Part shown: positions 1-53,869 of the stretch, one piece after another
How positions within the stretch are numbered: position 1 is the stretch's first letter
Layout of the letters: every line of letters begins with the position of its first letter
Assembly (NCBI GenBank): GCA_030705805.1
Contig: JAUZPY010000002.1
Span: 1-53,869, forward strand
Source: Bacillota bacterium
GTDB taxonomy: Bacteria; Bacillota; Clostridia; CAKSNL01; HGM11501
Length of the DNA: 53,869 bases
Reading direction: 5' to 3'
The notes under the pieces: model-generated
Seen by the model: only the letters and a program-made list of their open reading frames with translations
Told to the model about the DNA's origin: nothing
Database searches by the model: none
Program-made: the position numbers and the translations under genes

Positions 1-1
1 G

Positions 2-385
2 AAGCTGCCCACTATGCCACAGTTTCGTACAATAAGAAGAATTATCGGCGATTTTGATTTTAAAGCAATAAACGGAGAAAAGTATGAGGATACTATAGGA
101 AGCTGCGGAGATTTCAGACCGGAAGGAATAGGGAATATTTACAATGTACCTTTTTCCTCTCTGTATAATAGTAATTTTGATAATCTTATTGCTGCGGGAA
201 GGATAATTTCCTCACCTCAAGGTGATGGCTGGGAGGTTGCTAGGGTAATACCTACCTGCGCACTGACAGGTCAGGCGGCAGGGGTAGCTGCGGCAATGAA
301 TGCTAAAAGCGGCAGCAAAATGAAGGATACCGACATATTGACCTTGCAGAAAAAACTGAAGGACTCCGGAGTGGTTTTCAAGTAG
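2..385 (+). CDS. C-terminal fragment of an FAD-dependent oxidoreductase-like protein (5' end outside window)
   Basis: The frame of ORF 14..385 stays open to the window edge and stops at TAG 383-385. The C-terminal segment VIPTCALTGQAAGVAAA resembles the FAD-binding return segment of FAD_oxidored-type flavoproteins. Recognised by eye only. Confidence 0.5.
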   Translation, partial: KLPTMPQFRTIRRIIGDFDFKAINGEKYEDTIGSCGDFRPEGIGNIYNVPFSSLYNSNFDNLIAAGRIISSPQGDGWEVARVIPTCALTGQAAGVAAAMNAKSGSKMKDTDILTLQKKLKDSGVVFK

Positions 386-549
386 TATAATAGACCTGTC
401 CCGAGCCCTGATACGGCGGTAAAATTGGTTTTTTCTCCGCCTTGCGTCACCTCCGGGCTTCGAACCTATTATTGGCGGAACCTGTATGCAAAGCAGGACG
501 AAAAAATGCTCGATCCCCCGCATTCCCAAGGTTTGCGGACAGGTCTAAT
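386..549. repeat. Structured non-coding element, copy 1, with terminal inverted repeats TAGACCTGTCC / GGACAGGTCTA
   Basis: The termini and three internal blocks recur at 53051-53395. Internal helices can be drawn. The only ORF here is the spurious antisense 212..529. Confidence 0.6.
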
Positions 550-607
550 TAAAGAAATGGGGGCACTTCCTGCCCCCGTAAATTTCTGCTTGTGACTCTT
601 TTTTCTA

Positions 608-636
608 TTGACACAAAAGTTTTGATATGTTATAAT
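608..636 (+). promoter_or_regulatory. Consensus sigma-A promoter for tRNA-Trp
   Basis: TTGACA at 608-613, a 17-nt spacer, TATAAT at 631-636, about 17 nt before the tRNA 5' end. Confidence 0.75.
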
Positions 637-652
637 CTATAAGTCAGGATTT

Positions 653-728
653 AGGGGTATAGCTCAGTTGGTAGAGCAGTGGTCTCCAAAACCACGTGCC
701 GTGAGTTCAAATCTTACTGCCCCTGCCA
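653..728 (+). tRNA. trnW: tRNA-Trp (anticodon CCA)
   Basis: 76-nt cloverleaf folded by hand. Acceptor AGGGGTA/TGCCCCT, anticodon stem GTGGT/ACCAC with loop CTCCAAA, T-loop TTCAAAT, encoded CCA end. Confidence 0.93.
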
Positions 729-736
729 GAAAAAAA

Positions 737-762
737 CGCCTTGCTATGCAAGGCGTTTTTTT
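737..762 (+). terminator. Rho-independent terminator after tRNA-Trp
   Basis: Stem CGCCTTGC / GCAAGGCG followed by a T7 run. Confidence 0.8.
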
Positions 763-785
763 CTGGCTAAATTCGTCCTGGACGG

Positions 786-908
786 GTGAAATCCACTATG
801 TGGATGAAAAAAGCTGCCGCAGTGAAATCCGCTGTGGTGGGTGAGCCGGATTCGATTTCACCATGGGTTCAGCCGAATGATTTCACCGTGCCAAAGGCAC
901 GATTTCAT
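786..908. repeat. Cluster of five GTGAAATC / GATTTCAC motifs
   Basis: GTGAAATCC at 786-794 and 822-830. The inverted form GATTTCAC is at 854-861 and 879-886, and GATTTCAT at 901-908. No credible ORF. Confidence 0.5.
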
Positions 909-961
909 AGTGCTGATAGGGATGTGCCTGTTTTTGCACAGTCAGACTTATAAAACAACTG

Positions 962-1028
962 ACATCTATTTTGTCAGCCTCACACAAAGTAAAAGATACA
1001 TTTTCGACTCGAAAATGTATCTTTTTTT
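962..1028 (+). repeat. Left copy of a ~70-bp imperfect direct repeat ending in a terminator hairpin
   Basis: ACATCTATTTTGTCAGCCTCAC ... stem GATACATTTT / AAAATGTATC plus a T7 run. It aligns with 2072-2142. Confidence 0.55.
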
Positions 1029-1039
1029 GTATATATATG

Positions 1040-1068
1040 TTGACTGTCATATGAAATATTGTTAATAT
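1040..1068 (+). promoter_or_regulatory. Candidate promoter for the membrane ORF
   Basis: TTGACT at 1040-1045, a 17-nt spacer, TAATAT at 1063-1068. Confidence 0.45.
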
Positions 1069-1277
1069 ATAATCAAACAACAGTGTTATAGGAACACTTA
1101 ACTACAACTTTCTATGTCGGTATAGATATAATGTGTTATTATAAAAATACCATGATGAAAGATTTTTAAAGAGTATTGTAGTATTGTAGAAAATCTGAAA
1201 TTACAAACTGAGCAAATCATGTTAATCATTTTAACAACTTTATCGCAGAGTTAATTTGTTGATAGGAGGATATGTAA

Positions 1278-2018
1278 ATGCATGAAGAAAAAGATAGTGA
1301 GATTAGTTTATATAGCCTTATAAAAGCAAATTTAAGTTTATTGGCTACGTTATTATTTGTAATTGCAAATATTATATTGTTTTGTGTTCAACTAGGGTAC
1401 TTGATTTATTTCCAAATTCCTTATGATTTTGTTAATATTGAAATCAGTTATTTGATTGTTGTTTTTGTAATAGTTCTAATAATTAGTTTATTAATAAAAA
1501 TTACATACGACGTGTGTGTAAAAAATTATAAAAGGAGAAAGAAAAAGTATTTATACGCTCTTATGCCTATTGCTTATTTTATAATTATCCTTGTAACGGG
1601 AAGTAGCCAAACTAACATATTTAATATTGATAAAACAGATTATTTTTCTGTATTTTTTATATTGCCGCTTATTGTTTGTATAGGAATAGCAGTATCTGTT
1701 TTTAGCTATCGTTATCTAAGGGTTCGTAAGCTTATGGGGAAAGCTTTTCCGTTAGTGTATATATTGATTGCGTTATCTATAATGTTAATTATGGGGTTTT
1801 GTGGCTTTGGAGTTGCAAAATGCAAGGTTAGATATCCTATTATAAATAACACATACTTATATATAGCTAATTTTAAAGATCAATATATTGTAACCGAATT
1901 TAAATATGACGAAAATGAAAAAAATGTGGCCATAATAAAAAAAGGGGAATTTAAATTTATCCCAATGGATCAAACAGATTTTAAAATGCATAATTTTAAA
2001 AAGGTATACAGGAAGTGA
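1278..2018 (+). CDS. Hypothetical multi-pass membrane protein with a small C-terminal soluble domain
   Basis: RBS AGGAGG lies 8 nt upstream of the ATG. About five hydrophobic segments. Very AT-rich. No family recognised. Confidence 0.5.
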   Translation: MHEEKDSEISLYSLIKANLSLLATLLFVIANIILFCVQLGYLIYFQIPYDFVNIEISYLIVVFVIVLIISLLIKITYDVCVKNYKRRKKKYLYALMPIAYFIIILVTGSSQTNIFNIDKTDYFSVFFILPLIVCIGIAVSVFSYRYLRVRKLMGKAFPLVYILIALSIMLIMGFCGFGVAKCKVRYPIINNTYLYIANFKDQYIVTEFKYDENEKNVAIIKKGEFKFIPMDQTDFKMHNFKKVYRK

Positions 2019-2071
2019 AAGGATATTGGGGAGGTATTAAGAGACGGACTGTTTTGTAACGTTGAAAAGCT

Positions 2072-2142
2072 ACATCTATTTCGTTCTCCTCACCTGAAAA
2101 AAGCTGCATTTTCTTGCCCGAAAGTGAAGCTTTTTATTTTTT
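2072..2142 (+). repeat. Right copy of the ~70-bp direct repeat, also the terminator of ORF 1278..2018
   Basis: ACATCTATTTCGTTCTCCTCAC ... stem AGCTGCATTTTC / GAAAGTGAAGCT followed by TTTTTATTTTTT. Confidence 0.55.
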
Positions 2143-2197
2143 GTAGGTTTAACGATGAAGTGTTACACATTAAATTGAAAATATAATACTACAATTA

Positions 2198-2226
2198 TTG
2201 ACACGGCAGAAATTTTATAGTATAAT
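2198..2226 (+). promoter_or_regulatory. Consensus sigma-A promoter of the pyr operon
   Basis: TTGACA at 2198-2203, a 17-nt spacer, TATAAT at 2221-2226. Confidence 0.75.
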
Positions 2227-2232
2227 AATAAA

Positions 2233-2348
2233 AATCTTTAAGAGTGGTACAGAGATGCCAACAAGGTTCAAGAAATAAAGCCTTTATGCTTTTGTGACAT
2301 AGTGTGTTTACGCTTTATAAGCCTTTGTTGGATGCAAAGGCTTTTTTT
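2233..2348 (+). promoter_or_regulatory. pyr leader with a PyrR-box-like hairpin and an intrinsic terminator (attenuator)
   Basis: CUUUAAGAGUGGUACAGAGAUGCCAACAAGG contains the CAGAGA loop on a UGGUA/UGCCA stem. The terminator AAGCCTTTG / CAAAGGCTT plus T7 sits at 2319-2348, just before the pyrC RBS. Confidence 0.5.
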
Positions 2349-2375
2349 GTACAGATAAAAAATCAGGAGGTAAAA

Positions 2376-3638
2376 ATGTCTATCGTTTTAAAGAATGCCA
2401 GCGTATATATAGAGGGCAGTTTTAAAAGTGTAGATTTGGCCGTTATAGATGGGCATATTTCTTTTATATCGAAAGAAACCGATATAAAGGATGCCCTTTC
2501 TTTTGATTTAAAAAATTGTGTTATTTTCCCCGGTCTTGTTGATGTTCATGTTCATCTTCGAGAGCCGGGCTTTTTATATAAAGAAACCATTAAAACGGGT
2601 ACCTTAGCGGCGGCATCGGGTGGATATACCGCAATTTGCTCCATGCCTAATTTAAACCCAGTTCCGGACAGCAAAGAAAACATAAAAGCGCAGCTGGACG
2701 CTATAAAAAAGGATGCGCTGATAAATGTTTACCCTTATTCTGCGATCACCAAAGGCGAACAGGGAAAAGAAATTGTAGACATAGATGAATTAAAAGATTA
2801 TGCAATAGCCTTCTCTGATGACGGCAGGGGCGTGCAGTCCGATGAAATTATGAAAAAAGCAATGATTAAAGCCGGCATCTGCGGGAAAATAATAGCTGCC
2901 CACTGCGAGGACAACAGCCTGCTAAACGGAGGATATATCCATGACGGTGAATATGCAAGAGTAAACAACCATAAGGGTATAAGCTCTGAAAGTGAATACA
3001 TGCAAATTGCCAGAGACTTGAAGCTGGCCGGGGAAACAAAATGCTTATATCATGTCTGCCACATATCCACTAAGGAAAGCGTGGATTTAATAAGGCAAGC
3101 TAAAGCAAAAGGCCTTAATGTTACTTGTGAAACAGCGCCTCATTATCTGACCTTAACAGACATGGACTTAAAGGAAGACGGAAGGTTCAAAATGAATCCG
3201 CCGTTAAGGTCTGAAGAAGACCACGCCGCTTTAATCAAGGGAATCCAGGACGGAACAATAGACATGATAGCAACAGATCACGCACCCCATTCCAAGGAAG
3301 AAAAAAGTAAGGGGTTAAAAGACAGTTTAATGGGAGTGACGGGTCTGGAAACTGCCTTTCCCATCTTGTATACACGCCTTGTAAAAAACAAAATTATATC
3401 ATTGGAAAAGCTGATTTCCCTGATGCACGACAATCCCGGAAAGCGGTTTGGCATAGCTAATCCTATAAGGGAAGGCGATATAGCCAATTTAACGGTGTTT
3501 GATTTGGAATCTGAATATAAAATAAATCCGTCAGAGTTTAATTCAAAAGGAAAAAGCACTCCTTTTGAAGGAGATGAAGTTTACGGAAAATGCCTGATGA
3601 CAATATGTAATGGAAATATAGTATGGAAGAATTTATAA
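2376..3638 (+). CDS. pyrC: Dihydroorotase
   Basis: AGGAGG at 2363-2368, then ATG 2376 (MSIVLKNA). Metal ligands DVHVHLREPG and a DHAPH motif. The ORF-track start at 2304 lies inside the leader terminator. Confidence 0.9.
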   Translation: MSIVLKNASVYIEGSFKSVDLAVIDGHISFISKETDIKDALSFDLKNCVIFPGLVDVHVHLREPGFLYKETIKTGTLAAASGGYTAICSMPNLNPVPDSKENIKAQLDAIKKDALINVYPYSAITKGEQGKEIVDIDELKDYAIAFSDDGRGVQSDEIMKKAMIKAGICGKIIAAHCEDNSLLNGGYIHDGEYARVNNHKGISSESEYMQIARDLKLAGETKCLYHVCHISTKESVDLIRQAKAKGLNVTCETAPHYLTLTDMDLKEDGRFKMNPPLRSEEDHAALIKGIQDGTIDMIATDHAPHSKEEKSKGLKDSLMGVTGLETAFPILYTRLVKNKIISLEKLISLMHDNPGKRFGIANPIREGDIANLTVFDLESEYKINPSEFNSKGKSTPFEGDEVYGKCLMTICNGNIVWKNL

Positions 3639-3674
3639 TATGCCTTCACAAAGCAATCAGGGAGGAGTGATAAA

Positions 3675-4406
3675 GTGAAGCAGAGTATTTTTACAGTAGA
3701 AAACAATGAATGTTTAGCAAAAAACACCTATGAACTTATTTTAAGCGGAGATACTTCCGACATAACAAAACCCGGACAGTTTGTAAACATTAAATTGGAC
3801 GGATGTTTTTTAAGGAGACCTATTTCGGTATGTGATTATGACGACAAAACCTTGACTTTGATATATAAGGTTGTGGGAAGAGGTACGGAATTTATGTCAA
3901 AGCTTACAAAGTGCGATAAGCTTGACATTCTTACAGGTCTTGGAAACGGCTACGACCTTAGCAAAAGCGGCGATACCCCTCTTTTAATCGGGGGCGGAGC
4001 GGGAATTCCTCCCATGTATAAATTGGCAAAGGAACTTATTAAAGAAGGTAAAAATGCAGCGGTAATTCTTGGCTTTAATGAAGAGCAGGAGCTTTTTTAT
4101 GAGGATAAATTTAAAGAGCTTGGCACTAAAGTTTATATTACAACAGCTGACGGCAGCAAAGGAATTAAAGGCTTTGTTACCGAGGCTATGAAAAACATAT
4201 CATATTCGTACTTTTATGTCTGCGGTCCCGAGCCGATGCTAAGAGCAGTATATAAGGAATCAATTGCAGAAGGTCAGTTCAGCTTTGAAGAAAGAATGGG
4301 CTGCGGCTTCGGTGCATGTATGGGGTGCAGCTGCAAAACAAAGTATGGAAACAAGCGAATTTGCAAGGATGGCCCGGTTCTTTTTAAGGAGGAAATTATA
4401 TGGTAG
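3675..4406 (+). CDS. pyrK: Dihydroorotate dehydrogenase B electron-transfer subunit
   Basis: GTG start after GGGAGGAG. Ferredoxin-reductase-like sequence with a C-terminal 2Fe-2S cysteine cluster, CGFGACMGCSC...C. Position is immediately before pyrD. Confidence 0.88.
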   Translation: MKQSIFTVENNECLAKNTYELILSGDTSDITKPGQFVNIKLDGCFLRRPISVCDYDDKTLTLIYKVVGRGTEFMSKLTKCDKLDILTGLGNGYDLSKSGDTPLLIGGGAGIPPMYKLAKELIKEGKNAAVILGFNEEQELFYEDKFKELGTKVYITTADGSKGIKGFVTEAMKNISYSYFYVCGPEPMLRAVYKESIAEGQFSFEERMGCGFGACMGCSCKTKYGNKRICKDGPVLFKEEIIW

Positions 4407-5311
4407 ATACCAAAATCACCTTAAGCGGATTGGCTTTAGATAACCCGATAATTCCCGCCAGCGGCACTTTTGGATATGGCTATGAATATGCAGAACTTTA
4501 CGATATAAATATGCTGGGGTCCTTTTCCTTTAAGGGCACAACAAAAGAGCCCAGATTCGGAAACCCTACGCCCAGAATAGCGGAATGCAGCGAAGGCATG
4601 ATTAATTCTGTGGGACTTCAAAATCCGGGCATTGAAAAGGTAATAGAGGAAGAACTCCCTAAACTAAAAAAATGCTTTAGTAAGAAAGTAATAGCAAATA
4701 TAAGCGGCTTTAGCATAGAGGAATATGTTCACTGCTGTGAGAAAATCGATGGGGAAAAACAAGTTGGTTTAATTGAAGTAAACATAAGCTGCCCTAATGT
4801 GCATAACGGAGGAATGGCCTTTGGTACGTCTCCGGAATCTGCCTTTGAAGTTACAAAAGCAATAAAAGAAATAACAAAAAAGCCTGTATATATGAAGCTG
4901 TCGCCGAATGTAACGGATATTGTTTCTATCGCAAAAGCTTGTGAAGAGGCCGGAGCGGACGGATTAAGTCTGATTAATACACTTCTTGGAATGAGAATAG
5001 ACTTGAAAACAAAAAAGCCAGTAATAGCAAATAAAATGGGAGGCTTTTCGGGAAGAGCAATTTTTCCGGTAGCACTTCGAATGGTTTACCAAGTATATGA
5101 GGCAGTAAGCATTCCAATTATCGGCATGGGCGGAATATCTAAAGCGGAAGATGTAATTGAAATGATGCTTGCAGGGGCAAGGGCCGTCCAAATAGGGGCG
5201 GAAAACCTTGTAAATCCTTATATATGTAAACAAATAATAGAAGACCTGCCCAAAACAATGGAAAAATATAAAATTGAAAGCTTGGAAAATATAGTTGGAG
5301 GTGCTCATTAG
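4400..5311 (+). CDS. pyrD: Dihydroorotate dehydrogenase B catalytic subunit (class 1B)
   Basis: 7-nt overlap with pyrK. Typical motifs GTFGYG, NISCPN and GGI near the C-terminus. Confidence 0.92.
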   Translation: MVDTKITLSGLALDNPIIPASGTFGYGYEYAELYDINMLGSFSFKGTTKEPRFGNPTPRIAECSEGMINSVGLQNPGIEKVIEEELPKLKKCFSKKVIANISGFSIEEYVHCCEKIDGEKQVGLIEVNISCPNVHNGGMAFGTSPESAFEVTKAIKEITKKPVYMKLSPNVTDIVSIAKACEEAGADGLSLINTLLGMRIDLKTKKPVIANKMGGFSGRAIFPVALRMVYQVYEAVSIPIIGMGGISKAEDVIEMMLAGARAVQIGAENLVNPYICKQIIEDLPKTMEKYKIESLENIVGGAH

Positions 5312-6009
5312 TGGGAAAAGACGTAATTATTGCGTGTGATTTTAACAGTAAAAATGAGGTTTTGAATTTTTTAGATAAATTCACAGAAGAAAAGCCTTTC
5401 GTTAAAATCGGAATGGAGCTGTTTTACAGCGAAGGACCGGACATCGTAAAAGAAATCAAAAAAAGAGGACATAAAATATTTCTGGATTTAAAACTGTGCG
5501 ACATTCCAAATACAGTAAAAAAGTCAATGAAAGTGTTAACGGAACTAAACGTTGACATGCTTAATTTGCACGCTTTTGGAACTATAGCTATGATGGAGGC
5601 GGCGATTGAAGGAATAACCCACGAGGATGGAACAAGACCGATTTTAATTGCGGTAACTTTACTTACTTCAACCAGCGAAGAAAGAATGAAAAGAGACCTT
5701 TTAATAAATGAGATGCTGCCGGATGTAGTGCTCCACTATGCAAATAATGCAAAAATTGCAGGACTGGACGGAGTAGTATGCTCCCCCCTTGAAGCGGGAC
5801 TTGTTAAAGAACGCTGCGGAAAGGATTTTATAACTGTAACACCCGGGGTTCGCTTTGCAGATGGGAAGCTTGGAGACCAGGTAAGAGTTACAACGCCCCA
5901 AAGGGCAAAAGAGTTAGGGTCTGATTATATAGTAGTGGGAAGACCCATTACGGAAAGCGAAGATCCGGTAGAAGCATATAGAAGATGCGTAAGAGAATTT
6001 ATTGGATAG
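5311..6009 (+). CDS. pyrF: Orotidine 5'-phosphate decarboxylase
   Basis: DLKLCDIPNT matches the DxKxxDIxxT signature. The GTG start overlaps the pyrD stop by 1 nt. Confidence 0.9.
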   Translation: MGKDVIIACDFNSKNEVLNFLDKFTEEKPFVKIGMELFYSEGPDIVKEIKKRGHKIFLDLKLCDIPNTVKKSMKVLTELNVDMLNLHAFGTIAMMEAAIEGITHEDGTRPILIAVTLLTSTSEERMKRDLLINEMLPDVVLHYANNAKIAGLDGVVCSPLEAGLVKERCGKDFITVTPGVRFADGKLGDQVRVTTPQRAKELGSDYIVVGRPITESEDPVEAYRRCVREFIG

Positions 6010-6020
6010 GAGTGTATTAG

Positions 6021-6653
6021 ATGGAAAAGTTAATTGCAGAAGATTTGCTGAAAATAGGAGCGGTATTTTTCAGACCGGGGGAACCATTTACATGGGCAAG
6101 TGGAATAAAAAGCCCGGTATATTGCGATAACCGGCTTACTCTTACAGCTCCAAAAGTAAGAACTGATGTTGAAAAAGGGTTGGCTAAGACAATCAAGGAC
6201 AATTATCCTGAGGTGGAAGTTTTGATGGGAACTTCAACTGCAGGAATTGCTCATGCGGCAATAACGGCGCACCTTTTAGATTTGCCTATGGGTTATGTAA
6301 GAAGCGGTGCTAAAGACCACGGCAGAGGAAATCAAATAGAAGGCAAATTGCTGCCCGGGCAAAAGGTTGTTGTGGTTGAGGACTTAATCTCTACCGGAGG
6401 AAGTGTAATCGAGGTAGTAGATGTGTTAAGGGAAGCAGGGGCAAAGGTACTTGGAATAGTAAGTATATTTACCTACGGCATGAAAAAAGGCATTGATAGA
6501 TTAGCTGAAGCCGGAGTGAAAAACATCAGCCTGACGAATTTTGATGTAATTGCAGAGGTAGCAGCTAATATAGGTTACATAAAACAGGAGGACATAAAGA
6601 AACTAATTGCTTTCAGAAACAATCCAAGCGATGAGAGCTGGATAGGAGCGTAA
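6021..6653 (+). CDS. pyrE: Orotate phosphoribosyltransferase
   Basis: PRPP-binding loop [13 protein letters not shown], plus operon context. Confidence 0.9.
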
Positions 6654-6654
6654 A

Positions 6655-7569
6655 ATGAGAAGCTTAATTAATATTCTTGACTTATCAACAGGGGAAATTG
6701 AAGAATTAATACAGGTGGCCAACGATATAATAAAAAACCCAAAAGCCTATAGCGATAAGTGCAGGGGTAAAAAGCTGGCCACGCTGTTTTTTGAGCCTTC
6801 TACCAGAACAAGGTTAAGCTTTGAAGCAGCAATGTATGAACTGGGAGGTAATGTGCTGGGCTTTTCGGAAGCGATGTCAAGTTCTGCAGCCAAAGGCGAA
6901 AGCGTGGCAGATACAATAAAAACAGTAAGCTGCTATGCAGACATTATAGCAATGCGTCATCCAAAGGAAGGCGCTCCGCTTGTTGCTTCTATGAACACAG
7001 AAATACCAATCATTAATGCCGGTGACGGCGGACACAATCATCCTACTCAGACTTTGGCGGATCTTTTAACAATTTACAGGGAAAAGGGCAGCCTTAATAA
7101 CTTTACCATAGGTTTTTGCGGAGACTTAAAATTCGGGCGTACCGTTCATTCCCTTATTGCGGCATTATCACGTTATGAGGGAATCAAGGTCGTACTGGTA
7201 TCTCCTAAGGAATTAAGGATTCCCAATTATGTAAAAACAGAACTGTTAGAAAAAAATAAAATTGAATTTACAGAGACAACTGAATTAGAGGAAGTAATTT
7301 CAGAACTTGACATTTTATATATGACGAGAGTTCAGAGAGAACGGTTTTTCAGCGAGGAAGAATATTTAAGACTAAAAGACTCCTATATATTAAATGAAGA
7401 AAAACTGATAAATGCAAAAAAAGACTTGGCAGTAATGCATCCATTGCCCAGAGTAAACGAGATATCAGTTTCCGTTGACAATGATGACAGAGCGTGCTAT
7501 TTTAAGCAGGTGCTTAACGGTAAGTATATAAGAATGGCGCTTATGCTTAAACTTTTGGAGGTAGAATAA
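6655..7569 (+). CDS. pyrB: Aspartate carbamoyltransferase catalytic chain
   Basis: Motifs [18 protein letters not shown] and HPLPR. Confidence 0.93.
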
Positions 7570-7991
7570 TGATGAATATTGATCCTATCAAAAACGGAAT
7601 TGTAATTGATCACATTAAAGCCGGAAAAAGTATGGAGCTTTATCATTATTTAAATCTGGAAAATCTGGACTGTTCCATAGCAATTATAAAAAATGCACCC
7701 AGCAAAAAGCTGGGCAAAAAGGACATTATTAAAATAGATGCCGCAATCAATATAGACCTTGACGTACTGGGTTATATAGATCCGGATATTACAATTGATA
7801 CTATTAAAGATGGTGTATTGGTGGATAAAAGGCACTTAGAGCTCCCTGAAATTTTGACAGGGGTAATAAAATGCAAAAATCCAAGATGTATAACATCGAC
7901 AGAACAGGAGCTTGCTCACACCTTTAAGCTGACCGACAGAGAAAATCGCGTATATAGATGTATTTATTGCGAAGCTGAATCCAACGAATAA
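7569..7991 (+). CDS. pyrI: Aspartate carbamoyltransferase regulatory chain
   Basis: Its ATG overlaps the pyrB stop. C-terminal zinc cluster CKNPRC ... CIYC. Confidence 0.88.
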   Translation: MMNIDPIKNGIVIDHIKAGKSMELYHYLNLENLDCSIAIIKNAPSKKLGKKDIIKIDAAINIDLDVLGYIDPDITIDTIKDGVLVDKRHLELPEILTGVIKCKNPRCITSTEQELAHTFKLTDRENRVYRCIYCEAESNE

Positions 7992-8004
7992 AAAATATTG
8001 AGGG

Positions 8005-8050
8005 CAGTCCTTAAAAGAGCTATCGGTTACTTTTTAAGGACTGTTTATTT
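8005..8050 (+). terminator. Rho-independent terminator of the pyr operon
   Basis: Stem CAGTCCTTAAAAG / CTTTTTAAGGACTG followed by TTTATTT. Confidence 0.75.
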
Positions 8051-8210
8051 ATTAGCCAGTCCGTGGCATTATAATAAAATTTTGCTATTATAGAAAATAT
8101 GAAAGTCGCCTTTATTATACCACATGACGTTACAAGTAGAACTTGGCAACCAAATTAAGAAAAATGTAAATGTTAAGCCGTAAATTGCACCAAATAATGC
8201 TTTAAAAATA

Positions 8211-8238
8211 TTGACTATATTGTATTTTATGATATAAT
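8211..8238 (+). promoter_or_regulatory. Extended -10 promoter in front of the glycan locus
   Basis: TTGACT at 8211-8216, a 16-nt spacer, TGATATAAT ending at 8238. This leaves a ~165-nt untranslated leader before ATG 8410. Confidence 0.55.
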
Positions 8239-8409
8239 GAATTAGATATATTATTGGCTGTTATATTCTGGAATAAGTAATATTTTGCAATATTTTATAT
8301 AATTAAATTCAGAGCTTAAGGCTTAAATTTTATAGGCATAAGTTTAACTGACTGGGTGCTGTAAAAAAGTTATCTTATGATCTTAAGCGATTGAAAGAAG
8401 GAAATAAGG

Positions 8410-9528
8410 ATGGCAAGGATATTTCTTTCGTCTCCTCATATGGGTGGACGGGAAATGGGGTTCGTCAAAGAGGCGTTCGATACAAATTGGATTGCTCCTT
8501 TAGGTAAAAATGTAAACGAATTTGAAAGGGAAATGGCATCATACATAGGAATTGGACATGCGGCAGCATTGAGTGCAGGAACTGCGGCGCTTCATATGGG
8601 GTTAAAGGCTGCAGGAGTAAAACAGGGGGATATTGTTTTCTGCTCGGCTCTTACTTTTTCCGCAAGTGCTAATCCGATTATGTATGAAAAGGCCACTCCT
8701 ATTTTTATAGACAGCGAATATGAAACATGGAATATGAGCCCTAAAGCTTTGCGTAAAGCATTTAATAAATACCCAAACGTTAAAGCTGTGGTTGTTGTTG
8801 ATCTGTACGGACAAAGCGCAGACTGGGATGAGATACTTGATATATGTGGCGAACACAATGTACAGGTTATAGAAGATGCGGCTGAGGCATTGGGGTCTAC
8901 ATATAAAGGGAAAAAATGCGGCAGCTTTGGCAAGTATGGCATTTTGTCATTTAACGGCAATAAGATTATAACAACCTCCGGAGGAGGGATGCTTCTGTCT
9001 GATGATGAAGAAAGAATACAAAAAGTCAGATTTTGGTCAACCCAATCAAGAGAAAAAGCTAGGCATTATCAGCATGAGGAGCTGGGTTATAATTACCGTA
9101 TGAGCAACATTGTGGCAGGTATTGGCAGAGGTCAGATGTTTGTTTTAGACGATAGGGTTGCAAAGAAAAGAGAAATATTTGAAAAGTATAAAAAAGCATT
9201 TGAAGATATAGATGATATTGAAATGATGCCAAGATTTGAAAAAGGAGAGTCTAACTGCTGGCTTTCCTGTATGACAATAAAACAAAACAGCAAGGTTTCG
9301 CCCTTAGATATTATGATTGCACTGGAGAATTCTGATATAGAGTCCAGACCTATCTGGAAACCTATGAATTTGCAGCCATATTATAAAAAATATGATTTTA
9401 TTACAGAAAGCACACAAATTTCTGTTGCAGAGGACATTTTTAACCGCGGCGTATGCCTTCCCAGCGATACGAAGATAACCGAGGAAGATCAGCAAAGGGT
9501 AATTGATATAATAAAAAAATTATTTTAA
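8410..9528 (+). CDS. DegT/DnrJ/EryC1/StrS-family sugar aminotransferase, EpsN/PglE-like (4-aminotransferase of a UDP-4-keto-6-deoxy-HexNAc)
   Basis: The N-terminus IFLSSPHMGGREMGFVKEAFDTNWIAPLG closely resembles B. subtilis EpsN as I recall it. The PLP lysine sits in SFNGNKIITT. Confidence 0.8.
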   Translation: MARIFLSSPHMGGREMGFVKEAFDTNWIAPLGKNVNEFEREMASYIGIGHAAALSAGTAALHMGLKAAGVKQGDIVFCSALTFSASANPIMYEKATPIFIDSEYETWNMSPKALRKAFNKYPNVKAVVVVDLYGQSADWDEILDICGEHNVQVIEDAAEALGSTYKGKKCGSFGKYGILSFNGNKIITTSGGGMLLSDDEERIQKVRFWSTQSREKARHYQHEELGYNYRMSNIVAGIGRGQMFVLDDRVAKKREIFEKYKKAFEDIDDIEMMPRFEKGESNCWLSCMTIKQNSKVSPLDIMIALENSDIESRPIWKPMNLQPYYKKYDFITESTQISVAEDIFNRGVCLPSDTKITEEDQQRVIDIIKKLF

Positions 9529-9543
9529 ATTTTGGAGATCGCT

Positions 9544-10302
9544 ATGGATAATGAAAACTTATACGGAACTAAGGCTGTTCAAGTTGATCTTTTGGAAATG
9601 ATGAGCTATCTGCACAGCTTTTGTAAAGAACATGATATAAAATACACTCTTGGGGGAGGATCTCTTATCGGAGTTGTACGCCATGGTGGTTTTATACCAT
9701 GGGATGATGATATTGATCTGATGTTTGAACGGAAAGAGTATGATAAGTTTGTTACGCTGTTTGAACAATATGGTGATAAGCAGTATAAAATTATTAAAAA
9801 CATATGGCTTTCCTGTGTTACTTTTTTGGAGAATGTAAAACACAACAAGATAGAAAACATGACAAGATGTGTAGATTTATTTGTGTTTGACGATGTTCCC
9901 AAAGGAACTGCAACCAGAAGGTTTAAGATATTTTTCTTAAGGCTCTTGCAGGGAATGATAAAAGATAAGCCTGAGTATCAGAGTTATGGCTTTGCCGGAA
10001 AGATTCTTTCTTTTGCTACATGGGCTTTTGGGAGGCTTTTTACAAAAAAATTTAAACTCAAAATATATAACCGAATATCGCAGTGGGGAGAAAGCGGGTC
10101 CGGCTTTATAACTATATACAACGATTCCTTTAAAAATTTAAAAATTATTCATTCATCTACGATACTTGAGAGCTATAGTGAGATGCCATTTGACGGATTA
10201 ATGCTTTATGTGATGAGCGGAGCTCATAGGTATTTAGAAACCCGCTACGGAGATTATATGAAGCTGCCGCCTATAGAACAACGGATTCCCCAACATATAT
10301 AA
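9544..10302 (+). CDS. LicD-family phosphotransferase (phosphocholine / polyol-phosphate transferase family)
   Basis: GGSLIGVVRHGGFIPWDDDIDLMF signature. GGAG lies 6 nt before ATG 9544. The ORF-track TTG at 9532 is less likely. Confidence 0.8.
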   Translation: MDNENLYGTKAVQVDLLEMMSYLHSFCKEHDIKYTLGGGSLIGVVRHGGFIPWDDDIDLMFERKEYDKFVTLFEQYGDKQYKIIKNIWLSCVTFLENVKHNKIENMTRCVDLFVFDDVPKGTATRRFKIFFLRLLQGMIKDKPEYQSYGFAGKILSFATWAFGRLFTKKFKLKIYNRISQWGESGSGFITIYNDSFKNLKIIHSSTILESYSEMPFDGLMLYVMSGAHRYLETRYGDYMKLPPIEQRIPQHI

Positions 10303-10318
10303 GTACGGAGGAGAGAAA

Positions 10319-11026
10319 ATGATTTTTGCAGGAGTATTGGCGGGAGGCAAAGGAACAAGACTTGAAAGCTCAATTCCCAAACAATTTATTGAGATTGAAG
10401 GCATTCCGCTGATAGTAAGAACGCTAAAAACCTTTTTATCTGTAGAAAGCTTTAATAAAGTAATTGTGTCAATGAATAAAGACTGGGTGGATTATTGCCT
10501 GAATTTGTTTTCCGAATATGATATGCCCATGGATAGGTTGGAGGTTATTTTGGGAGGAGAAACGCGTTTTGAATCCCTTTATAATGTAACCTTAAAGGCG
10601 GCAAAGCTTAGCGGCGGAAAAGATGATATAATTGTCACCCATGACTGTGCAAGACTTTTTGTTTCGAAAAGAATTTTAGAGGACAATATAAGGGATATTG
10701 AAAATTACGATGCGGTGACGACTGCTATTCCTACAATTGATACTATACTGCATACTCCTGACGGCAAGGTGAGTACCGATGTTCCGGTCAGAAAAGAGCT
10801 GTGGCTTGACCAGGGCCCCCAGTCATATAAAGTGGCTCAGTTTTTGGAAATGGCGGACAAGCTTACTTCTATGGAACGTGAAAAATATATGGAAGCGGGC
10901 AAGCTTTACATTGATTCGGGACTTAAAGTCGGACTTGTTATGGGAGATCGATACAACTTCAAAATCACAAATGATATAGATTTAAAATATGCCGCATTTT
11001 TGTTGAGAGAGGGGGCGGTCCAGTGA
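10319..11026 (+). CDS. IspD/TarI-family cytidylyltransferase
   Basis: N-terminal FAGVLAGGKGTRLESSIPKQF nucleotide-binding signature. Size is ~235 aa. Confidence 0.8.
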   Translation: MIFAGVLAGGKGTRLESSIPKQFIEIEGIPLIVRTLKTFLSVESFNKVIVSMNKDWVDYCLNLFSEYDMPMDRLEVILGGETRFESLYNVTLKAAKLSGGKDDIIVTHDCARLFVSKRILEDNIRDIENYDAVTTAIPTIDTILHTPDGKVSTDVPVRKELWLDQGPQSYKVAQFLEMADKLTSMEREKYMEAGKLYIDSGLKVGLVMGDRYNFKITNDIDLKYAAFLLREGAVQ

Positions 11027-12066
11027 AATGTGTTGTGGTTGGCGACATATTCATAACGCCTGAAATGATGGAGAAAGCAATGGGCTTTTACCATGATAGA
11101 TTCAGAGAAGTAAAGAGCTTTTACTTCGGTAATAAAGACAGACAGAACATGCGAGATGTAGTAAAGACTATAGAAATGGGAGGCCCTTATTCCGTTAAGC
11201 CGCCGGACGGTGTATTGGAAGAACTGTCAGATGCTGATGTTTTAATGGTACACCTGTGTCCTGTAACCAAAGAGATGATACATGCGGCAAAAAAACTAAA
11301 GGTAATACTGTGTAACAGAGGCGGTATTGAAAATATAGACATTGATGAAGTAAACAGCTGTAAAATACCCATATTAACAAACCCGGCGCATAATGCAAAT
11401 GCTGTTGCGGAATACACGATCGGATTGATTTTTAACGAGCTCAGAAATATTTCCAGAGCTTATGTTTCGTTACGGGAGCACTGTTGGAGAGAACATTTCC
11501 CCAATTCGGAAAACATTAAAGAGCTTAAAAATATGACAGTCGGCATTATTGGCTACGGTGCGGTAGGGCGGCTGGTAACAGAAAAACTTCGTGGGTTTGA
11601 CTGCCGCGTTATCATATATGATCCTTATGTTGACAATGATGACGACAGCGGGAACCCTAATATTAGATTTGTACCTATGGATTATCTTTTGAGGGAATCT
11701 GACATTGTTACAATGCATGCTCGTTCTGTAAATAAAAAGCCTATAATAGGCGAAAAAGAATTAAAGCTTATGAAGGACGATGCATATCTTATAAATACTT
11801 CCCGTTCCTATATGCTTGATATGGATGCACTTTATACTGCATTAAAAAATAATTGGATTAAGGGTGCTGCCGTAGATGTTTTCCCGGTTGAGCCTTTGCA
11901 AAAAGATGAGCCTCTACTTACACTGGATAATATTACATTGACAAACCATAGAGGCGGCGATACCTTGAATGCGTATTCCGATAGTCCGCTGATGATGCTT
12001 AGGGAAGCTGAAAAATTATTTGAAAACGAAACGCCAAGATATTGGTACAATAAAAATATGATTTGA
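11023..12066 (+). CDS. D-isomer-specific 2-hydroxyacid dehydrogenase family protein
   Basis: The GTG start overlaps the upstream stop (GTGA). NAD fold GIIGYGAVGRLV ... YDP. Catalytic R/E/H context NTSRS, VDVFPVEP, LTNHRGG. Confidence 0.8.
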   Translation: MKCVVVGDIFITPEMMEKAMGFYHDRFREVKSFYFGNKDRQNMRDVVKTIEMGGPYSVKPPDGVLEELSDADVLMVHLCPVTKEMIHAAKKLKVILCNRGGIENIDIDEVNSCKIPILTNPAHNANAVAEYTIGLIFNELRNISRAYVSLREHCWREHFPNSENIKELKNMTVGIIGYGAVGRLVTEKLRGFDCRVIIYDPYVDNDDDSGNPNIRFVPMDYLLRESDIVTMHARSVNKKPIIGEKELKLMKDDAYLINTSRSYMLDMDALYTALKNNWIKGAAVDVFPVEPLQKDEPLLTLDNITLTNHRGGDTLNAYSDSPLMMLREAEKLFENETPRYWYNKNMI

Positions 12067-12376
12067 TTGTAATGTAAGCTATTTAAGAAGAAAGTGTGCT
12101 AAAGAAGCAAAAATATCTTAAGTAAATAGATGCAATGCCTATTCTGCTTTTTAGAAGCTGATTTAAGCAGATAAAAACTCTGCTTTTATGTGAGAAGTTT
12201 TTAGGTAGAAGCTTATTTTTAAAGGAGTATAAGCCTCAAGGCTAAAAGATTATCATAAAATGTTAATACGGGAATTATACGAATCCGTCTCCGGCGGGAA
12301 TAGAGTTAGTTTTGTAATACCAATGAAAACGGAAAGCGTATGAAACCTTGAATGATATAAAAAAGGACGAATATAT

Positions 12377-13015
12377 ATGTACCGGAAATTTTTTAAAAGA
12401 TTAATTGACATAATCTGCGCTCTTTTGGCGGTATTGGTGTTTTCCCCTCTGTACATACTTGTAGCACTTCTTGTTCGTATAAAACTTGGATCACCCATAT
12501 TGTTTAAACAGGAACGCCCGGGGCTAAATGAAAAAATTTTTAAACTTTATAAGTTTCGAACCATGACCGATTCAAGGGATGAATCCGGAAATCTGCTTTC
12601 CGACGAAATTAGAATGACTTCTTTTGGCAGGCTGCTGCGGGCTACGAGCTTAGATGAGCTACCGGAGGCTTTTAATATTTTAAAAGGTGACATGAGCGTT
12701 GTTGGACCAAGGCCGCTGTTGCCCGAATATTTACCTTACTATAATGAAATGGAAAAACATAGACATGATGTTAGGCCTGGCTTAACAGGGCTTGCGCAGA
12801 TAAATGGAAGAATTGAAATCAGTTGGGAAGAAAGGTTTTATTATGATCTTGAATATCTTAAAGGTATTACATTTATAAGCGATTGCAAAATTATAGTTTT
12901 AACCTGTTGGAAGGCTTTTGTAAAACATGAAGGAGTAGGACAAACCGGGGAGGCTCCTGAAAGTTTACATATTATTAGGCAGGAGCAAAGTCAAAAGATA
13001 GAATATAAAGCATGA
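12377..13015 (+). CDS. Small monotopic phosphoglycosyl transferase (PglC / EpsL / WbaP-C-terminal type), priming enzyme
   Basis: KRLIDIICALLAVLVFSPLYILVAL re-entrant helix, KFRTM, and LDELPEAFNILKGDMSVVGPRP. Confidence 0.88.
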   Translation: MYRKFFKRLIDIICALLAVLVFSPLYILVALLVRIKLGSPILFKQERPGLNEKIFKLYKFRTMTDSRDESGNLLSDEIRMTSFGRLLRATSLDELPEAFNILKGDMSVVGPRPLLPEYLPYYNEMEKHRHDVRPGLTGLAQINGRIEISWEERFYYDLEYLKGITFISDCKIIVLTCWKAFVKHEGVGQTGEAPESLHIIRQEQSQKIEYKA

Positions 13016-13096
13016 ACGAAAGTTGTTTTCGACATTAAAGATATACTAAGAGGAAATACAATATTATTAATGTAAAAAATTTTAGGGCGTGATAAA

Positions 13097-14146
13097 TTGA
13101 AGTTGCAAATAATATCTATAGATCAGTCAGACAGATGGGATAACATAGTAAAATCATTTAAAGACTATGATGTTTATTATTTAAGTGGATATGTTAAGGC
13201 GTTTGAACTTCACGGTGATGGTGAGCCGATGCTTTTTTATTTTGATAATGGAAGCACAAGAGCTATAAATGTTGCCATGAAACGTGATATTGCAAAAGAT
13301 GAAAATTTTGTTGGAAAAATACCCGAAAACACATATTTTGATTTATCAACACCTTATGGCTATGGCGGTTTTATTATAGAAGGTGATGATATTAAATCTT
13401 TAAACGATTCTTACGGTGAATATTGCCAGAAAAATAATATAATATCAGAATTTGTGAGGTTTAATCCGGTCATTAATAATTGCAGAAATGCAGCAGAAAC
13501 ATATGAAACTGTATGTTTGGGTAATACCGTATGCATAGATACTACAAATGATGATATTATCTGGGATAATTTTATCAGCCAGAACAGAAATAAAATTAGA
13601 AAAGCAAAAAAATCAGGGCTTAAGGTTTTTTGGGGAAGAGATGAATGGTTAATCGATGAATTTATTAAAATATATAATGAGACTATGAAAAGAGATAACG
13701 CTACCAGTTATTATTATTTTAATAAAGAATTTTATCAAAGCGTGTTTAATGATTTAAAATATAACTCAATGTTTTTTTATACAAAATTAAATGATGAAAT
13801 TATTGCTATCTCTATTATTATGTATTGTAATAATAAAATGCATTATCATCTTTCGGCTTCAAAAAAAGAATATCAACACTTAGCACCAACAAATTTACTT
13901 CTTTATGAATGTGCTTGCTTTGGAGCAAGTATTGGCTTTAAAAGCTTACATCTTGGCGGTGGCGTTGGTTGTAAAGATGATAGCTTGTATATATTTAAAA
14001 AAGGGTTTAATCGTAATGGTGATAAAGAATTTTATATTGGAAAAAAAATATTCAATAGCGATTTGTATGAGCATTTATTGAAAATAAGAGAAAGTGAAGC
14101 TTCCTTTAATCGAGAAACATCATTCTTTCCGGCTTACAGAGGCTGA
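13097..14146 (+). CDS. FemAB-like / GNAT-fold acyl- or aminoacyl-transferase
   Basis: TTG start. The two-lobed size (~350 aa), STPYGYGG, the HYHLSAS...APTNLLLYE block and the LHLGGG tail resemble FemAB-related GNAT proteins. Assignment by eye. Confidence 0.5.
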   Translation: MKLQIISIDQSDRWDNIVKSFKDYDVYYLSGYVKAFELHGDGEPMLFYFDNGSTRAINVAMKRDIAKDENFVGKIPENTYFDLSTPYGYGGFIIEGDDIKSLNDSYGEYCQKNNIISEFVRFNPVINNCRNAAETYETVCLGNTVCIDTTNDDIIWDNFISQNRNKIRKAKKSGLKVFWGRDEWLIDEFIKIYNETMKRDNATSYYYFNKEFYQSVFNDLKYNSMFFYTKLNDEIIAISIIMYCNNKMHYHLSASKKEYQHLAPTNLLLYECACFGASIGFKSLHLGGGVGCKDDSLYIFKKGFNRNGDKEFYIGKKIFNSDLYEHLLKIRESEASFNRETSFFPAYRG

Positions 14147-14349
14147 ACAGAAATAAACATATGAAAACAGGTGTGTATTTTGTAAGAGAGCCAAAAAGAA
14201 AGTAAAAAGGTTGAACACGAAATCATTTTATGGGAATCCATGGTGACAGGCATAATAGCTTGCGGAAAACTTTCAAACTTGGCATAAAGTATTTATTTTA
14301 AAAATCCCAGGCAGATTTAAAAGAAATACGGATAAAAGGAGAAGAATAG

Positions 14350-15615
14350 ATGGGGAAAGATATATGGATTTGCAATCATCACGCTACAAATACGATGCTT
14401 TTGAAGAGTGGGCGCCATCACTGGCTGGCTAAAGAGCTTAGAAAAAACGGATATAACCCTACAATTTTTACGGCCAGCTCAAAACATTATAATGAAGGAA
14501 TTGATCTTGGCAATAAACTTTATATGGAAAATGAAAGTGATGGAAACAGGTATGTTGTTGTAAAAACCAATAATTATAACGGCAATGGATTTCAAAGAGT
14601 AAAAAGTATGCTTGTCTTTGCAACAAATCTGGTGAGGACAGGTAAAAAATATGCTAAGATTAATGGCACGCCTGATGTCATAATAGGTTCTTCGGTTCAT
14701 CCTTTTACTTGCGTGGCAGCTATTAAGCTTGCAAGGCGGTTTAAATGCAAGTGTATTTGTGAAATAAGAGATTTGTGGCCGGAATCAATTATTGCATATA
14801 AAGTATCTTCCCCAAACAGCTTGGGTGTAAAGGCCTTGTACAAGCTTGAAAAGTGGATTTATACTAATGCTGACAGACTTATTTTTACCATGGAAGGCGG
14901 AAAGGATTACATAATTAAACAAGGCTGGGATAAGGAGGATGGAGGACCTGTTGATTTAAAAAAGGTTTTTTATGTTAACAACGGAGTGGATTTAGAGTCA
15001 TATGTTGAGTATAAAAAAACAAACACCTTTGAAGATGAAGATTTGGATGATAAGGAAGCGTATAAAATAATTTATACAGGAAGTCTCGGGGATTCGGATA
15101 AGAGTATATGGAACTTAATTGAAGCGGCAGACCTGATGAATAATGATCCGGATTTTGAGAAATGCAGGATTTTAATATACGGAAAAGGTGACCAGGAACA
15201 AAAAATGAAGGATCTCTGCAAGGAGAGAGAGCTTAATAATATATCCTTTAAAGGATTGGTAAATCGTAAGTTTATTCCATATGTTCTATCTAAATGCGAT
15301 TTAAATATTTTAAACTGTGATGACTGCAGTATTATTGAAAAGTACGGAGGGAGCCAGAATAAGCTTTCCGAATATATAGCCAGCGGACACCCTATTATTA
15401 CAGGTGAGAGCGGAAAATACTGCATCGTTGCAAACTATAAAATAGGGATGTCTGTTGAAGATATTACTCCAAAACGCTTATGTGAGGCAATTAAAGAACT
15501 AAAAGATATGAGTTCGGAGCAAAAGGAAGAAATGAAAAAAGCTTTAGATTATGCTACTAATGAATTTTCATGGAAAACTCTTGCAGGGAAAGTAATAGAT
15601 ATTATAGAAAATTAA
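14350..15615 (+). CDS. Glycosyltransferase family 4 (WbuB-like)
   Basis: The N-terminus IWICNHHATN...GRHHWLAKEL is typical of WbuB-type GT4 enzymes. C-terminal GT-B fold. Confidence 0.75.
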   Translation: MGKDIWICNHHATNTMLLKSGRHHWLAKELRKNGYNPTIFTASSKHYNEGIDLGNKLYMENESDGNRYVVVKTNNYNGNGFQRVKSMLVFATNLVRTGKKYAKINGTPDVIIGSSVHPFTCVAAIKLARRFKCKCICEIRDLWPESIIAYKVSSPNSLGVKALYKLEKWIYTNADRLIFTMEGGKDYIIKQGWDKEDGGPVDLKKVFYVNNGVDLESYVEYKKTNTFEDEDLDDKEAYKIIYTGSLGDSDKSIWNLIEAADLMNNDPDFEKCRILIYGKGDQEQKMKDLCKERELNNISFKGLVNRKFIPYVLSKCDLNILNCDDCSIIEKYGGSQNKLSEYIASGHPIITGESGKYCIVANYKIGMSVEDITPKRLCEAIKELKDMSSEQKEEMKKALDYATNEFSWKTLAGKVIDIIEN

Positions 15616-15678
15616 TTAGACTTTGAAATTAATCATTGGCTATATAAACTATATTTGAGTAAAGAACAGGGGCAAAAA

Positions 15679-16788
15679 ATGAAAATTTTACACTTAACAA
15701 ACGGATATTTTCATACCACCCTTTACCGGGAGCTGTTAAAACACCTTAAGGAATCAGATTCTGAAATTGAACCGGAAACAGTTGTTCTTTCGGGAAAAGA
15801 TGAGAAAAATGAGCCTGAAGCAGGAGTTCACGATATAAAGCTTTTTAATAAATATGATAGATATTTTTATTTTCATAAGCAAAGGAAATCTTTCAGAGCT
15901 GTAAAAAAGGTAACAAACCTTGGGGATATCAATTTAGTTCATGCTCATTTCCTTTTTACCAACGGAGGAGTAGCGCTAAGAATAAAAAAGCAGTATAAAG
16001 TGCCTTATATAGTTGCAGTGAGAAATACCGATGTAAATGTGTTTTTTAAAAAGCTGAAACATCTAAGAGCCTATGGAGTAAAAATTATGGAGCAGGCAGA
16101 AAAAATAATTTTTCTTTCTGAGGCGTATCAAGATGCAGTGCTTGAGACATATGTACCTTTACAAAAAAGAGAAGATATCAGATCGAAATGCGAGGTAATA
16201 CCGAACGGTATAGACCAATTCTGGCTTGACAATAAAAACATTCATACAAGAGATGACGACAGTAAAAAAATCAATATTGTATTTGCGGGCCGAATAGATG
16301 AAAATAAAAATTGTATGGCTGCTGTTTTCGCTTGTGAAAAGCTGATTGAAAAAGGCTATGATGTTCATTATACAGCAGTAGGAAATGTTTCTTCCAAGGA
16401 GATATTTGATAGTATTAAGGCAAAACCTTTCACTGAATGTTTACCTCCTAAAAGCAAGGAGGAACTGATAGAATTATATAAGAATCAGGATATATTTTTG
16501 ATGCCCTCAAAGCACGAAACTTTCGGTTTATCTTATGCTGAAGCCATGACTCAAGGGCTTCCCGTAATTTACACAAGAGGTCAGGGCTTTGATAAGCAGT
16601 TTCCTGAAGGAACAGTGGGATATAGCGTAGATTGCTTAGACAGTGATGAGATAGCGGAAAAAATTCTTAAGATTCTATCAGGTTTCAATGAAATGAGCAG
16701 CAGATGCGCTGAAAACAGCGGAAAGTTTGACTGGGATATAATTTCTAAAAAATACATTAAAATATATGACGTCAATAAAAGAATTTAG
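15679..16788 (+). CDS. Glycosyltransferase family 4
   Basis: ATG 15679 (MKILHLTNGY). EX7E-type motif ETFGLSYAEAMTQGLPVI. Confidence 0.8.
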   Translation: MKILHLTNGYFHTTLYRELLKHLKESDSEIEPETVVLSGKDEKNEPEAGVHDIKLFNKYDRYFYFHKQRKSFRAVKKVTNLGDINLVHAHFLFTNGGVALRIKKQYKVPYIVAVRNTDVNVFFKKLKHLRAYGVKIMEQAEKIIFLSEAYQDAVLETYVPLQKREDIRSKCEVIPNGIDQFWLDNKNIHTRDDDSKKINIVFAGRIDENKNCMAAVFACEKLIEKGYDVHYTAVGNVSSKEIFDSIKAKPFTECLPPKSKEELIELYKNQDIFLMPSKHETFGLSYAEAMTQGLPVIYTRGQGFDKQFPEGTVGYSVDCLDSDEIAEKILKILSGFNEMSSRCAENSGKFDWDIISKKYIKIYDVNKRI

Positions 16789-16807
16789 GATTGAGGGGTA
16801 ATCTAAG

Positions 16808-18121
16808 ATGAAACAAATGCTATTAAATAGGATTGAAAAGAAAGAAATTGTGTGCGGAGTAGTTGGCCTTGGCTATGTTGGGCTTCCTTTAGCAGTTGAA
16901 AAGGCAAAGGCTGGCTTTAAGACTATTGGCTTTGACGTACAGTCACAGAAGGTTGATATGGTAAATACCGGCAAGAACTATATCGGCGACGTAGTGGATG
17001 CCGACCTGGAGAAAATAGTCAAAGATGGAATGCTTTCCGCTACAACAGACTTTTCATTTGTAAAAGACGTTGATTTTATAGCAATTTGTGTTCCTACACC
17101 TCTGGACAAGCACCAGGAACCTGACATCAGCTATGTAAGAGATTCCTCGATAGCAGTTTCGAAATACCTAAAAAAAGGAACAATGGTTGTCCTTGAATCC
17201 ACTACTTATCCGGGCACTACCGAAGAGCTTATTAAGCCGATTTTAGAAGAAGGATCAGGATTAAAGTGCGGAGTGGATTTTTATTTGGGCTTTTCGCCTG
17301 AACGTGTTGATCCGGGCAATCTTATATATAAAACAAAAAATACGCCTAAGGTTGTCGGCGCTATCGGGCAGGACGCAACCGAGGTCATTGCTGCAATGTA
17401 CCGTGCAGTTCTTGAAGGAGATGTTCATACGGTTTCTTCTCCTGCCATTGCAGAAATGGAGAAGATACTGGAAAATACATATAGAAATATAAATATCGGC
17501 TTGGTTAATGAGCTTGCTATATTATGTAACCGCATGGGTATATCCATGTGGGAGGTTATTGAAGCAGCAAAGACAAAACCTTACGGATTCCAGGCCTTTT
17601 ATCCGGGCCCGGGACTGGGAGGACATTGTATTCCTCTTGACCCTTACTATTTAACATGGAAAGCTCGTGAATATGGATTCCATACGTCAATGATCGAAGC
17701 TTCTATGATGATAAATGATAAGATGCCTGAATACTGTGTTGACAGAGCGGCAAAAGTGTTAAACGGATTTAAGAAGGCTATGAACGGAGCAAAGGTTTTG
17801 GTTTTAGGAGTTGCATATAAGCAGGACATTGACGATTACCGTGAAAGTCCCGCTATCCGTGTTATCGAAGTGCTTTTAAAAGAGGGCGCAGATGTTACAT
17901 ATTTTGATCCTTGGGTAAAGACCTTCAGAGAGGGAGAACTTACCATGAACAGCATCCCAAGTCTTACGGGGGAAGTGTTGGAGGAATCCGACCTGGTTAT
18001 GGTTACAGCTGCCCATACAAATGTGGACTACGAATTCGTTCAGAAACATGCAAAGGCCATATTTGATACTAAGAATGTATTAAAGAATATAAAAAACAGA
18101 GAAAATATAGAGGTGCTTTAA
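16808..18121 (+). CDS. UDP-N-acetylhexosamine 6-dehydrogenase (WbpA / WecC family)
   Basis: VCGVVGLGYVGLPLA Rossmann start and GGHCIPLDP catalytic cysteine motif. WbpA versus WecC specificity cannot be decided by eye. Confidence 0.85.
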   Translation: MKQMLLNRIEKKEIVCGVVGLGYVGLPLAVEKAKAGFKTIGFDVQSQKVDMVNTGKNYIGDVVDADLEKIVKDGMLSATTDFSFVKDVDFIAICVPTPLDKHQEPDISYVRDSSIAVSKYLKKGTMVVLESTTYPGTTEELIKPILEEGSGLKCGVDFYLGFSPERVDPGNLIYKTKNTPKVVGAIGQDATEVIAAMYRAVLEGDVHTVSSPAIAEMEKILENTYRNINIGLVNELAILCNRMGISMWEVIEAAKTKPYGFQAFYPGPGLGGHCIPLDPYYLTWKAREYGFHTSMIEASMMINDKMPEYCVDRAAKVLNGFKKAMNGAKVLVLGVAYKQDIDDYRESPAIRVIEVLLKEGADVTYFDPWVKTFREGELTMNSIPSLTGEVLEESDLVMVTAAHTNVDYEFVQKHAKAIFDTKNVLKNIKNRENIEVL

Positions 18122-18122
18122 T

Positions 18123-18848
18123 ATGCCTTTTAGCTATCGTGAATACGAGAATATGATAGAGCTTCTTTGTACTAACGGCTATAAAATAACGGGATATAAT
18201 AACTGGCAGGATTATGAAAAGTGCGTTATATTCAGACACGATATTGACTTTTCTATTGAAAAGGCAGTTGAATTTGCCAAGATAGAAAAAAGATTTAATG
18301 TAAATAGTACATATTTTACTTTGGTTTCAAGCAACTTTTACAATGTTTTTTCGGAAAAAAGCTGTTTGCTTCTTAATGAAATCATCTCTTCAGGCCATGA
18401 AATAGGGCTTCATTTTGATGAAAAGAGATATCCTGAAAGTTATGGAAATCCCGATAAGATAAAAGAAAAAGTTCTTTTCGAAAAAGATGTTTTGGAAAGA
18501 GCAATAGGGCAGGAAATTAAGACCCTTTCCATGCATCGGCCCAGTAAGGAGATATTGGCTTCCAATTTGCATATCCCCGGAATGATAAACAGCTATGGAA
18601 ATACCTTTTTTAAAGAGTTTAAATATTTGTCGGATTCCAAATGCAGCTGGAGAGAGCCGGTTCTTGATATAATAAAGGAAAACAAGTATAATAGACTCCA
18701 TATTCTTACTCATTCCTTCTGGTACAATAAAAAAGAAGAGAAGGTTAATAAAATGCTTGAGGATTTTGTAAATTCTGCCTCAAATGAAAGATATGAAGAT
18801 TTAAACGACAATTTTTCTGACTTAAAAGAAATCTTGCCCCTAAGATAG
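18123..18848 (+). CDS. Polysaccharide-deacetylase-like (divergent CE4 / NodB fold) protein
   Basis: FRHDIDFS ... STYF ... GHEIGLHFDE ... SMHRP pattern, resembling divergent deacetylases seen in O-antigen loci. By eye. Confidence 0.5.
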   Translation: MPFSYREYENMIELLCTNGYKITGYNNWQDYEKCVIFRHDIDFSIEKAVEFAKIEKRFNVNSTYFTLVSSNFYNVFSEKSCLLLNEIISSGHEIGLHFDEKRYPESYGNPDKIKEKVLFEKDVLERAIGQEIKTLSMHRPSKEILASNLHIPGMINSYGNTFFKEFKYLSDSKCSWREPVLDIIKENKYNRLHILTHSFWYNKKEEKVNKMLEDFVNSASNERYEDLNDNFSDLKEILPLR

Positions 18849-18860
18849 GAGATTAGCACT

Positions 18861-19583
18861 ATGAGAGTAGGCATTCATCAAATAAATTATTTACCTTGGC
18901 TCGGCTATTTTAATAAAATTGCAAAAAGTGATAAATTTATTTTAATGGACGAGGTGCAATTAACAGACAGCGGTACAATGCAGCGGAACAGGGTGCTTAA
19001 TAAAAACGGAGAGCCTACCTATATAACAATTGCTTTTGAAAAAAAGGGATATCAGGAAAAAATGTTTAAGGAAATTAAACTTAATGAACAGGTTGACTGG
19101 CAGGCAAGGCAATTAAACTTTCTTAAGGATGCCTACCATAAAAGTCCCTATTGGGAGGAAGTTTTCAATCTTATAGAGCCCCTTTTTTTAAGGAAGTTTG
19201 AATATCTGATGGATGTAAATTTGCTGGGACTGAAAACCATGCTGGAGGCTATGGAAATTCATACGCCTTTGGTTATGCAAAGTGAGCTTTTATATGACAG
19301 AGAAAGTAAAAAAAATGATTTGGTCTTAGAACTATGTAAAGCTATAGGTGCAGATATATATCTTTCCGGAAACGGAGCGAAAAAATATATGGAGCTTACT
19401 CCTTTTAGGGAAGTAGGAATAGCTGTCCAGTTTCAGACCTATACTGCGCCGGCTTATTCCCAGAGGTATTCACCAGAGTCCATTACGGGCCTTAGCATTT
19501 TGGACGTTCTCCTTAATATAGGGATTGAGAAAACAAAAAAGCTATTTTGGGAAAATTTACAGAATGAAGAGGTTAGCTTATGA
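18861..19583 (+). CDS. WbqC-family protein (function unknown)
   Basis: The N-terminal IHQINYLPWLGYFNKI signature is typical of the WbqC-like family. Confidence 0.7.
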   Translation: MRVGIHQINYLPWLGYFNKIAKSDKFILMDEVQLTDSGTMQRNRVLNKNGEPTYITIAFEKKGYQEKMFKEIKLNEQVDWQARQLNFLKDAYHKSPYWEEVFNLIEPLFLRKFEYLMDVNLLGLKTMLEAMEIHTPLVMQSELLYDRESKKNDLVLELCKAIGADIYLSGNGAKKYMELTPFREVGIAVQFQTYTAPAYSQRYSPESITGLSILDVLLNIGIEKTKKLFWENLQNEEVSL

Positions 19584-20662
19584 AATATGCGTTGATTGGA
19601 TGTGGGCGTATTGCCCCAAATCATATTGCGGCCGCTATAGCCAATAAGCTTTTAATAGCTGCAGTATGTGATATAGTGCCGGAGAACATGGAAAAGGTTT
19701 TAGAGCCTTTGACAGAGAAAGAAAAAGTTAATGTTTGCCGGTATACCGATTATAAGGAATTGCTTAAAAAAGAAAAGCCCACCCTTGTGGCCATTGCAAC
19801 CGAAAGCGGTAAGCATGCAAAAATTGCATTGGACTGCATTGAAGAAGGCTGCAATGTTATTATAGAAAAGCCAATAGCACTTTCAATAGAAGATGCTGAT
19901 GCGATTATAAAAAAAGCAAAGGAAAAAGGGGTAATGGTGTGCGCAAACCACCAGAACCGCTTCAATAAGTCCGTACAGAAAATACGCTCGGCTATAGAAG
20001 AAGGGCGCTTTGGTAAATTGCTGTACGGCACAGCTCATATAAGATGGAACAGGGGAGAAAATTATTATTCTCAAGCGCCCTGGAGAGGTACCTGGGAGCA
20101 GGATGGCGGCGCCCTTATGAATCAATGCATACATAATATTGATCTCTTAAGATGGATGATGGGCAGCGACATTACGGAGGTTTTTGCCTACACAGATAAC
20201 CTTAAGCATGACTATATAGAGGCCGAGGACTTAGGAATGGCTTTGGTGAAATTTTCAAACGGCTCTTATGGCATAATTGAAGGGACCACAGATATATATC
20301 CTAAAAATCTGGAAGAGACCCTTTATATTTTTGGAGATAAAGGCACAATAAAAGCTGGCGGTAAGTCCGTTAACGTTATTGAGGAGTGGAGTTTTGCAGA
20401 CGGAATTGATGACCCTGAGTATGTAAAATCCAACTTTCATGAAAATCCCCCTAACGTTTATGGGTACGGACATACTCCGCTTTATGCCGACGTAATTGAA
20501 TCAATAAGCTCTGAAAGAGAACCTTATATAACGGGTGAAGACGGGAAAAGAGCCCTTGAACTTGTGCTTGCAATATATAAATCCGCAGCAACCGGAAAGC
20601 CGGTAAAGATGCCTCTTAAAAAATGCTCAACACTTGACTTTAAAGGCAGGTTTGATAGATAA
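19580..20662 (+). CDS. Gfo/Idh/MocA oxidoreductase, WbpB-like (UDP-GlcNAcA 3-dehydrogenase candidate)
   Basis: MKYALIGCGRIAPNH Rossmann start and an EKP motif. Sits next to the WbpD-like and WbpE-like genes. Confidence 0.75.
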   Translation: MKYALIGCGRIAPNHIAAAIANKLLIAAVCDIVPENMEKVLEPLTEKEKVNVCRYTDYKELLKKEKPTLVAIATESGKHAKIALDCIEEGCNVIIEKPIALSIEDADAIIKKAKEKGVMVCANHQNRFNKSVQKIRSAIEEGRFGKLLYGTAHIRWNRGENYYSQAPWRGTWEQDGGALMNQCIHNIDLLRWMMGSDITEVFAYTDNLKHDYIEAEDLGMALVKFSNGSYGIIEGTTDIYPKNLEETLYIFGDKGTIKAGGKSVNVIEEWSFADGIDDPEYVKSNFHENPPNVYGYGHTPLYADVIESISSEREPYITGEDGKRALELVLAIYKSAATGKPVKMPLKKCSTLDFKGRFDR

Positions 20663-21231
20663 TGGATAAAGATTATTTTGTTCATGAGAGCAGCTATATT
20701 GATGAGGGTGTTAGGATTGGAGCCGGTACGAAAATATGGTTTTTTTGCCATGTGCAAAAGGGAGCTGTATTAGGAGAAAAGTGCTCACTTGGTCAGAACG
20801 TTAACATCGGAAACAATGTTAAAATTGGTACCGGCTGTAAGATTCAGAATAATGTTTCGCTGTATGAGGGCGTAGAGCTATTGGATTATGTGTTCTGCGG
20901 GCCCTCATGTGTGTTTACTAATGACCTTACACCGAGAGCAAAATATCCAAAGGGAAGCGCCGGATATAAAAAGACTCTTGTAAAAACCGGTGCATCTATT
21001 GGCGCAAATGCCACGATAGTATGCGGAAACACTATAGGAAGCTGGGCACTGATTGGAGCGGGAGCGGTAGTTGCCGGGGACGTTTTAGATCATGCACTTA
21101 TGCTTGGAGTTCCTGCCAGGAGGGCAGGCTGGGCTTGTGAATGCGGAAATCTTTTAAAGGAAGGACTCAAATGTGCTCATTGCGGCAGGGAATATAAAGA
21201 AGAAAGCACAGGACTAATTGAGGTGAAGTAA
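20662..21231 (+). CDS. Left-handed beta-helix N-acetyltransferase, WbpD/WlbB-like, with a C-terminal four-cysteine ribbon
   Basis: Hexapeptide repeats. Tail CECGNLLKEGLKCAHCG. Context. Confidence 0.75.
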   Translation: MDKDYFVHESSYIDEGVRIGAGTKIWFFCHVQKGAVLGEKCSLGQNVNIGNNVKIGTGCKIQNNVSLYEGVELLDYVFCGPSCVFTNDLTPRAKYPKGSAGYKKTLVKTGASIGANATIVCGNTIGSWALIGAGAVVAGDVLDHALMLGVPARRAGWACECGNLLKEGLKCAHCGREYKEESTGLIEVK

Positions 21232-22365
21232 ATGGAATTTATAGATTTAAAAGCTCAATACAAAAGCATAGAAAATGAAATAAAGTCAAATATAAACACG
21301 GTTTTAGAGCATGGAAAATATATAATGGGGCCGGAAGTGGCTCTTCTTGAACAGGAACTGTCAGAATATGCAGGAGCCAAATACTGCGTCACCTGTGCAA
21401 ACGGAACCGATGCCCTGCAGATGGCACTTATGGCATGGAATATTGGCTTTGGAGATGCTGTATTTGTGCCTTCTTTTACATTTATGTCTACTGCTGAAGT
21501 AGTTAATCTTCAAGGAGCTACTCCCATATTTGTAGATATTAGTTTGGACACCTTCAATATGTGCCCTGACAGTTTAGAGAATGCTATAAAGAAAGTTATT
21601 GCCGAGGGGAAATTAAAGCCTAAGGCTGTAATTCCTGTTGATTTATTTGGACAGTGTGCAGAGTTTGATAAAATAATTCCTTTGGCAAGAAAATATAAAT
21701 TACTTATTTTAGAGGATGGAGCGCAAGGCTTTGGAGGAACTATTAACGGCAAAAAGGCGTGCACCTTTGGCGACATATCCACTACATCTTTTTTCCCTGC
21801 CAAGCCTCTTGGCTGTTACGGTGACGGAGGAGCCATTTTTACAGATAATGAAAACTGGTATGAAACATTAAAATCTATACGTGTACATGGAAAAGGAACA
21901 ATGAAATATGATAACGTCAGAGTGGGTTTAAACTCCCGCCTTGATACTATGCAAGCTGCAATAGTGTTAGCCAAGCTTCATGCTTTCATAGAGCATGAAC
22001 TTGACAATCGCCATAAATATGCGGATATGTACACATCAATTTTGAAAGACAGAGTAAAAACGCCCGCTTGTCCGAAAGGTTTTACTTCAAGCTGGGCTCA
22101 GTACACTCTTTTATTTGACAGCAGTGAAATAAGAGATAAAGTTAGGGATAGATTAAAAGAAAAAGGTATACCTTCAATGGTCTATTATCCGACTCCTTTG
22201 CACAGGCAAACAGTATATAAGCCTTTGGGATATGAAGAAGGAAGCTTGCCGGCAAGCGAAAAAGCAGCTAAAGGAGTTTTAAGTCTGCCCATGCATCCTT
22301 ACCTTTCAAAGGAGGCAGTAAGCTTTGTTGCTGAAAATGTGATAAAGGCTTTTGAGGAGCAATAA
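21232..22365 (+). CDS. DegT-family aminotransferase, WbpE/WlbC-like (3-aminotransferase candidate)
   Basis: The typical DegT N-terminus is present. The PLP lysine sits in SFFPAKPLG. Confidence 0.8.
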   Translation: MEFIDLKAQYKSIENEIKSNINTVLEHGKYIMGPEVALLEQELSEYAGAKYCVTCANGTDALQMALMAWNIGFGDAVFVPSFTFMSTAEVVNLQGATPIFVDISLDTFNMCPDSLENAIKKVIAEGKLKPKAVIPVDLFGQCAEFDKIIPLARKYKLLILEDGAQGFGGTINGKKACTFGDISTTSFFPAKPLGCYGDGGAIFTDNENWYETLKSIRVHGKGTMKYDNVRVGLNSRLDTMQAAIVLAKLHAFIEHELDNRHKYADMYTSILKDRVKTPACPKGFTSSWAQYTLLFDSSEIRDKVRDRLKEKGIPSMVYYPTPLHRQTVYKPLGYEEGSLPASEKAAKGVLSLPMHPYLSKEAVSFVAENVIKAFEEQ

Positions 22366-22366
22366 A

Positions 22367-23554
22367 ATGGGGGAAAAGAAAAAAATACTTTTTGTTAATT
22401 CATCCTTTACTTATGGAGGAATTCAGACAGCTTTAAAGAACCTTTTAAACAGTTTGGATTATGAAAAGTATGATGTTGATGTGCTTGTTTTTTCGGATTC
22501 TGGAATTGATAGGGCAGATCTCTCGGATAATGTAAGAGTATTATATGGGGAAAAGCTTGTTAAGACTCTTGAAAGATCCGTAGGGGATCTTTTGAGAGAA
22601 AAAAAATATATGCAAGCGGCCTTTGCCCTTGCAGCAAGAGCCTGGACAAAAGCTTTCGGGAATACTATACCTGTAAATTTGGCTTTGCTGTCGCAGAAAA
22701 AGCTTAAAGGGTATGATTGTGCCATAGCATACAGGCATGAAAGAAACGCTAAGCGTTATACCGGAGGTTACTGTAGGTTTATTATACACAGAGTGCAGGC
22801 AAAGAAAAAAATCGGTTGGATTCACGGAGACTATAGTACGCTCGGGTTTACATCAAAACATTTTGAGAAAATATATAATAAGTTAGATTATGTAGTAGCT
22901 GTATCAAACGGATGTGCAGAAAGCTTTAAAAAAGCTTTACCTAATGTAAACACCCCTGTAACCTACATTTATAACTGTAATAATTATGATAAAATAAAGG
23001 AAATGGCAGATCAGAATCCGGTAATTTACGATGAAAATCAAATTAATGTTGTGACAGTGGCAAGACTGTCACAGGAAAAAGGCTTGGAAAGAGCTATTTA
23101 TGCAATAGATGCCTGCGTAAAAGAAGGGATAAACGTTCATTATCACCTTATTGGAGGAGGAACCCTTAACCAAAAGCTTCTTTCTACTGTAAATGAGTGC
23201 GGATTATCTGACCATGTAACCTTATATGGACCACAAGAAAACCCATATAGATATTTAAAGAATGCAGATTTATTTTTGCTGACTTCTTTTCATGAAGCCG
23301 CCCCTATGGTATTTAATGAGGCAAAAGCCCTTGGAGTACCAATACTGTCCACAGAAACTATCTCTGCCTATGAAATGATATTAAAATGTAATGCAGGGTG
23401 GGTTTGTGAAAATTCTGAAAGCGGTATAAAGGAAGCAATTATAAAAACACTTCAGAATAAAAATGAAATTAATGAAAAAAAGGAGAAGTTAAGAGAGCAG
23501 CATTTTGGAAATGAGGAATCAATCCAAATGTTTGATGAAGTGCTTAACAAATAA
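22367..23554 (+). CDS. Glycosyltransferase family 4
   Basis: GAGGAG RBS, then ATG 22367. Motif FHEAAPMVFNEAKALGVPIL. Confidence 0.75.
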   Translation: MGEKKKILFVNSSFTYGGIQTALKNLLNSLDYEKYDVDVLVFSDSGIDRADLSDNVRVLYGEKLVKTLERSVGDLLREKKYMQAAFALAARAWTKAFGNTIPVNLALLSQKKLKGYDCAIAYRHERNAKRYTGGYCRFIIHRVQAKKKIGWIHGDYSTLGFTSKHFEKIYNKLDYVVAVSNGCAESFKKALPNVNTPVTYIYNCNNYDKIKEMADQNPVIYDENQINVVTVARLSQEKGLERAIYAIDACVKEGINVHYHLIGGGTLNQKLLSTVNECGLSDHVTLYGPQENPYRYLKNADLFLLTSFHEAAPMVFNEAKALGVPILSTETISAYEMILKCNAGWVCENSESGIKEAIIKTLQNKNEINEKKEKLREQHFGNEESIQMFDEVLNK

Positions 23555-23559
23555 AGGCT

Positions 23560-25008
23560 ATGGAAAACCTGTCCACAGAGTTTAATGATAGCGTTTCAGT
23601 AGGCAGAGAAAAAACGCAGAAGAAGATTCTTTTTATATCAATAGTAATTGCGTTATCACTTCTTGGCACGCAATTAACCGGTTCTAAACCTTTAATTGCA
23701 ATTCCTCTTATTGCTTTTTACGCACTGGTAACCTTCGCGCCCTTATATTCTTTGCTTCCTGTTTTTTTGTTTTTCCTGCCTTGGGCCAGTCTTCTAAAAT
23801 TACAGCCGGAAAAACAAACGGCTTTCAGCTTGGCTATAATTATATTTTTTGTACGGCTTTTTCTTCCTACGAAAGAGAATAAAATAACAGGTGGAGGAAC
23901 CATAGACATCAAAGCTTTAATGTATATGGAGATACTTACTGTTTTGTGTATTTTTGCAAAAATGTTATGGGGATATCCTATTAAAGCAAACTTTGTCAGG
24001 ATATTAATGCTCATGTTTGTTGTGCCGGCATACTTAAAAAAATACAGCACCAGGATCTCTTTTAAATGGTGCACTGTTTTTATTGCTTGCGGAACTATGC
24101 TTGCAAGCTACCTTGCTATTGCTTTTGCTGACTATCCGAATATTAGCCGTTATATAAGTATAGATGAAATTGTATCTAATGAAGTAACGAGGTATGCAGG
24201 ATTTAGTGGAGACCCCAATACTTACTCGATGCTTTCTCTTGCTGCAATAAGCTGTATTTTGATTATGCTTGTAACCTCAAAAGGGGGAAAATACCAGATC
24301 CTAGGCTATAGCTGTGTTTTGCTGCTGATTTATCAAGGATTGGTATCAATCTCAAAAATGTTTGTATTGCTTTTGGCAATACTGATCTTTTTGTGGCTTT
24401 GGACGCTACCTAAAGTTAAAGGTAAGGCATATATTCAATTATTTGCTGTAGTGTTTATAACTGCCGGAATATTGATTGCTTTTTCTACTGATTGGTTTGA
24501 CGGAATATATTCAATGTATCTTGCCAGAATGAAAGATACGGAAAATTTAAATGACCTTACCACCGGCCGGGCATGGCTTCAAAAATCTTACTTGTCATTT
24601 TTCTATAAACATCCGTTAAAGCTAATAATAGGACAAGGCATATCTGCACAATATGATGTGGGTTTGGGACACAGCAGAGCTTCTCATAACACTTTGATTC
24701 AGCTGGTCTATGAGTATGGACTTTTTGGTGTTGGAGTTTTTATTTTCTGGTTTAAGTATTCGGCAGGAAATATTTTAGAGAAGAGAGAAATACCTCTTAA
24801 AGGAATGAGATTTGCTCTTGTTTTAATTATGGTAGTGGGCTGCTTTGGAGCATGGCCGGCACTGGATCTTATGTTTAAAGACGCCTTTTTCTATTATATC
24901 ACTTTGTTTTTTGTAGCTTTGAAATATATATGTGATTATGAAGAAGAAAAGCCTAAAAGGTTTGTGCAAAAGTATTTTGAAGGTGGGGGAATGATAAATG
25001 AAGGTTAA
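23560..25008 (+). CDS. O-antigen polymerase / ligase family membrane protein (Wzy-like)
   Basis: More than 10 hydrophobic segments. Wzy_C-like loop GHSRASHNTLIQLVYEYGLFG. Confidence 0.75.
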   Translation: MENLSTEFNDSVSVGREKTQKKILFISIVIALSLLGTQLTGSKPLIAIPLIAFYALVTFAPLYSLLPVFLFFLPWASLLKLQPEKQTAFSLAIIIFFVRLFLPTKENKITGGGTIDIKALMYMEILTVLCIFAKMLWGYPIKANFVRILMLMFVVPAYLKKYSTRISFKWCTVFIACGTMLASYLAIAFADYPNISRYISIDEIVSNEVTRYAGFSGDPNTYSMLSLAAISCILIMLVTSKGGKYQILGYSCVLLLIYQGLVSISKMFVLLLAILIFLWLWTLPKVKGKAYIQLFAVVFITAGILIAFSTDWFDGIYSMYLARMKDTENLNDLTTGRAWLQKSYLSFFYKHPLKLIIGQGISAQYDVGLGHSRASHNTLIQLVYEYGLFGVGVFIFWFKYSAGNILEKREIPLKGMRFALVLIMVVGCFGAWPALDLMFKDAFFYYITLFFVALKYICDYEEEKPKRFVQKYFEGGGMINEG

Positions 25009-25537
25009 AAAGATAATAGGTATTATTATGTATAGATCCTTTGCGAAATATCTTCCTCGTTCAAATGGCAGAATTAATTTGGGAAGCAAACAGCTAAGAA
25101 GATTCTGCGGTAAGCTTATGTTGGATGAGTGCGGCAGAAATGTAAACATAGAAAGGAAGGCAAACTTTTCCAGCAGGGTTAAAATAGGTAACGATTCCGG
25201 AATAGGTATAAACTCAAGTATTGCAGGTTATGTAACAATTGGCAATGACGTTATGATGGGCCCGGAATGCATTATTTATACCAGAAATCACGAGTTTAAA
25301 CGTACAGATATTCCAATGCATGAGCAAGGATTTTCAGAGGTAAAGCCTGTAGTAATCGGCAATGATGTTTGGATAGGCGGGAGGGTTATCATCCTTCCGG
25401 GGGTACATATTGGAAACGGCTGCATTATAGGAGCGGGTGCTGTTGTCACTAAAGATGTTCCCGATTATGCGATTGTAGGAGGAAATCCTGCAAAGGTTAT
25501 AAAATATAGGACTGATGAACAAAACAAGGAAGAATAA
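24998..25537 (+). CDS. Hexapeptide-repeat O-acetyltransferase (LacA / WcaF-like)
   Basis: Hexapeptide repeats and the VVIGNDVWIGGRVIILPGVHIGNGCIIGAGAVV core. 11-nt overlap with the Wzy-like gene. Confidence 0.75.
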   Translation: MKVKKIIGIIMYRSFAKYLPRSNGRINLGSKQLRRFCGKLMLDECGRNVNIERKANFSSRVKIGNDSGIGINSSIAGYVTIGNDVMMGPECIIYTRNHEFKRTDIPMHEQGFSEVKPVVIGNDVWIGGRVIILPGVHIGNGCIIGAGAVVTKDVPDYAIVGGNPAKVIKYRTDEQNKEE

Positions 25538-25668
25538 TTTCTTTTTAAAGCTGTACTTTAACTGTATTGCAGTTGTCTTTATGAGGCAGCACAATTGTAT
25601 GGCAAGCGAGTATTTTGAAAAGTTCTCATCTGCTGTGCTAAACATTGCTTCCTGAAAGGTCGGAAAAC

Positions 25669-27222
25669 ATGTCGAGAATTGAAAACTCAGCTAGAAATCT
25701 GTCAGCAAGTGCTGTCAGGGGGATACTTGTAATAATACTGAACTTTATTACCAGAACAGTATTTATTAATGTCCTGGGAAAACGATACCTTGGAATCAGC
25801 GATTTGTTTACAAATGTTATTTCAGTATTATCCTTGGCGGAGCTTGGTATAGGATCTGCAATAGTGTTTAATTTGTATAAGCCTATAGCAGAGAAGGATA
25901 TTCCGCAAATCAGGCTTCTGGTTAAGTTTTATAGAACCTGCTATCAATTTATAGGATACTTTATTTTAGCAGTAGGTTTATGCCTTATGCCGTTTTTAAA
26001 GTACATAATTAAAGATGATGTGAGTTTTATTAATGCAAATTTGATATTTTCCCTTTATCTTATAAGAACGGTATTTTCATATTTATTTTTTGCGTATAAA
26101 ACTTCACTGCTGACAGCAAGCCAACAAGAATACAAGCTCACAATAATAAGCACTGTTTTTGCAGTTATTTCAAATTTAGCGCAGATTGCAGTATTAGTGC
26201 TTTTTAAAAACTTTACGTTATATGTCTTTATTGTTATATTAATTACAATACTTCAAAATTTTGTCGGGGCAAGACAAACCGATAAGGAATATCCTTTTAT
26301 TAAAGAAAAAGTTGATGATAAGCTTACTAAGGAAGAACGGAAAGAAATATTTAAAAATTGTTATGCTTTAGTAATTTATAATATAAACGAAGTTGTAGTA
26401 AATGCTACAGACAATATTGTTCTTTCGACCTTTATAGGCCTTGAAATTGTCGGTATGTACTCAAACTATGTTATACTCTATGGTGCTATTAAGGATATAC
26501 TTCAAAAGTTATATAATGCAATGATTCCAAGCATTGGAAACCTTCATGCAGAAGGAGATGTTGAGCACGAACATAAGCTTTTTAATTCTCTTAACTTTAT
26601 GACTTCTTTTTTGTTTGGAATAGGAGCCGTTGGATTTGCCGTAGTAGGAAACGAGCTTATTCATATATGGATAGGCGATAAATATATTATTGATCAATCT
26701 TTTGCAGTAATAATGGCTGTAAATTTATACATAACCGGAATGGACAAAATACTGTCAGTTTTCCGAAATGCAATGGGACTTTTTCAGCAGGCGAAATACC
26801 GTCCTCTTGCAGGAATAATTATCAATTTGGTATTTTCAATCATAGCAGTTCGTTATATGGGCGTTCATGGAGTTGTGCTTGGTACAATTGTTGCAAATGT
26901 AACTACATTCATGTGGTATGATCCTTATATTATTTATAGGGAAGTATTTAAGAGATCAGCTTGGGAGTATTATAAAAAGAACATACAATACGGCTTGCTG
27001 GTTATAGCTTGCGGAGTGCTTTCATATTATATCTGTAATTTGATAGGCGGAATAAATCTGGGCTACTTATTATTGCATTCAATAATATGTGTAATTATTA
27101 CCGGAGGCGCTTTTTACGCCATATATGGCAGGACAGAGGACTTTAAATATATTATAAATATGGCAAAACATGTTTTAAAAAAAATATTTAAAAAATTTAG
27201 AAGAAAACAGCCAGAAGTTTAA
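25669..27222 (+). CDS. Polysaccharide flippase (Wzx, MOP superfamily)
   Basis: ATG 25669 (MSRIENSARN, a typical Wzx N-terminus). About 12-14 TM segments. Confidence 0.8.
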   Translation: MSRIENSARNLSASAVRGILVIILNFITRTVFINVLGKRYLGISDLFTNVISVLSLAELGIGSAIVFNLYKPIAEKDIPQIRLLVKFYRTCYQFIGYFILAVGLCLMPFLKYIIKDDVSFINANLIFSLYLIRTVFSYLFFAYKTSLLTASQQEYKLTIISTVFAVISNLAQIAVLVLFKNFTLYVFIVILITILQNFVGARQTDKEYPFIKEKVDDKLTKEERKEIFKNCYALVIYNINEVVVNATDNIVLSTFIGLEIVGMYSNYVILYGAIKDILQKLYNAMIPSIGNLHAEGDVEHEHKLFNSLNFMTSFLFGIGAVGFAVVGNELIHIWIGDKYIIDQSFAVIMAVNLYITGMDKILSVFRNAMGLFQQAKYRPLAGIIINLVFSIIAVRYMGVHGVVLGTIVANVTTFMWYDPYIIYREVFKRSAWEYYKKNIQYGLLVIACGVLSYYICNLIGGINLGYLLLHSIICVIITGGAFYAIYGRTEDFKYIINMAKHVLKKIFKKFRRKQPEV

Positions 27223-27241
27223 AGGAGAGAGGGGCGTAATC

Positions 27242-28486
27242 TTGGATAAGAGCTTTTCCGATATGCTTTATTTGTTTGGATGCGGGGCCTCGGGCAAAGA
27301 AGAACAGATTCAAGGGCCACTTAATATAAAAGAGATATACTGCCTTTCTTTGCAGCAAGGCATATGGCCTATTGTATATGTGGCAATAAAACCTTATTTA
27401 GAAAAAGCAGATATAAATAAGCAGGATTATATAAATTTACAAAAGCGTTTTGATGGGATCATTGCAAAAAACGTCCGCAAAACAGCCTTTACTGAAGAAA
27501 TAATATTTAAAATGGAAGAACAGGGAATTAAGTGCTGCCTTTTAAAAGGTACGGCAGTAGCTGATTTTTATAAATACCCGGAGACGAGAATATCCGGAGA
27601 TACAGATATATTTATTAAAAAAGAAAACGAAAAAAAGGCAGTTTTATTACTCCAAGAATGTGGTTATACCGTATTTTCAAGGACAAAAAATCTTCACTGT
27701 TTTGAGGCGGAGCACCCAATAGGAGGGAAGCTTGAAGTTCACGTTGTTTTAAACCCCAAGGATATTGATGATATCTTTTTTAATAAAAAGGTAAGCTATA
27801 CTGAAGACTTTATAATAATGGAAAATGAGATTTCAACACTTGGCGTTAATGACGGACTGCTGTATTTAACTGCCCACTTCATAAAGCACTTTGTTAAAGC
27901 CGGTGCCGGAGTCCGCCAAATTATGGATCTTCTTTTGTATATGAAACATTATCAAGAAAAGATTGATTGGGATAGTTATAATAAACTTATGGAGGAACTA
28001 AATTATAAAAAGTTAATAAACCTCCTTATGGCAATTGGAGTGAAATACTGGGACATGGAATTTGAAGGAATCATTGGGGATGAGCCTTTGATTGATGACC
28101 TTTTGAATGATATTAAAGCCGGGGGGATTTTTGGGGGAAGGGAAGAGGGGAGACATAAAGTTTACATAGAAATTTCTAAGCAAAAATCAAAACTTACAGA
28201 AGAACAATTTAGCAAATATAGAAGAAAGCATATGGGAATTACTTTATGTGAAAAATTTATTCCTTCAAAAGATAGAATGGAGAAGCGTTATAATTTTGTA
28301 AAAAAGCATGGCATCCTTTTACCGGTTGCCCATATAATGCGCTGGGCTAGTTTAATAGCAAAAATTATTACACGGAAGAAATCCATAAAAGAATATTTTT
28401 CGGAGGAGGAGAATTCGAAATTCAGTCCTGCTTTGGAAACTCGTATGAAGCTTATAGAAAATCTGGGGATTATCGGCCATCAATAA
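27242..28486 (+). CDS. Uncharacterised nucleotidyltransferase family protein (NTP_transf_5-like)
   Basis: LLKGTAVADFYKYPETRISGDTDIFI ... LEVHV pattern. TTG start after GGAGAGAGGGG. Confidence 0.6.
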   Translation: MDKSFSDMLYLFGCGASGKEEQIQGPLNIKEIYCLSLQQGIWPIVYVAIKPYLEKADINKQDYINLQKRFDGIIAKNVRKTAFTEEIIFKMEEQGIKCCLLKGTAVADFYKYPETRISGDTDIFIKKENEKKAVLLLQECGYTVFSRTKNLHCFEAEHPIGGKLEVHVVLNPKDIDDIFFNKKVSYTEDFIIMENEISTLGVNDGLLYLTAHFIKHFVKAGAGVRQIMDLLLYMKHYQEKIDWDSYNKLMEELNYKKLINLLMAIGVKYWDMEFEGIIGDEPLIDDLLNDIKAGGIFGGREEGRHKVYIEISKQKSKLTEEQFSKYRRKHMGITLCEKFIPSKDRMEKRYNFVKKHGILLPVAHIMRWASLIAKIITRKKSIKEYFSEEENSKFSPALETRMKLIENLGIIGHQ

Positions 28487-28602
28487 ATTTTACTAAAAAC
28501 AACAAATAAGCAAAGAAACCGTGCTTTAATGATTAAAAAATTAAGGAACCTGCTTATGATGTGATGTATAATAGGTTCAACAGATAATAAGGAGGACTAT
28601 AT

Positions 28603-29991
28603 ATGAAACATTATGGCAATAGAGTAGAGGATCTGAAAATTGCATATATAGGGGGAGGATCAAGAGGCTGGGCATGGGGTCTTATGAGTGATCTTGCTTC
28701 TTGTGAAACCTTAAGTGGCGGGGTATATCTTTACGATATTGATTTTCAGGCAGCGAAGAACAATGAAATAATAGGAAATAAATTCAATGGTGCAGAAGGG
28801 GCAAACACCACTTGGAGCTATAAGGCTGTAAACACGATAGACGAGGCTCTTTCCAGTGCGGACTTTGTTATTATTTCTATTCTTCCCGGTACCTTTGATG
28901 AAATGGAATCAGACGTACATACACCTGAAAAATATGGAATATATCAGCCGGTCGGAGATACAACAGGCCCTGGCGGTGTAATCAGAGCTCTTCGTACAAT
29001 CCCTATGTATGAAGTAATCGCAAAAGCAATTGAAAAGAACTGTCCCGACGCCTGGGTAATTAATTATACAAATCCCATGGCTGCGTGTGTTAATACTTTG
29101 TATCAGGTATTTCCTAAAATTAAAGCCTTTGGCTGCTGCCACGAAGTATTTGGGACTCAATCTTTGCTTATAAAAGCCTTAAAGGATATTAGGGGTATTG
29201 AGGATGCAGAAAGAAAAGATATAATTATAAATGTAGTAGGTGTAAATCACTTTACCTGGCTTACAGAAGCTCATTTCAGAAATATGGACTTATTCCCGTT
29301 ATATCGTGAATTTTGTGAAAAGCATAAGGAAACGGGCTTTGGTGAAAAGTCTGATACAAATTGGATAAATAAACAATTCCAAACAACAGATAAGGTTAAA
29401 ATGGATTTATTTTTAAGATATGGCTATATGGCAGCAGCAGGCGACAGGCATTTAGCGGAATTCTGCGAAGGCAGCTGGTATGCAAAGGATCCTGAAACCG
29501 TTGAAAAGTGGTGCTTTGGGCTTACTTCTGTTAAGTGGAGAAAACAGGATCTTGAAGGCAGACTTGCACGCAGTGCAAGAATAATTTCCGGAGAAGAAGC
29601 TTGTACTATAAGAAAAACAGGAGAAGAAGGAGTGCATCAGATGAAAGCCCTCCTTGGACTGGAATCTTTAGTAACTAACGTCAATACACCTAACAGAGGT
29701 CAGATTCCGAATCTTCCTTTAGGAGTTGTAGTTGAAACAAACGCAGCTTTTAGAACGGATTCAGTTAGACCGTTATACGCAGGAGAGCTTCCAAAAGAAA
29801 TTTATCCTTTAATTGCAAGAAATGCGGGAGCACAGCAGCTTATTGTTGAGGCAGCATTAACGAGAAACCTTGATTTGGCTTTTGATGCTTTTGTTCATGA
29901 CCCATTGGTAACAATTTCTCATGGTGATGCCAAGGCATTATTTGATGAAATGATAGAAAATACTAAGAGATATTTAACGATGTATTATTAA
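28603..29991 (+). CDS. Glycoside hydrolase family 4 (LplD-like alpha-galacturonidase / alpha-glucosidase type)
   Basis: N-terminal KIAYIGGGSRGWAWGLMSDL NAD-binding start, and CHEV around the catalytic region. Confidence 0.75.
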   Translation: MKHYGNRVEDLKIAYIGGGSRGWAWGLMSDLASCETLSGGVYLYDIDFQAAKNNEIIGNKFNGAEGANTTWSYKAVNTIDEALSSADFVIISILPGTFDEMESDVHTPEKYGIYQPVGDTTGPGGVIRALRTIPMYEVIAKAIEKNCPDAWVINYTNPMAACVNTLYQVFPKIKAFGCCHEVFGTQSLLIKALKDIRGIEDAERKDIIINVVGVNHFTWLTEAHFRNMDLFPLYREFCEKHKETGFGEKSDTNWINKQFQTTDKVKMDLFLRYGYMAAAGDRHLAEFCEGSWYAKDPETVEKWCFGLTSVKWRKQDLEGRLARSARIISGEEACTIRKTGEEGVHQMKALLGLESLVTNVNTPNRGQIPNLPLGVVVETNAAFRTDSVRPLYAGELPKEIYPLIARNAGAQQLIVEAALTRNLDLAFDAFVHDPLVTISHGDAKALFDEMIENTKRYLTMYY

Positions 29992-30030
29992 TTGCATTAG
30001 CAGTCAAAAAGGAATAGAAAAAAGTGAATT

Positions 30031-30075
30031 CACCTCCCATGACAGATATTCTGCCATAGGAGGTGCTTTTCGTTT
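30031..30075 (+). terminator. Terminator after the GH4 gene
   Basis: Stem CACCTCCCATG / CATAGGAGGTG followed by CTTTTCGTTT. Confidence 0.6.
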
Positions 30076-30239
30076 AATGTCCGGTTTTAGTGGTATGCCC
30101 AAAATTAGAGGAATAGCTATAGGACGGATACTTATTAATTATTACAAATATATTTTTTTTCAAAAGCTATTGACAATTAATCCCTTGTACTGTATTATCT
30201 ATAGTAGTACAGATAGTACACTTGAAAGAGGCGAGTAAT

Positions 30240-31355
30240 ATGGGCTACGATAAGATTATCGGCACGCTTCCGGATCCGTTTATGCGAAAAGACGGAACGA
30301 GAGTAAAGGACCTGTCTGAATGGAAAAGCCAAAGAGAAGTATTACTAAAACAAGTAATTGATTTAGAATACGATGGAATGCCTCCAAAACCAGAATTTGT
30401 CAAGGTTGTCCCATTAAGCCTGGAAGTCAGAGGCTTTACAGACTGGTATAAAATATATGCCGGAACCAAGGATAAACAGATTAGCTTTCTGCTTGAACTT
30501 AATGTTCCCAGAAGTAATGCCGAAAAATTTCCGGTAGTTTTAACCGGAGATATGTGTTATCATAATTGCGAAGAAGAGGTAATTAATGAAGGGAATAGAA
30601 GAGGCTACATAGTTGCACGGTTTAACCGTCTTGAAATTGCACCTGATATGTTTTTAGACCCGGAAGTTATGAATGACCGTAACGAAGGCATTTACTTATT
30701 ATATCCCGAGGGCAATTTTAGCGCTATATCTGCTTGGGCATGGGGCTATCAAGTTGTTATGGATGCATTTAAGCAAATTTCTTATGTTGATGAAACTGAA
30801 GTTGGAATTACAGGACATTCAAGAGGCGGGAAGACCGTTCTTTTAGCAGCGGCAACAGATGAAAGAATTAAATACGTTTGCCCAAACAACAGCGGTACTC
30901 ACGGATGTGCCTGTTACAGGTATCAAACATATGATTATGGTCCAAATAACACCAGGAGTGAGCATATAGAAGATATGTTCAGAGCATTTCCTTACTGGAT
31001 GGGAAAGGGTCTGAAAAAGTACATAGATAAAGAAGAAGAGCTTCCTCATGATATGCATTTTTTAGGGGCGTTAATAGCTCCCAGATATTATTTACAGTGT
31101 GAGGGGATGCAAGACTATTGGATTAATCCAAAGGGAAGCTGGCAGACCTTTATGGCTGTAAAGGATATATATAGGCATTTAGGCTGTGAGGACAATGCAG
31201 CTGCATGGTTTAGACCAGGATTCCATAGACATAATCTTCCTGACTTTTCGATGTTTATGGATTTTATGGACTCAAAAAGGAATAACAAGCCCTTGCCTGA
31301 ACACTTAGCTATAAATCCTTATCCTGATATGGAGAAGGCATATAGCTGGAGGTGA
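30240..31355 (+). CDS. CE15-like glucuronoyl esterase family alpha/beta hydrolase (no signal peptide)
   Basis: LPDPFMRKDGTRV...W..QREV N-terminal pattern and a GHSRGGKT nucleophile motif. Confidence 0.65.
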   Translation: MGYDKIIGTLPDPFMRKDGTRVKDLSEWKSQREVLLKQVIDLEYDGMPPKPEFVKVVPLSLEVRGFTDWYKIYAGTKDKQISFLLELNVPRSNAEKFPVVLTGDMCYHNCEEEVINEGNRRGYIVARFNRLEIAPDMFLDPEVMNDRNEGIYLLYPEGNFSAISAWAWGYQVVMDAFKQISYVDETEVGITGHSRGGKTVLLAAATDERIKYVCPNNSGTHGCACYRYQTYDYGPNNTRSEHIEDMFRAFPYWMGKGLKKYIDKEEELPHDMHFLGALIAPRYYLQCEGMQDYWINPKGSWQTFMAVKDIYRHLGCEDNAAAWFRPGFHRHNLPDFSMFMDFMDSKRNNKPLPEHLAINPYPDMEKAYSWR

Positions 31356-31528
31356 GCAAAGTATAATATAACAATAAAGAACGTATATTTAGAGGAAGGT
31401 ACTTCCTCCGTATAAAATAGGCGGAGGTTTGATAAAGGAAAAAAATTTAAAGCTTATAAATATCAGCACAGAAAAAATTTAATAAACACCTATTGATCTT
31501 TTTGCTTATAAATGAAAGGAGAAAAATT

Positions 31529-33598
31529 ATGAAAAAAATATTAGCTATGATACTTGTTATTTCTATGATAGGAACCTTTTCCTGCTTTTCTTTTGCAGAG
31601 CAAAACACAGAAAAGCTGCAATCAGTTCTGGCTTTAGTTAAAGGTAGGATTGGAAGCACCGATGAATATACTCAATTTGAGAGCTCATACAACTCTTATG
31701 ACGGAATTGAAAGCTATAGTTTTAATTGGAGCAACAATGCTGATGGCGCATATAGTAATCTGAATGTTTCTGCAAATGGAGAGGGCATAATCACAAATTA
31801 TTCCCGCTACAGCTCTAACGATTATCAGACAAATAGAAAGCCAAGCGTTAATAAAATGACTGCTGACGAAGCACTTAAAAAGACTCATGAACTTATAAAT
31901 AAGCTGAATCCCGACCTTAAGGATAAAGTAAAACTTGAAAATAGTGTGGATTCAGAAAGCCTTTATAACGACGGGTTTAATTTTCAAATCCAAAGATATG
32001 AAAATGGCATACCTGTAAGTAATGACAGAGGCTTCGTATCAGTAAGCAATGATGCAACAAAAATAATGGATTATTCTATTCAATATACTGAAGGCCTTAA
32101 GTTTGATAAAACCGAAGGCGTTATCAGTAAAGATGCTGCAAAAAAAGCTTTTGATGCAAAAATAGGAATAAAAGCATCTTGGTATACGGAATATAAAGAT
32201 AAAACCAGAACAGTTTACCCTGCATATATGCCGAATGAAACCAATCGGGTATATATTAATGCATTAACAGGCGAAAAAGTTGAGATGCCTGACACTATTC
32301 ATCCTTATTATGCCAAAGGTGACAGAATGACTAAAGAAGCAGCTTCTATGGATTCCGGTGGCTTTACAGGTGCAGAATTGTCAGAAATAGATAATGTATC
32401 CGGGTTACTTTCTAAGGATGAAATAATAAAATTATTAAAAGAGAATAAAACCTTAGAGTATCCGAAAGATTTGGAATTAAACTCTTTTAGAACTTATAAA
32501 GACTATTATGCAAAAGATTTATATTATACCGCGTTAAGCTTTGCAAATGATCCGAAGGATGGAAAAGATGATTATAAATATACTGAATATGAAGTTAACA
32601 GTAAAACAGGTGAAATAATTCGTTATTATACAAGTTATAACGAAAGAGACATTGAAAAATTCAATGCAGAAAAAGCAAAGAAAAGCGCTGATAAGGCATT
32701 GACCGAGCTCGCAAAGGATAAGGCCAAAGAATTTAGCGAAGGTGTAAACCAATACGGTAACAATTTTGTATACACAAGAAATGTTCAAAACCTTCCATAC
32801 CCAGATAATTGCATAACAATAGGTATTTCAAATGAAGGAAAAGTTATTGGTTATAACGTTGATTACTCGGATATTACCTTCCCTTCTGTAGAAAAAATAA
32901 TATCTAAGGAAGAAGCCTCAAAAAAGCTTTTTGAGCAGGTTGACTATAATCTTATGTACATACCTACCAAGAGTGATGAAAAATTGAAACGTAATGATAA
33001 AGCTATAATTGTATATGCCTTTGATGAAGATAAAACTTCAAAAATTGATGCATTTACCGGTAAGCTTTTAGGTTATGACAGTCAGGAATATAAGGAAGAA
33101 GTTAAAGAATATACCGATATTGAGGGACATTATGCCGCGGAGCAAATCAAAACCTTGTTCCGCTTTGGAATTAAATTTGACGGAGATAAATTTAAGCCTG
33201 ACGAAGTCATTACTCAGCAGGAATATTTATCACTGCTTATAGCAGCATTTATGCCCGGAGAGATGGTTACTATAAAAAGGGCAGATAAGCCGGATGATTT
33301 ATATACAAAAGCAAAGAATTACGGGCTTATCAAGGATGGAGAAATAGCTCCCGACAGTTCGGTTACAAGAGCAGATGCCGCAAAGTTTATGATTCGTGCT
33401 ATGGGTATTGAAGAATATGCCCAGCTTTCAAATATTTATGTATGTCCTTTTAAAGATGTAACTAAACTTATAGGACAGATTAGTATTTTAGGAGCGATGG
33501 GTATATTTAAAGGCGACAGTGAAGGCAATTTTAATCCCGACAAAAATCTTACAAGAGCAGATTCTGCAATAGTAATTTATAATTTCTTATCACGCTAA
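31529..33598 (+). CDS. Secreted SLH-domain cell-wall protein
   Basis: AAAGGAG RBS, then ATG 31529. Signal peptide MKKILAMILVISMIGTFSCFSFA. Three C-terminal SLH repeats (...FKGDSEGNFNPDKNLTRADSA...). Confidence 0.8.
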   Translation: MKKILAMILVISMIGTFSCFSFAEQNTEKLQSVLALVKGRIGSTDEYTQFESSYNSYDGIESYSFNWSNNADGAYSNLNVSANGEGIITNYSRYSSNDYQTNRKPSVNKMTADEALKKTHELINKLNPDLKDKVKLENSVDSESLYNDGFNFQIQRYENGIPVSNDRGFVSVSNDATKIMDYSIQYTEGLKFDKTEGVISKDAAKKAFDAKIGIKASWYTEYKDKTRTVYPAYMPNETNRVYINALTGEKVEMPDTIHPYYAKGDRMTKEAASMDSGGFTGAELSEIDNVSGLLSKDEIIKLLKENKTLEYPKDLELNSFRTYKDYYAKDLYYTALSFANDPKDGKDDYKYTEYEVNSKTGEIIRYYTSYNERDIEKFNAEKAKKSADKALTELAKDKAKEFSEGVNQYGNNFVYTRNVQNLPYPDNCITIGISNEGKVIGYNVDYSDITFPSVEKIISKEEASKKLFEQVDYNLMYIPTKSDEKLKRNDKAIIVYAFDEDKTSKIDAFTGKLLGYDSQEYKEEVKEYTDIEGHYAAEQIKTLFRFGIKFDGDKFKPDEVITQQEYLSLLIAAFMPGEMVTIKRADKPDDLYTKAKNYGLIKDGEIAPDSSVTRADAAKFMIRAMGIEEYAQLSNIYVCPFKDVTKLIGQISILGAMGIFKGDSEGNFNPDKNLTRADSAIVIYNFLSR

Positions 33599-33605
33599 AA
33601 AAAGT

Positions 33606-33640
33606 AGTGGGGGGAAGCACTTATAAGTGCTTCCCCCACT
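33606..33640 (+). terminator. Strong GC hairpin after the SLH gene (weak T-tract)
   Basis: Stem AGTGGGGGGAAGCAC / GTGCTTCCCCCACT. It is immediately followed by a TTGACA -35 box for the next gene. Confidence 0.5.
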
Positions 33641-33718
33641 ATTGACAAATGATAAAGTTTTGTTATATAATTACATATAATAGTATTATTATCAGAATTT
33701 TTCAAAGGAGTGATATGG

Positions 33719-35710
33719 ATGAAGAAAGTCATGTCTTTAATACTTGCAACTATGCTGGGGTTCGGGACGGTAACAGCTCAGGCAGCAATTGAATTTAAAG
33801 AAGGAGATATTATCAACTTTTTTAAAAACAGTTCATCTGTTCCGGCAGAAGTAAATAAAACAGTTCCTACTGACATAGAAGTTAAGAATGTTGACGATAC
33901 AGCTTATGAGGACGGTCCTATTACAGTAAGGAAGAGAAATTCTGAAGATTTTCCGGTTTTTGACTTCAGAGCAACCATGTATATGGACACTGTTAAGAGT
34001 ACCTTTAGAGGTTATATGCTTTTAGGAAAAAGCATGATTGACAGTGAGATTCAAAAGGCTGTAGACGAAGAAGTTGATAAAAATGTTCAAGCGGCTATTG
34101 ATACATATAAAGCGAATAGCGGAGGAACCGAGCCTGATGCTGCAACAGTAGAGGGCTGGAGAACCGAGGCAAAAGCAGCAGCAGAGAAATATGTTGCTGA
34201 CAACAATATAAAAGAGTCTCTTTATGCAGAACTTGATAACGTGCCTGTTTATGGGCAGTTTAAAGTAAAAGTAAAGTACCCCCTTGGCATAGAGATACCC
34301 GCAGATATGATAAACGGAACTAATCTTTATGGATTTAATACTGAATATGCAAACCTTATATTTAGTGAGAGTGCACCGAGAGAGCATAATGTATATTCTG
34401 ATTATCAGGAATTAGTAGTTACTGTTGATATTGTTGGTACCGAAGGGGATGGAAGACCGGGTTATATTAAGGCTAAAGCGCTTGAAGATAATATTGATAA
34501 TTACCTTCACGATTTAACACTTACGTGCCTTAACGTTGAAACAGGTGAGTATGAACAGTACACCTTAAAGGGCGAGGTAAGCGGTTATACAATAATCGGC
34601 GGAACCAAAGTGGCAGGTTCTGGAGAAATCGGCGGCATTAATGATCGCATTTCTTTAGTTAATTATAGTGCAGTTCAATATAAGGACAGTGACCCTTACA
34701 AAGACAGTGAAACAAATAATCTTGCGGCTACAGTAAAGATTACCCCCAAAACATCCGGCGGAAGCAGCAGCAGTTCAAATGTCACTGTTAATTTCGATAC
34801 CGGTACCGGCTCAGATACCGTAATTCCGACAATTACAAAGGATGGTAAGGTTGTTGTTAATATTGATGCAATTGTAGTCAAAGACAGACCGGGATATATC
34901 TTTGACGGCTGGTATTTGGATAAGAGCTTTACAAAGAAAGCAGTTGGCGAAATAGAGCTTACTAAGAGCACCACTCTTTATGCAAAATGGGTAAATACGG
35001 TCGTACCGGAGGCTCTTGACGCAAGTAATCCTCATAAAGCATATGTTATCGGTTATCCCGATGGAGATATTAAGCCTGAGAATAATATAACCAGAGAAGA
35101 GATTGCAACAATATTCTATCGTTTACTTAAGAAAGATGTCAGAGACAAATTACTTACAGACAAAAATGACTTTACAGATGTTGAAACCGACAGATGGTCT
35201 AACAAAGCTATCTCATCCATGGCTAAGGGTGGCTACATTCAGGGTTATGAAGACGGAACCTTTGGACCTGAAAGACCTATTACAAGAGCAGAGTTTGTTA
35301 CTATTGTGGCAAGGTTTAACAGCGGTATCGGTTTAACTGCTGATAAGTCTAATTTCTCTGATACAAAAGGACACTGGGCAGATAAATATATTGCAATAGC
35401 TACTGCTAATAACTGGGTACTTGGCTATGAGGACAACACCTTTAAACCTGACCAGTACATTACAAGAGCAGAAGCAATGACAATTATTAATAAGATGCTT
35501 GTTCGTTACGTTAATGAAGAAGGACTTTCTAAGAATGCTAAGCAGTGGTCTGATAATAAAGAAAATGCTTGGTACTACTATCAGGTACTTGAGGCAACTA
35601 ACTCACATGGCTACGAGCGTGCAGAGACCCAGTACAATGAAAAATGGACTTCCATAAATGATAATGATATATTAAAAGATAAGTCAAAGTACGAAGATCC
35701 GAATAAATAA
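33719..35710 (+). CDS. Secreted SLH-domain protein with a Listeria/Bacteroides-type repeat (Flg_new-like)
   Basis: AAGGAG, then ATG 33719. Signal peptide ending AQA. The segment VTVNFDTGTGS...PGYIFDGWYLDKSF...LYAKW. Three C-terminal SLH repeats. Confidence 0.8.
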   Translation: MKKVMSLILATMLGFGTVTAQAAIEFKEGDIINFFKNSSSVPAEVNKTVPTDIEVKNVDDTAYEDGPITVRKRNSEDFPVFDFRATMYMDTVKSTFRGYMLLGKSMIDSEIQKAVDEEVDKNVQAAIDTYKANSGGTEPDAATVEGWRTEAKAAAEKYVADNNIKESLYAELDNVPVYGQFKVKVKYPLGIEIPADMINGTNLYGFNTEYANLIFSESAPREHNVYSDYQELVVTVDIVGTEGDGRPGYIKAKALEDNIDNYLHDLTLTCLNVETGEYEQYTLKGEVSGYTIIGGTKVAGSGEIGGINDRISLVNYSAVQYKDSDPYKDSETNNLAATVKITPKTSGGSSSSSNVTVNFDTGTGSDTVIPTITKDGKVVVNIDAIVVKDRPGYIFDGWYLDKSFTKKAVGEIELTKSTTLYAKWVNTVVPEALDASNPHKAYVIGYPDGDIKPENNITREEIATIFYRLLKKDVRDKLLTDKNDFTDVETDRWSNKAISSMAKGGYIQGYEDGTFGPERPITRAEFVTIVARFNSGIGLTADKSNFSDTKGHWADKYIAIATANNWVLGYEDNTFKPDQYITRAEAMTIINKMLVRYVNEEGLSKNAKQWSDNKENAWYYYQVLEATNSHGYERAETQYNEKWTSINDNDILKDKSKYEDPNK

Positions 35711-35740
35711 AATGAATCGGATACAATTAGTGAAATAGCA

Positions 35741-35781
35741 AAAAAGATAGGAGACACATTTTTGTGTCTCCTATCTTTTTT
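35741..35781. terminator. Bidirectional terminator between convergent genes
   Basis: Stem AAAAAGATAGGAGACAC / GTGTCTCCTATCTTTTTT. Confidence 0.8.
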
Positions 35782-35804
35782 ATGTTAAGGATGAAGAATT
35801 ATTT

Positions 35805-36986
35805 TTAATTAAATGGTTCCAAGGTTCTTTCAAGAATTCCGTGTATATACGCAATTAAAGTTCCGTAATTTGTAATGGGAATGTTTTTTTCTATGGCGGT
35901 TTTTAAACGGAAAGAAACTTCCTTCTCATTAAGCATACACGCACCGCAATGTACAATTAAACTGTATTTTGAAAGGTCTAAAGGGAAATCTCCTCCTGAT
36001 GAAAACTCAAAATTAAGTTTTTTATGTGTGTAGCTTGTTATCCATTTTGGAAGCTTTACTGTACCTATGTCTTCACACTGTCTATGGTGAGTGCAGCCTT
36101 CAGAAATTAATATGGTGTCTTCGTCTTTTAAATTGCTAATACTTTTTGCGCCTTCCGCCATAACTTTTAAATTACCCTTATAACGTGAAAATAATATTGA
36201 AAAAGAAGTAAGAGGAATATCCGAGGGTACAATTTCCGACACCTTTTTAAAAGCTTGACTGTCAGTAATCACCATGCGAGGCTTTTTGGACAACCCCTCA
36301 AGAGCAGATGAAAGCTCTGTTTCTTTAGTAACAAGAGCTAATGCGCCTGCTTCGAGTATATCACGGATAGTTTGCTGTTGGGGAAGTATTAACCTCCCTT
36401 TTGGAGCAGAGGAATCTATAGGCACTACCAAAACTACAATATCTTGAGGTTTTAACAAGTCTTTAATAAGTCTTTTGCTATCGTCCGGGTTTATAAGCGA
36501 CCCTATCAATTCTTTAAGGTAAGTGATATTTTTGCCTGTTTTGGAGCTGACACAAATATCATGTTCATATTCTAAGTTGGCGCTATTTGATGTGGTATCA
36601 AGTTTATTTCTAACCACTATAAAAGGTATTCTTTTTAGTTTTATTATATCAATTAAGCTCTTTTCAAAACTGCCTATTCCTTGGTTTATATCTACACAAA
36701 TAATAGCGATATCCGTTTTATTTAGAACCTGATATGCTTTTTCTGTTCTCATTTTCCCTAAAAAAGTATCGTCATCAAGCCCTGCGGTATCTATAAACAT
36801 TACAGGACCTAACGGAAGTATTTCCATTGCTTTATAAATAGGATCTGTAGTTGTGCCTGAAACCTCAGACACAATAGCAAGGTTTTGCCCTGTAATAGCA
36901 TTTAATAAGCTTGATTTACCCGAATTTGTTCTTCCAAAAATTCCGATATGAGTTCTTTCGGATGACGGAGTATTATTAAGTCCCAT
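35805..36986 (-). CDS. hydF: [FeFe]-hydrogenase maturation GTPase HydF
   Basis: GTPase motifs GRTNSGKSS and DTAG. C-terminal cluster ligands EGCTHH ... HCGAC. Confidence 0.9.
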   Translation of the reverse strand: MGLNNTPSSERTHIGIFGRTNSGKSSLLNAITGQNLAIVSEVSGTTTDPIYKAMEILPLGPVMFIDTAGLDDDTFLGKMRTEKAYQVLNKTDIAIICVDINQGIGSFEKSLIDIIKLKRIPFIVVRNKLDTTSNSANLEYEHDICVSSKTGKNITYLKELIGSLINPDDSKRLIKDLLKPQDIVVLVVPIDSSAPKGRLILPQQQTIRDILEAGALALVTKETELSSALEGLSKKPRMVITDSQAFKKVSEIVPSDIPLTSFSILFSRYKGNLKVMAEGAKSISNLKDEDTILISEGCTHHRQCEDIGTVKLPKWITSYTHKKLNFEFSSGGDFPLDLSKYSLIVHCGACMLNEKEVSFRLKTAIEKNIPITNYGTLIAYIHGILERTLEPFN

Positions 36987-36996
36987 GTTGTTCCCC

Positions 36997-38412
36997 CTAA
37001 AATCTAAAATCTCTGGAGCCGTTTTCTATCAGAGACAGTCTTTCTTTAGCTATAGCTCTAACCTTCTCGCTTGGAATATTTTGGAGTTCTTTAGCAATTA
37101 GACCTTCTCCTATCCGCTTTGTCTCCGGGGAAGCATAGTCCATAAGAAATTCTTTTAAAGTCATAAGGGCGTTAGGATGACAGCAATTTAGTATTTGTTT
37201 ATTTTTTAAAAGGGTCATAAAGCGGTCTCCGGTTCTCCCTTCTCTGTAACAAGCGGTACAGAAGGAAGGAATATAGCCTAATTCCATAAGCCACTTTATT
37301 ACTTCATCAAGAGTTCTTTGATCAGAAACATCAAACTGCACAGTATCTGTTGGACGAATTTCCTCGGCATACCCTCCGACAGATGTACGGGAAGCACCAC
37401 TGACTTGAGAAACGCCCAGTCTGATAACTTTTTCTCTGACTGCCTGACTTTCTCTGGTTGAAATGATCATGCCCGTATAGGGAACAGATATCCTGATTAA
37501 AGCACATAGCTTAGCGAAAATTTCATCGCTGATACTATTGTCAAAAGCACTTGGATCTATGTCTTCAGCATGCTTTATTCTGGGTACGCTAATTGTATGC
37601 GGACCTACTCCGTGTACTGCCTCAAGATGCTCTGCATGCATTAACAGAGCGGCAAATTCATATTTATATAATTCTAATCCAAATAAAACTCCTAAGCCTA
37701 CATCGTCAATTCCGCCTTCCATAGCCCTATCCATAGCTTCGGTATGATATGCGTAATTATGCTTTGGGCCAACCGGATGCAACGTTTCATAGCTTTCCTT
37801 GTGATATGTTTCCTGAAAAAGTATGTAAGTTCCAATGCCTGCTTCTTTAAGCTTTCTGTAATTTTCCACAGTTGTTGCAGCAATATTTACGTTTACTCTC
37901 CGTATCGAACCGTTCTTATGCTTTATAGAGTAAATAGTTTTTATGCAGTCAAGGATATATTCGATTGGGTTATTTACAGGATCTTCCCCTGCCTCAATGG
38001 CTAAACGCTTGTGCCCTATATCCTGGAGAGCAATTACTTCTTTCTTTACTTCCTCCTGGGTGAGTTTTTTTCTTACAATGTGCGTGTTTTGATGATGGTA
38101 CGGACAATAAACGCAGCCGTTTACACAATAATTTGAAAGGTATAAGGGAGCAAATAAGACAATTCTGTTGCCATAAAAGTCCTTTTTTATTTGCTCAGCA
38201 AGATCATAGATTCTTTTTATCCTTTCTTCGTTTTCACAGGCTAACAAGACGGAAGCTTCTCTGTGGCTAAGCCCCTTCCTTTTTTCCGCTTTTGTTATGA
38301 TACTGTCGATAAGAGGAAGGTTATTTTTATTTTCTTCAGCATAAGCTAAAGACTCAGTTACTTCCTCATGGTTAATAAATTCCTCTGCTTTTAATGATTT
38401 TGGATTATACAT
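36997..38412 (-). CDS. hydG: [FeFe]-hydrogenase H-cluster radical SAM maturase HydG
   Basis: CVNGCVYC radical SAM motif. C-terminal CTACYREGRTGDRF auxiliary cluster region. Confidence 0.9.
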   Translation of the reverse strand: MYNPKSLKAEEFINHEEVTESLAYAEENKNNLPLIDSIITKAEKRKGLSHREASVLLACENEERIKRIYDLAEQIKKDFYGNRIVLFAPLYLSNYCVNGCVYCPYHHQNTHIVRKKLTQEEVKKEVIALQDIGHKRLAIEAGEDPVNNPIEYILDCIKTIYSIKHKNGSIRRVNVNIAATTVENYRKLKEAGIGTYILFQETYHKESYETLHPVGPKHNYAYHTEAMDRAMEGGIDDVGLGVLFGLELYKYEFAALLMHAEHLEAVHGVGPHTISVPRIKHAEDIDPSAFDNSISDEIFAKLCALIRISVPYTGMIISTRESQAVREKVIRLGVSQVSGASRTSVGGYAEEIRPTDTVQFDVSDQRTLDEVIKWLMELGYIPSFCTACYREGRTGDRFMTLLKNKQILNCCHPNALMTLKEFLMDYASPETKRIGEGLIAKELQNIPSEKVRAIAKERLSLIENGSRDFRF

Positions 38413-38448
38413 TTTTCACCCTTCTTTCGGGTCAGAAAGCCTTCCCCG

Positions 38449-39501
38449 TTAGTTAATTATTTTACTGTCGCCTCTTGATGTTACTATTTCATACCCAATT
38501 GATTTTATGTGACGTTTTAAAAGTGTTAAAGCTTCCCCCGCTTCGTCATTTGTGTAAAGCTTTCCATCATATATTGAGTATTTACTTCTGACATCTAAAG
38601 GTGATAGATTTGGCATAATTACATTTGCGCCGCTTAGAATTCCTTTTTCTTTTCCTTTTGGGTCTACTGTTCCCAGTGCTGTTGTAGCAGGAAGCAAAAC
38701 TTCCGGCAGCATTAACCTTATTAATCCTAAAAGAAATAAGGTTAAATCAAAAGACCCATGAGAATAATTTTTAAATCGTGTATTATGGTGCGGGATAAAC
38801 GGACCTATGCCCACCATGTGAGGTCTGAATGATTTTATAAACCTTAGATCTATAACTAAGTGCTCCGCTTCTTGAAACGGAGGGCCTACCATAAATCCGC
38901 AGCCGGTCTGGTATCCGATGCTTTTTAAGTTTTTTAGGCAATCCATGCGATTTTCATAAGACATTGAACTAGGATGCAGCTTCTCATAAAGCTCTTTTGA
39001 AGCGGTTTCATGGCGCAATAAATATCTGTCTGCTCCTGCATCAAATAAAAGCTTGTAGCTATTATAGCTTTTCTCACCTAACGATAATGTAACGGCACAG
39101 TCAGGATAATCATTTTTAATAGAACTTATTAAACCGCAAAGATAACTGTCTGTATAATAAGAATCTTCTCCCCCTTGAAGCACAAAAGTTCGAAAACCTA
39201 AATCATAGCCTTGGCCACAGCAGGCTAATATTTCGTCTTTTGAAAGCCTGTAGCGCTTTGCGCATTCATTATCCCTTTGCAGCCCGCAGTAAAAACAATT
39301 GTTTTTACAGAAGCTGGTGATTTCGATAAGACCCCTTATAAATACCTTATTTCCATATACCTTCTGCTGAACTTTTCTTGAAAGGTTAAATAAATATTCA
39401 TCGGTACTCTCGTCCCTATCACAAATTAAAGTATACAGTTCGCTGTCTGAGGCATCATTGTATAAATAAAGCTTGTCTATAATATCTCTTAAGTTTGTCA
39501 T
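38449..39501 (-). CDS. hydE: [FeFe]-hydrogenase H-cluster radical SAM maturase HydE
   Basis: CKNNCFYC motif, biotin-synthase-like length, position in the hyd operon. Confidence 0.88.
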   Translation of the reverse strand: MTNLRDIIDKLYLYNDASDSELYTLICDRDESTDEYLFNLSRKVQQKVYGNKVFIRGLIEITSFCKNNCFYCGLQRDNECAKRYRLSKDEILACCGQGYDLGFRTFVLQGGEDSYYTDSYLCGLISSIKNDYPDCAVTLSLGEKSYNSYKLLFDAGADRYLLRHETASKELYEKLHPSSMSYENRMDCLKNLKSIGYQTGCGFMVGPPFQEAEHLVIDLRFIKSFRPHMVGIGPFIPHHNTRFKNYSHGSFDLTLFLLGLIRLMLPEVLLPATTALGTVDPKGKEKGILSGANVIMPNLSPLDVRSKYSIYDGKLYTNDEAGEALTLLKRHIKSIGYEIVTSRGDSKIIN

Positions 39502-39752
39502 AAGGAAGTTACTCCCGAATAAGCTGTTTTAGCCGAAACGCCGGGTAATTTGCCTATTTTTCCGGATAAAGCACTTATAACATCTTGGGGAGCATCGACA
39601 GCTATACTTATTATGCTTATATTCTTTTGCCTGTAAGGGATACCCATACGGCCGACAATGTACTGACCGTATTGATGAAGAATATTATTTAATTTTTGGG
39701 TGGAATCGTAATTTTCAACGATAATACCAATGACTGCAACTCTGGTTTCCAT
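39498..39752 (-). CDS. TM1266-family iron-only hydrogenase system regulator (small ACT-like protein)
   Basis: 84 aa, VAVIGIIVEN ... GRMGIPY ... ISIAVDAP pattern. 4-nt overlap with hydE. Confidence 0.7.
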   Translation of the reverse strand: METRVAVIGIIVENYDSTQKLNNILHQYGQYIVGRMGIPYRQKNISIISIAVDAPQDVISALSGKIGKLPGVSAKTAYSGVTSL

Positions 39753-39771
39753 TATAAAATACCTCCTAAAT

Positions 39772-39798
39772 AAAAAAGCTGCGCCCTAAGGACGCAGC
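39772..39798 (-). terminator. Hairpin plus U-tract abutting the Shine-Dalgarno of the hyd operon
   Basis: On the minus strand: GGCTGCGTCCTTAGGGCGCAGC, then TTTTTTATTT, then AGGAGG and ATG 39752. Confidence 0.6.
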
Positions 39799-39895
39799 CA
39801 GAGTTATTATAACTGTGCCTTTCATCTAAAAGTAACTTTCAATGTCAGAGATTTATTATCTTTGCCGCAAGAAATTCTCACAGCTTAGAATAGTT

Positions 39896-40051
39896 TTAAA
39901 CTTTTCTAAATTGTTCCTTGTCTGCTCCACAAACCGGACATTCCCAATCCATGGGCAGATCTTCTAAATCTGTACCCGGAGCTATCCTGTTGTCCGGGTC
40001 GCCATCTTCCGAAAGGTATATAAAACCGCACACACCGCATTTATATTTCAT
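39896..40051 (-). CDS. Rubredoxin (51 aa, absent from the ORF track because it is under 60 aa)
   Basis: Hand translation of the minus strand gives [51 protein letters not shown]. It has both CxxCG knuckles. GGAGGGG lies 9 nt upstream of the ATG. Confidence 0.88.
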
Positions 40052-40527
40052 AAAAATATGCCCCTCCTATGACATAACAGTCTAAGTGGATTACAATGCG
40101 TATGTACCTTAAACTTAGCATTGCTTTAGCATAATACCGGGGAATCAATAGGTGCGTGCTTTTTTGGTTTAAATAAAAATTCAATTCATAACTCATCAAA
40201 ATAGGATGAGAAGGAACGCTTTTAATGCCACTAACAGATACCCGGTATGCTTTAAAGCTTTGCTTAAGCTTTATTGGAAATTAATTCATTTTTTCTCCTT
40301 TAGCAAATTACCGGAACTTATATTTATCTGCTATAGTAGGCAAGCTGATACCAAGCTTATGTATAGCCTCACCTCATAAGCATCCCTCCAAAAAAGTAGC
40401 TATACTTATATATACTTAATTTTACTTATAATATTATAAAATTTATATTATGTCTGTTGCACTTGCAACAATTATCTTTTATTATAGATAGTGTCTAATT
40501 ATGTGTATGTATTATTTTATATTAGGC

Positions 40528-40556
40528 TTGACATTTCGGCAAAAATCCAGTATAAT
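40528..40556 (+). promoter_or_regulatory. Consensus sigma-A promoter for tRNA-Val
   Basis: TTGACA at 40528-40533, a 17-nt spacer, TATAAT at 40551-40556. Confidence 0.75.
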
Positions 40557-40573
40557 TATAATAATTACTGTTT

Positions 40574-40649
40574 GGGAGCATAGCTCAGCTGGGAGAGCAT
40601 CTGCCTTACAAGCAGAGGGTCATAGGTTCGAGCCCTATTGTTCCCACCA
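40574..40649 (+). tRNA. trnV: tRNA-Val (anticodon TAC)
   Basis: Hand-folded cloverleaf. Acceptor GGGAGCA/TGTTCCC, anticodon stem TCTGC/GCAGA with loop CTTACAA, T-loop TTCGAGC, encoded CCA. Confidence 0.93.
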
Positions 40650-40650
40650 A

Positions 40651-40675
40651 GGACATGCATTGCATGTCCTTTTTT
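40651..40675 (+). terminator. Terminator after tRNA-Val
   Basis: Stem GGACATGCA / TGCATGTCC plus a T6 run. Confidence 0.8.
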
Positions 40676-41019
40676 ATGTTTAGAGTTTTGTATGCTTTAA
40701 TAAGGGAAAATATTTTATGACATAAGTTTAGAGGCCAAGCAAATCCTACCTAGTGCAAAAAGCACGTCAGGAATATATGGCTTGACCTCTAATAACACAC
40801 CATTATCACAAAGTGATAATGGTGTTAAGAATAATATATTCAATTCTAGCAAAAACGATTCATCTACTATATTTTGTGTTTTACAAAAAAGTGTTTACAA
40901 ATAATTCATAACATATAGTGGTTCTTTCCTTGACATAATTTATAGGCAATGTTATAATTTAGAATATATAGGTGTTTTTTATATTATAATAAAAATTAAT
41001 GACGAAAGGCAGTGATATT

Positions 41020-43530
41020 ATGAGAACTGGCAGCATGAAACTTTTGGCTATTTTCCTTGCAGCAGTAATGATTATTAGCTCAATATCAATTACTGCAATG
41101 GCTGAAGAAACTGAAGAAACCCCCGGAGAAGCAAGCTATACTGTAGAAAATGAGGACACAGTTAAGCTCATAACTGCAGATTTTGATACGGCTTGTGCTG
41201 AAGCAACAAATGAAAGCCTTTCCTACATACAATTAGCATTACCTTCTTCAACATATGGTACTCTTTGGTATGATTTTGACAGTGAAGATGCTTCTAAAGT
41301 TTCTGACACAATAAAATATTATAAAAGTTCAGCCAGCTATAAGACAATAGGGAAAATTTGTTTTGTACCAAAATCCAGCTTTACAGGTACTCTTCAAATT
41401 GATTATAAAGGATATAATACAAAAGGTGCATCCTTTAATGGAACAATTGATATTACGGTAACTAAAAGTACAAATGTCGGTGATCTTGATAAAATTACAT
41501 ATAATGCAGACTCCGGTGACAATGTTACATTAGATGCATCTGACATAAATTTGGTTTGCAGAAATGAAGGCCTTAGCCTGTCCTATGTAAAGCTTACTCT
41601 TCCGGATCCAAGCGCCGGCGTATTATATTATAATTATAAATCCTCAACTAAATATGACAGTAAGGTTAAAAACACAAATAAATATTATAAATCAAGCTCT
41701 TCTAGCTCGGCTTACCTTATAGACAATGTAAGCTTTGTACCGGCTGAAGGATGCAGCAGTGAAATTGAGATTACATATACTGCTTATGATTCTGACGATG
41801 TTTCTTATACGGGAATTATAAGAATAAAATATACTAAAGACAGCTCTGAGCTTTCTTATACTGTTGACGATAATTATGTTGAGTTTGTTTCTTCGGACTT
41901 TAATAATATATGTAAAAGAGAGACAGGAGCAACCCTTGATTATGTAAAATTTACACTGCCTCAGACAGGAACGTTATACTATGACTACTCCGAAGAGGAA
42001 AATGCCAAAACTACGGTTAAGTCCAGCACAAAATATTATTATAAAAGTGATCCGTATTTATTTTATGTAAGCTATGTACCTAAGCTCGGCTATTCAGGTA
42101 CAGTCCAAATAGAATATACGTCATACAGCGTTGACGGGGATTATTATAATGGAGTCATAACGGTAAAGGTTAAGAGTAGCGGATCTTCTACCGGTACAGC
42201 AGATTCAATTTCTTACAGCGTAAAAAATTCAAGCTATAAGACCTTCAGCGTAACCGACTTTAGCAATGTATGCAGCGACTTAACTGATGAAACGCTGGAT
42301 TATGTAAAATTTGATATTCCCTCATCGTCATATGGCACTTTATATTATCAATATAGTTCAAGCAAAAGCTATGACTCAAAGGTATCTGCAAGTACAAAGT
42401 ATTACAGAAGCAGTTCAGACTATATTAAGTATGTCAGCTTTGTTCCGAAATCCAGCTATGATGGGACAGTAACTATCAGCTATACAGGTTATACAACAAG
42501 CGGAGACTACTATACAGGTAAGATAAAAATAAGTGTAACAGACAATGGAGATTCAAATAATGATACGGATGATTCTGAAATTGATACTATTACCTACACT
42601 ACGGAGAAGGGTGACTCTGTTATACTAAACGGTTCTGACTTTAATTCTGTATGCAGAAGTTATTTAGGAGATACTTTAGATTATGTAAATTTCTCTAACC
42701 CTTCAAACGGAACATTATATTACGCTTATGGCGAGGACGATGAGAAAGAAATAACATCAAGCTATGAGTGCTATTACAAGGGGGATGATCCTCTCATTTC
42801 CGATATAAGCTTTGTTCCTAAATCAAGTTATACAGGTACTGTTACAATTAATTATAAAGCTACATCTGTAGATGATGAAACATTTAAGGGAATAGTTAAA
42901 GTAACGGTTAAAAAGAATTCGGACGACGAGAACGGCATGGACAACTTCTCTAAGGGGAAAAAATATAAAGGCGGCATGTTTAAAGATGTAGATGAGGATG
43001 AGTGGTACGGTACAAATAAGAACGGATCCGTAAAATTAGTTTATAGTTATGGGCTTATGGAAGGAAACGATGACGGAACCTTTAATCCTCAAGGTAACAT
43101 AACAATAGCACAGGCAATTACAATTGCTGCAAGAGTAGCAAATATTTATTATAACGATGAAGAAGATTTTGAATATGAAGATAAATGGTACGAAGGGTAT
43201 GTCAAGTATGCCATCAGTAAGAATATTATTGATGAAAATGACTTTGATGATTATGATGCTTTTATAACAAGAGATCAGATGGCGTACATATTTTCAAATA
43301 TTCTGCCTGATGATGAACTCGAAGAAATAAACGAAGTCAAAGGGATTCCGGATGTTGATAAGTATGATGAATATTATAAAGAAATCATTTTCCTTTATAA
43401 TGTAGGAATACTTTCGGGCAGTGACAGCAAGGGTACATTTAACCCGAAATCCAACATAACCAGGGCAGAAGTTGCAGCTATTATAACAAGATTGGTAGAT
43501 TCTTCTCAAAGGAGAACAAATAAATTTTAA
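41020..43530 (+). CDS. Secreted SLH-domain protein carrying five tandem ~110-aa repeats of unknown family
   Basis: Signal peptide MRTGSMKLLAIFLAAVMIISSISITAMA (an alternative ATG is at 40999). Five repeats, then three C-terminal SLH repeats (...GTFNPKSNITRAEVAAII...). Confidence 0.8.
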   Translation: MRTGSMKLLAIFLAAVMIISSISITAMAEETEETPGEASYTVENEDTVKLITADFDTACAEATNESLSYIQLALPSSTYGTLWYDFDSEDASKVSDTIKYYKSSASYKTIGKICFVPKSSFTGTLQIDYKGYNTKGASFNGTIDITVTKSTNVGDLDKITYNADSGDNVTLDASDINLVCRNEGLSLSYVKLTLPDPSAGVLYYNYKSSTKYDSKVKNTNKYYKSSSSSSAYLIDNVSFVPAEGCSSEIEITYTAYDSDDVSYTGIIRIKYTKDSSELSYTVDDNYVEFVSSDFNNICKRETGATLDYVKFTLPQTGTLYYDYSEEENAKTTVKSSTKYYYKSDPYLFYVSYVPKLGYSGTVQIEYTSYSVDGDYYNGVITVKVKSSGSSTGTADSISYSVKNSSYKTFSVTDFSNVCSDLTDETLDYVKFDIPSSSYGTLYYQYSSSKSYDSKVSASTKYYRSSSDYIKYVSFVPKSSYDGTVTISYTGYTTSGDYYTGKIKISVTDNGDSNNDTDDSEIDTITYTTEKGDSVILNGSDFNSVCRSYLGDTLDYVNFSNPSNGTLYYAYGEDDEKEITSSYECYYKGDDPLISDISFVPKSSYTGTVTINYKATSVDDETFKGIVKVTVKKNSDDENGMDNFSKGKKYKGGMFKDVDEDEWYGTNKNGSVKLVYSYGLMEGNDDGTFNPQGNITIAQAITIAARVANIYYNDEEDFEYEDKWYEGYVKYAISKNIIDENDFDDYDAFITRDQMAYIFSNILPDDELEEINEVKGIPDVDKYDEYYKEIIFLYNVGILSGSDSKGTFNPKSNITRAEVAAIITRLVDSSQRRTNKF
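41134..42912 (+). repeat. Five tandem coding repeats (~330-345 nt each)
   Basis: The pattern [IL][ST]Y..(x)..DF...C......L.YV.F.LP...G.LYY.Y....V...KYY.....VSFVPK..Y.GTV.I.Y.....G..Y.G.I.V.V recurs. Positions are aa 46-156, 166-280, 285-392, 404-515 and 530-638, numbered from ATG 40999. Confidence 0.8.
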
Positions 43531-43539
43531 GATGAATAG

Positions 43540-43579
43540 GACAAAGACCTTGACTTTAAAGTCAAGGTCTTTGTCTTTT
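43540..43579 (+). terminator. Rho-independent terminator
   Basis: Stem GACAAAGACCTTGAC / GTCAAGGTCTTTGTC plus TTTT. Confidence 0.8.
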
Positions 43580-43651
43580 AAGGTATTTTTATTGACTTTT
43601 ATGGGAAAAGGATGTAAACTTAAATCACTTTAAAATACTGGAGAATTTTGT

Positions 43652-44380
43652 ATGTTCGGAGTAATCGTAAATACATTTGCTGTAATAATAGGCAGTTTTA
43701 TAGGTCTGATATTTAAAAAAGGAATTTCTGAAAAAATCGCTTCAGCGGTTATGACCGGTATAGGTCTTTGTAGCTTGTATTTAGGGGTATCTAATGCCTT
43801 GGTAGATGGAAATGATGCTCTCGTGGCTATCCTTTCAATTGTAATAGGCGCCGTAATCGGTACTCTTTTGGATTTAGATGGGAAGATAAATAAATTAGGG
43901 GATTGGGTTTCTGCAAGATATTCTAAAGAGACGGAAGGCAAAATATCTGTTGCGGAAGGCTTTGTAACAGCTTGCCTCCTTTTTTGTATTGGAGCTATGA
44001 CCATAGCAGGCTCAATTCAGGCCGGACTTGGTGACAATACCACATTATACACAAAGTCGGTACTGGATTTCATATCAGCTATAATGCTTTCTGTCAGCCT
44101 CGGAATAGGGGTGATTTTTTCGTCAGCTTTTGTACTGATATTTCAAGGTGCAATAGCTCTTTTGGCAGGGGTAATTGAACCTATACTTAATGCTAAAGGT
44201 ATGCTTCAATCTATTATTTGTGTAGGTGGAATTCTGATAATTGGATTGGGACTGAATATCCTTGGAATTACTAAAATAAAGGTTGCCAATTATCTTCCGG
44301 CACTTATTGTGGCACCTTTGGTTTGCTGGCTGTTATCATTAATAGAAACATATAACCTGTTAGAAAAAATATGTTCTTAA
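43652..44380 (+). CDS. DUF554-family membrane protein (YdfK/YqgA-like)
   Basis: MFGVIVNTFAVIIGSFIGLIFKKGI N-terminus and polytopic membrane profile. The antisense ORF 43630..44004 is rejected. Confidence 0.65.
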   Translation: MFGVIVNTFAVIIGSFIGLIFKKGISEKIASAVMTGIGLCSLYLGVSNALVDGNDALVAILSIVIGAVIGTLLDLDGKINKLGDWVSARYSKETEGKISVAEGFVTACLLFCIGAMTIAGSIQAGLGDNTTLYTKSVLDFISAIMLSVSLGIGVIFSSAFVLIFQGAIALLAGVIEPILNAKGMLQSIICVGGILIIGLGLNILGITKIKVANYLPALIVAPLVCWLLSLIETYNLLEKICS

Positions 44381-44468
44381 AATAAAATACCTATAATAAA
44401 TTTATTATAGGTTGCTTGTACTGTAAAGAATCTACTATATAGGCTTTAAAAAAGGGTAAATATAAAAC

Positions 44469-44502
44469 AATTTATCAATAATTATATAATTATTGATAAA
44501 TT
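44469..44502. promoter_or_regulatory. Perfect 34-bp palindrome, a candidate operator
   Basis: AATTTATCAATAATTATATAATTATTGATAAATT equals its own reverse complement (checked base by base). It ends 24 nt upstream of the -35 box at 44526. Confidence 0.5.
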
Positions 44503-44525
44503 TGTTAGATTTATTCAAAAACCTC

Positions 44526-44554
44526 TTTACAAAGAGAGAGTTTTAGTGTAAAAT
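44526..44554 (+). promoter_or_regulatory. Candidate promoter of the lipoprotein gene
   Basis: TTTACA at 44526-44531, a 17-nt spacer, TAAAAT at 44549-44554. Confidence 0.5.
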
Positions 44555-44639
44555 ATGGTGCAGAATAGGGAGAGGTTGGAATATGCAGCCCCCTAAAACC
44601 CCGCAGAAGGGAAATAAATTATTTTGGGAGGAAACAGAA

Positions 44640-45953
44640 ATGGCAAAAAGATTAATGGCATTAGTTGTATGTTTTGTTATGATTATTGCAATTGTTGGTT
44701 GCGCAGGCGGATCAAGCAAGAGCATCTCTAAAGCTCAAGCAGAAGCTAATAAGAAGCTTGGCACATACGACTGGAAGAAAGCCGACACAGCATCCTGGAA
44801 GGATATGACGTTAAGAGTTGCAGGCTACAGATTGTTCAATGATGATCCTTTGAACTATGAGTATGCATCCGGAGCCGAAGAATTCACAAAGAAATACGGC
44901 ACAAAGGTTAATTTCTTAGTTGGCGGCGGCGACGGTCTTAATGATGACCTTGTAGCAGGAATTATGTCCGGAGATCCATGGGAAGTTCAGTATGCATTTG
45001 GTATCACTGTATTCCCCACAACTTTCACAGAGGAACTTTACACACCAATAACAGAGTATATTAACTATGATTACTTTGGTGATATGGTAGATAAAGGTAC
45101 CGTCCAGGGCACATATTGGAAGGGCAATTACTATGGTGTCAGCAATGCTGGTATGCAGGAGTATGTGTACATGGCATATAATGAGACATGGCTTAAAGAA
45201 CTTGGTCTTGAAACACCTCACGAATATTATGCAAAGGGCGAATGGACTCTTGAGAATTTAGCAAAACTTCTTAAAGAGACCAAGGCTCAAGGCATTAATT
45301 CAAGACTCACTTGGTTGAGACCTCATGTAGTAGGTATGTATATGTCATCTTGGAATGATGAAACCGGTGAAGTTACAGTTACATATGATGGCAAACAGAG
45401 CATGGAATGGTTAAGCTACTGGGGTACTCTGCTTTCAGATCCTGCTTACAACATTAAGGGCAAAGGCTATGTTTCAACAAGAAACGTCGCAATCAGAGAC
45501 GAAGTATGCAACGTCCTTGTAAAGGATGAAGCTACACAGCAAACAAATGATGTTATCAGATACATCCAGCCTCCCAGAGAAGATGCTAATGGTAAGCAAA
45601 TCGATGGTGTATACCTTACCGACTCTCACTTCCTTGTTCCTCTTGGCGTAAAGAAAGATAAGATTCCACCATCAGTACTGCTTTCTGCTTATATGTGCAA
45701 GGCTAAGCAAGATATGATATATTCAGATACATACGATAAGCACATGAAAAAAGAAGATGTTGAGCTTATGAATAAGGCCTTGGCTAATTGTTACTACCTG
45801 CCCAGATGGTTCTACAAAAGTGCATGGCCTAAAAATGCTCAGAAATTTGTAGATGATATGAAAGCAGGCAAGGCAGTTGCAACCCATGTAGCTGAAAACA
45901 TTGAAAATTACAAAGCTAAAGCTAAGGAATTCAATGAAAAGTATATATACTAA
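44640..45953 (+). CDS. Lipoprotein, extracellular solute-binding-protein-like
   Basis: GGGAGG RBS, then ATG 44640. Lipobox IAIVGC. Size and composition suit ABC-type sugar-binding proteins. No permease or ATPase genes nearby. Confidence 0.55.
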   Translation: MAKRLMALVVCFVMIIAIVGCAGGSSKSISKAQAEANKKLGTYDWKKADTASWKDMTLRVAGYRLFNDDPLNYEYASGAEEFTKKYGTKVNFLVGGGDGLNDDLVAGIMSGDPWEVQYAFGITVFPTTFTEELYTPITEYINYDYFGDMVDKGTVQGTYWKGNYYGVSNAGMQEYVYMAYNETWLKELGLETPHEYYAKGEWTLENLAKLLKETKAQGINSRLTWLRPHVVGMYMSSWNDETGEVTVTYDGKQSMEWLSYWGTLLSDPAYNIKGKGYVSTRNVAIRDEVCNVLVKDEATQQTNDVIRYIQPPREDANGKQIDGVYLTDSHFLVPLGVKKDKIPPSVLLSAYMCKAKQDMIYSDTYDKHMKKEDVELMNKALANCYYLPRWFYKSAWPKNAQKFVDDMKAGKAVATHVAENIENYKAKAKEFNEKYIY

Positions 45954-45964
45954 TTAATGCTAAT

Positions 45965-45995
45965 AAAAACAGCCGGAACATTCCGGCTGTTTTTT
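45965..45995 (+). terminator. Rho-independent terminator
   Basis: Stem AACAGCCGGAA / TTCCGGCTGTT plus a T-run. Confidence 0.8.
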
Positions 45996-46135
45996 CATAT
46001 CCTAATTCTTATTATAGTATAACAAAAAGGTAGATTCATGGTGGTTTTCCATGTGTCTACCTTTAGTTTCACTATTGGAATTTGCCGGGGGACATATCAC
46101 CGCATACAGAGTTGATGCCTATTGATTCTCATCTT

Positions 46136-46906
46136 TTATATTGATTCTTTTGGAAAAGAAAATTCAAGGCCATTTGTTTTTGCGTATTTGCAAAGAGTGG
46201 TGAGCTGTAAGCCAATGGGGCTTTTTGAAAAACAATACTCATGAGAAAAAAATTCAAAGTGCCTGTTATCTGTAATTTTTGATTTAAAATCCTTACTTGC
46301 AAGATATTCATCCAAGTCCGGCATAAGCTCAAAGCGTTTTTCACTTAAAAAGAAGGTGAGGCCATTTTTTTCGTCTTTATATTTACCGGTTCTTATAAGC
46401 TCTTCGTTTTTGTCAGCCGGTAAATAATATTCAAGTCTGGTGTCATCAGCACATAAAAGTCCCTCAATTCCCGGAACATGATTTTTTAATGCTACTATGC
46501 CTTCTTCATCACCTGTACAATAGCTTAAACGGGGACAGGTATCTATACAGTCAATGGAGGATATGCGGATCAATTCATCTGTTACAAGACTATAATCCCT
46601 CTTAAGGGTACCAAACATATCCTTTGCATATTTGCTGTTTTCGTTTTTTCCATGAAAACCAAGCTTTAACCAACCGCTGTTTTTATTAAATTCTTCTGAA
46701 AAACGGTCAGTGCACATTGAGAGATTAAAGGTTTTGTTTCCGTTTTCATAAAAACAATATAAACTAAGTTTAAGCCCGTATTCTTCATGAAGATTATAAA
46801 AAGATCGAAGAAGGGGATTATTAAAAATAGATTCATAGGATTTATTTTTAGTAATATCTTCAAAAATTCCAATTGTGTCATCTACTGAAAAGTGAATTTT
46901 GTTCAC
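46136..46906 (-). CDS. Hypothetical protein, possibly deacetylase-fold (CE4-like)
   Basis: IHFSVDD ... LGFHG ... pattern. No signal peptide. Weak assignment, by eye. Confidence 0.4.
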   Translation of the reverse strand: MNKIHFSVDDTIGIFEDITKNKSYESIFNNPLLRSFYNLHEEYGLKLSLYCFYENGNKTFNLSMCTDRFSEEFNKNSGWLKLGFHGKNENSKYAKDMFGTLKRDYSLVTDELIRISSIDCIDTCPRLSYCTGDEEGIVALKNHVPGIEGLLCADDTRLEYYLPADKNEELIRTGKYKDEKNGLTFFLSEKRFELMPDLDEYLASKDFKSKITDNRHFEFFSHEYCFSKSPIGLQLTTLCKYAKTNGLEFSFPKESI

Positions 46907-47138
46907 TTAAAATCACCCTTTTTTTATTAATTATAAATTACTTCGTAATTTTTTTCTAAAGGAAATAACTTTCGGTTTTTCTTCGCTCATCGGTAAAGTC
47001 TATACCATAAATTACTCCGTAATAACTTTTACATCGCTAAGTTATTATAACACTATAATATAACCAATGCAATAATAAACCGATGGTTTTCATGGTACAA
47101 TAAAAAAGGCTTCATTTTAAAATGCAGCCTTTTTTATT

Positions 47139-47214
47139 TGGAGCTGTTAGGCAGATTCGAACTGCCGACCTCATCCTTACCAAGGATGTGCTCTGCCGAC
47201 TGAGCTATAACAGC
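47139..47214 (-). tRNA. trnT: tRNA-Thr (anticodon GGT)
   Basis: The reverse complement is GCTGTTATAGCTCAGTCGGCAGAGCACATCCTTGGTAAGGATGAGGTCGGCAGTTCGAATCTGCCTAACAGCTCCA. It folds as a cloverleaf with anticodon loop TTGGTAA. Confidence 0.93.
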
Positions 47215-47234
47215 AAACACGCGGTATAAGCCCT

Positions 47235-47263
47235 ATTTTAGCATGTTTTACGCCATTTGTCAA
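47235..47263 (-). promoter_or_regulatory. Promoter for tRNA-Thr
   Basis: On the minus strand: TTGACA (47263-47258), a 17-nt spacer, TAAAAT (47240-47235). Confidence 0.7.
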
Positions 47264-47441
47264 CCATATTGTAATACTTTTTAAGGCTTTCTTTCTGTAG
47301 CTGCCAACCATGTTTGAAAGCTACAGAAAATAAAACCACTTATTTTTTTTGTTGTTTACAAAGACTGCCAAAGTATGTTATAGTAGGTATATAATGTATT
47401 ATTTAATCATAAGTAAGTATAAAAACTAAGGAGTGAATATT

Positions 47442-49031
47442 TTGAAAAAACTATTATGTTTGTTTCTCACAGTACTTTTTGTTTTGCCCACTGGAATTTA
47501 TGCTAACGAGGAAGAACCCCCGAAACCAATAAAGGTTCAGCTAAATGGCAGCTACTTGGAGCTTGATGTGCAGCCGACAATAATTGATGACAGGTTAATG
47601 ATTCCATTTAGATCTATAGCTGAAAAAATCGGAGTTTCTGTAGATTATAATAAGGATAGCAGGCAGGTAATTGCAAAAAAGGGCAAGGATACAATAACCT
47701 TTACTATAAACAAAAAATCTGTTGAGGTTTCAGGCAAGAATGGAGCCAAGACTATTGATATGGAAGTAGCCCCGGTTATATATAAAGACCGAACCTTGGT
47801 GCCGCTTCGCTTTTTTGCAGAGTCATTTGATATTGAGGTTGGCTGGGACTATTCAGAAAACACGGCTATTTTAGTAGATTATTCATATTTTGTAAATCAA
47901 ATAAAGGAAAAAGATTCAAACTTTTATAAGGCTATTAGCCTTGAAAAAGTAATTAGTAATGCTCATTACTCTACAACTTTTAACGAGGATATTGTTGCTA
48001 AGAGTGAAGTTTTCGGCGTAAATATACATGCAGGCAGCAATGTTGACGCAGATATAAAACAGGATGGTAAAAAAATATCTGCAGATGTTAATATATTAAA
48101 TAATGGATTATATAATTTGGCCACCTTTTATATGCAAACGCAGCGATACGGCGGGAATGAAAGCGATGAAGTCATAACCCCCGATTTTGATAAGCCTATG
48201 AATATAAAATTTATGCTAAATGATGAAACTCTCTTTGTAAAATCAGACTTTATTTTGGGGATGATATTAAATAGTTATAATTACAGCTTCTTAGATAAGG
48301 ATTATCGTGAGAAGCTTAAATCTAATTGGATAAAGCTATCTAATGATAATGCTATTTATGGTAATTCGGGTTTAGAGAATTTAGATTTAGAAAATTTGGA
48401 TGTTGATACAAGACTTGAATTGGCGGTAAAACAATTATTACAAATTGGTTATGAATATAAAGATTCAACAAATTATTTTGAAAATATTAATAAAAAGGTT
48501 ACTGCGTTTACAGAATTATTAAGCAATGATAACCTAGTCTTAAATTACAATGATGACGGCTCAGCCCATATCACATATAAGATCGACGAAAAAACCATTT
48601 ACAATGCAATTATGAAAATAGTTAATAGTATTGATGATGAAGATGAAAAAGAAGAAGCTACAAAAAATGTTAATCAGTATTTAAAAGTGCTGCATTTTAA
48701 TTTGGCCTATGATGCAAACATAAAAGACGGTATCGTTTTAGACGCTGCAGTTGATGCAACGGCTAAATTGGATAACATTCCAAATCAATATAATATGCAG
48801 ATAGGTACTATAGAGGCTAAGCTGAATGCTAAGAGCGTAAGCAGTGATATAGGTAAAGTAACTATAGCTGAATCTGACTTTCCATCAGAAAACGTTATAA
48901 GCCAGGAACAATTGGATCAGGAAGCATTGAAGGCAAGAGTAAAGCATTATACCGATTTAGGCTATACTGTTGACGAAAATGGCAATATTACAGATTATGA
49001 TGATTACTGTGAATTTTTAAAGGAAAAGTAA
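47442..49031 (+). CDS. Secreted protein with an N-terminal copper-amine-oxidase-N ('stalk') domain and an uncharacterised C-terminal region
   Basis: AAGGAG at 47428-47433, then TTG 47442 8 nt later. The ORF-track GTG at 47433 overlaps the RBS. Signal peptide present. Domain pattern LNGSYLELDVQPTIIDDRLMIPFRSIAEKIG ... YKDRTLVPLRFFAESF. Confidence 0.7.
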   Translation: MKKLLCLFLTVLFVLPTGIYANEEEPPKPIKVQLNGSYLELDVQPTIIDDRLMIPFRSIAEKIGVSVDYNKDSRQVIAKKGKDTITFTINKKSVEVSGKNGAKTIDMEVAPVIYKDRTLVPLRFFAESFDIEVGWDYSENTAILVDYSYFVNQIKEKDSNFYKAISLEKVISNAHYSTTFNEDIVAKSEVFGVNIHAGSNVDADIKQDGKKISADVNILNNGLYNLATFYMQTQRYGGNESDEVITPDFDKPMNIKFMLNDETLFVKSDFILGMILNSYNYSFLDKDYREKLKSNWIKLSNDNAIYGNSGLENLDLENLDVDTRLELAVKQLLQIGYEYKDSTNYFENINKKVTAFTELLSNDNLVLNYNDDGSAHITYKIDEKTIYNAIMKIVNSIDDEDEKEEATKNVNQYLKVLHFNLAYDANIKDGIVLDAAVDATAKLDNIPNQYNMQIGTIEAKLNAKSVSSDIGKVTIAESDFPSENVISQEQLDQEALKARVKHYTDLGYTVDENGNITDYDDYCEFLKEK

Positions 49032-49060
49032 ATAAAAGCATAAAATATCTTCAAATTACG

Positions 49061-49101
49061 CAAAACTGGCATCGCTTTTCAAACGGTGCCAGTTTTGTTT
49101 T
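49061..49101 (+). terminator. Rho-independent terminator
   Basis: Stem CAAAACTGGCA / TGCCAGTTTTG plus TTTT. Confidence 0.8.
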
Positions 49102-49165
49102 AAGGAACGCATTTTTTAGGTTTTATATAATTTTCCTTGGATTCGTATAAATTAATAAGAGTGAA

Positions 49166-49194
49166 TTGACTAATAATAACTAAGATGGTATAAT
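49166..49194 (+). promoter_or_regulatory. Strong extended -10 promoter of the three-gene cassette
   Basis: TTGACT at 49166-49171, a 17-nt spacer ending in TG, TATAAT at 49189-49194. Confidence 0.65.
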
Positions 49195-49326
49195 TATAAA
49201 AATAATATGATTTTTGGCACGTGTTATTAAAGTCATTTTTACTAAGGTGATTTGAATAATATGTGCTTTTATTCTCCTAAAAAAATAATGGAGAAAGATG
49301 CGGGCAAAGTAAAGGAGCATGATATT

Positions 49327-50217
49327 ATGGTAGTCTCCACCAAGTTATTAAAAATGCAGCTAGCATTGTTTAAGTCTTTTGTTGACGGATGCAATATTGA
49401 AACAATGAGATTTGCTCAAAACAAAATAGGAAAGCTTATGGCAAAAGCTAATAAAGATAAAGTCTGCTATAAAAAAAAGATCTTTCCCAAATTTGCCGGA
49501 GAATGGATAATGCCCAAGATAAAAAAACTTGACGGTGTGATTTTATATTTACATGGGGGAGGATATGTAGCAGGAGATTTAGAATATTCAAAGGGACTTG
49601 GAACAGCTTTGTCTGCTAAAAATGGTATCAGAGTTTTTTGCCCTGCATACAGGCTGGCTCCGGAAAATCCTTTTCCGGCTGCTTTAGAGGATGCTCTTTG
49701 CTCATATAAGTATTTAATAAAGTTAGGTTACACGAAGAAAATCGTACTATGCGGAGAATCTGCAGGAGGAGGTCTTATATATTCGCTATGTCTAAAATTA
49801 AAAGACTTAAAAATGCCTTTGCCAAAAGGCATAATTGGTATTTCTCCCTGGGCAGATTTAACAAGTTCAGGCAAATCATATGAAGAGAACAAAAAAAATG
49901 ATCCATCAATGACAAAAGAGAGGCTAAAGTTTTATGCATCTATGTATTCTAAAGACTTAAAGAATCCATATGTTTCTCCGGTATTTGGAGATTTAAGCTC
50001 TCTGCCCAAATCTTTAAATTTTGTGGGAGAAAGTGAAGTAATGCTTGATGATGCTAAAATGCTGCATAAAAAGCTTTTAGAATATGGCTGTAAATCTGAA
50101 TTGGTAGTTAAGCATTCAATGTGGCACGTATATATTTTGTATGGAGTTAAGGAATCAAAGGATGATTATTCTAAAATTTCCCGGTTTTTGATGGAGGTCT
50201 TAAATGAAAAACAATAA
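49327..50217 (+). CDS. Alpha/beta hydrolase, hormone-sensitive-lipase-type esterase
   Basis: HGGGY oxyanion motif and GESAGG nucleophile elbow. The start is ambiguous: AAGGAG lies 9 nt before ATG 49327, and upstream in-frame starts exist at 49252 and 49261. Confidence 0.75.
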   Translation: MVVSTKLLKMQLALFKSFVDGCNIETMRFAQNKIGKLMAKANKDKVCYKKKIFPKFAGEWIMPKIKKLDGVILYLHGGGYVAGDLEYSKGLGTALSAKNGIRVFCPAYRLAPENPFPAALEDALCSYKYLIKLGYTKKIVLCGESAGGGLIYSLCLKLKDLKMPLPKGIIGISPWADLTSSGKSYEENKKNDPSMTKERLKFYASMYSKDLKNPYVSPVFGDLSSLPKSLNFVGESEVMLDDAKMLHKKLLEYGCKSELVVKHSMWHVYILYGVKESKDDYSKISRFLMEVLNEKQ

Positions 50218-51487
50218 CAAGAAGTGGCTGCGGCTTGATAATGCAGCAAAGATATATCCTGCTACAAAACGAAAAAACTGGAGTAATGTATTCAGACTTT
50301 CAATAAGTTTAAAGGAAGATATCGACGTAACAGTATTGCAAAAAGCAGTAGATACTACCATAAAAAGATTTCCTTCTATTGCTGTATGCCTTAAAAGAGG
50401 CTTCTTTTGGTTTTATTTGGAACAAGTTGAAAAAGCACCGAAAGTTCAGGCTGAAAAGCCTTACCCTTGCTCTCAAATGAGTTATAAAGAAATGAAAAAG
50501 TGCTCTTTTAGAGTTCTTTACTATAAGAATAGAATTGCAATTGAATTTTTTCACGCATTAACTGATGGCAATGGGGGACTTGTATTTTTAAAAACCTTAG
50601 CGGCAGAATACATCACTCAAAAATATGGCACAATTGTTGAGAACGTCGACGGTGTTTTAAACAGGGAAGATGTACCGAAAGACGAGGAAATTGAAGACAG
50701 TTTTTTAAAGTATGACGGAGAAGTATCTAAAAGCCGTAAAGAAAAAACAGCATATAAATTAAAAGGGACGGGGGAAGAGAGCGGCTACCGAAATTTAATT
50801 ACAGGTATTCTAGATGTTAATGAGGTGCTTGCTAAAGCTAAAGAATATAAAGTGAGCTTAACCACCTTTATTGCTTCCGTAATGATTTATGTAATTGAGG
50901 AAATACAAAAACAAGACATACCGCAAAGAAAAAAACAAAAACCTGTAAAAGTACTTATACCTGTTAATTTGCGCAATTTTTTTAATAGTGCATCCTTAAG
51001 AAATTTTGTATTATTTATAACGCCCGGCATTAATCCGAAGCTGGGTGAATATTCCTTTGATGAAATTGTCAGGTCTGTGCATCACGAAATGGGTTTTGAA
51101 TTGACCAGCAAGCAAATGGGGAGCAGAATAACCAAAAATGTTAAGGCTGAGAAACTGTTAGTCCTGAAACTCACGCCGCTTTTTATAAAAAATGTCGTTA
51201 TGAAAGCTGTTTATAAAACTGTTGGTGAAAAAAAGTCTTGTATTACATTGTCTAATTTAGGGGCAGTTACTCTTCCCTGTAACATGAAAAAATACGTAAG
51301 CAGAATAGACTTTGTTTTGGGTGTTCAAGCAACCTGCCCTAATAATTGTGGTATATTGTCTTATAACGGAAAATTATATATTAATTTTATAAGAAATATC
51401 AAGGAACCTACATTGGAAAGAAAGTTTTTTACCTTCTTAAAAGAAATGGGTCTTGATGTGGAAATTGAAAGTAATCAAAAGGACTGA
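50204..51487 (+). CDS. Condensation-domain-like acyltransferase (alcohol acetyltransferase / PapA5 / WS-DGAT type)
   Basis: FHALTDGNGG is an HxxxDG catalytic motif. 14-nt overlap with the hydrolase gene. Confidence 0.65.
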   Translation: MKNNNKKWLRLDNAAKIYPATKRKNWSNVFRLSISLKEDIDVTVLQKAVDTTIKRFPSIAVCLKRGFFWFYLEQVEKAPKVQAEKPYPCSQMSYKEMKKCSFRVLYYKNRIAIEFFHALTDGNGGLVFLKTLAAEYITQKYGTIVENVDGVLNREDVPKDEEIEDSFLKYDGEVSKSRKEKTAYKLKGTGEESGYRNLITGILDVNEVLAKAKEYKVSLTTFIASVMIYVIEEIQKQDIPQRKKQKPVKVLIPVNLRNFFNSASLRNFVLFITPGINPKLGEYSFDEIVRSVHHEMGFELTSKQMGSRITKNVKAEKLLVLKLTPLFIKNVVMKAVYKTVGEKKSCITLSNLGAVTLPCNMKKYVSRIDFVLGVQATCPNNCGILSYNGKLYINFIRNIKEPTLERKFFTFLKEMGLDVEIESNQKD

Positions 51488-51496
51488 GGTGGAGTT

Positions 51497-52189
51497 ATGG
51501 CATATTGTGTAAAATGCGGAGTTAAACTTTCGGGAGGGAAAAATAAATGTCCTCTCTGCGGGACTAAGGTGTATAATGTTGAAGAAAAAAGAACTACAGA
51601 CAGGCCATTTCCCAAATATGTAGAGCCAAGAAGCCAAAGAGTTAGCAAAAAAAGTGTTGTTTCTCTTATCTCGTTACTGTTTATGCTTCCTATGTATTTA
51701 GCTGTTGTATGCGATATAACAATTAATAAAACGCTTATCTGGTCCGGCTACGTAATAGGAGCATTTTTAGTTCTGGGCATAGCTATAACAGTGCCTATTA
51801 TTACAGAGTTTAAAAGGAAATACTTATGTGCCTTTTTAGATGGACTTTGTTTGGCTATCTATCTATACTATATTGAAATTTCGTGTAATGGCTATTGGTT
51901 TTTAGGACTCGCGCTTCCTATAATTATATTAATTACACTTATGGTTATTAATATCATGGCACTTTTAAAAAAAGCCTCAGCGCTTAAGATAGCAGCATCA
52001 ATTTTTATAATGCTGGGTCTTTTGTGTCTTGCAATAGAAGTTTTTGTAAATATGACTTTTAAGGTAAGAACTCATTTGGCATGGAGCGTGTATCCTTTAA
52101 TAACAAACATTATCCTATCCGTAGGTTTATTAATTATTGATAAGAGTGAAGCTCTTAAAGAAAAATTGGAAAAGAAGTTTTTTATTTAA
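51497..52189 (+). CDS. Zinc-ribbon membrane protein (N-terminal CxxC-x-CxxC, then ~5 TM segments)
   Basis: MAYCVKCGVKLSGGKNKCPLCG followed by hydrophobic segments. Confidence 0.6.
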   Translation: MAYCVKCGVKLSGGKNKCPLCGTKVYNVEEKRTTDRPFPKYVEPRSQRVSKKSVVSLISLLFMLPMYLAVVCDITINKTLIWSGYVIGAFLVLGIAITVPIITEFKRKYLCAFLDGLCLAIYLYYIEISCNGYWFLGLALPIIILITLMVINIMALLKKASALKIAASIFIMLGLLCLAIEVFVNMTFKVRTHLAWSVYPLITNIILSVGLLIIDKSEALKEKLEKKFFI

Positions 52190-52206
52190 CTTATGCTAAT
52201 TTAAAA

Positions 52207-52243
52207 AGACTTGCTGCATTAATCACGCGGCAAGTCTTTTTTT
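52207..52243 (+). terminator. Rho-independent terminator
   Basis: Stem AGACTTGC / GCAAGTCT plus a T7 run. Confidence 0.75.
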
Positions 52244-52353
52244 AAAATCAAATTTGCAGAAAAACTTACTTAAAATTTTCCGGATATAACAATGGAACTT
52301 AAAGCTTATGTTTTTCATAAGATAATATAAAATAAATTAAAAAGGAGATTTAA

Positions 52354-52920
52354 ATGTATATTCATTCATGCTGCTACAACGAATGTGATCTGGATAAAAG
52401 CGTAAGTGTTCCAATGGAGCTTTATGAATCTTGTCTGGGAAAATATTTCATTGGATATGCAGATAATTTATTACTGGGGAATGGAAAAAGTTGCTGGGCA
52501 AGGTTATATAACCCAATTGATTCCGGAGTAAATTTACATGTTAATGTCTGGACTGTAACAGATATTTCCACATCACCGTTCAGAGCTCAGTTTTGGTTTA
52601 ACTCAACACCTCCCGGAGAGCCCAGCGAATCTCCCGTAACACCCTCAAATACTGCAATATTTCCCCTGCCCGAACCAAAAGTAAAATTGCAGAGTGCCTC
52701 TAGCGTTGAAGGAGAGCCTGAAGGCGGCATAAAAGCATTTGTTCGCAGAGGGGAAAGCGGCACTACTTTAGTAGAGGCAGAAAATGGAAAGCTGATATTT
52801 CCGCCCGGAGGTTCGTTCTTGGTGTTTCTTTCTCTTACCGGGGATGAAAGCGTTTCAGCAGAAGGAAGAGTAGCTTTTGGCTGGTGGGAGGAAAAAATTA
52901 CGGATTGTTGCATTAGCTGA
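52354..52920 (+). CDS. Hypothetical protein with cysteine pairs at both ends and a Pro/Glu/Ser-rich centre
   Basis: AAGGAG RBS. Visibly more G+C-rich than its neighbours. No family confidently recognised. Confidence 0.5.
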   Translation: MYIHSCCYNECDLDKSVSVPMELYESCLGKYFIGYADNLLLGNGKSCWARLYNPIDSGVNLHVNVWTVTDISTSPFRAQFWFNSTPPGEPSESPVTPSNTAIFPLPEPKVKLQSASSVEGEPEGGIKAFVRRGESGTTLVEAENGKLIFPPGGSFLVFLSLTGDESVSAEGRVAFGWWEEKITDCCIS

Positions 52921-52999
52921 TTTTTTTAGTCTAATATGTGGAATGATAAAATCACAATAGCATAAAAGTAAATAGAAGGTTTTAAATCAATAAAAGGGG

Positions 53000-53027
53000 C
53001 ACGCCAAGTCAAGGCGTGTTCTTTTTA
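53000..53027 (+). terminator. Rho-independent terminator
   Basis: Stem CACGCC / GGCGTG followed by TTCTTTTT. Confidence 0.7.
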
Positions 53028-53056
53028 TTGCAATAGGGGGAAAAAAATGCTATAAT
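53028..53056 (+). promoter_or_regulatory. Extended -10 promoter reading into the repeat element and topB
   Basis: TTGCAA at 53028-53033, a 17-nt spacer ending in TGC, TATAAT at 53051-53056. Confidence 0.55.
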
Positions 53057-53395
53057 AGACCTGTCCGCTCATGGCGGCATAAAGTAAGATTTTCTGTCTT
53101 GCAAAGCGAGATGTAAGCAAGATTTTTTTATTTTTGCTTCGCAGGTTTTTTATCCTTGCTTGTGCACTGAAAGACAAAAAATCTGCGAGAAATCTGCAAG
53201 CTAAGCAAGATTTTCTGTTTCGCAAAGCAAGATGTAAGCAAGACAAAAAATCTGCTATAATTGGTCTTTTTCCCACTGGGTCGCTTAGGTCAGAACCCAC
53301 CAATACACAAATTATTGGCAGAACCTGCCTGCACCACACGACAGAAAAAATCCTCAATGATCCGCTTTAAGACTTGGTTAGCGGACAGGCATAAT
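53051..53395. repeat. Structured non-coding element, copy 2, expanded by a ~180-bp internally repetitive insert
   Basis: Shares its termini (TATAATAGACCTGTCC ... GCGGACAGG) and core blocks with 386-549. Internal 37-nt repeats at 53086-53122 and 53207-53243 match at 34 of 37 positions. Confidence 0.6.
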
Positions 53396-53419
53396 GAAAA
53401 AATGAAAGGACGTGGAGTG

Positions 53420-53869
53420 ATGTCTAAAACTTTAGTCTTAGCCGAGAAGCCTTCAGTAGGGCGTGAGCTTGCCCGAGTACTTGGATGTAATTTAAGGAAA
53501 GAAGGCTACATTGAAGGCAATAGATATATCGTAACTTGGGCCCTTGGACACCTTGTAACCTTAGCAGACCCTGAAAAGTATGGGGATGAATATAAACAGT
53601 GGAACTTAGAGACTCTGCCGATGCTCCCTGACAAAATGGAACTTGTAGTTATCAAGGAAACCTCTAAGCAATTTAAAGTTGTAAAAGACTTAATGAAAAA
53701 TGAAGGGGTTTCAGAGCTCATAATTGCAACGGACGCAGGGCGTGAGGGAGAGCTGGTTGCCCGTTGGATTATTCAAAAAGCAGGCTTTAAAAAGCCTATT
53801 AAAAGACTTTGGATATCTTCCCAGACAGATAAAGCAATTAAAGAAGGGTTTGCAAGCTTAAAGCCTTCA
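53420..53869 (+). CDS. topB: DNA topoisomerase III, N-terminal 150 codons (continues beyond the window)
   Basis: GGAG RBS, then ATG 53420. Toprim start [22 protein letters not shown], then TWALGHLV and [14 protein letters not shown]. The frame is open to the window end. Confidence 0.85.

Follow-up and report, generated by a model that had tools for sequence, protein, structure and literature searches.

On Gram-positive surfaces, antigenicity and phage reception depend to a large extent on phosphodiester-linked polyols (ribitol, glycerol, and arabinitol phosphate), which are usually predicted to be present where tarI/tarJ or tagD genes are found. In the TarI/TarJ systems of Staphylococcus aureus, Streptococcus pneumoniae, and Bacillus subtilis W23, a reductase and an IspD-fold cytidylyltransferase (CT) are encoded side by side and feed a phospho-polyol transferase. 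The Bcs1/Acs1 and AbpA/AbpB systems use a similar two-enzyme logic, in which an IspD-like CT is paired with a reductase of the SDR type. A further set of pneumococcal genes, gtp1-gtp2-gtp3, reportedly serves the formation of CDP-2-glycerol in serotypes 15 and 23 (Wang et al., J Bacteriol 192:5506, 2010). In the published chemistry, Gtp1 is said to convert dihydroxyacetone to glycerol, the LicD-like Gtp3 to produce glycerol 2-phosphate, and Gtp2 to form CDP-2-glycerol. We take Gtp1 to be 2-HADH-like, Gtp2 IspD-like, Gtp3 LicD-like, and WchX TagF-like, such that the Gtp proteins may represent the same three families as those encoded by the locus described below. The literature confirms that gtp1-gtp2-gtp3 and wchX accompany glycerol-2-phosphate, and only to that extent (PMC1391919, Bentley 2006), with the pneumococcal gene order being wchX-gtp1-gtp2-gtp3 (PMC5581491). 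Other pneumococcal papers give product names only, and the paper on a glycerol-2-phosphate EPS of L. plantarum is without gene data. In mammals, the IspD-fold CDP-ribitol synthase ISPD works with the LicD-domain transferases FKTN and FKRP (PMC4873967).

The locus examined here lies within a 54-kb stretch of DNA (53,869 nucleotides, hereafter the window) from a Bacillota bacterium, and, like the TarI/TarJ systems, it places a reductase gene and an IspD-fold CT gene side by side with a predicted phospho-polyol transferase gene. The trio occupies positions 9544 to 12066 on one strand and stands at the start of a gene cluster for a cell-surface polysaccharide (Table 1). The original prediction of adjacent LicD, CT, and dehydrogenase (DH) genes was confirmed for both the open reading frames and their families, and every motif it had quoted was found, including IPWDDDIDLMF in LicD, the N-terminal CTP-binding motif AGGxGxR...PKQ(F/Y) in the CT (present as LAGGKGTRLESSIPKQF), and GIIGYGAVG with the R261/E290/H309 triad in the DH. 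The overlap it had described between the GTG start of the DH gene and the TGA stop of the CT gene is likewise seen in the sequence, and overlap or direct abutment is kept in at least eight other loci (L003, L005, L021, L026, L033, L035–L037, and L039).

Table 1. Positions of the trio and of neighboring features in the window
Feature	Positions	Strand	Remarks
Sigma-70-like promoter match, best of the region	8211–8238	+	TTGACT-16-TATAAT with TG; 5′ of the DegT-LicD-CT-DH run
DegT/LegC/PseC-type sugar aminotransferase	8410–9528	+	Pfam DegT_DnrJ_EryC1, 330 bits
LicD	9544–10302	+	First gene of the trio; predicted CDP-donor-to-glycan phospho-alcohol transferase
CT, IspD/TarI-type cytidylyltransferase	10319–11026	+	Predicted CDP-polyol-phosphate maker
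CT/DH start/stop overlap, GTGA	11023–11026	+	Read from sequence; translational coupling
DH, D-2-hydroxyacid dehydrogenase fold	11023–12066	+	NAD-type; predicted ketose-phosphate reductase supplying polyol phosphate
Small PglC-like polyprenyl-phosphate sugar-phosphate transferase	12377–13015	+	Pfam Bac_transf, 204 bits

GGAG lies six bases 5′ of the LicD ATG (a TTG in the same frame at 9532 could also serve as the start), GGAGGAG lies ahead of the CT gene, and GAGGGGG lies ahead of the DH gene. The GTG start of the latter is supported because the N-terminal residues K2, G7, and D8 are kept in an alignment of 29 homologues. The promoter listed in Table 1 matches 11 of 12 consensus positions and is a consensus match only; the total count of sigma-70-like sites in the region is not above shuffled expectation. 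Only 15 nt separate the end of the DegT gene from the LicD ATG, and the two genes are probably cotranscribed; the DegT product scores 380 bits against the LegC-family model (cut-off 420), and its gene is context that falls outside the donor module. The same is true of the PglC-like gene, which follows the DH gene after a gap of 310 nt and is where the glycan assembly genes begin. An Rfam scan of the window returned three tRNAs and nothing else.

We favor, with a probability of roughly 0.6, a reading in which the trio is a non-orthologous, TarJ-replacing route to a CDP-polyol, and a module that supplies and transfers either a phosphodiester-linked polyol substituent or a teichoic-acid-like unit. 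The DH would draw on NADH to convert a phosphorylated ketose, taken from central or pentose metabolism, to a polyol phosphate by reduction of its keto group, and the translationally coupled TarI-like CT would join this product to CTP. From the resulting CDP-polyol, LicD would then move the phospho-polyol to a sugar hydroxyl with release of CMP, as expected from the known chemistry of its family, and the acceptor would be the polysaccharide encoded downstream. The pathway logic would in effect be that of TarI/TarJ, with TarJ replaced by a member of a 2-HADH clade. Of the two options offered by the original prediction, this one fits the data better.

The class of the CT is apparent from several comparisons. 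It matches Pfam IspD (121.3 bits, E 7e-35) and passes NCBIfam NF001183, the ribitol-5-P CT subfamily model (225.4 bits versus a cut-off of 166), which is a "subfamily" model and not an equivalog. Its best PDB matches are the four TarI enzymes of S. pneumoniae, B. subtilis, S. aureus, and Listeria (151–155 bits), whereas a true IspD scores 83 bits. Nevertheless, the CT belongs to a distinct subfamily marked by DQGPQ, TRF, and HDCAR motifs. The motifs common to all TarJ-linked TarI enzymes that we compared, namely HD(S/A)VRP, AVDT, GQTPQ, GGxDRN, and D(A/S)CK, are absent, and HDCARL, AVTT, DQGPQ, GGETRF, and EAGK stand in their places. All 24 CTs linked to a 2-HADH, including that of the window, share these replacements (GQTPQ to DQGPQ, DRN to (T/S)RF, and AVDT to xTTS). 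The threonine of TPQ is a substrate-site residue in Escherichia coli IspD. Given these motif differences, the CT may take a substrate other than D-ribitol 5-phosphate, and the polyol phosphate that it uses is a matter of inference.

The partner of this CT is a 2-HADH-fold enzyme and not the Zn-dependent, medium-chain ribulose-5-P reductase of the TarJ type. Both domains were recognized by Pfam (2-Hacid_dh_C, PF02826, 170.9 bits, E 2e-50; 2-Hacid_dh, PF00389, 55.9 bits), and the protein carries the GxGxxG sequence and catalytic triad given above. An AlphaFold model (pLDDT 90.8) confirmed the fold and gave no clue to specificity, with the best Foldseek match being 1wwk (TM-score 0.73–0.82), which is also the best match by sequence. 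An acidic residue in IYDPY, after GxGxxG, suggests NAD(H) by the established Rossmann-fold rule, and the cofactor is thus probably NADH rather than the NADPH of TarJ.

The original prediction had appealed to SerA and PdxB, with which the DH shares the 2-HADH fold and the Arg/Glu/His triad. This appeal is not upheld, as all NCBIfam equivalogs score under their cut-offs on the DH. We rejected an identity as SerA because the phosphoglycerate dehydrogenase models are far from satisfied (TIGR01327, 183.9 bits versus 454; NF008759, 150.9 versus 404) and because the Arg-Ser of the SerA phosphate site is missing, with VHLCP aligned to VRSAT/VRSKP such that His-Leu is found instead. PdxB was rejected on scores of 85 bits versus 434 and 63 versus 687. 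Placement by models and tree, which had been proposed as a check, puts the DH outside both groups and in a compact clade of its own (seven 50%-identity clusters, at least 43% identity), where its nearest relative, from locus L003, is 60% identical. The signature of this clade comprises H77, R99-G-G, H123-N124, R141, R145, R234, R261, E290, H309-R310, and Y318. Arginines 99, 141, 145, 234, and 310 are additional residues kept across the clade; R99 and R234 are missing from canonical 2-HADHs recovered in the same scan, and the canonical substrate-loop residues are replaced. Ten representatives of the DH family bear generic cluster names only, and a single cultured source, Christensenella tenuis, is among them. 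The sequence features point to an uncharacterized clade whose predicted substrates are phospho-sugars or polyol phosphates instead of 2-oxo acids.

Recurrence of the gene neighborhood had also been proposed as a check. Among the loci fetched, the CT gene lies upstream of the DH gene in 24, mostly in metagenome-assembled genomes of Clostridia. Most pairs are directly adjacent, and LicD or AldII genes intervene in five of the 24. Nearly all of these loci carry a LicD gene and/or a TagF-like Glyphos_transf gene nearby, in agreement with the make-activate-transfer module that had been put forward, and a TagGH-like ABC exporter is also encoded at L001, L004, L010, L016, L017, and L036. The CT-DH pair is a conserved module that recurs in many gut Clostridia, and it is therefore a widespread, uncharacterized variant of a familiar pathway. 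Partners of the TarJ type turned up solely in L089 and L090, two plasmid loci of lactic acid bacteria in which classical TarI-TarJ pairs have the same gene order. A tblastn search of plasmids for Gtp-like EPS genes yielded such pairs as well as a CT-SDR pair on an L. plantarum plasmid, and found no 2-HADH-CT pair. This SDR, like the reductases of Bcs1/Acs1 and AbpA/AbpB, has no detectable similarity to the window DH, and the claim that the reductase is neither of the TarJ nor of the Bcs1/AbpB type can be maintained. When a cultured carrier of the CT-linked module was sought, the C. tenuis homologue proved to be on a 2.3-kb contig that offers no informative context, and Anaerostipes butyraticus carries an aldolase-linked form of the DH, not the CT-linked form. 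Full-text searches of open papers gave no description of the trio.

DHs with the same signature also occur apart from CT genes. These adjoin RhaD-like aldolases (317 and 279 bits, cut-off 170), a glycerophosphodiester phosphodiesterase (GDPD), XylB-like FGGY kinases, PGM/PMM-like mutases, and a UgpC-like ABC ATPase, and more distant full-length relatives adjoin FGGY kinases in more than 15 loci as well as on haloarchaeal megaplasmids. The kinase, class II aldolase, mutase, and GDPD neighbors point to ketose or polyol phosphate substrates and not to hydroxy acids. In three CT-linked loci (L001, L019, and L023), an AraD-like class II aldolase-family gene is inserted next to the DH gene, a hint that central metabolism does not provide the ketose phosphate in every case; no gene of this kind is present in the window.

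The role of LicD separates the favored reading from an alternative in which the three genes are distantly homologous to those of pneumococcal CDP-2-glycerol synthesis, with LicD acting as a donor-synthesis enzyme and the polymer bearing glycerol 2-phosphate. The window LicD matches Pfam LicD (PF04991) over model positions 1–227 of 227 (112.8 bits, E 3e-32, gathering score 22.6) and has the DxD acidic motif of the nucleotidyltransferase fold, aligned with IPWDYDVDLGI of FKRP. This CDP-ribitol-dependent ribitol-phosphate transferase is its sole PDB relative by sequence, through a short match of 44 residues around the DxD motif. The mammalian system is otherwise different in that it lacks a dedicated reductase gene alongside and uses a protein O-mannosyl glycan as its acceptor, and the TarI/TarJ systems differ in using TarK/TarL rather than LicD. 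To our knowledge, the characterized members of the LicD family (LicD1/2, FKTN, FKRP, and Mf1) all transfer from CDP-alcohols, which speaks against a role in donor synthesis. Relatives of the window LicD also adjoin DegT and small Bac_transf genes, along with unrelated donor-synthesis genes (a TagD-like/GFO fusion at one locus and a PEP-mutase fusion at another), which likewise favors a role in transfer. We attempted to deduce the donor from the closest relatives and rejected this approach, as the donor pathways found with them are of at least three kinds. CDP-alcohol-dependent transfer is nevertheless the predicted activity, and both the adjacent CT and the occurrence of relatives beside other CDP/CMP donor genes are consistent with it.

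Several observations favor the CDP-2-glycerol alternative. The deposited annotation of gtp1 as a dehydrogenase, gtp2 as a nucleotidyl transferase, gtp3 as a phosphotransferase, and wchX as a glycerol phosphotransferase (PMC3493582) means that the pneumococcal capsule loci, like the window, bring the first three functions together for a phosphodiester-linked polyol (PMC1391919, PMC3493582), and the distinct CT motifs would suit a substrate other than ribitol 5-phosphate. However, L003, which holds the nearest relative of the DH, has the order tRNA synthetase, CT, DH, Glyphos_transf, GT2 and no LicD gene within 10.8 kb. The CT and DH therefore appear sufficient for donor synthesis, a LicD-type enzyme is not needed for the donor in the window's nearest lineage, and for this reason LicD appears to be a transferase rather than a donor-synthesis enzyme. 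Moreover, apart from this LicD gene, the 54-kb window contains no LicD or TagF-like gene, and no separate WchX-like enzyme, that could perform the transfer. Compared by description only, the pneumococcal chemistry begins from unphosphorylated dihydroxyacetone and its third enzyme phosphorylates glycerol, whereas the extra arginines and phospho-sugar neighborhoods of the DH favor a phosphorylated substrate. The gene orders differ as well (LicD-CT-DH versus DH-CT-phosphotransferase). No Streptococcus locus was present among the best 80 of the GTDB scan, and protein searches gave no Gtp-named match. We consider this alternative unlikely.

Quite unlikely, in our view, is a reversed order in which a ketose phosphate is first activated by the CT and the resulting CDP-ketose is converted to a CDP-polyol by the DH. 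The pneumococcal route to CDP-arabinitol is a precedent for this order, as AbpA/AbpB reportedly activate the ketose phosphate before the CDP-ketose is reduced. The translationally coupled genes of the window run CT then DH, and two-step pathways parallel to CDP-ribitol formation are mentioned by Bentley 2006 (PMC1391919). Nonetheless, the DHs that have the identical active-site signature and lie beside kinases, aldolases, and a mutase, with no CT, imply a free phospho-sugar or phospho-polyol substrate and not one that is nucleotide-linked.

The second option of the original prediction, in which the DH makes or interconverts a phospho-hydroxy acid (e.g., phosphoglycerate or a phospho-tetronate) that LicD attaches by phosphodiester linkage, is very improbable on the present data. 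SerA and PdxB belong to the same family, the best NCBIfam and PDB matches of the DH are labeled phosphoglycerate dehydrogenase, and the FGGY and class II aldolase families include acid-sugar enzymes, with weak matches to 3-oxo-tetronate 4-phosphate decarboxylase as well. Set against this are the model scores, the loss of the SerA Arg-Ser, the different genomic partners of the DH, the proximity of the CT to polyol-phosphate cytidylyltransferases, and the sugar and polyol enzymes (GDPD, PGM-like mutase, RhaD-like aldolase, and XylB-like kinases) beside same-signature DHs; in addition, 3-phosphoglycerate is already a central metabolite for which no dehydrogenase is needed. It is hardly credible that the DH is unrelated to the CT and makes a D-2-hydroxy acid (D-lactate or D-glycerate) for N-acylation of a DegT-derived amino sugar, as could be imagined from the DegT gene directly 5′ of the trio and a FemAB-like acyl/aminoacyl transferase gene downstream, because CT-DH adjacency or overlap is kept where DegT is not nearby (L003, L004, and L005) and the clade has replaced the substrate-loop residues of canonical 2-HADHs.

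For the favored TarJ-replacing route, ribitol 5-phosphate is our conservative guess for the polyol. A different polyol phosphate, such as another pentitol phosphate, a polyol 1-phosphate, or a glycerol phosphate isomer, is about equally likely because of the CT motif differences and the neighbors of the DH clade elsewhere. A bolder proposal, which we regard as possible though doubtful, is that the DH clade consists of unrecognized ketose/polyol-phosphate 2-HADHs that, together with the DQGPQ-type CT, make a new CDP-polyol donor decorating teichoic-acid-like polymers of many gut Clostridia, and that also take part in an undescribed catabolic route for the same polyol phosphate in Bacteroidales, Anaerostipes, and Blautia (with GDPD, FGGY kinases, a PGM-like mutase, and a RhaD-like aldolase). 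Candidates for this donor include a pentitol 1-phosphate, the "wrong" enantiomer of ribitol or glycerol phosphate, and L-arabinitol or xylitol phosphate.

A CT-DH module with a reductase of another family would be missed or misannotated by rules built on tarI/tarJ or tagD. Indeed, NCBI names in records of metagenome-assembled genomes include "3-phosphoglycerate dehydrogenase" for relatives of the DH and "MEP cytidylyltransferase" for a relative of the CT. In many uncultured gut Clostridia, the module is a marker of polymers of the teichoic-acid-like kind. Should the Gtp proteins prove to be homologous, the LicD-free CT-DH neighborhood would be a reason to re-examine the role published for the LicD-like Gtp3. 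Once defined, the substrate of the DH would give a function to a compact clade of 2-HADHs and might lead to a corresponding catabolic pathway in other gut anaerobes.

The three genes that the original prediction described as a make, activate, and transfer module were recovered as co-directional open reading frames with strong Pfam matches, and every motif it had cited is present in the sequence. On the Pfam scores (LicD, 112.8 bits; IspD, 121.3 bits; 2-Hacid_dh_C and 2-Hacid_dh, 170.9 and 55.9 bits), the predicted family assignments are decisive: a LicD-family phosphotransferase, an IspD/TarI-type cytidylyltransferase (CT), and a dehydrogenase (DH) of the D-2-hydroxyacid dehydrogenase (2-HADH) family. 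The GTG start of DH overlaps the TGA stop of CT as GTGA, and this start is supported because the first residues of the protein (K2, G7, and D8) are conserved in 29 homologues. For LicD, an alternative in-frame TTG start is possible at 9532.

The trio is followed by a noncoding gap that contains a weak hairpin and T-run, GCAGATAAAAACTCTGCTTTTAT (about 12168-12190), which was not called by the terminator scan; the gap is also without an Rfam match. Glycan assembly genes follow, in the order small PglC-like phosphoglycosyl transferase, FemAB-like protein, GT4 glycosyltransferases, UDP-sugar 6-dehydrogenase, WbqC-like protein, GFO/IDH/MocA oxidoreductase, hexapeptide acetyltransferase, second DegT, and Wzy-like polymerase. 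Two open reading frames within this polysaccharide cluster have no Pfam match, and the larger, of 525 aa, may encode a membrane protein, either the flippase that is otherwise missing or a different one. SLH-domain proteins are encoded beyond the cluster, and anchoring of SLH proteins as a secondary cell-wall polysaccharide is a possible role of the polymer. The hydrogenase maturases, pyrimidine operon, and tRNAs are ordinary housekeeping context; with its SLH-domain proteins and hydE/F/G, the organism is an anaerobe of the Clostridia type. LicD occurs only once in the 54-kb window, which encodes neither a TagF-like enzyme nor a class II aldolase, FGGY kinase, or phosphomutase.

Features of the window and of comparison loci (L numbers) carrying relatives of its DH, CT, or LicD
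Feature	Position	Strand	Remarks
tRNA genes (three)	653-725, 40574-40646, 47142-47214 (-)
Pyrimidine biosynthesis operon	2304-7991	+	dihydroorotase, pyrD, pyrF, pyrE, pyrB, pyrI; upstream of trio
Promoter-like site	8211-8238		between pyrimidine genes and aminotransferase
DegT/LegC-type aminotransferase	8410-9528		stops 15 nt short of LicD ATG
LicD	9544-10302	+	ATG start; GGAG 6 bases upstream
CT	10319-11026	+	GGAGGAG ahead of start
DH	11023-12066	+	GTG start; GAGGGGG ahead of start
Noncoding gap	12067-12376		310 nt, between DH and initiating transferase gene
PglC-like transferase and adjoining FemAB-like (aminoacyl/acyl transferase) gene	12377-14146
UDP-sugar 6-dehydrogenase, WbqC-like, GFO/IDH/MocA, hexapeptide acetyltransferase, DegT	16808-22365		set typical of 2,3-diacetamido-2,3-dideoxy-uronic acid synthesis
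Open reading frame, 241 aa	18123-18848
Open reading frame, 525 aa	25645-27222
NTP_transf_5 protein, GH4 glycosidase, glucuronyl-esterase-like protein, three SLH-domain proteins	27242-35710 and 40999-43530		beyond cluster
hydE/F/G, [FeFe]-hydrogenase maturases	35805-39501	-	HydF and two radical SAM proteins
AraD-like class II aldolase/epimerase-family gene	L001:9241-9996, L019:5318-6040, L023:7366-7944		between LicD and DH
IspD-YgbB (IspF) pair	L004:12536-13704		3.5 kb away on MAG contig with LicD-TagGH-CT-DH
DH and RhaD-like class II aldolase	L028:7989-9850, L038, L041:8001-10658, L045, L047, L048		aldolase passes NCBIfam NF002963
DH flanked by XylB-like FGGY kinases, PGM/PMM-like phosphomutase, aldolase-like protein, UgpC-like ABC ATPase	L022:129-6554, L025:8001-12985, L034:8001-11925
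Class II fructose-bisphosphate aldolase, FGGY kinase, 2-HADH	L008:4480-8029		overlapping operon, Haladaptatus megaplasmid
RpiB-like, TIM-like, FGGY kinase, 2-HADH, DhaK/L/M, SDR	L052:5192-12615		Vagococcus salmoninarum; 2-HADH 39% identical to window DH
DegT, FemAB-like, Bac_transf, LicD	L092:2296-7700		around closest LicD relative

Database relatives of DH number more than 3,000, the best at 64% identity, and those of named source come from Clostridia MAGs. The neighborhoods of four relatives carry a CT gene directly upstream of DH or nearby. We also surveyed one genome per GTDB species with an alignment of the DH clade as query and annotated the loci by tblastn. Among the loci fetched by both routes, a CT gene lies upstream of DH in 24, overlapping or abutting it as in the window in at least eight. 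A phosphotransferase gene accompanies the pair in nearly all 24: LicD, in one to three copies of 250-645 aa, a TagF-like Glyphos_transf, or the two together. A TagGH-like ABC exporter, a hallmark of teichoic-acid-type polymers, is found in six of them. The CT-DH pair is widespread in uncultured gut Clostridia, and the proposed module is largely right, with the amendment that the pair is its recurring core and the transferase, LicD or TagF-like, is exchangeable.

Most informative is L003, whose DH is the nearest neighbor of the window DH in a distance tree (60% identity): it is organized as tRNA synthetase, CT, DH (with a 4-nt overlap with CT), Glyphos_transf, and glycosyltransferases, and no LicD gene occurs across its 10.8 kb. 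Because this locus has the pair and a Glyphos_transf gene without LicD, donor synthesis seems to need no more than CT and DH, with LicD and TagF-like enzymes as alternative users of the product. The closest relatives of the window LicD (36-48% identity) adjoin differing donor-synthesis genes, in one locus a TagD-like/GFO fusion and an aminotransferase and in another a PEP-mutase/nucleotidyltransferase fusion, which likewise points to LicD using the donor rather than synthesizing it. The only solved structure related to this LicD by sequence is FKRP, which moves ribitol phosphate from CDP-ribitol. Since the combination of DegT, FemAB-like, Bac_transf, and LicD genes in the window recurs around the closest LicD relative, there may be a link between this LicD subfamily and one specific initiating amino sugar.

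CT is clearly predicted to be of the TarI kind and not a true IspD. Its best four PDB matches are ribitol-5-phosphate cytidylyltransferases from S. pneumoniae, B. subtilis, S. aureus, and Listeria (151-155 bits), whereas the best IspD scores 83 bits, and it passes the NCBIfam model for the ribitol-5-phosphate subfamily (225 bits against a cut-off of 166). One MAG contig with the CT-DH pair carries a separate IspD-IspF pair, which confirms that the CT linked to DH is an additional paralogue and not the MEP-pathway enzyme. When all 2-HADH-linked CTs were aligned with TarI enzymes, both those of solved structure and those paired with TarJ on lactic-acid-bacterial plasmids, the 2-HADH-linked enzymes formed their own subfamily, with systematic replacements in motifs that are otherwise invariant. 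HD(S/A)VRP of the TarJ-linked enzymes becomes HDCAR(P/L), AVDT becomes xTTS, GQTPQ becomes DQGPQ, GGxDRN becomes GGx(T/S)RF, and D(A/S)CK becomes EAG(R/K). In E. coli IspD, the Thr of TPQ lines the substrate site. These positions differ yet again in the SDR-coupled CT carried by an L. plantarum plasmid, so the motifs go with the type of reductase partner and, probably, with the substrate. The replacements therefore weaken a simple CDP-ribitol assignment.

The DH fold is canonical for 2-HADHs (AlphaFold pLDDT, 90.8; best Foldseek match, 1wwk), with the Arg/Glu/His triad at R261, E290, and H309. An NAD cofactor is suggested because of the Asp in IYDPY. DH is neither SerA nor PdxB, the family members cited in the original prediction: all curated equivalog models score far below cut-off, and where phosphoglycerate dehydrogenases have an aligned Arg-Ser at the phosphate site, DH has His-Leu. 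In a search of 1.84 billion representatives, roughly 1,400 proteins scored E <= 1e-30, and the DH clade was compact: at 43% identity or more there were seven 50%-identity clusters, beyond which the score fell sharply. Its almost invariant signature is H77-x-C-P, R99-G-G-x-E-N, H123-N124, R141, R145, W155, H232-x-R234, N258-T-x-R261, E290, H309-R310-G-G-D-T, and Y318. R99 directly precedes two residues whose backbone binds carboxylate in canonical enzymes, and R234 stands in place of a canonical Pro; canonical 2-HADHs from the same scan are without R99, N124, and R234.

CT is absent from other loci whose dehydrogenase has the same signature, and their operons resemble sugar-phosphate metabolism. 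A RhaD-like aldolase follows DH behind a DeoR regulator in Anaerostipes butyraticus and a relative, and the same pair precedes a glycerophosphodiester phosphodiesterase (GDPD) gene in several Bacteroidales; this pairing has the look of an operon, so far undescribed, for catabolizing a polyol or ketose phosphate. Other arrangements are UgpC-like ABC ATPase, FGGY kinase, DH, and FGGY kinase in a Blautia MAG, and DH, aldolase-like, FGGY kinase, and PGM/PMM-like mutase in two Bacillota MAGs. Such combinations of kinase, mutase, dehydrogenase, and aldolase suggest a route that moves phosphate along a polyol. More distant full-length relatives (31-39% identity) adjoin FGGY kinases in more than 15 loci; on haloarchaeal megaplasmids the order is class II fructose-bisphosphate aldolase, FGGY kinase, and DH. 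On the Haladaptatus megaplasmid and similar haloarchaeal and alphaproteobacterial plasmids, the 2-HADH of this operon is full-length and 33% identical. The Vagococcus locus is reminiscent of clusters for erythritol or tetrulose-phosphate catabolism, except that a 2-HADH occupies the place expected for EryB. The extra arginines and these neighborhoods are good circumstantial evidence that the whole DH group acts on phosphorylated ketoses or polyols and not on 2-oxo acids.

The finding holds, and the system fits best as a variation on CDP-polyol synthesis and transfer. The analysis shows the enzyme classes, the conserved synteny and coupling, and, in a close relative, that LicD is dispensable for making the donor; we infer the substrate class, order of steps, and acceptor as follows. 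DH would reduce a ketose phosphate with NADH, the coupled CT would join the resulting polyol phosphate with CTP to give a CDP-polyol, and LicD would hand the phospho-polyol to the glycan. In three CT-linked loci, an AraD-like protein (109 bits, far under AraD cut-offs) that has no counterpart in the window may supply the ketose phosphate. TarI/TarJ, Bcs1, and AbpA/AbpB follow the same logic, but the reductase of the window belongs to a different superfamily. The nearest characterized relatives of CT favor ribitol 5-phosphate as the polyol; its altered motifs, like the aldolases, kinases, and mutases found as neighbors, favor a different compound, whether another pentitol phosphate, a polyol 1-phosphate, or a glycerol phosphate isomer.

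No paper describing the LicD, IspD, and 2-HADH trio was found in the open-access literature. Its closest precedent is possibly pneumococcal gtp1-gtp2-gtp3. The Gtp1, Gtp2, and Gtp3 proteins may be 2-HADH-, IspD-, and LicD-like, and Wang et al. 2010 reportedly had them convert dihydroxyacetone via glycerol and glycerol 2-phosphate to CDP-2-glycerol. These genes and wchX accompany glycerol 2-phosphate in serogroups 15 and 23 (PMC1391919); gene order (PMC5581491) and product names (PMC3493582) have been published. Direct transfer of this scheme fits poorly with L003, where CT, DH, and a TagF-like gene occur without LicD, and with the window, which is without a separate transferase. A CDP-activated phospho-hydroxy-acid, the other product originally considered, is unsupported, since DH neighborhoods elsewhere and the extra arginines point to phosphorylated ketoses or polyols.

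The CDP-polyol reading would gain interest if the donor is a polyol phosphate new as a CDP-activated building block, and likewise if a new catabolic pathway turns out to be defined by the enzymes that share the DH signature.

Follow-up and report, generated by a model that had tools for sequence, protein, structure and literature searches.

A proposed Wbp/Vim-type cassette pairing a predicted de-N-acetylase with a WbqC-family protein in an uncultured Clostridia bacterium

Results

Six plus-strand genes at 16808-22365 of the window (here the whole 53,869-nt stretch of DNA analysed, from an uncultured Clostridia bacterium) form a cassette that we read, with a probability of about one half, as a variant of the Wbp/Vim pathway in which a PDA-like protein would free the amine at N-2 and a WbqC-family protein would derivatise it. 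The dehydrogenase together with the WbpB-, WbpE- and WbpD-like enzymes would convert UDP-GlcNAc into UDP-2-acetamido-3-acetamido-2,3-dideoxy-glucuronic acid, a step assigned by homology for WbpB, WbpD and WbpE and by context for the dehydrogenase, which as a WbpA-like enzyme would turn UDP-GlcNAc into UDP-GlcNAcA. The cytoplasmic, CE4-fold PDA-like protein would then strip the original C-2 N-acetyl group. The freed 2-amine would be derivatised by WbqC, most likely by acyl or aminoacyl (e.g. glycyl) transfer or ligation; in a syntenic locus, L150, an LpxD-like N-acyltransferase takes the gene slot of WbqC. The substrate of the last two steps might be the UDP-sugar or, once glycosyl transfer has taken place, its lipid-linked form. 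They would yield a 2-N-(acyl/aminoacyl)-3-N-acetyl-glucuronic acid residue; no GNAT or formyltransferase that could cap it is present in the window, so an aminoacyl group would retain its free amine. This reading gives a testable function to WbqC, a very large uncharacterised protein family, and the cassette does offer the handle on it that the first-pass annotation had seen.

The six ORFs lie at exactly the coordinates first noted and fill the interval, with gaps of 1, 12, -4, -1 and 0 nt from one gene to the next and every start codon preceded by a Shine-Dalgarno sequence of the GAGG/GGAG type, which confirms the close packing described earlier. No plus-strand terminator-like site was found inside 16808-22365. 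The genes encode, in order, a nucleotide-sugar 6-dehydrogenase (437 aa, 16808..18121), the PDA-like protein (241 aa, 18123..18848), the WbqC-family protein (240 aa, 18861..19583), a WbpB/WlbA-type UDP-GlcNAcA 3-dehydrogenase of the Gfo/Idh/MocA family (360 aa, 19580..20662), a WbpD/WlbB-type 3-N-acetyltransferase with a left-handed beta-helix (LbH; 189 aa, 20662..21231) and a WbpE-type PLP aminotransferase (377 aa, 21232..22365). Two GT4 glycosyltransferases identified by Pfam lie directly upstream on the same strand (14350-15615 and 15655-16788). The same operon also carries, on the plus strand, a FemAB/VimA-like protein matching Acetyltransf_6 and FemAB (349 aa, 13097..14146), a gene that the first-pass annotation had left unconnected to the cassette. 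The downstream portion of the operon (22352..27222, plus strand) encodes a GT4 glycosyltransferase, a Wzy-like polymerase, a WbbJ/Maa-type O-acetyltransferase and a Wzx-like flippase, identified by Pfam and NCBIfam except for the Wzx label, which was given by inspection only. The cassette is embedded in a Wzx/Wzy-dependent surface-polysaccharide operon. The GT4 family of 14350-15615 flanks deacetylase-WbqC pairs more often than any other glycosyltransferase family and is present in 39 of 80 WbqC loci. Of the 60 loci that extend 700 nt or more upstream of the PDA-like gene, 30 have a member of this family as the preceding gene.

Four genes had been assigned to the Wbp route, and homology to solved enzymes firmly places three of them. 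The Gfo/Idh/MocA protein carries the Pfam GFO_IDH_MocA N and C domains and matched 3q2k (E 5.6e-73) and 3q2i (E 2.4e-68) over its full length; the PDB file titles say just 'oxidoreductase' or 'dehydrogenase', and we take both to be WlbA (WbpB-type) structures. The LbH protein contains Hexapep repeats and matched 3mqg (E 1.2e-53), which is titled 'lipopolysaccharides biosynthesis acetyltransferase' and is presumably the WlbB structure. Its orthologues, 65-71% identical, adjoin WbpB and WbpE in L001, L002, L006, L009, L011 and L150. For the DegT protein, matches were found to P. aeruginosa WbpE 3nu7 (E 2.6e-101; about 1e-101 to 3nu7/3nyu), to 4qgr (E 2.7e-119) and to DegT_DnrJ_EryC1 (E 1e-101). 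The dehydrogenase is WbpA-like by context only. It has the N, central and C domains of UDPG_MGDP_dh and scores 430 bits against TIGR03026, above the cut-off. With TviB (248 bits) and the WecC models (257 and 295 bits) it falls far short of the cut-offs, and the UDP-ManNAc dehydrogenases 4r16 and Cap5O are its best PDB sequences (E about 1e-72). The weak point is that homology alone cannot tell WbpA (UDP-GlcNAc 6-dehydrogenase) from WecC (UDP-ManNAc dehydrogenase). Orthologues of 57-79% identity adjoin WbpB/D/E or the PDA-like gene in L001, L005, L007 and L041.

The two genes inserted between the dehydrogenase and WbpB encode a divergent NodB/CE4-like protein and a WbqC-family protein, as claimed before. 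A Pfam search with the PDA-like protein gave no match. Its AlphaFold2 model (pLDDT 94.9) matched CE4/NodB deacetylases including ArnD in Foldseek (probability 1.0, E 1e-5 to 1e-3), and its family profile matched the CE4 esterase 2w3z (E 0.0011). The motifs RHDIDFS and GHEIGLHFDE were confirmed. When the profile is aligned with 2w3z, D40 falls on the first Asp of FDD and H97 on the first His of HSFSH. Going by CE4 enzymes in general, we take these residues for the catalytic-base Asp and a metal-binding His; neither the second Asp nor the second His of the canonical CE4 metal triad is found where it normally sits. The invariant residues of the family are R38, H39, D40, D42, H97, D99, E100, H138, R139 and H197. 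Known CE4-fold proteins include one pseudoenzyme, BA3943, which counts against a deacetylase role. Neither a signal peptide nor a membrane segment was seen on inspection of the sequence. We predict a cytoplasmic 2-N-deacetylase of the Wbp sugar, the role of VimE, because of the CE4 fold, the VimE precedent and a habitual pairing with LpxD-like N-acyltransferases.

Among 48 metagenomic loci of 6 kb or longer with a PDA-like gene, 36 also carry WbpA or WbpB, and the PDA-like gene is embedded among WbpB, WbpD and WbpE in varied gene orders (L001, L002, L006, L009, L011, L150 and L092). Directly downstream of the PDA-like gene, 32 of 63 loci have an LbH gene, a count in which the script missed about 12 further cases (e.g. 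L092); the other downstream neighbours are formyltransferase (7), WbqC (4) and GNAT (1). The LbH protein 3' of the PDA-like gene is LpxD-like (E 3e-27), and by analogy this order is that of LpxC followed by LpxD. Since WbqC is present at only 10 of the 80 metagenomic loci with a PDA-like gene, the deacetylase can do without it.

The WbqC protein matched PF08889 (E 2.2e-62, 211 bits; cut-off 21.3), and the motif quoted for it, IHQINYLPWLGYF, was confirmed in the translation. The AlphaFold2 model is confident (pLDDT 96.5, pTM 0.92), yet it matched no PDB structure (best E 0.065, query-normalised TM <0.35). The family profile found no match among PDB sequences. The sequence contains no recognisable cofactor, ATP or catalytic motif, and inspection revealed no secretion signal. 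Structure prediction, proposed earlier for both inserted proteins, identified the fold of the PDA-like protein and gave WbqC a good model with neither a PDB relative nor an ATP or cofactor motif, which makes the type of WbqC chemistry a guess. We infer that WbqC is a new-fold enzyme acting on the deacetylase-freed amine, most likely by N-acyl or N-aminoacyl transfer.

Neighbourhood statistics for WbqC-deacetylase pairs, another check suggested at the outset, revealed an association. The comparison set of about 170 other loci consists of best-scoring matches, is partly redundant and gives counts that ignore phylogeny. Among 81 WbqC loci, from many phyla, 43 have PIG-L, 27 a PDA-like gene, none both and 11 neither; in 2 of these 11 (both Heyndrickxia), an LpxC-family gene lies directly upstream of WbqC. 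Independent gene calls with precomputed Pfam gave the same pattern, and so did a Bacillus plasmid annotated with PGAP. In an N-acyl swap module, the de-N-acetylases (PIG-L, CE4-like and LpxC-like) appear to be interchangeable, with WbqC as their constant partner. GNAT-WbqC fusion proteins also exist (P0292, P0314 and P0372), and P0372 lies directly 3' of PIG-L and P0314 directly 3' of a PDA-like gene. In a dereplicated sample of 24 loci with PDA-like and Wbp genes, at least two N-acyltransferase-type genes are found in 11 of 13 loci without WbqC but in 2 of 11 with it (Fisher p = 0.003, uncorrected for phylogeny). WbqC is often accompanied by another acyltransferase that adjoins the deacetylase, namely GNAT, formyltransferase or, on Bacillus plasmids, FemA/B; in such loci the partner could perform the N-acylation and WbqC something else.

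A natural swap is seen at L150. This locus is syntenic with the window through DegT, phosphoglycosyl transferase, FemAB-like, GT, PDA-like, WbpE, WbpD and WbpB genes (identities: FemAB-like 50%, PDA-like 48%, WbpE 48%, WbpD 70% and WbpB 59%), and has an LpxD-like LbH gene in the slot where the window has WbqC.

Discussion

The closest known system is the Wbp/Vim pathway of P. gingivalis and T. forsythia (WbpA/B/E/D, VimE, VimA, with or without WbpS), in which a CE4 enzyme is proposed to remove the 2-N-acetyl group of the Wbp product before aminoacylation by a FemAB-like protein; support for VimE and VimA is genetic and mass-spectrometric, not enzymological (PMC7468200). Both have the four Wbp enzymes that would build the 2,3-diacetamido uronic acid, along with a proposed deacetylase of the CE4 type and a FemAB-like gene. 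Re-acylation of the amine would use Ser or Gly in the Vim system, for which no WbqC has been described, whereas in the window WbqC directly follows the deacetylase. The latter is too divergent for the Pfam CE4 model, while VimE matches CE4 at E 1e-83 in CDD. The window also lacks a WbpS/AsnB amidotransferase and a 2-epimerase, and its host is a Gram-positive-type Clostridia bacterium with no T9SS.

Other systems offer partial parallels. The Wbp/Wlb routes to UDP-ManNAc3NAcA (P. aeruginosa WbpA/B/E/D/I; Bordetella WlbA-D) share WbpB/D/E homologues (E 1e-53 to 1e-101) and a dehydrogenase in the same operon, but the dehydrogenase of the window is not demonstrably WbpA, the WbpI/WlbD 2-epimerase is missing and two extra genes separate steps 1 and 2. 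LpxC and LpxD of lipid A synthesis apply the same logic of de-N-acetylation and N-acylation at N-2 of a UDP-GlcNAc-derived sugar; an LpxD-like LbH protein follows the PDA-like protein in most relatives, and Heyndrickxia has an LpxC-family gene before WbqC. Here, however, the deacetylase has a CE4 fold, WbqC is unrelated to LpxD and the product is a Wzx/Wzy polysaccharide rather than lipid A. In mycothiol and bacillithiol synthesis, GT4 MshA/BshA, PIG-L MshB/BshB, the amide ligase MshC/BshC and GNAT MshD are employed, and WbqC loci repeatedly show strings of GT4, PIG-L, (GNAT) and WbqC genes. WbqC would then hold the ligase position and GNAT the capping position, a pure analogy, as WbqC has no sequence or fold relation to MshC or BshC and polysaccharide residues are made instead of thiols. 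Glycine is suggested by relatives within the same Pfam family, from the wbq cluster of E. coli O121 (PMC4536017)/Shigella dysenteriae 7 and from Shewanella oneidensis, whose wbqC adjoins a dTDP-Qui4N gene and is annotated 'putative glycine transferase' (PMC7253198). The O121 O antigen bears amide-linked N-acetylglycine on Qui4N (PMC7685785, PMC3210612). These systems share an amino sugar with amide-linked (N-acetyl)glycine and a WbqC adjoining the amine-making aminotransferase, but the Qui4N amine comes from a transaminase, not from de-N-acetylation, and the glycine-transferase role is a putative annotation. In a Streptomyces operon, WbqC occurs with GT4, LmbE, a ProRS paralogue and a tRNA (PMC10404621).

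It is possible, though we consider it doubtful, that the cassette works in the classical Wbp/Vim manner, with the FemAB-like protein (13097-14146) aminoacylating the freed 2-amine and WbqC acting on the same residue in another way, such as by lengthening or processing the aminoacyl group or by handling an intermediate. VimE (CE4) and VimA (FemAB-like, TIGR03019 family) are proposed for just these steps, and exchanging VimA turns Ser to Gly (PMC7468200). The window protein matches both FemX (45.7 bits) and TIGR03019 (pepcterm_femAB, 39.5 bits), but these scores are far below the cut-offs. FemA/B, WbqC and PIG-L are consecutive on B. mycoides pBWB401, and FemAB-like genes occur in the WbqC loci L023, L041, L047 and L076; they are nevertheless few (5 other loci of about 160), while the WbqC-deacetylase pairing is found almost everywhere. 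L150 also argues against this reading: its FemAB-like orthologue occupies the same position as in the window, and its LpxD-like gene directly follows the PDA-like gene, so that the FemAB-like protein would be surplus to N-2 there and more likely serve a 4-amino sugar, whose maker would be the LegC-like DegT protein beside the phosphoglycosyl transferase. The FemAB-like protein is a candidate aminoacyl transferase, either for N-2 in place of WbqC or for a different amine.

We find it unlikely that the 2-amine stays free in a zwitterionic polysaccharide, with WbqC as an unrelated tailoring or accessory protein such as an epimerase substitute, nucleotide-sugar hydrolase or scaffold. Qui4N with a free amino group is known (PMC3210612), and the window has no identifiable acyl-donor machinery and WbqC no recognisable catalytic motif, but the GNAT-WbqC fusions, the numerical replacement of a second N-acyltransferase and the mutually exclusive pairing with three deacetylase folds are unexpected of an unrelated protein. 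Still less probable is that the genes are mere neighbours, with a WecC-type dehydrogenase serving another residue and the PDA-like protein and WbqC acting on another sugar or the assembled polymer. The usual substrates of PIG-L and CE4 enzymes are glycosides or polymers, not nucleotide sugars. The dehydrogenase scores slightly higher against UDP-ManNAc dehydrogenase models than against TviB, and L004, L005 and L007 have the PDA-like and WbqC genes but no WbpB, WbpD or WbpE. Against this stand the translational coupling (gaps of 1, 12 and -4 nt), the repeated placement of the PDA-like gene among WbpB, WbpD and WbpE in differing orders, and the absence from the window of a UDP-GlcNAc 2-epimerase that would supply UDP-ManNAc. 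Both proteins are without secretion signals, which makes action on an exported polymer unlikely.

The lack of a 2-epimerase was confirmed across the 53.9-kb window with an HMM built from Epimerase_2 genes of related loci. This lack is weak evidence for the gluco-configured product suggested earlier, since L001, L007 and L011 carry PDA-like, WbqC and Epimerase_2 genes together and the gene could sit elsewhere in the genome; the same loci make it unlikely that WbqC is an epimerase substitute. Amidation, also suggested in the first-pass annotation, is unsupported, as no AsnB-like gene is present in the window. Its remaining suggestion, re-acylation after de-N-acetylation, is the reading best supported by comparative genomics, and this logic is already known from the published Wbp/Vim precedent in Porphyromonas and Tannerella, which had not been named.

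Cassette layout and Wbp-type enzymes

ORF calling recovered six plus-strand genes at exactly the coordinates that the first-pass annotation had claimed for a diacetamido-uronic-acid cassette (16808-22365). The ORFs (16808-18121, 18123-18848, 18861-19583, 19580-20662, 20662-21231 and 21232-22365) are separated by gaps of 1, 12, -4, -1 and 0 nt, and a Shine-Dalgarno-like GAGG or GGAG lies 5' of all six start codons. They belong to a long, single-strand polysaccharide operon (~8410 to 28486) in a window of low GC content (~36%) and Clostridia-like appearance. No terminator-like site was found on the plus strand within the cassette block, in a terminator scan that was overall at chance level; the promoter scan of the window was likewise no better than chance. 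The cassette is real and not a chance juxtaposition.

Four of the genes resemble Wbp/Wlb enzymes. The nucleotide-sugar dehydrogenase (16808-18121) has three domains in Pfam/NCBIfam searches and scores 430 bits against TIGR03026, while the TviB and WecC models reach ~250-295 bits, far under their cut-offs. By sequence it is a member of the WecC/WbpA/TviB/Cap5O group; homology does not resolve its place inside that group, and the context favours WbpA (UDP-GlcNAc 6-dehydrogenase). The Gfo/Idh/MocA oxidoreductase (19580-20662), identified by Pfam and PDB sequence searches as a probable WbpB/WlbA-type UDP-GlcNAcA 3-dehydrogenase, matches 3q2k and 3q2i over its full length (E 5.6e-73 and 2.4e-68). 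These entries are labelled 'oxidoreductase' and 'dehydrogenase' in the PDB, and we take them to be WlbA structures. The hexapeptide acyltransferase (20662-21231), a WbpD/WlbB-type 3-N-acetyltransferase, gives a full-length match (E 1.2e-53) to 3mqg, labelled as a lipopolysaccharide-biosynthesis acetyltransferase and presumably the WlbB structure. The DegT aminotransferase (21232-22365) is of WbpE type, with a full-length match to Pseudomonas aeruginosa WbpE (3nu7, named as such; E 2.6e-101). For the GT4 gene that follows, the mechanically called TTG start at 22352 overlaps WbpE by 14 nt; the in-frame ATG at 22367 (MGEKKK...), just past the WbpE stop, is more likely the start.

The WbpI/WlbD UDP-sugar 2-epimerase is needed for the manno product. 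An Epimerase_2 HMM, built from Pfam-confirmed Epimerase_2 genes of related loci and searched against the window, found no match at E <= 1e-5 in the 53.9 kb, which bears out the claim that no WbpI-type epimerase is present. Compared with the Wbp/Wlb pathway to UDP-GlcNAc3NAcA, the window therefore has the WbpB, WbpD and WbpE homologues but not WbpI/WlbD. WbqC as a substitute 2-epimerase was rejected because three compared loci (L001, L007 and L011) carry both Epimerase_2 and WbqC. An AsnB-family HMM built from WbqC loci found no AsnB-like gene in the window, and the suggestion that the uronic acid is amidated was set aside for this window. Several Bacteroidota loci (L013, L056) have an AsnB-like gene followed by WbqC, with the deacetylase absent.

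The inserted CE4-like protein

The two genes inserted between the dehydrogenase and the WbpB-type gene encode what had been claimed for them, namely a protein of CE4/NodB fold and a WbqC protein. The former, a 241-aa protein that we call PDA-like (18123-18848), has an AlphaFold2 model with a pLDDT of 94.9. The NodB-type fold is a distorted beta/alpha barrel, and Foldseek matched the model to CE4/NodB deacetylases and esterases with a probability of 1.0 (E 1e-5 to 1e-3), including chitin, peptidoglycan and PNAG deacetylases and the deformylase ArnD. Nearly all of the top 21 matches (E <= 1e-3) are CE4 enzymes; their query-normalised TM scores are modest (0.35-0.49), and the protein is therefore placed in a divergent CE4 branch. 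Pfam/NCBIfam searches gave only a faint PdaB match (E 8e-4), and the PF01522 model was unmatched.

CE4 enzymes are marked by a catalytic Asp in motif 1 (TFDD) and an Asp-His-His metal triad (H[ST]xxH). A profile of 48 PDA-like homologues aligned to the Streptococcus mutans CE4 enzyme 2w3z (E 0.0011), which places D40 at the first Asp of FDD and H97 at the first His of HSFSH; we take these to be the positions of the catalytic base and of a metal-binding His. The alignment does not bring the other two positions of the canonical triad, second Asp and second His, into register. Many other polar residues are invariant in the family (R38, H39, D42, D99, E100, H138, R139 and H197), which suggests that the enzyme is active and its site remodelled; among them D42, D99, E100, H138 and H197 could stand in for the missing triad residues. 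The search for relatives gave 2,388 proteins at E <= 1e-3; of the 120 matches listed, hardly any has a Pfam match. The PDA-like CE4 proteins are thus a second unannotated family defined by the analysis. Signal peptides and membrane segments are absent from both the PDA-like protein and WbqC of the window, so both should act in the cytoplasm. Elsewhere in the window, a 256-aa protein without Pfam match (46136-46906, minus strand) begins with 'IHFSVDDT', reminiscent of NodB motif 1, and may be a further divergent CE4-like protein.

The WbqC protein

The 240-aa WbqC protein (18861-19583) matches PF08889 at E 2e-62 (211 bits, cut-off 21.3) over model positions 1-217 of 218. Among 65 WbqC sequences including that of the window, G15, R42, Y167, Y176, Y199 and D215 are invariant. 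WbqC proteins have unremarkable isoelectric points. The AlphaFold2 model is confident (pLDDT 96.5, pTM 0.92), and a Foldseek search of the PDB gave it no significant structural neighbour (best E 0.065, query-normalised TM < 0.35). PDB sequences gave no match either, with the single sequence or with a 65-sequence profile. The apparent lack of a solved structural relative is new. The noise-level Foldseek matches comprise adenylate kinase, ThiF/SAE1, a cytidylyltransferase (probability 0.41) and TyrRS; a nucleotide-binding, HUP-like core, which they might be read to indicate, was dropped as unsupported.

The family is large, with 17,683 clusters (50% identity) matching the profile at E <= 0.001. 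Its members occur in loci for O antigens, capsules and wall polymers across many phyla, E. coli O121 and Bacteroides among them. Two members, P0241 (494 aa) and P0255 (489 aa), are tandem WbqC-WbqC fusions, from which WbqC may function as a dimer. Our search of the open-access literature found no functional study of WbqC or PF08889. It did yield leads: wbqC of Shewanella oneidensis carries a putative 'glycine transferase' annotation (PMC7253198), the wbq genes are those of E. coli O121 (PMC4536017), and the O121 O antigen bears an amide-linked N-acetylglycine on Qui4N (PMC7685785, PMC3210612).

WbqC is paired with de-N-acetylases

We collected 80 WbqC loci from named genomes (Clostridia, Bacteroidota, Nitrospirota, Acidobacteriota, Chloroflexota, Proteobacteria, Actinomycetota and others), 81 with the window, called and clustered their ORFs, and modelled the families that recurred as HMMs, whose identities were confirmed with Pfam. 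This set, like that of the PDA-like loci below, is a top-scoring, partly redundant sample, and the counts ignore kinship. The proposed neighbourhood of WbqC and deacetylase proved general: PIG-L is present in 43 loci and a PDA-like gene in 27, both in none and neither in 11. Several of the last are incomplete contigs, and in two Heyndrickxia loci an LpxC-family deacetylase gene lies directly upstream of WbqC. The partners of WbqC are therefore de-N-acetylases of three unrelated folds, the two common ones being mutually exclusive, which points to a single functional slot that analogous enzymes can occupy.

A GNAT (Acetyltransf_3) or Formyl_trans_N protein often stands between the deacetylase and WbqC, and GNAT-WbqC fusions were found in P0292, P0314 and P0372, the last directly 3' of PIG-L and P0314 directly 3' of a PDA-like gene. 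Independent gene calls with precomputed Pfam assignments gave the strings PDA-like, FMT+GNAT fusion, WbqC; GT4, WbqC, PIG-L, GT4, phosphoglycosyl transferase; and GT4, PIG-L, GNAT, WbqC. In locus L166, a 445-aa Formyl_trans_N + GNAT (Acetyltransf_3) fusion (3674-5011) is flanked by the PDA-like gene and WbqC. A PGAP-annotated Mariluticola plasmid has PIG-L and WbqC in a pseudaminic-acid cluster from which pseH is absent. In other loci a sulfotransferase (Sulfotransfer_3) or SAM methyltransferase adjoins WbqC and the deacetylase (L034, L037, L059, L075; L043, L068). A Streptomyces operon comprising a ProRS paralogue, GT4, WbqC, LmbE, a tRNA and MurG (PMC10404621) prompted us to consider a general aminoacyl-tRNA link for WbqC. 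This is unsupported because tRNA genes are not enriched beside WbqC (a scan of 60 loci gave 5 tRNA genes, in 3 loci); those of the window lie at least 16 kb from the cassette.

The PDA-like gene is a partner of Wbp genes and N-acyltransferases

The reciprocal census covered 80 metagenomic PDA-like loci, mainly from human gut, with 45-58% identity to the window protein. Only 10 of them contain WbqC, so the deacetylase is independent of it; WbpA or WbpB is present in 36 of the 48 loci of at least 6 kb. Across 63 loci, the gene directly downstream of PDA-like encodes an LbH protein in 32 (plus ~12 that the automated count missed where stop-to-stop ORFs overlapped the PDA-like gene, as seen on inspecting L092), a formyltransferase in 7, WbqC in 4 and a GNAT in 1. 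The downstream neighbour is thus almost always an N-acyltransferase. The LbH protein is LpxD-like (E 3e-27 to UDP-3-O-acylglucosamine N-acyltransferases), and the typical order is DegT, phosphoglycosyl transferase, GT, PDA-like, LpxD-like, WbpE, LbH, dehydrogenase, WbpB. As with LpxC followed by LpxD, a deacetylase is paired with an N-acyltransferase, here on a Wbp sugar. The L084-L097 group, which includes L092 (5986-9654), comes from common human-gut Clostridia and has PDA-like, two LpxD-like genes (~300 aa) around WbpE, WbpA and WbpB; the predicted product is a 2,3-diamino uronic acid with a non-acetyl acyl group on both nitrogens.

WbqC and these acyltransferases tend to replace each other. 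Loci with PDA-like and Wbp genes were dereplicated at 85% PDA-like identity. Of the resulting 24 clusters, 11/13 without WbqC versus 2/11 with it have two or more N-acyltransferase-type genes within 5 kb (Fisher p = 0.003). Locus L150 is syntenic with the window and has an LpxD-like gene precisely in the slot of WbqC; identities to the window are 42% for DegT, 53% for the phosphoglycosyl transferase, 50% for a FemAB-like protein, 38% for the GT, 48% for PDA-like, 48% for WbpE, 70% for WbpD and 59% for WbpB. A tally of amines against acylating enzymes agrees with this. Both loci would form amines at N-2 (freed), N-3 (WbpE) and N-4 (LegC-like DegT, 8410 in the window), and the candidate acylating enzymes are WbpD, FemAB-like and WbqC in the window, and WbpD, FemAB-like and LpxD-like in L150.

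Proposed pathway and alternatives

Near-obligate de-N-acetylase pairing, GNAT fusion and LpxD-like replacement all point to one reaction class for WbqC, the modification of sugar amines. UDP-GlcN3NAcA, made with WbpA/B/E/D plus PDA-like, thereby offers a concrete assay substrate for WbqC. The literature leads point the same way, and the GNAT or formyltransferase partners may cap the added group. In the proposed pathway, the dehydrogenase would form UDP-GlcNAcA, as the context suggests, and WbpB, WbpE and WbpD would by homology install a 3-acetamido group on the UDP-GlcNAc(A) scaffold. The PDA-like protein would then remove the 2-N-acetyl group, consistent with its fold, its LpxD-type neighbours and the VimE precedent, and WbqC would add a new group at N-2, consistent with slot replacement, fusions and deacetylase pairing. 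We infer both functions from gene context, and put the probability at about 0.7 for the PDA-like protein as the N-2 deacetylase and at 0.45-0.5 for WbqC as the enzyme re-derivatising the freed amine. De-N-acetylation followed by re-acylation, given as an example in the first-pass annotation, is the reading that the comparison of loci favours. The substrate of both steps would be a UDP-sugar or a lipid-linked glycoside. Glycosides are the usual substrates of PIG-L enzymes; the commonest upstream neighbour of PDA-like is a GT4 gene.

The pathway type is already known from the Wbp and Wbp/Vim systems. In Wbp/Vim, a CE4 deacetylase is proposed to take the 2-N-acetyl off the Wbp product and the FemAB-like VimA (TIGR03019 family) to attach Ser or Gly in its place, and interspecies exchange of VimA switches the amino acid (PMC7468200). 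A CE4-type deacetylase (VimE) is linked to the wbp genes there, and the window appears similar, with PDA-like between the dehydrogenase and WbpB; it differs in having no AsnB-like counterpart of WbpS, the uronamide-forming amidotransferase that is non-essential in Porphyromonas gingivalis. The window could hold a true Wbp/Vim pathway in which its own 349-aa FemAB-like protein (13097-14146) aminoacylates N-2 and WbqC has another role. Its gene lies within the polysaccharide operon, 4 kb from the deacetylase gene, and besides the VimE/VimA precedent, Bacillus mycoides pBWB401 (PGAP annotation) has the gene order FemA/B, WbqC, PIG-L. However, L150 keeps the FemAB-like gene alongside its LpxD-like enzyme, FemAB-like genes are rare among the compared loci, and the protein scores below cut-off against both TIGR03019 (39.5 bits, cut-off 260) and FemX (45.7 bits). 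We regard this alternative as unlikely. It is improbable that the product keeps a free amine and WbqC is unrelated, and about as improbable that the genes are merely adjacent, with a dehydrogenase of WecC type.

Re-derivatisation of the freed amine by WbqC may also be part of something broader, although on balance we hold this to be doubtful. WbqC would be the founder of an amide-forming class of new fold, an amino-sugar N-aminoacyl/N-acyl transferase or ligase that, across most bacterial phyla, acts downstream of interchangeable PIG-L, CE4-like or LpxC-like deacetylases or sugar aminotransferases, with GNAT or formyltransferase enzymes capping the amino acid; in the window the product would be 2-N-aminoacyl-3-N-acetyl-glucuronic acid with a free alpha-amine. 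Residues of this kind are the protein-linking sugar of T9SS cargo in Bacteroidota; if made here, this one would therefore be a possible covalent protein-to-polysaccharide anchor in a Gram-positive wall.

The general WbqC-deacetylase module, the GNAT-WbqC fusions and the interchange of LpxD-like and WbqC genes are new, as is the recognition that in gut Clostridia Wbp genes have the PDA-like CE4 branch as their habitual partner. In these bacteria that family seems to supply Wbp-type pathways with their dedicated N-2 deacetylase. If true, this carries Wbp/Vim logic from Bacteroidota over to Firmicutes and predicts N-2-variant diamino-uronic acids on common gut commensals, with relevance to surface antigenicity.

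Other features of the window

The window has a LegC/PglE-like aminotransferase at 8410-9528 (TIGR04181 380 bits, slightly under the cut-off of 420) and, at 12377-13015, a small phosphoglycosyl transferase of PglC type. Among the ORFs scanned in the window, in a general rather than dedicated search, there was no 4,6-dehydratase-like or PglD-type acetyltransferase-like gene. The FemAB-like protein beside the phosphoglycosyl transferase may acylate the LegC/PglE-type 4-amine. At 9532-12066, a LicD-family phosphotransferase, a D-ribitol-5-phosphate cytidylyltransferase (NF001183 225 bits, over cut-off) and a D-2-hydroxyacid/phosphoglycerate-dehydrogenase-family enzyme are consecutive, which suggests a ribitol-phosphate or similar phosphodiester on the same polymer, with an unusual reductase replacing TarJ.

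Flanking the locus, at 31493-35710 and 40999-43530, are three large secreted proteins that carry SLH domains at the C-terminus, and the polysaccharide could therefore be an SLH-anchoring secondary cell-wall polymer, not a capsule. Directly after the polysaccharide operon are a GH4 glycosidase and a glucuronyl-esterase-like (GCE_fung) protein (28603-31355). The [FeFe]-hydrogenase maturation genes at 35805-39501 (minus strand) comprise HydF, confirmed by Pfam, and the radical-SAM proteins HydG-like and HydE-like. A pyrimidine biosynthesis operon at 2304-7569, assigned by reading the translations only, comprises dihydroorotase, PyrK-like, PyrD, PyrF, PyrE and PyrB.
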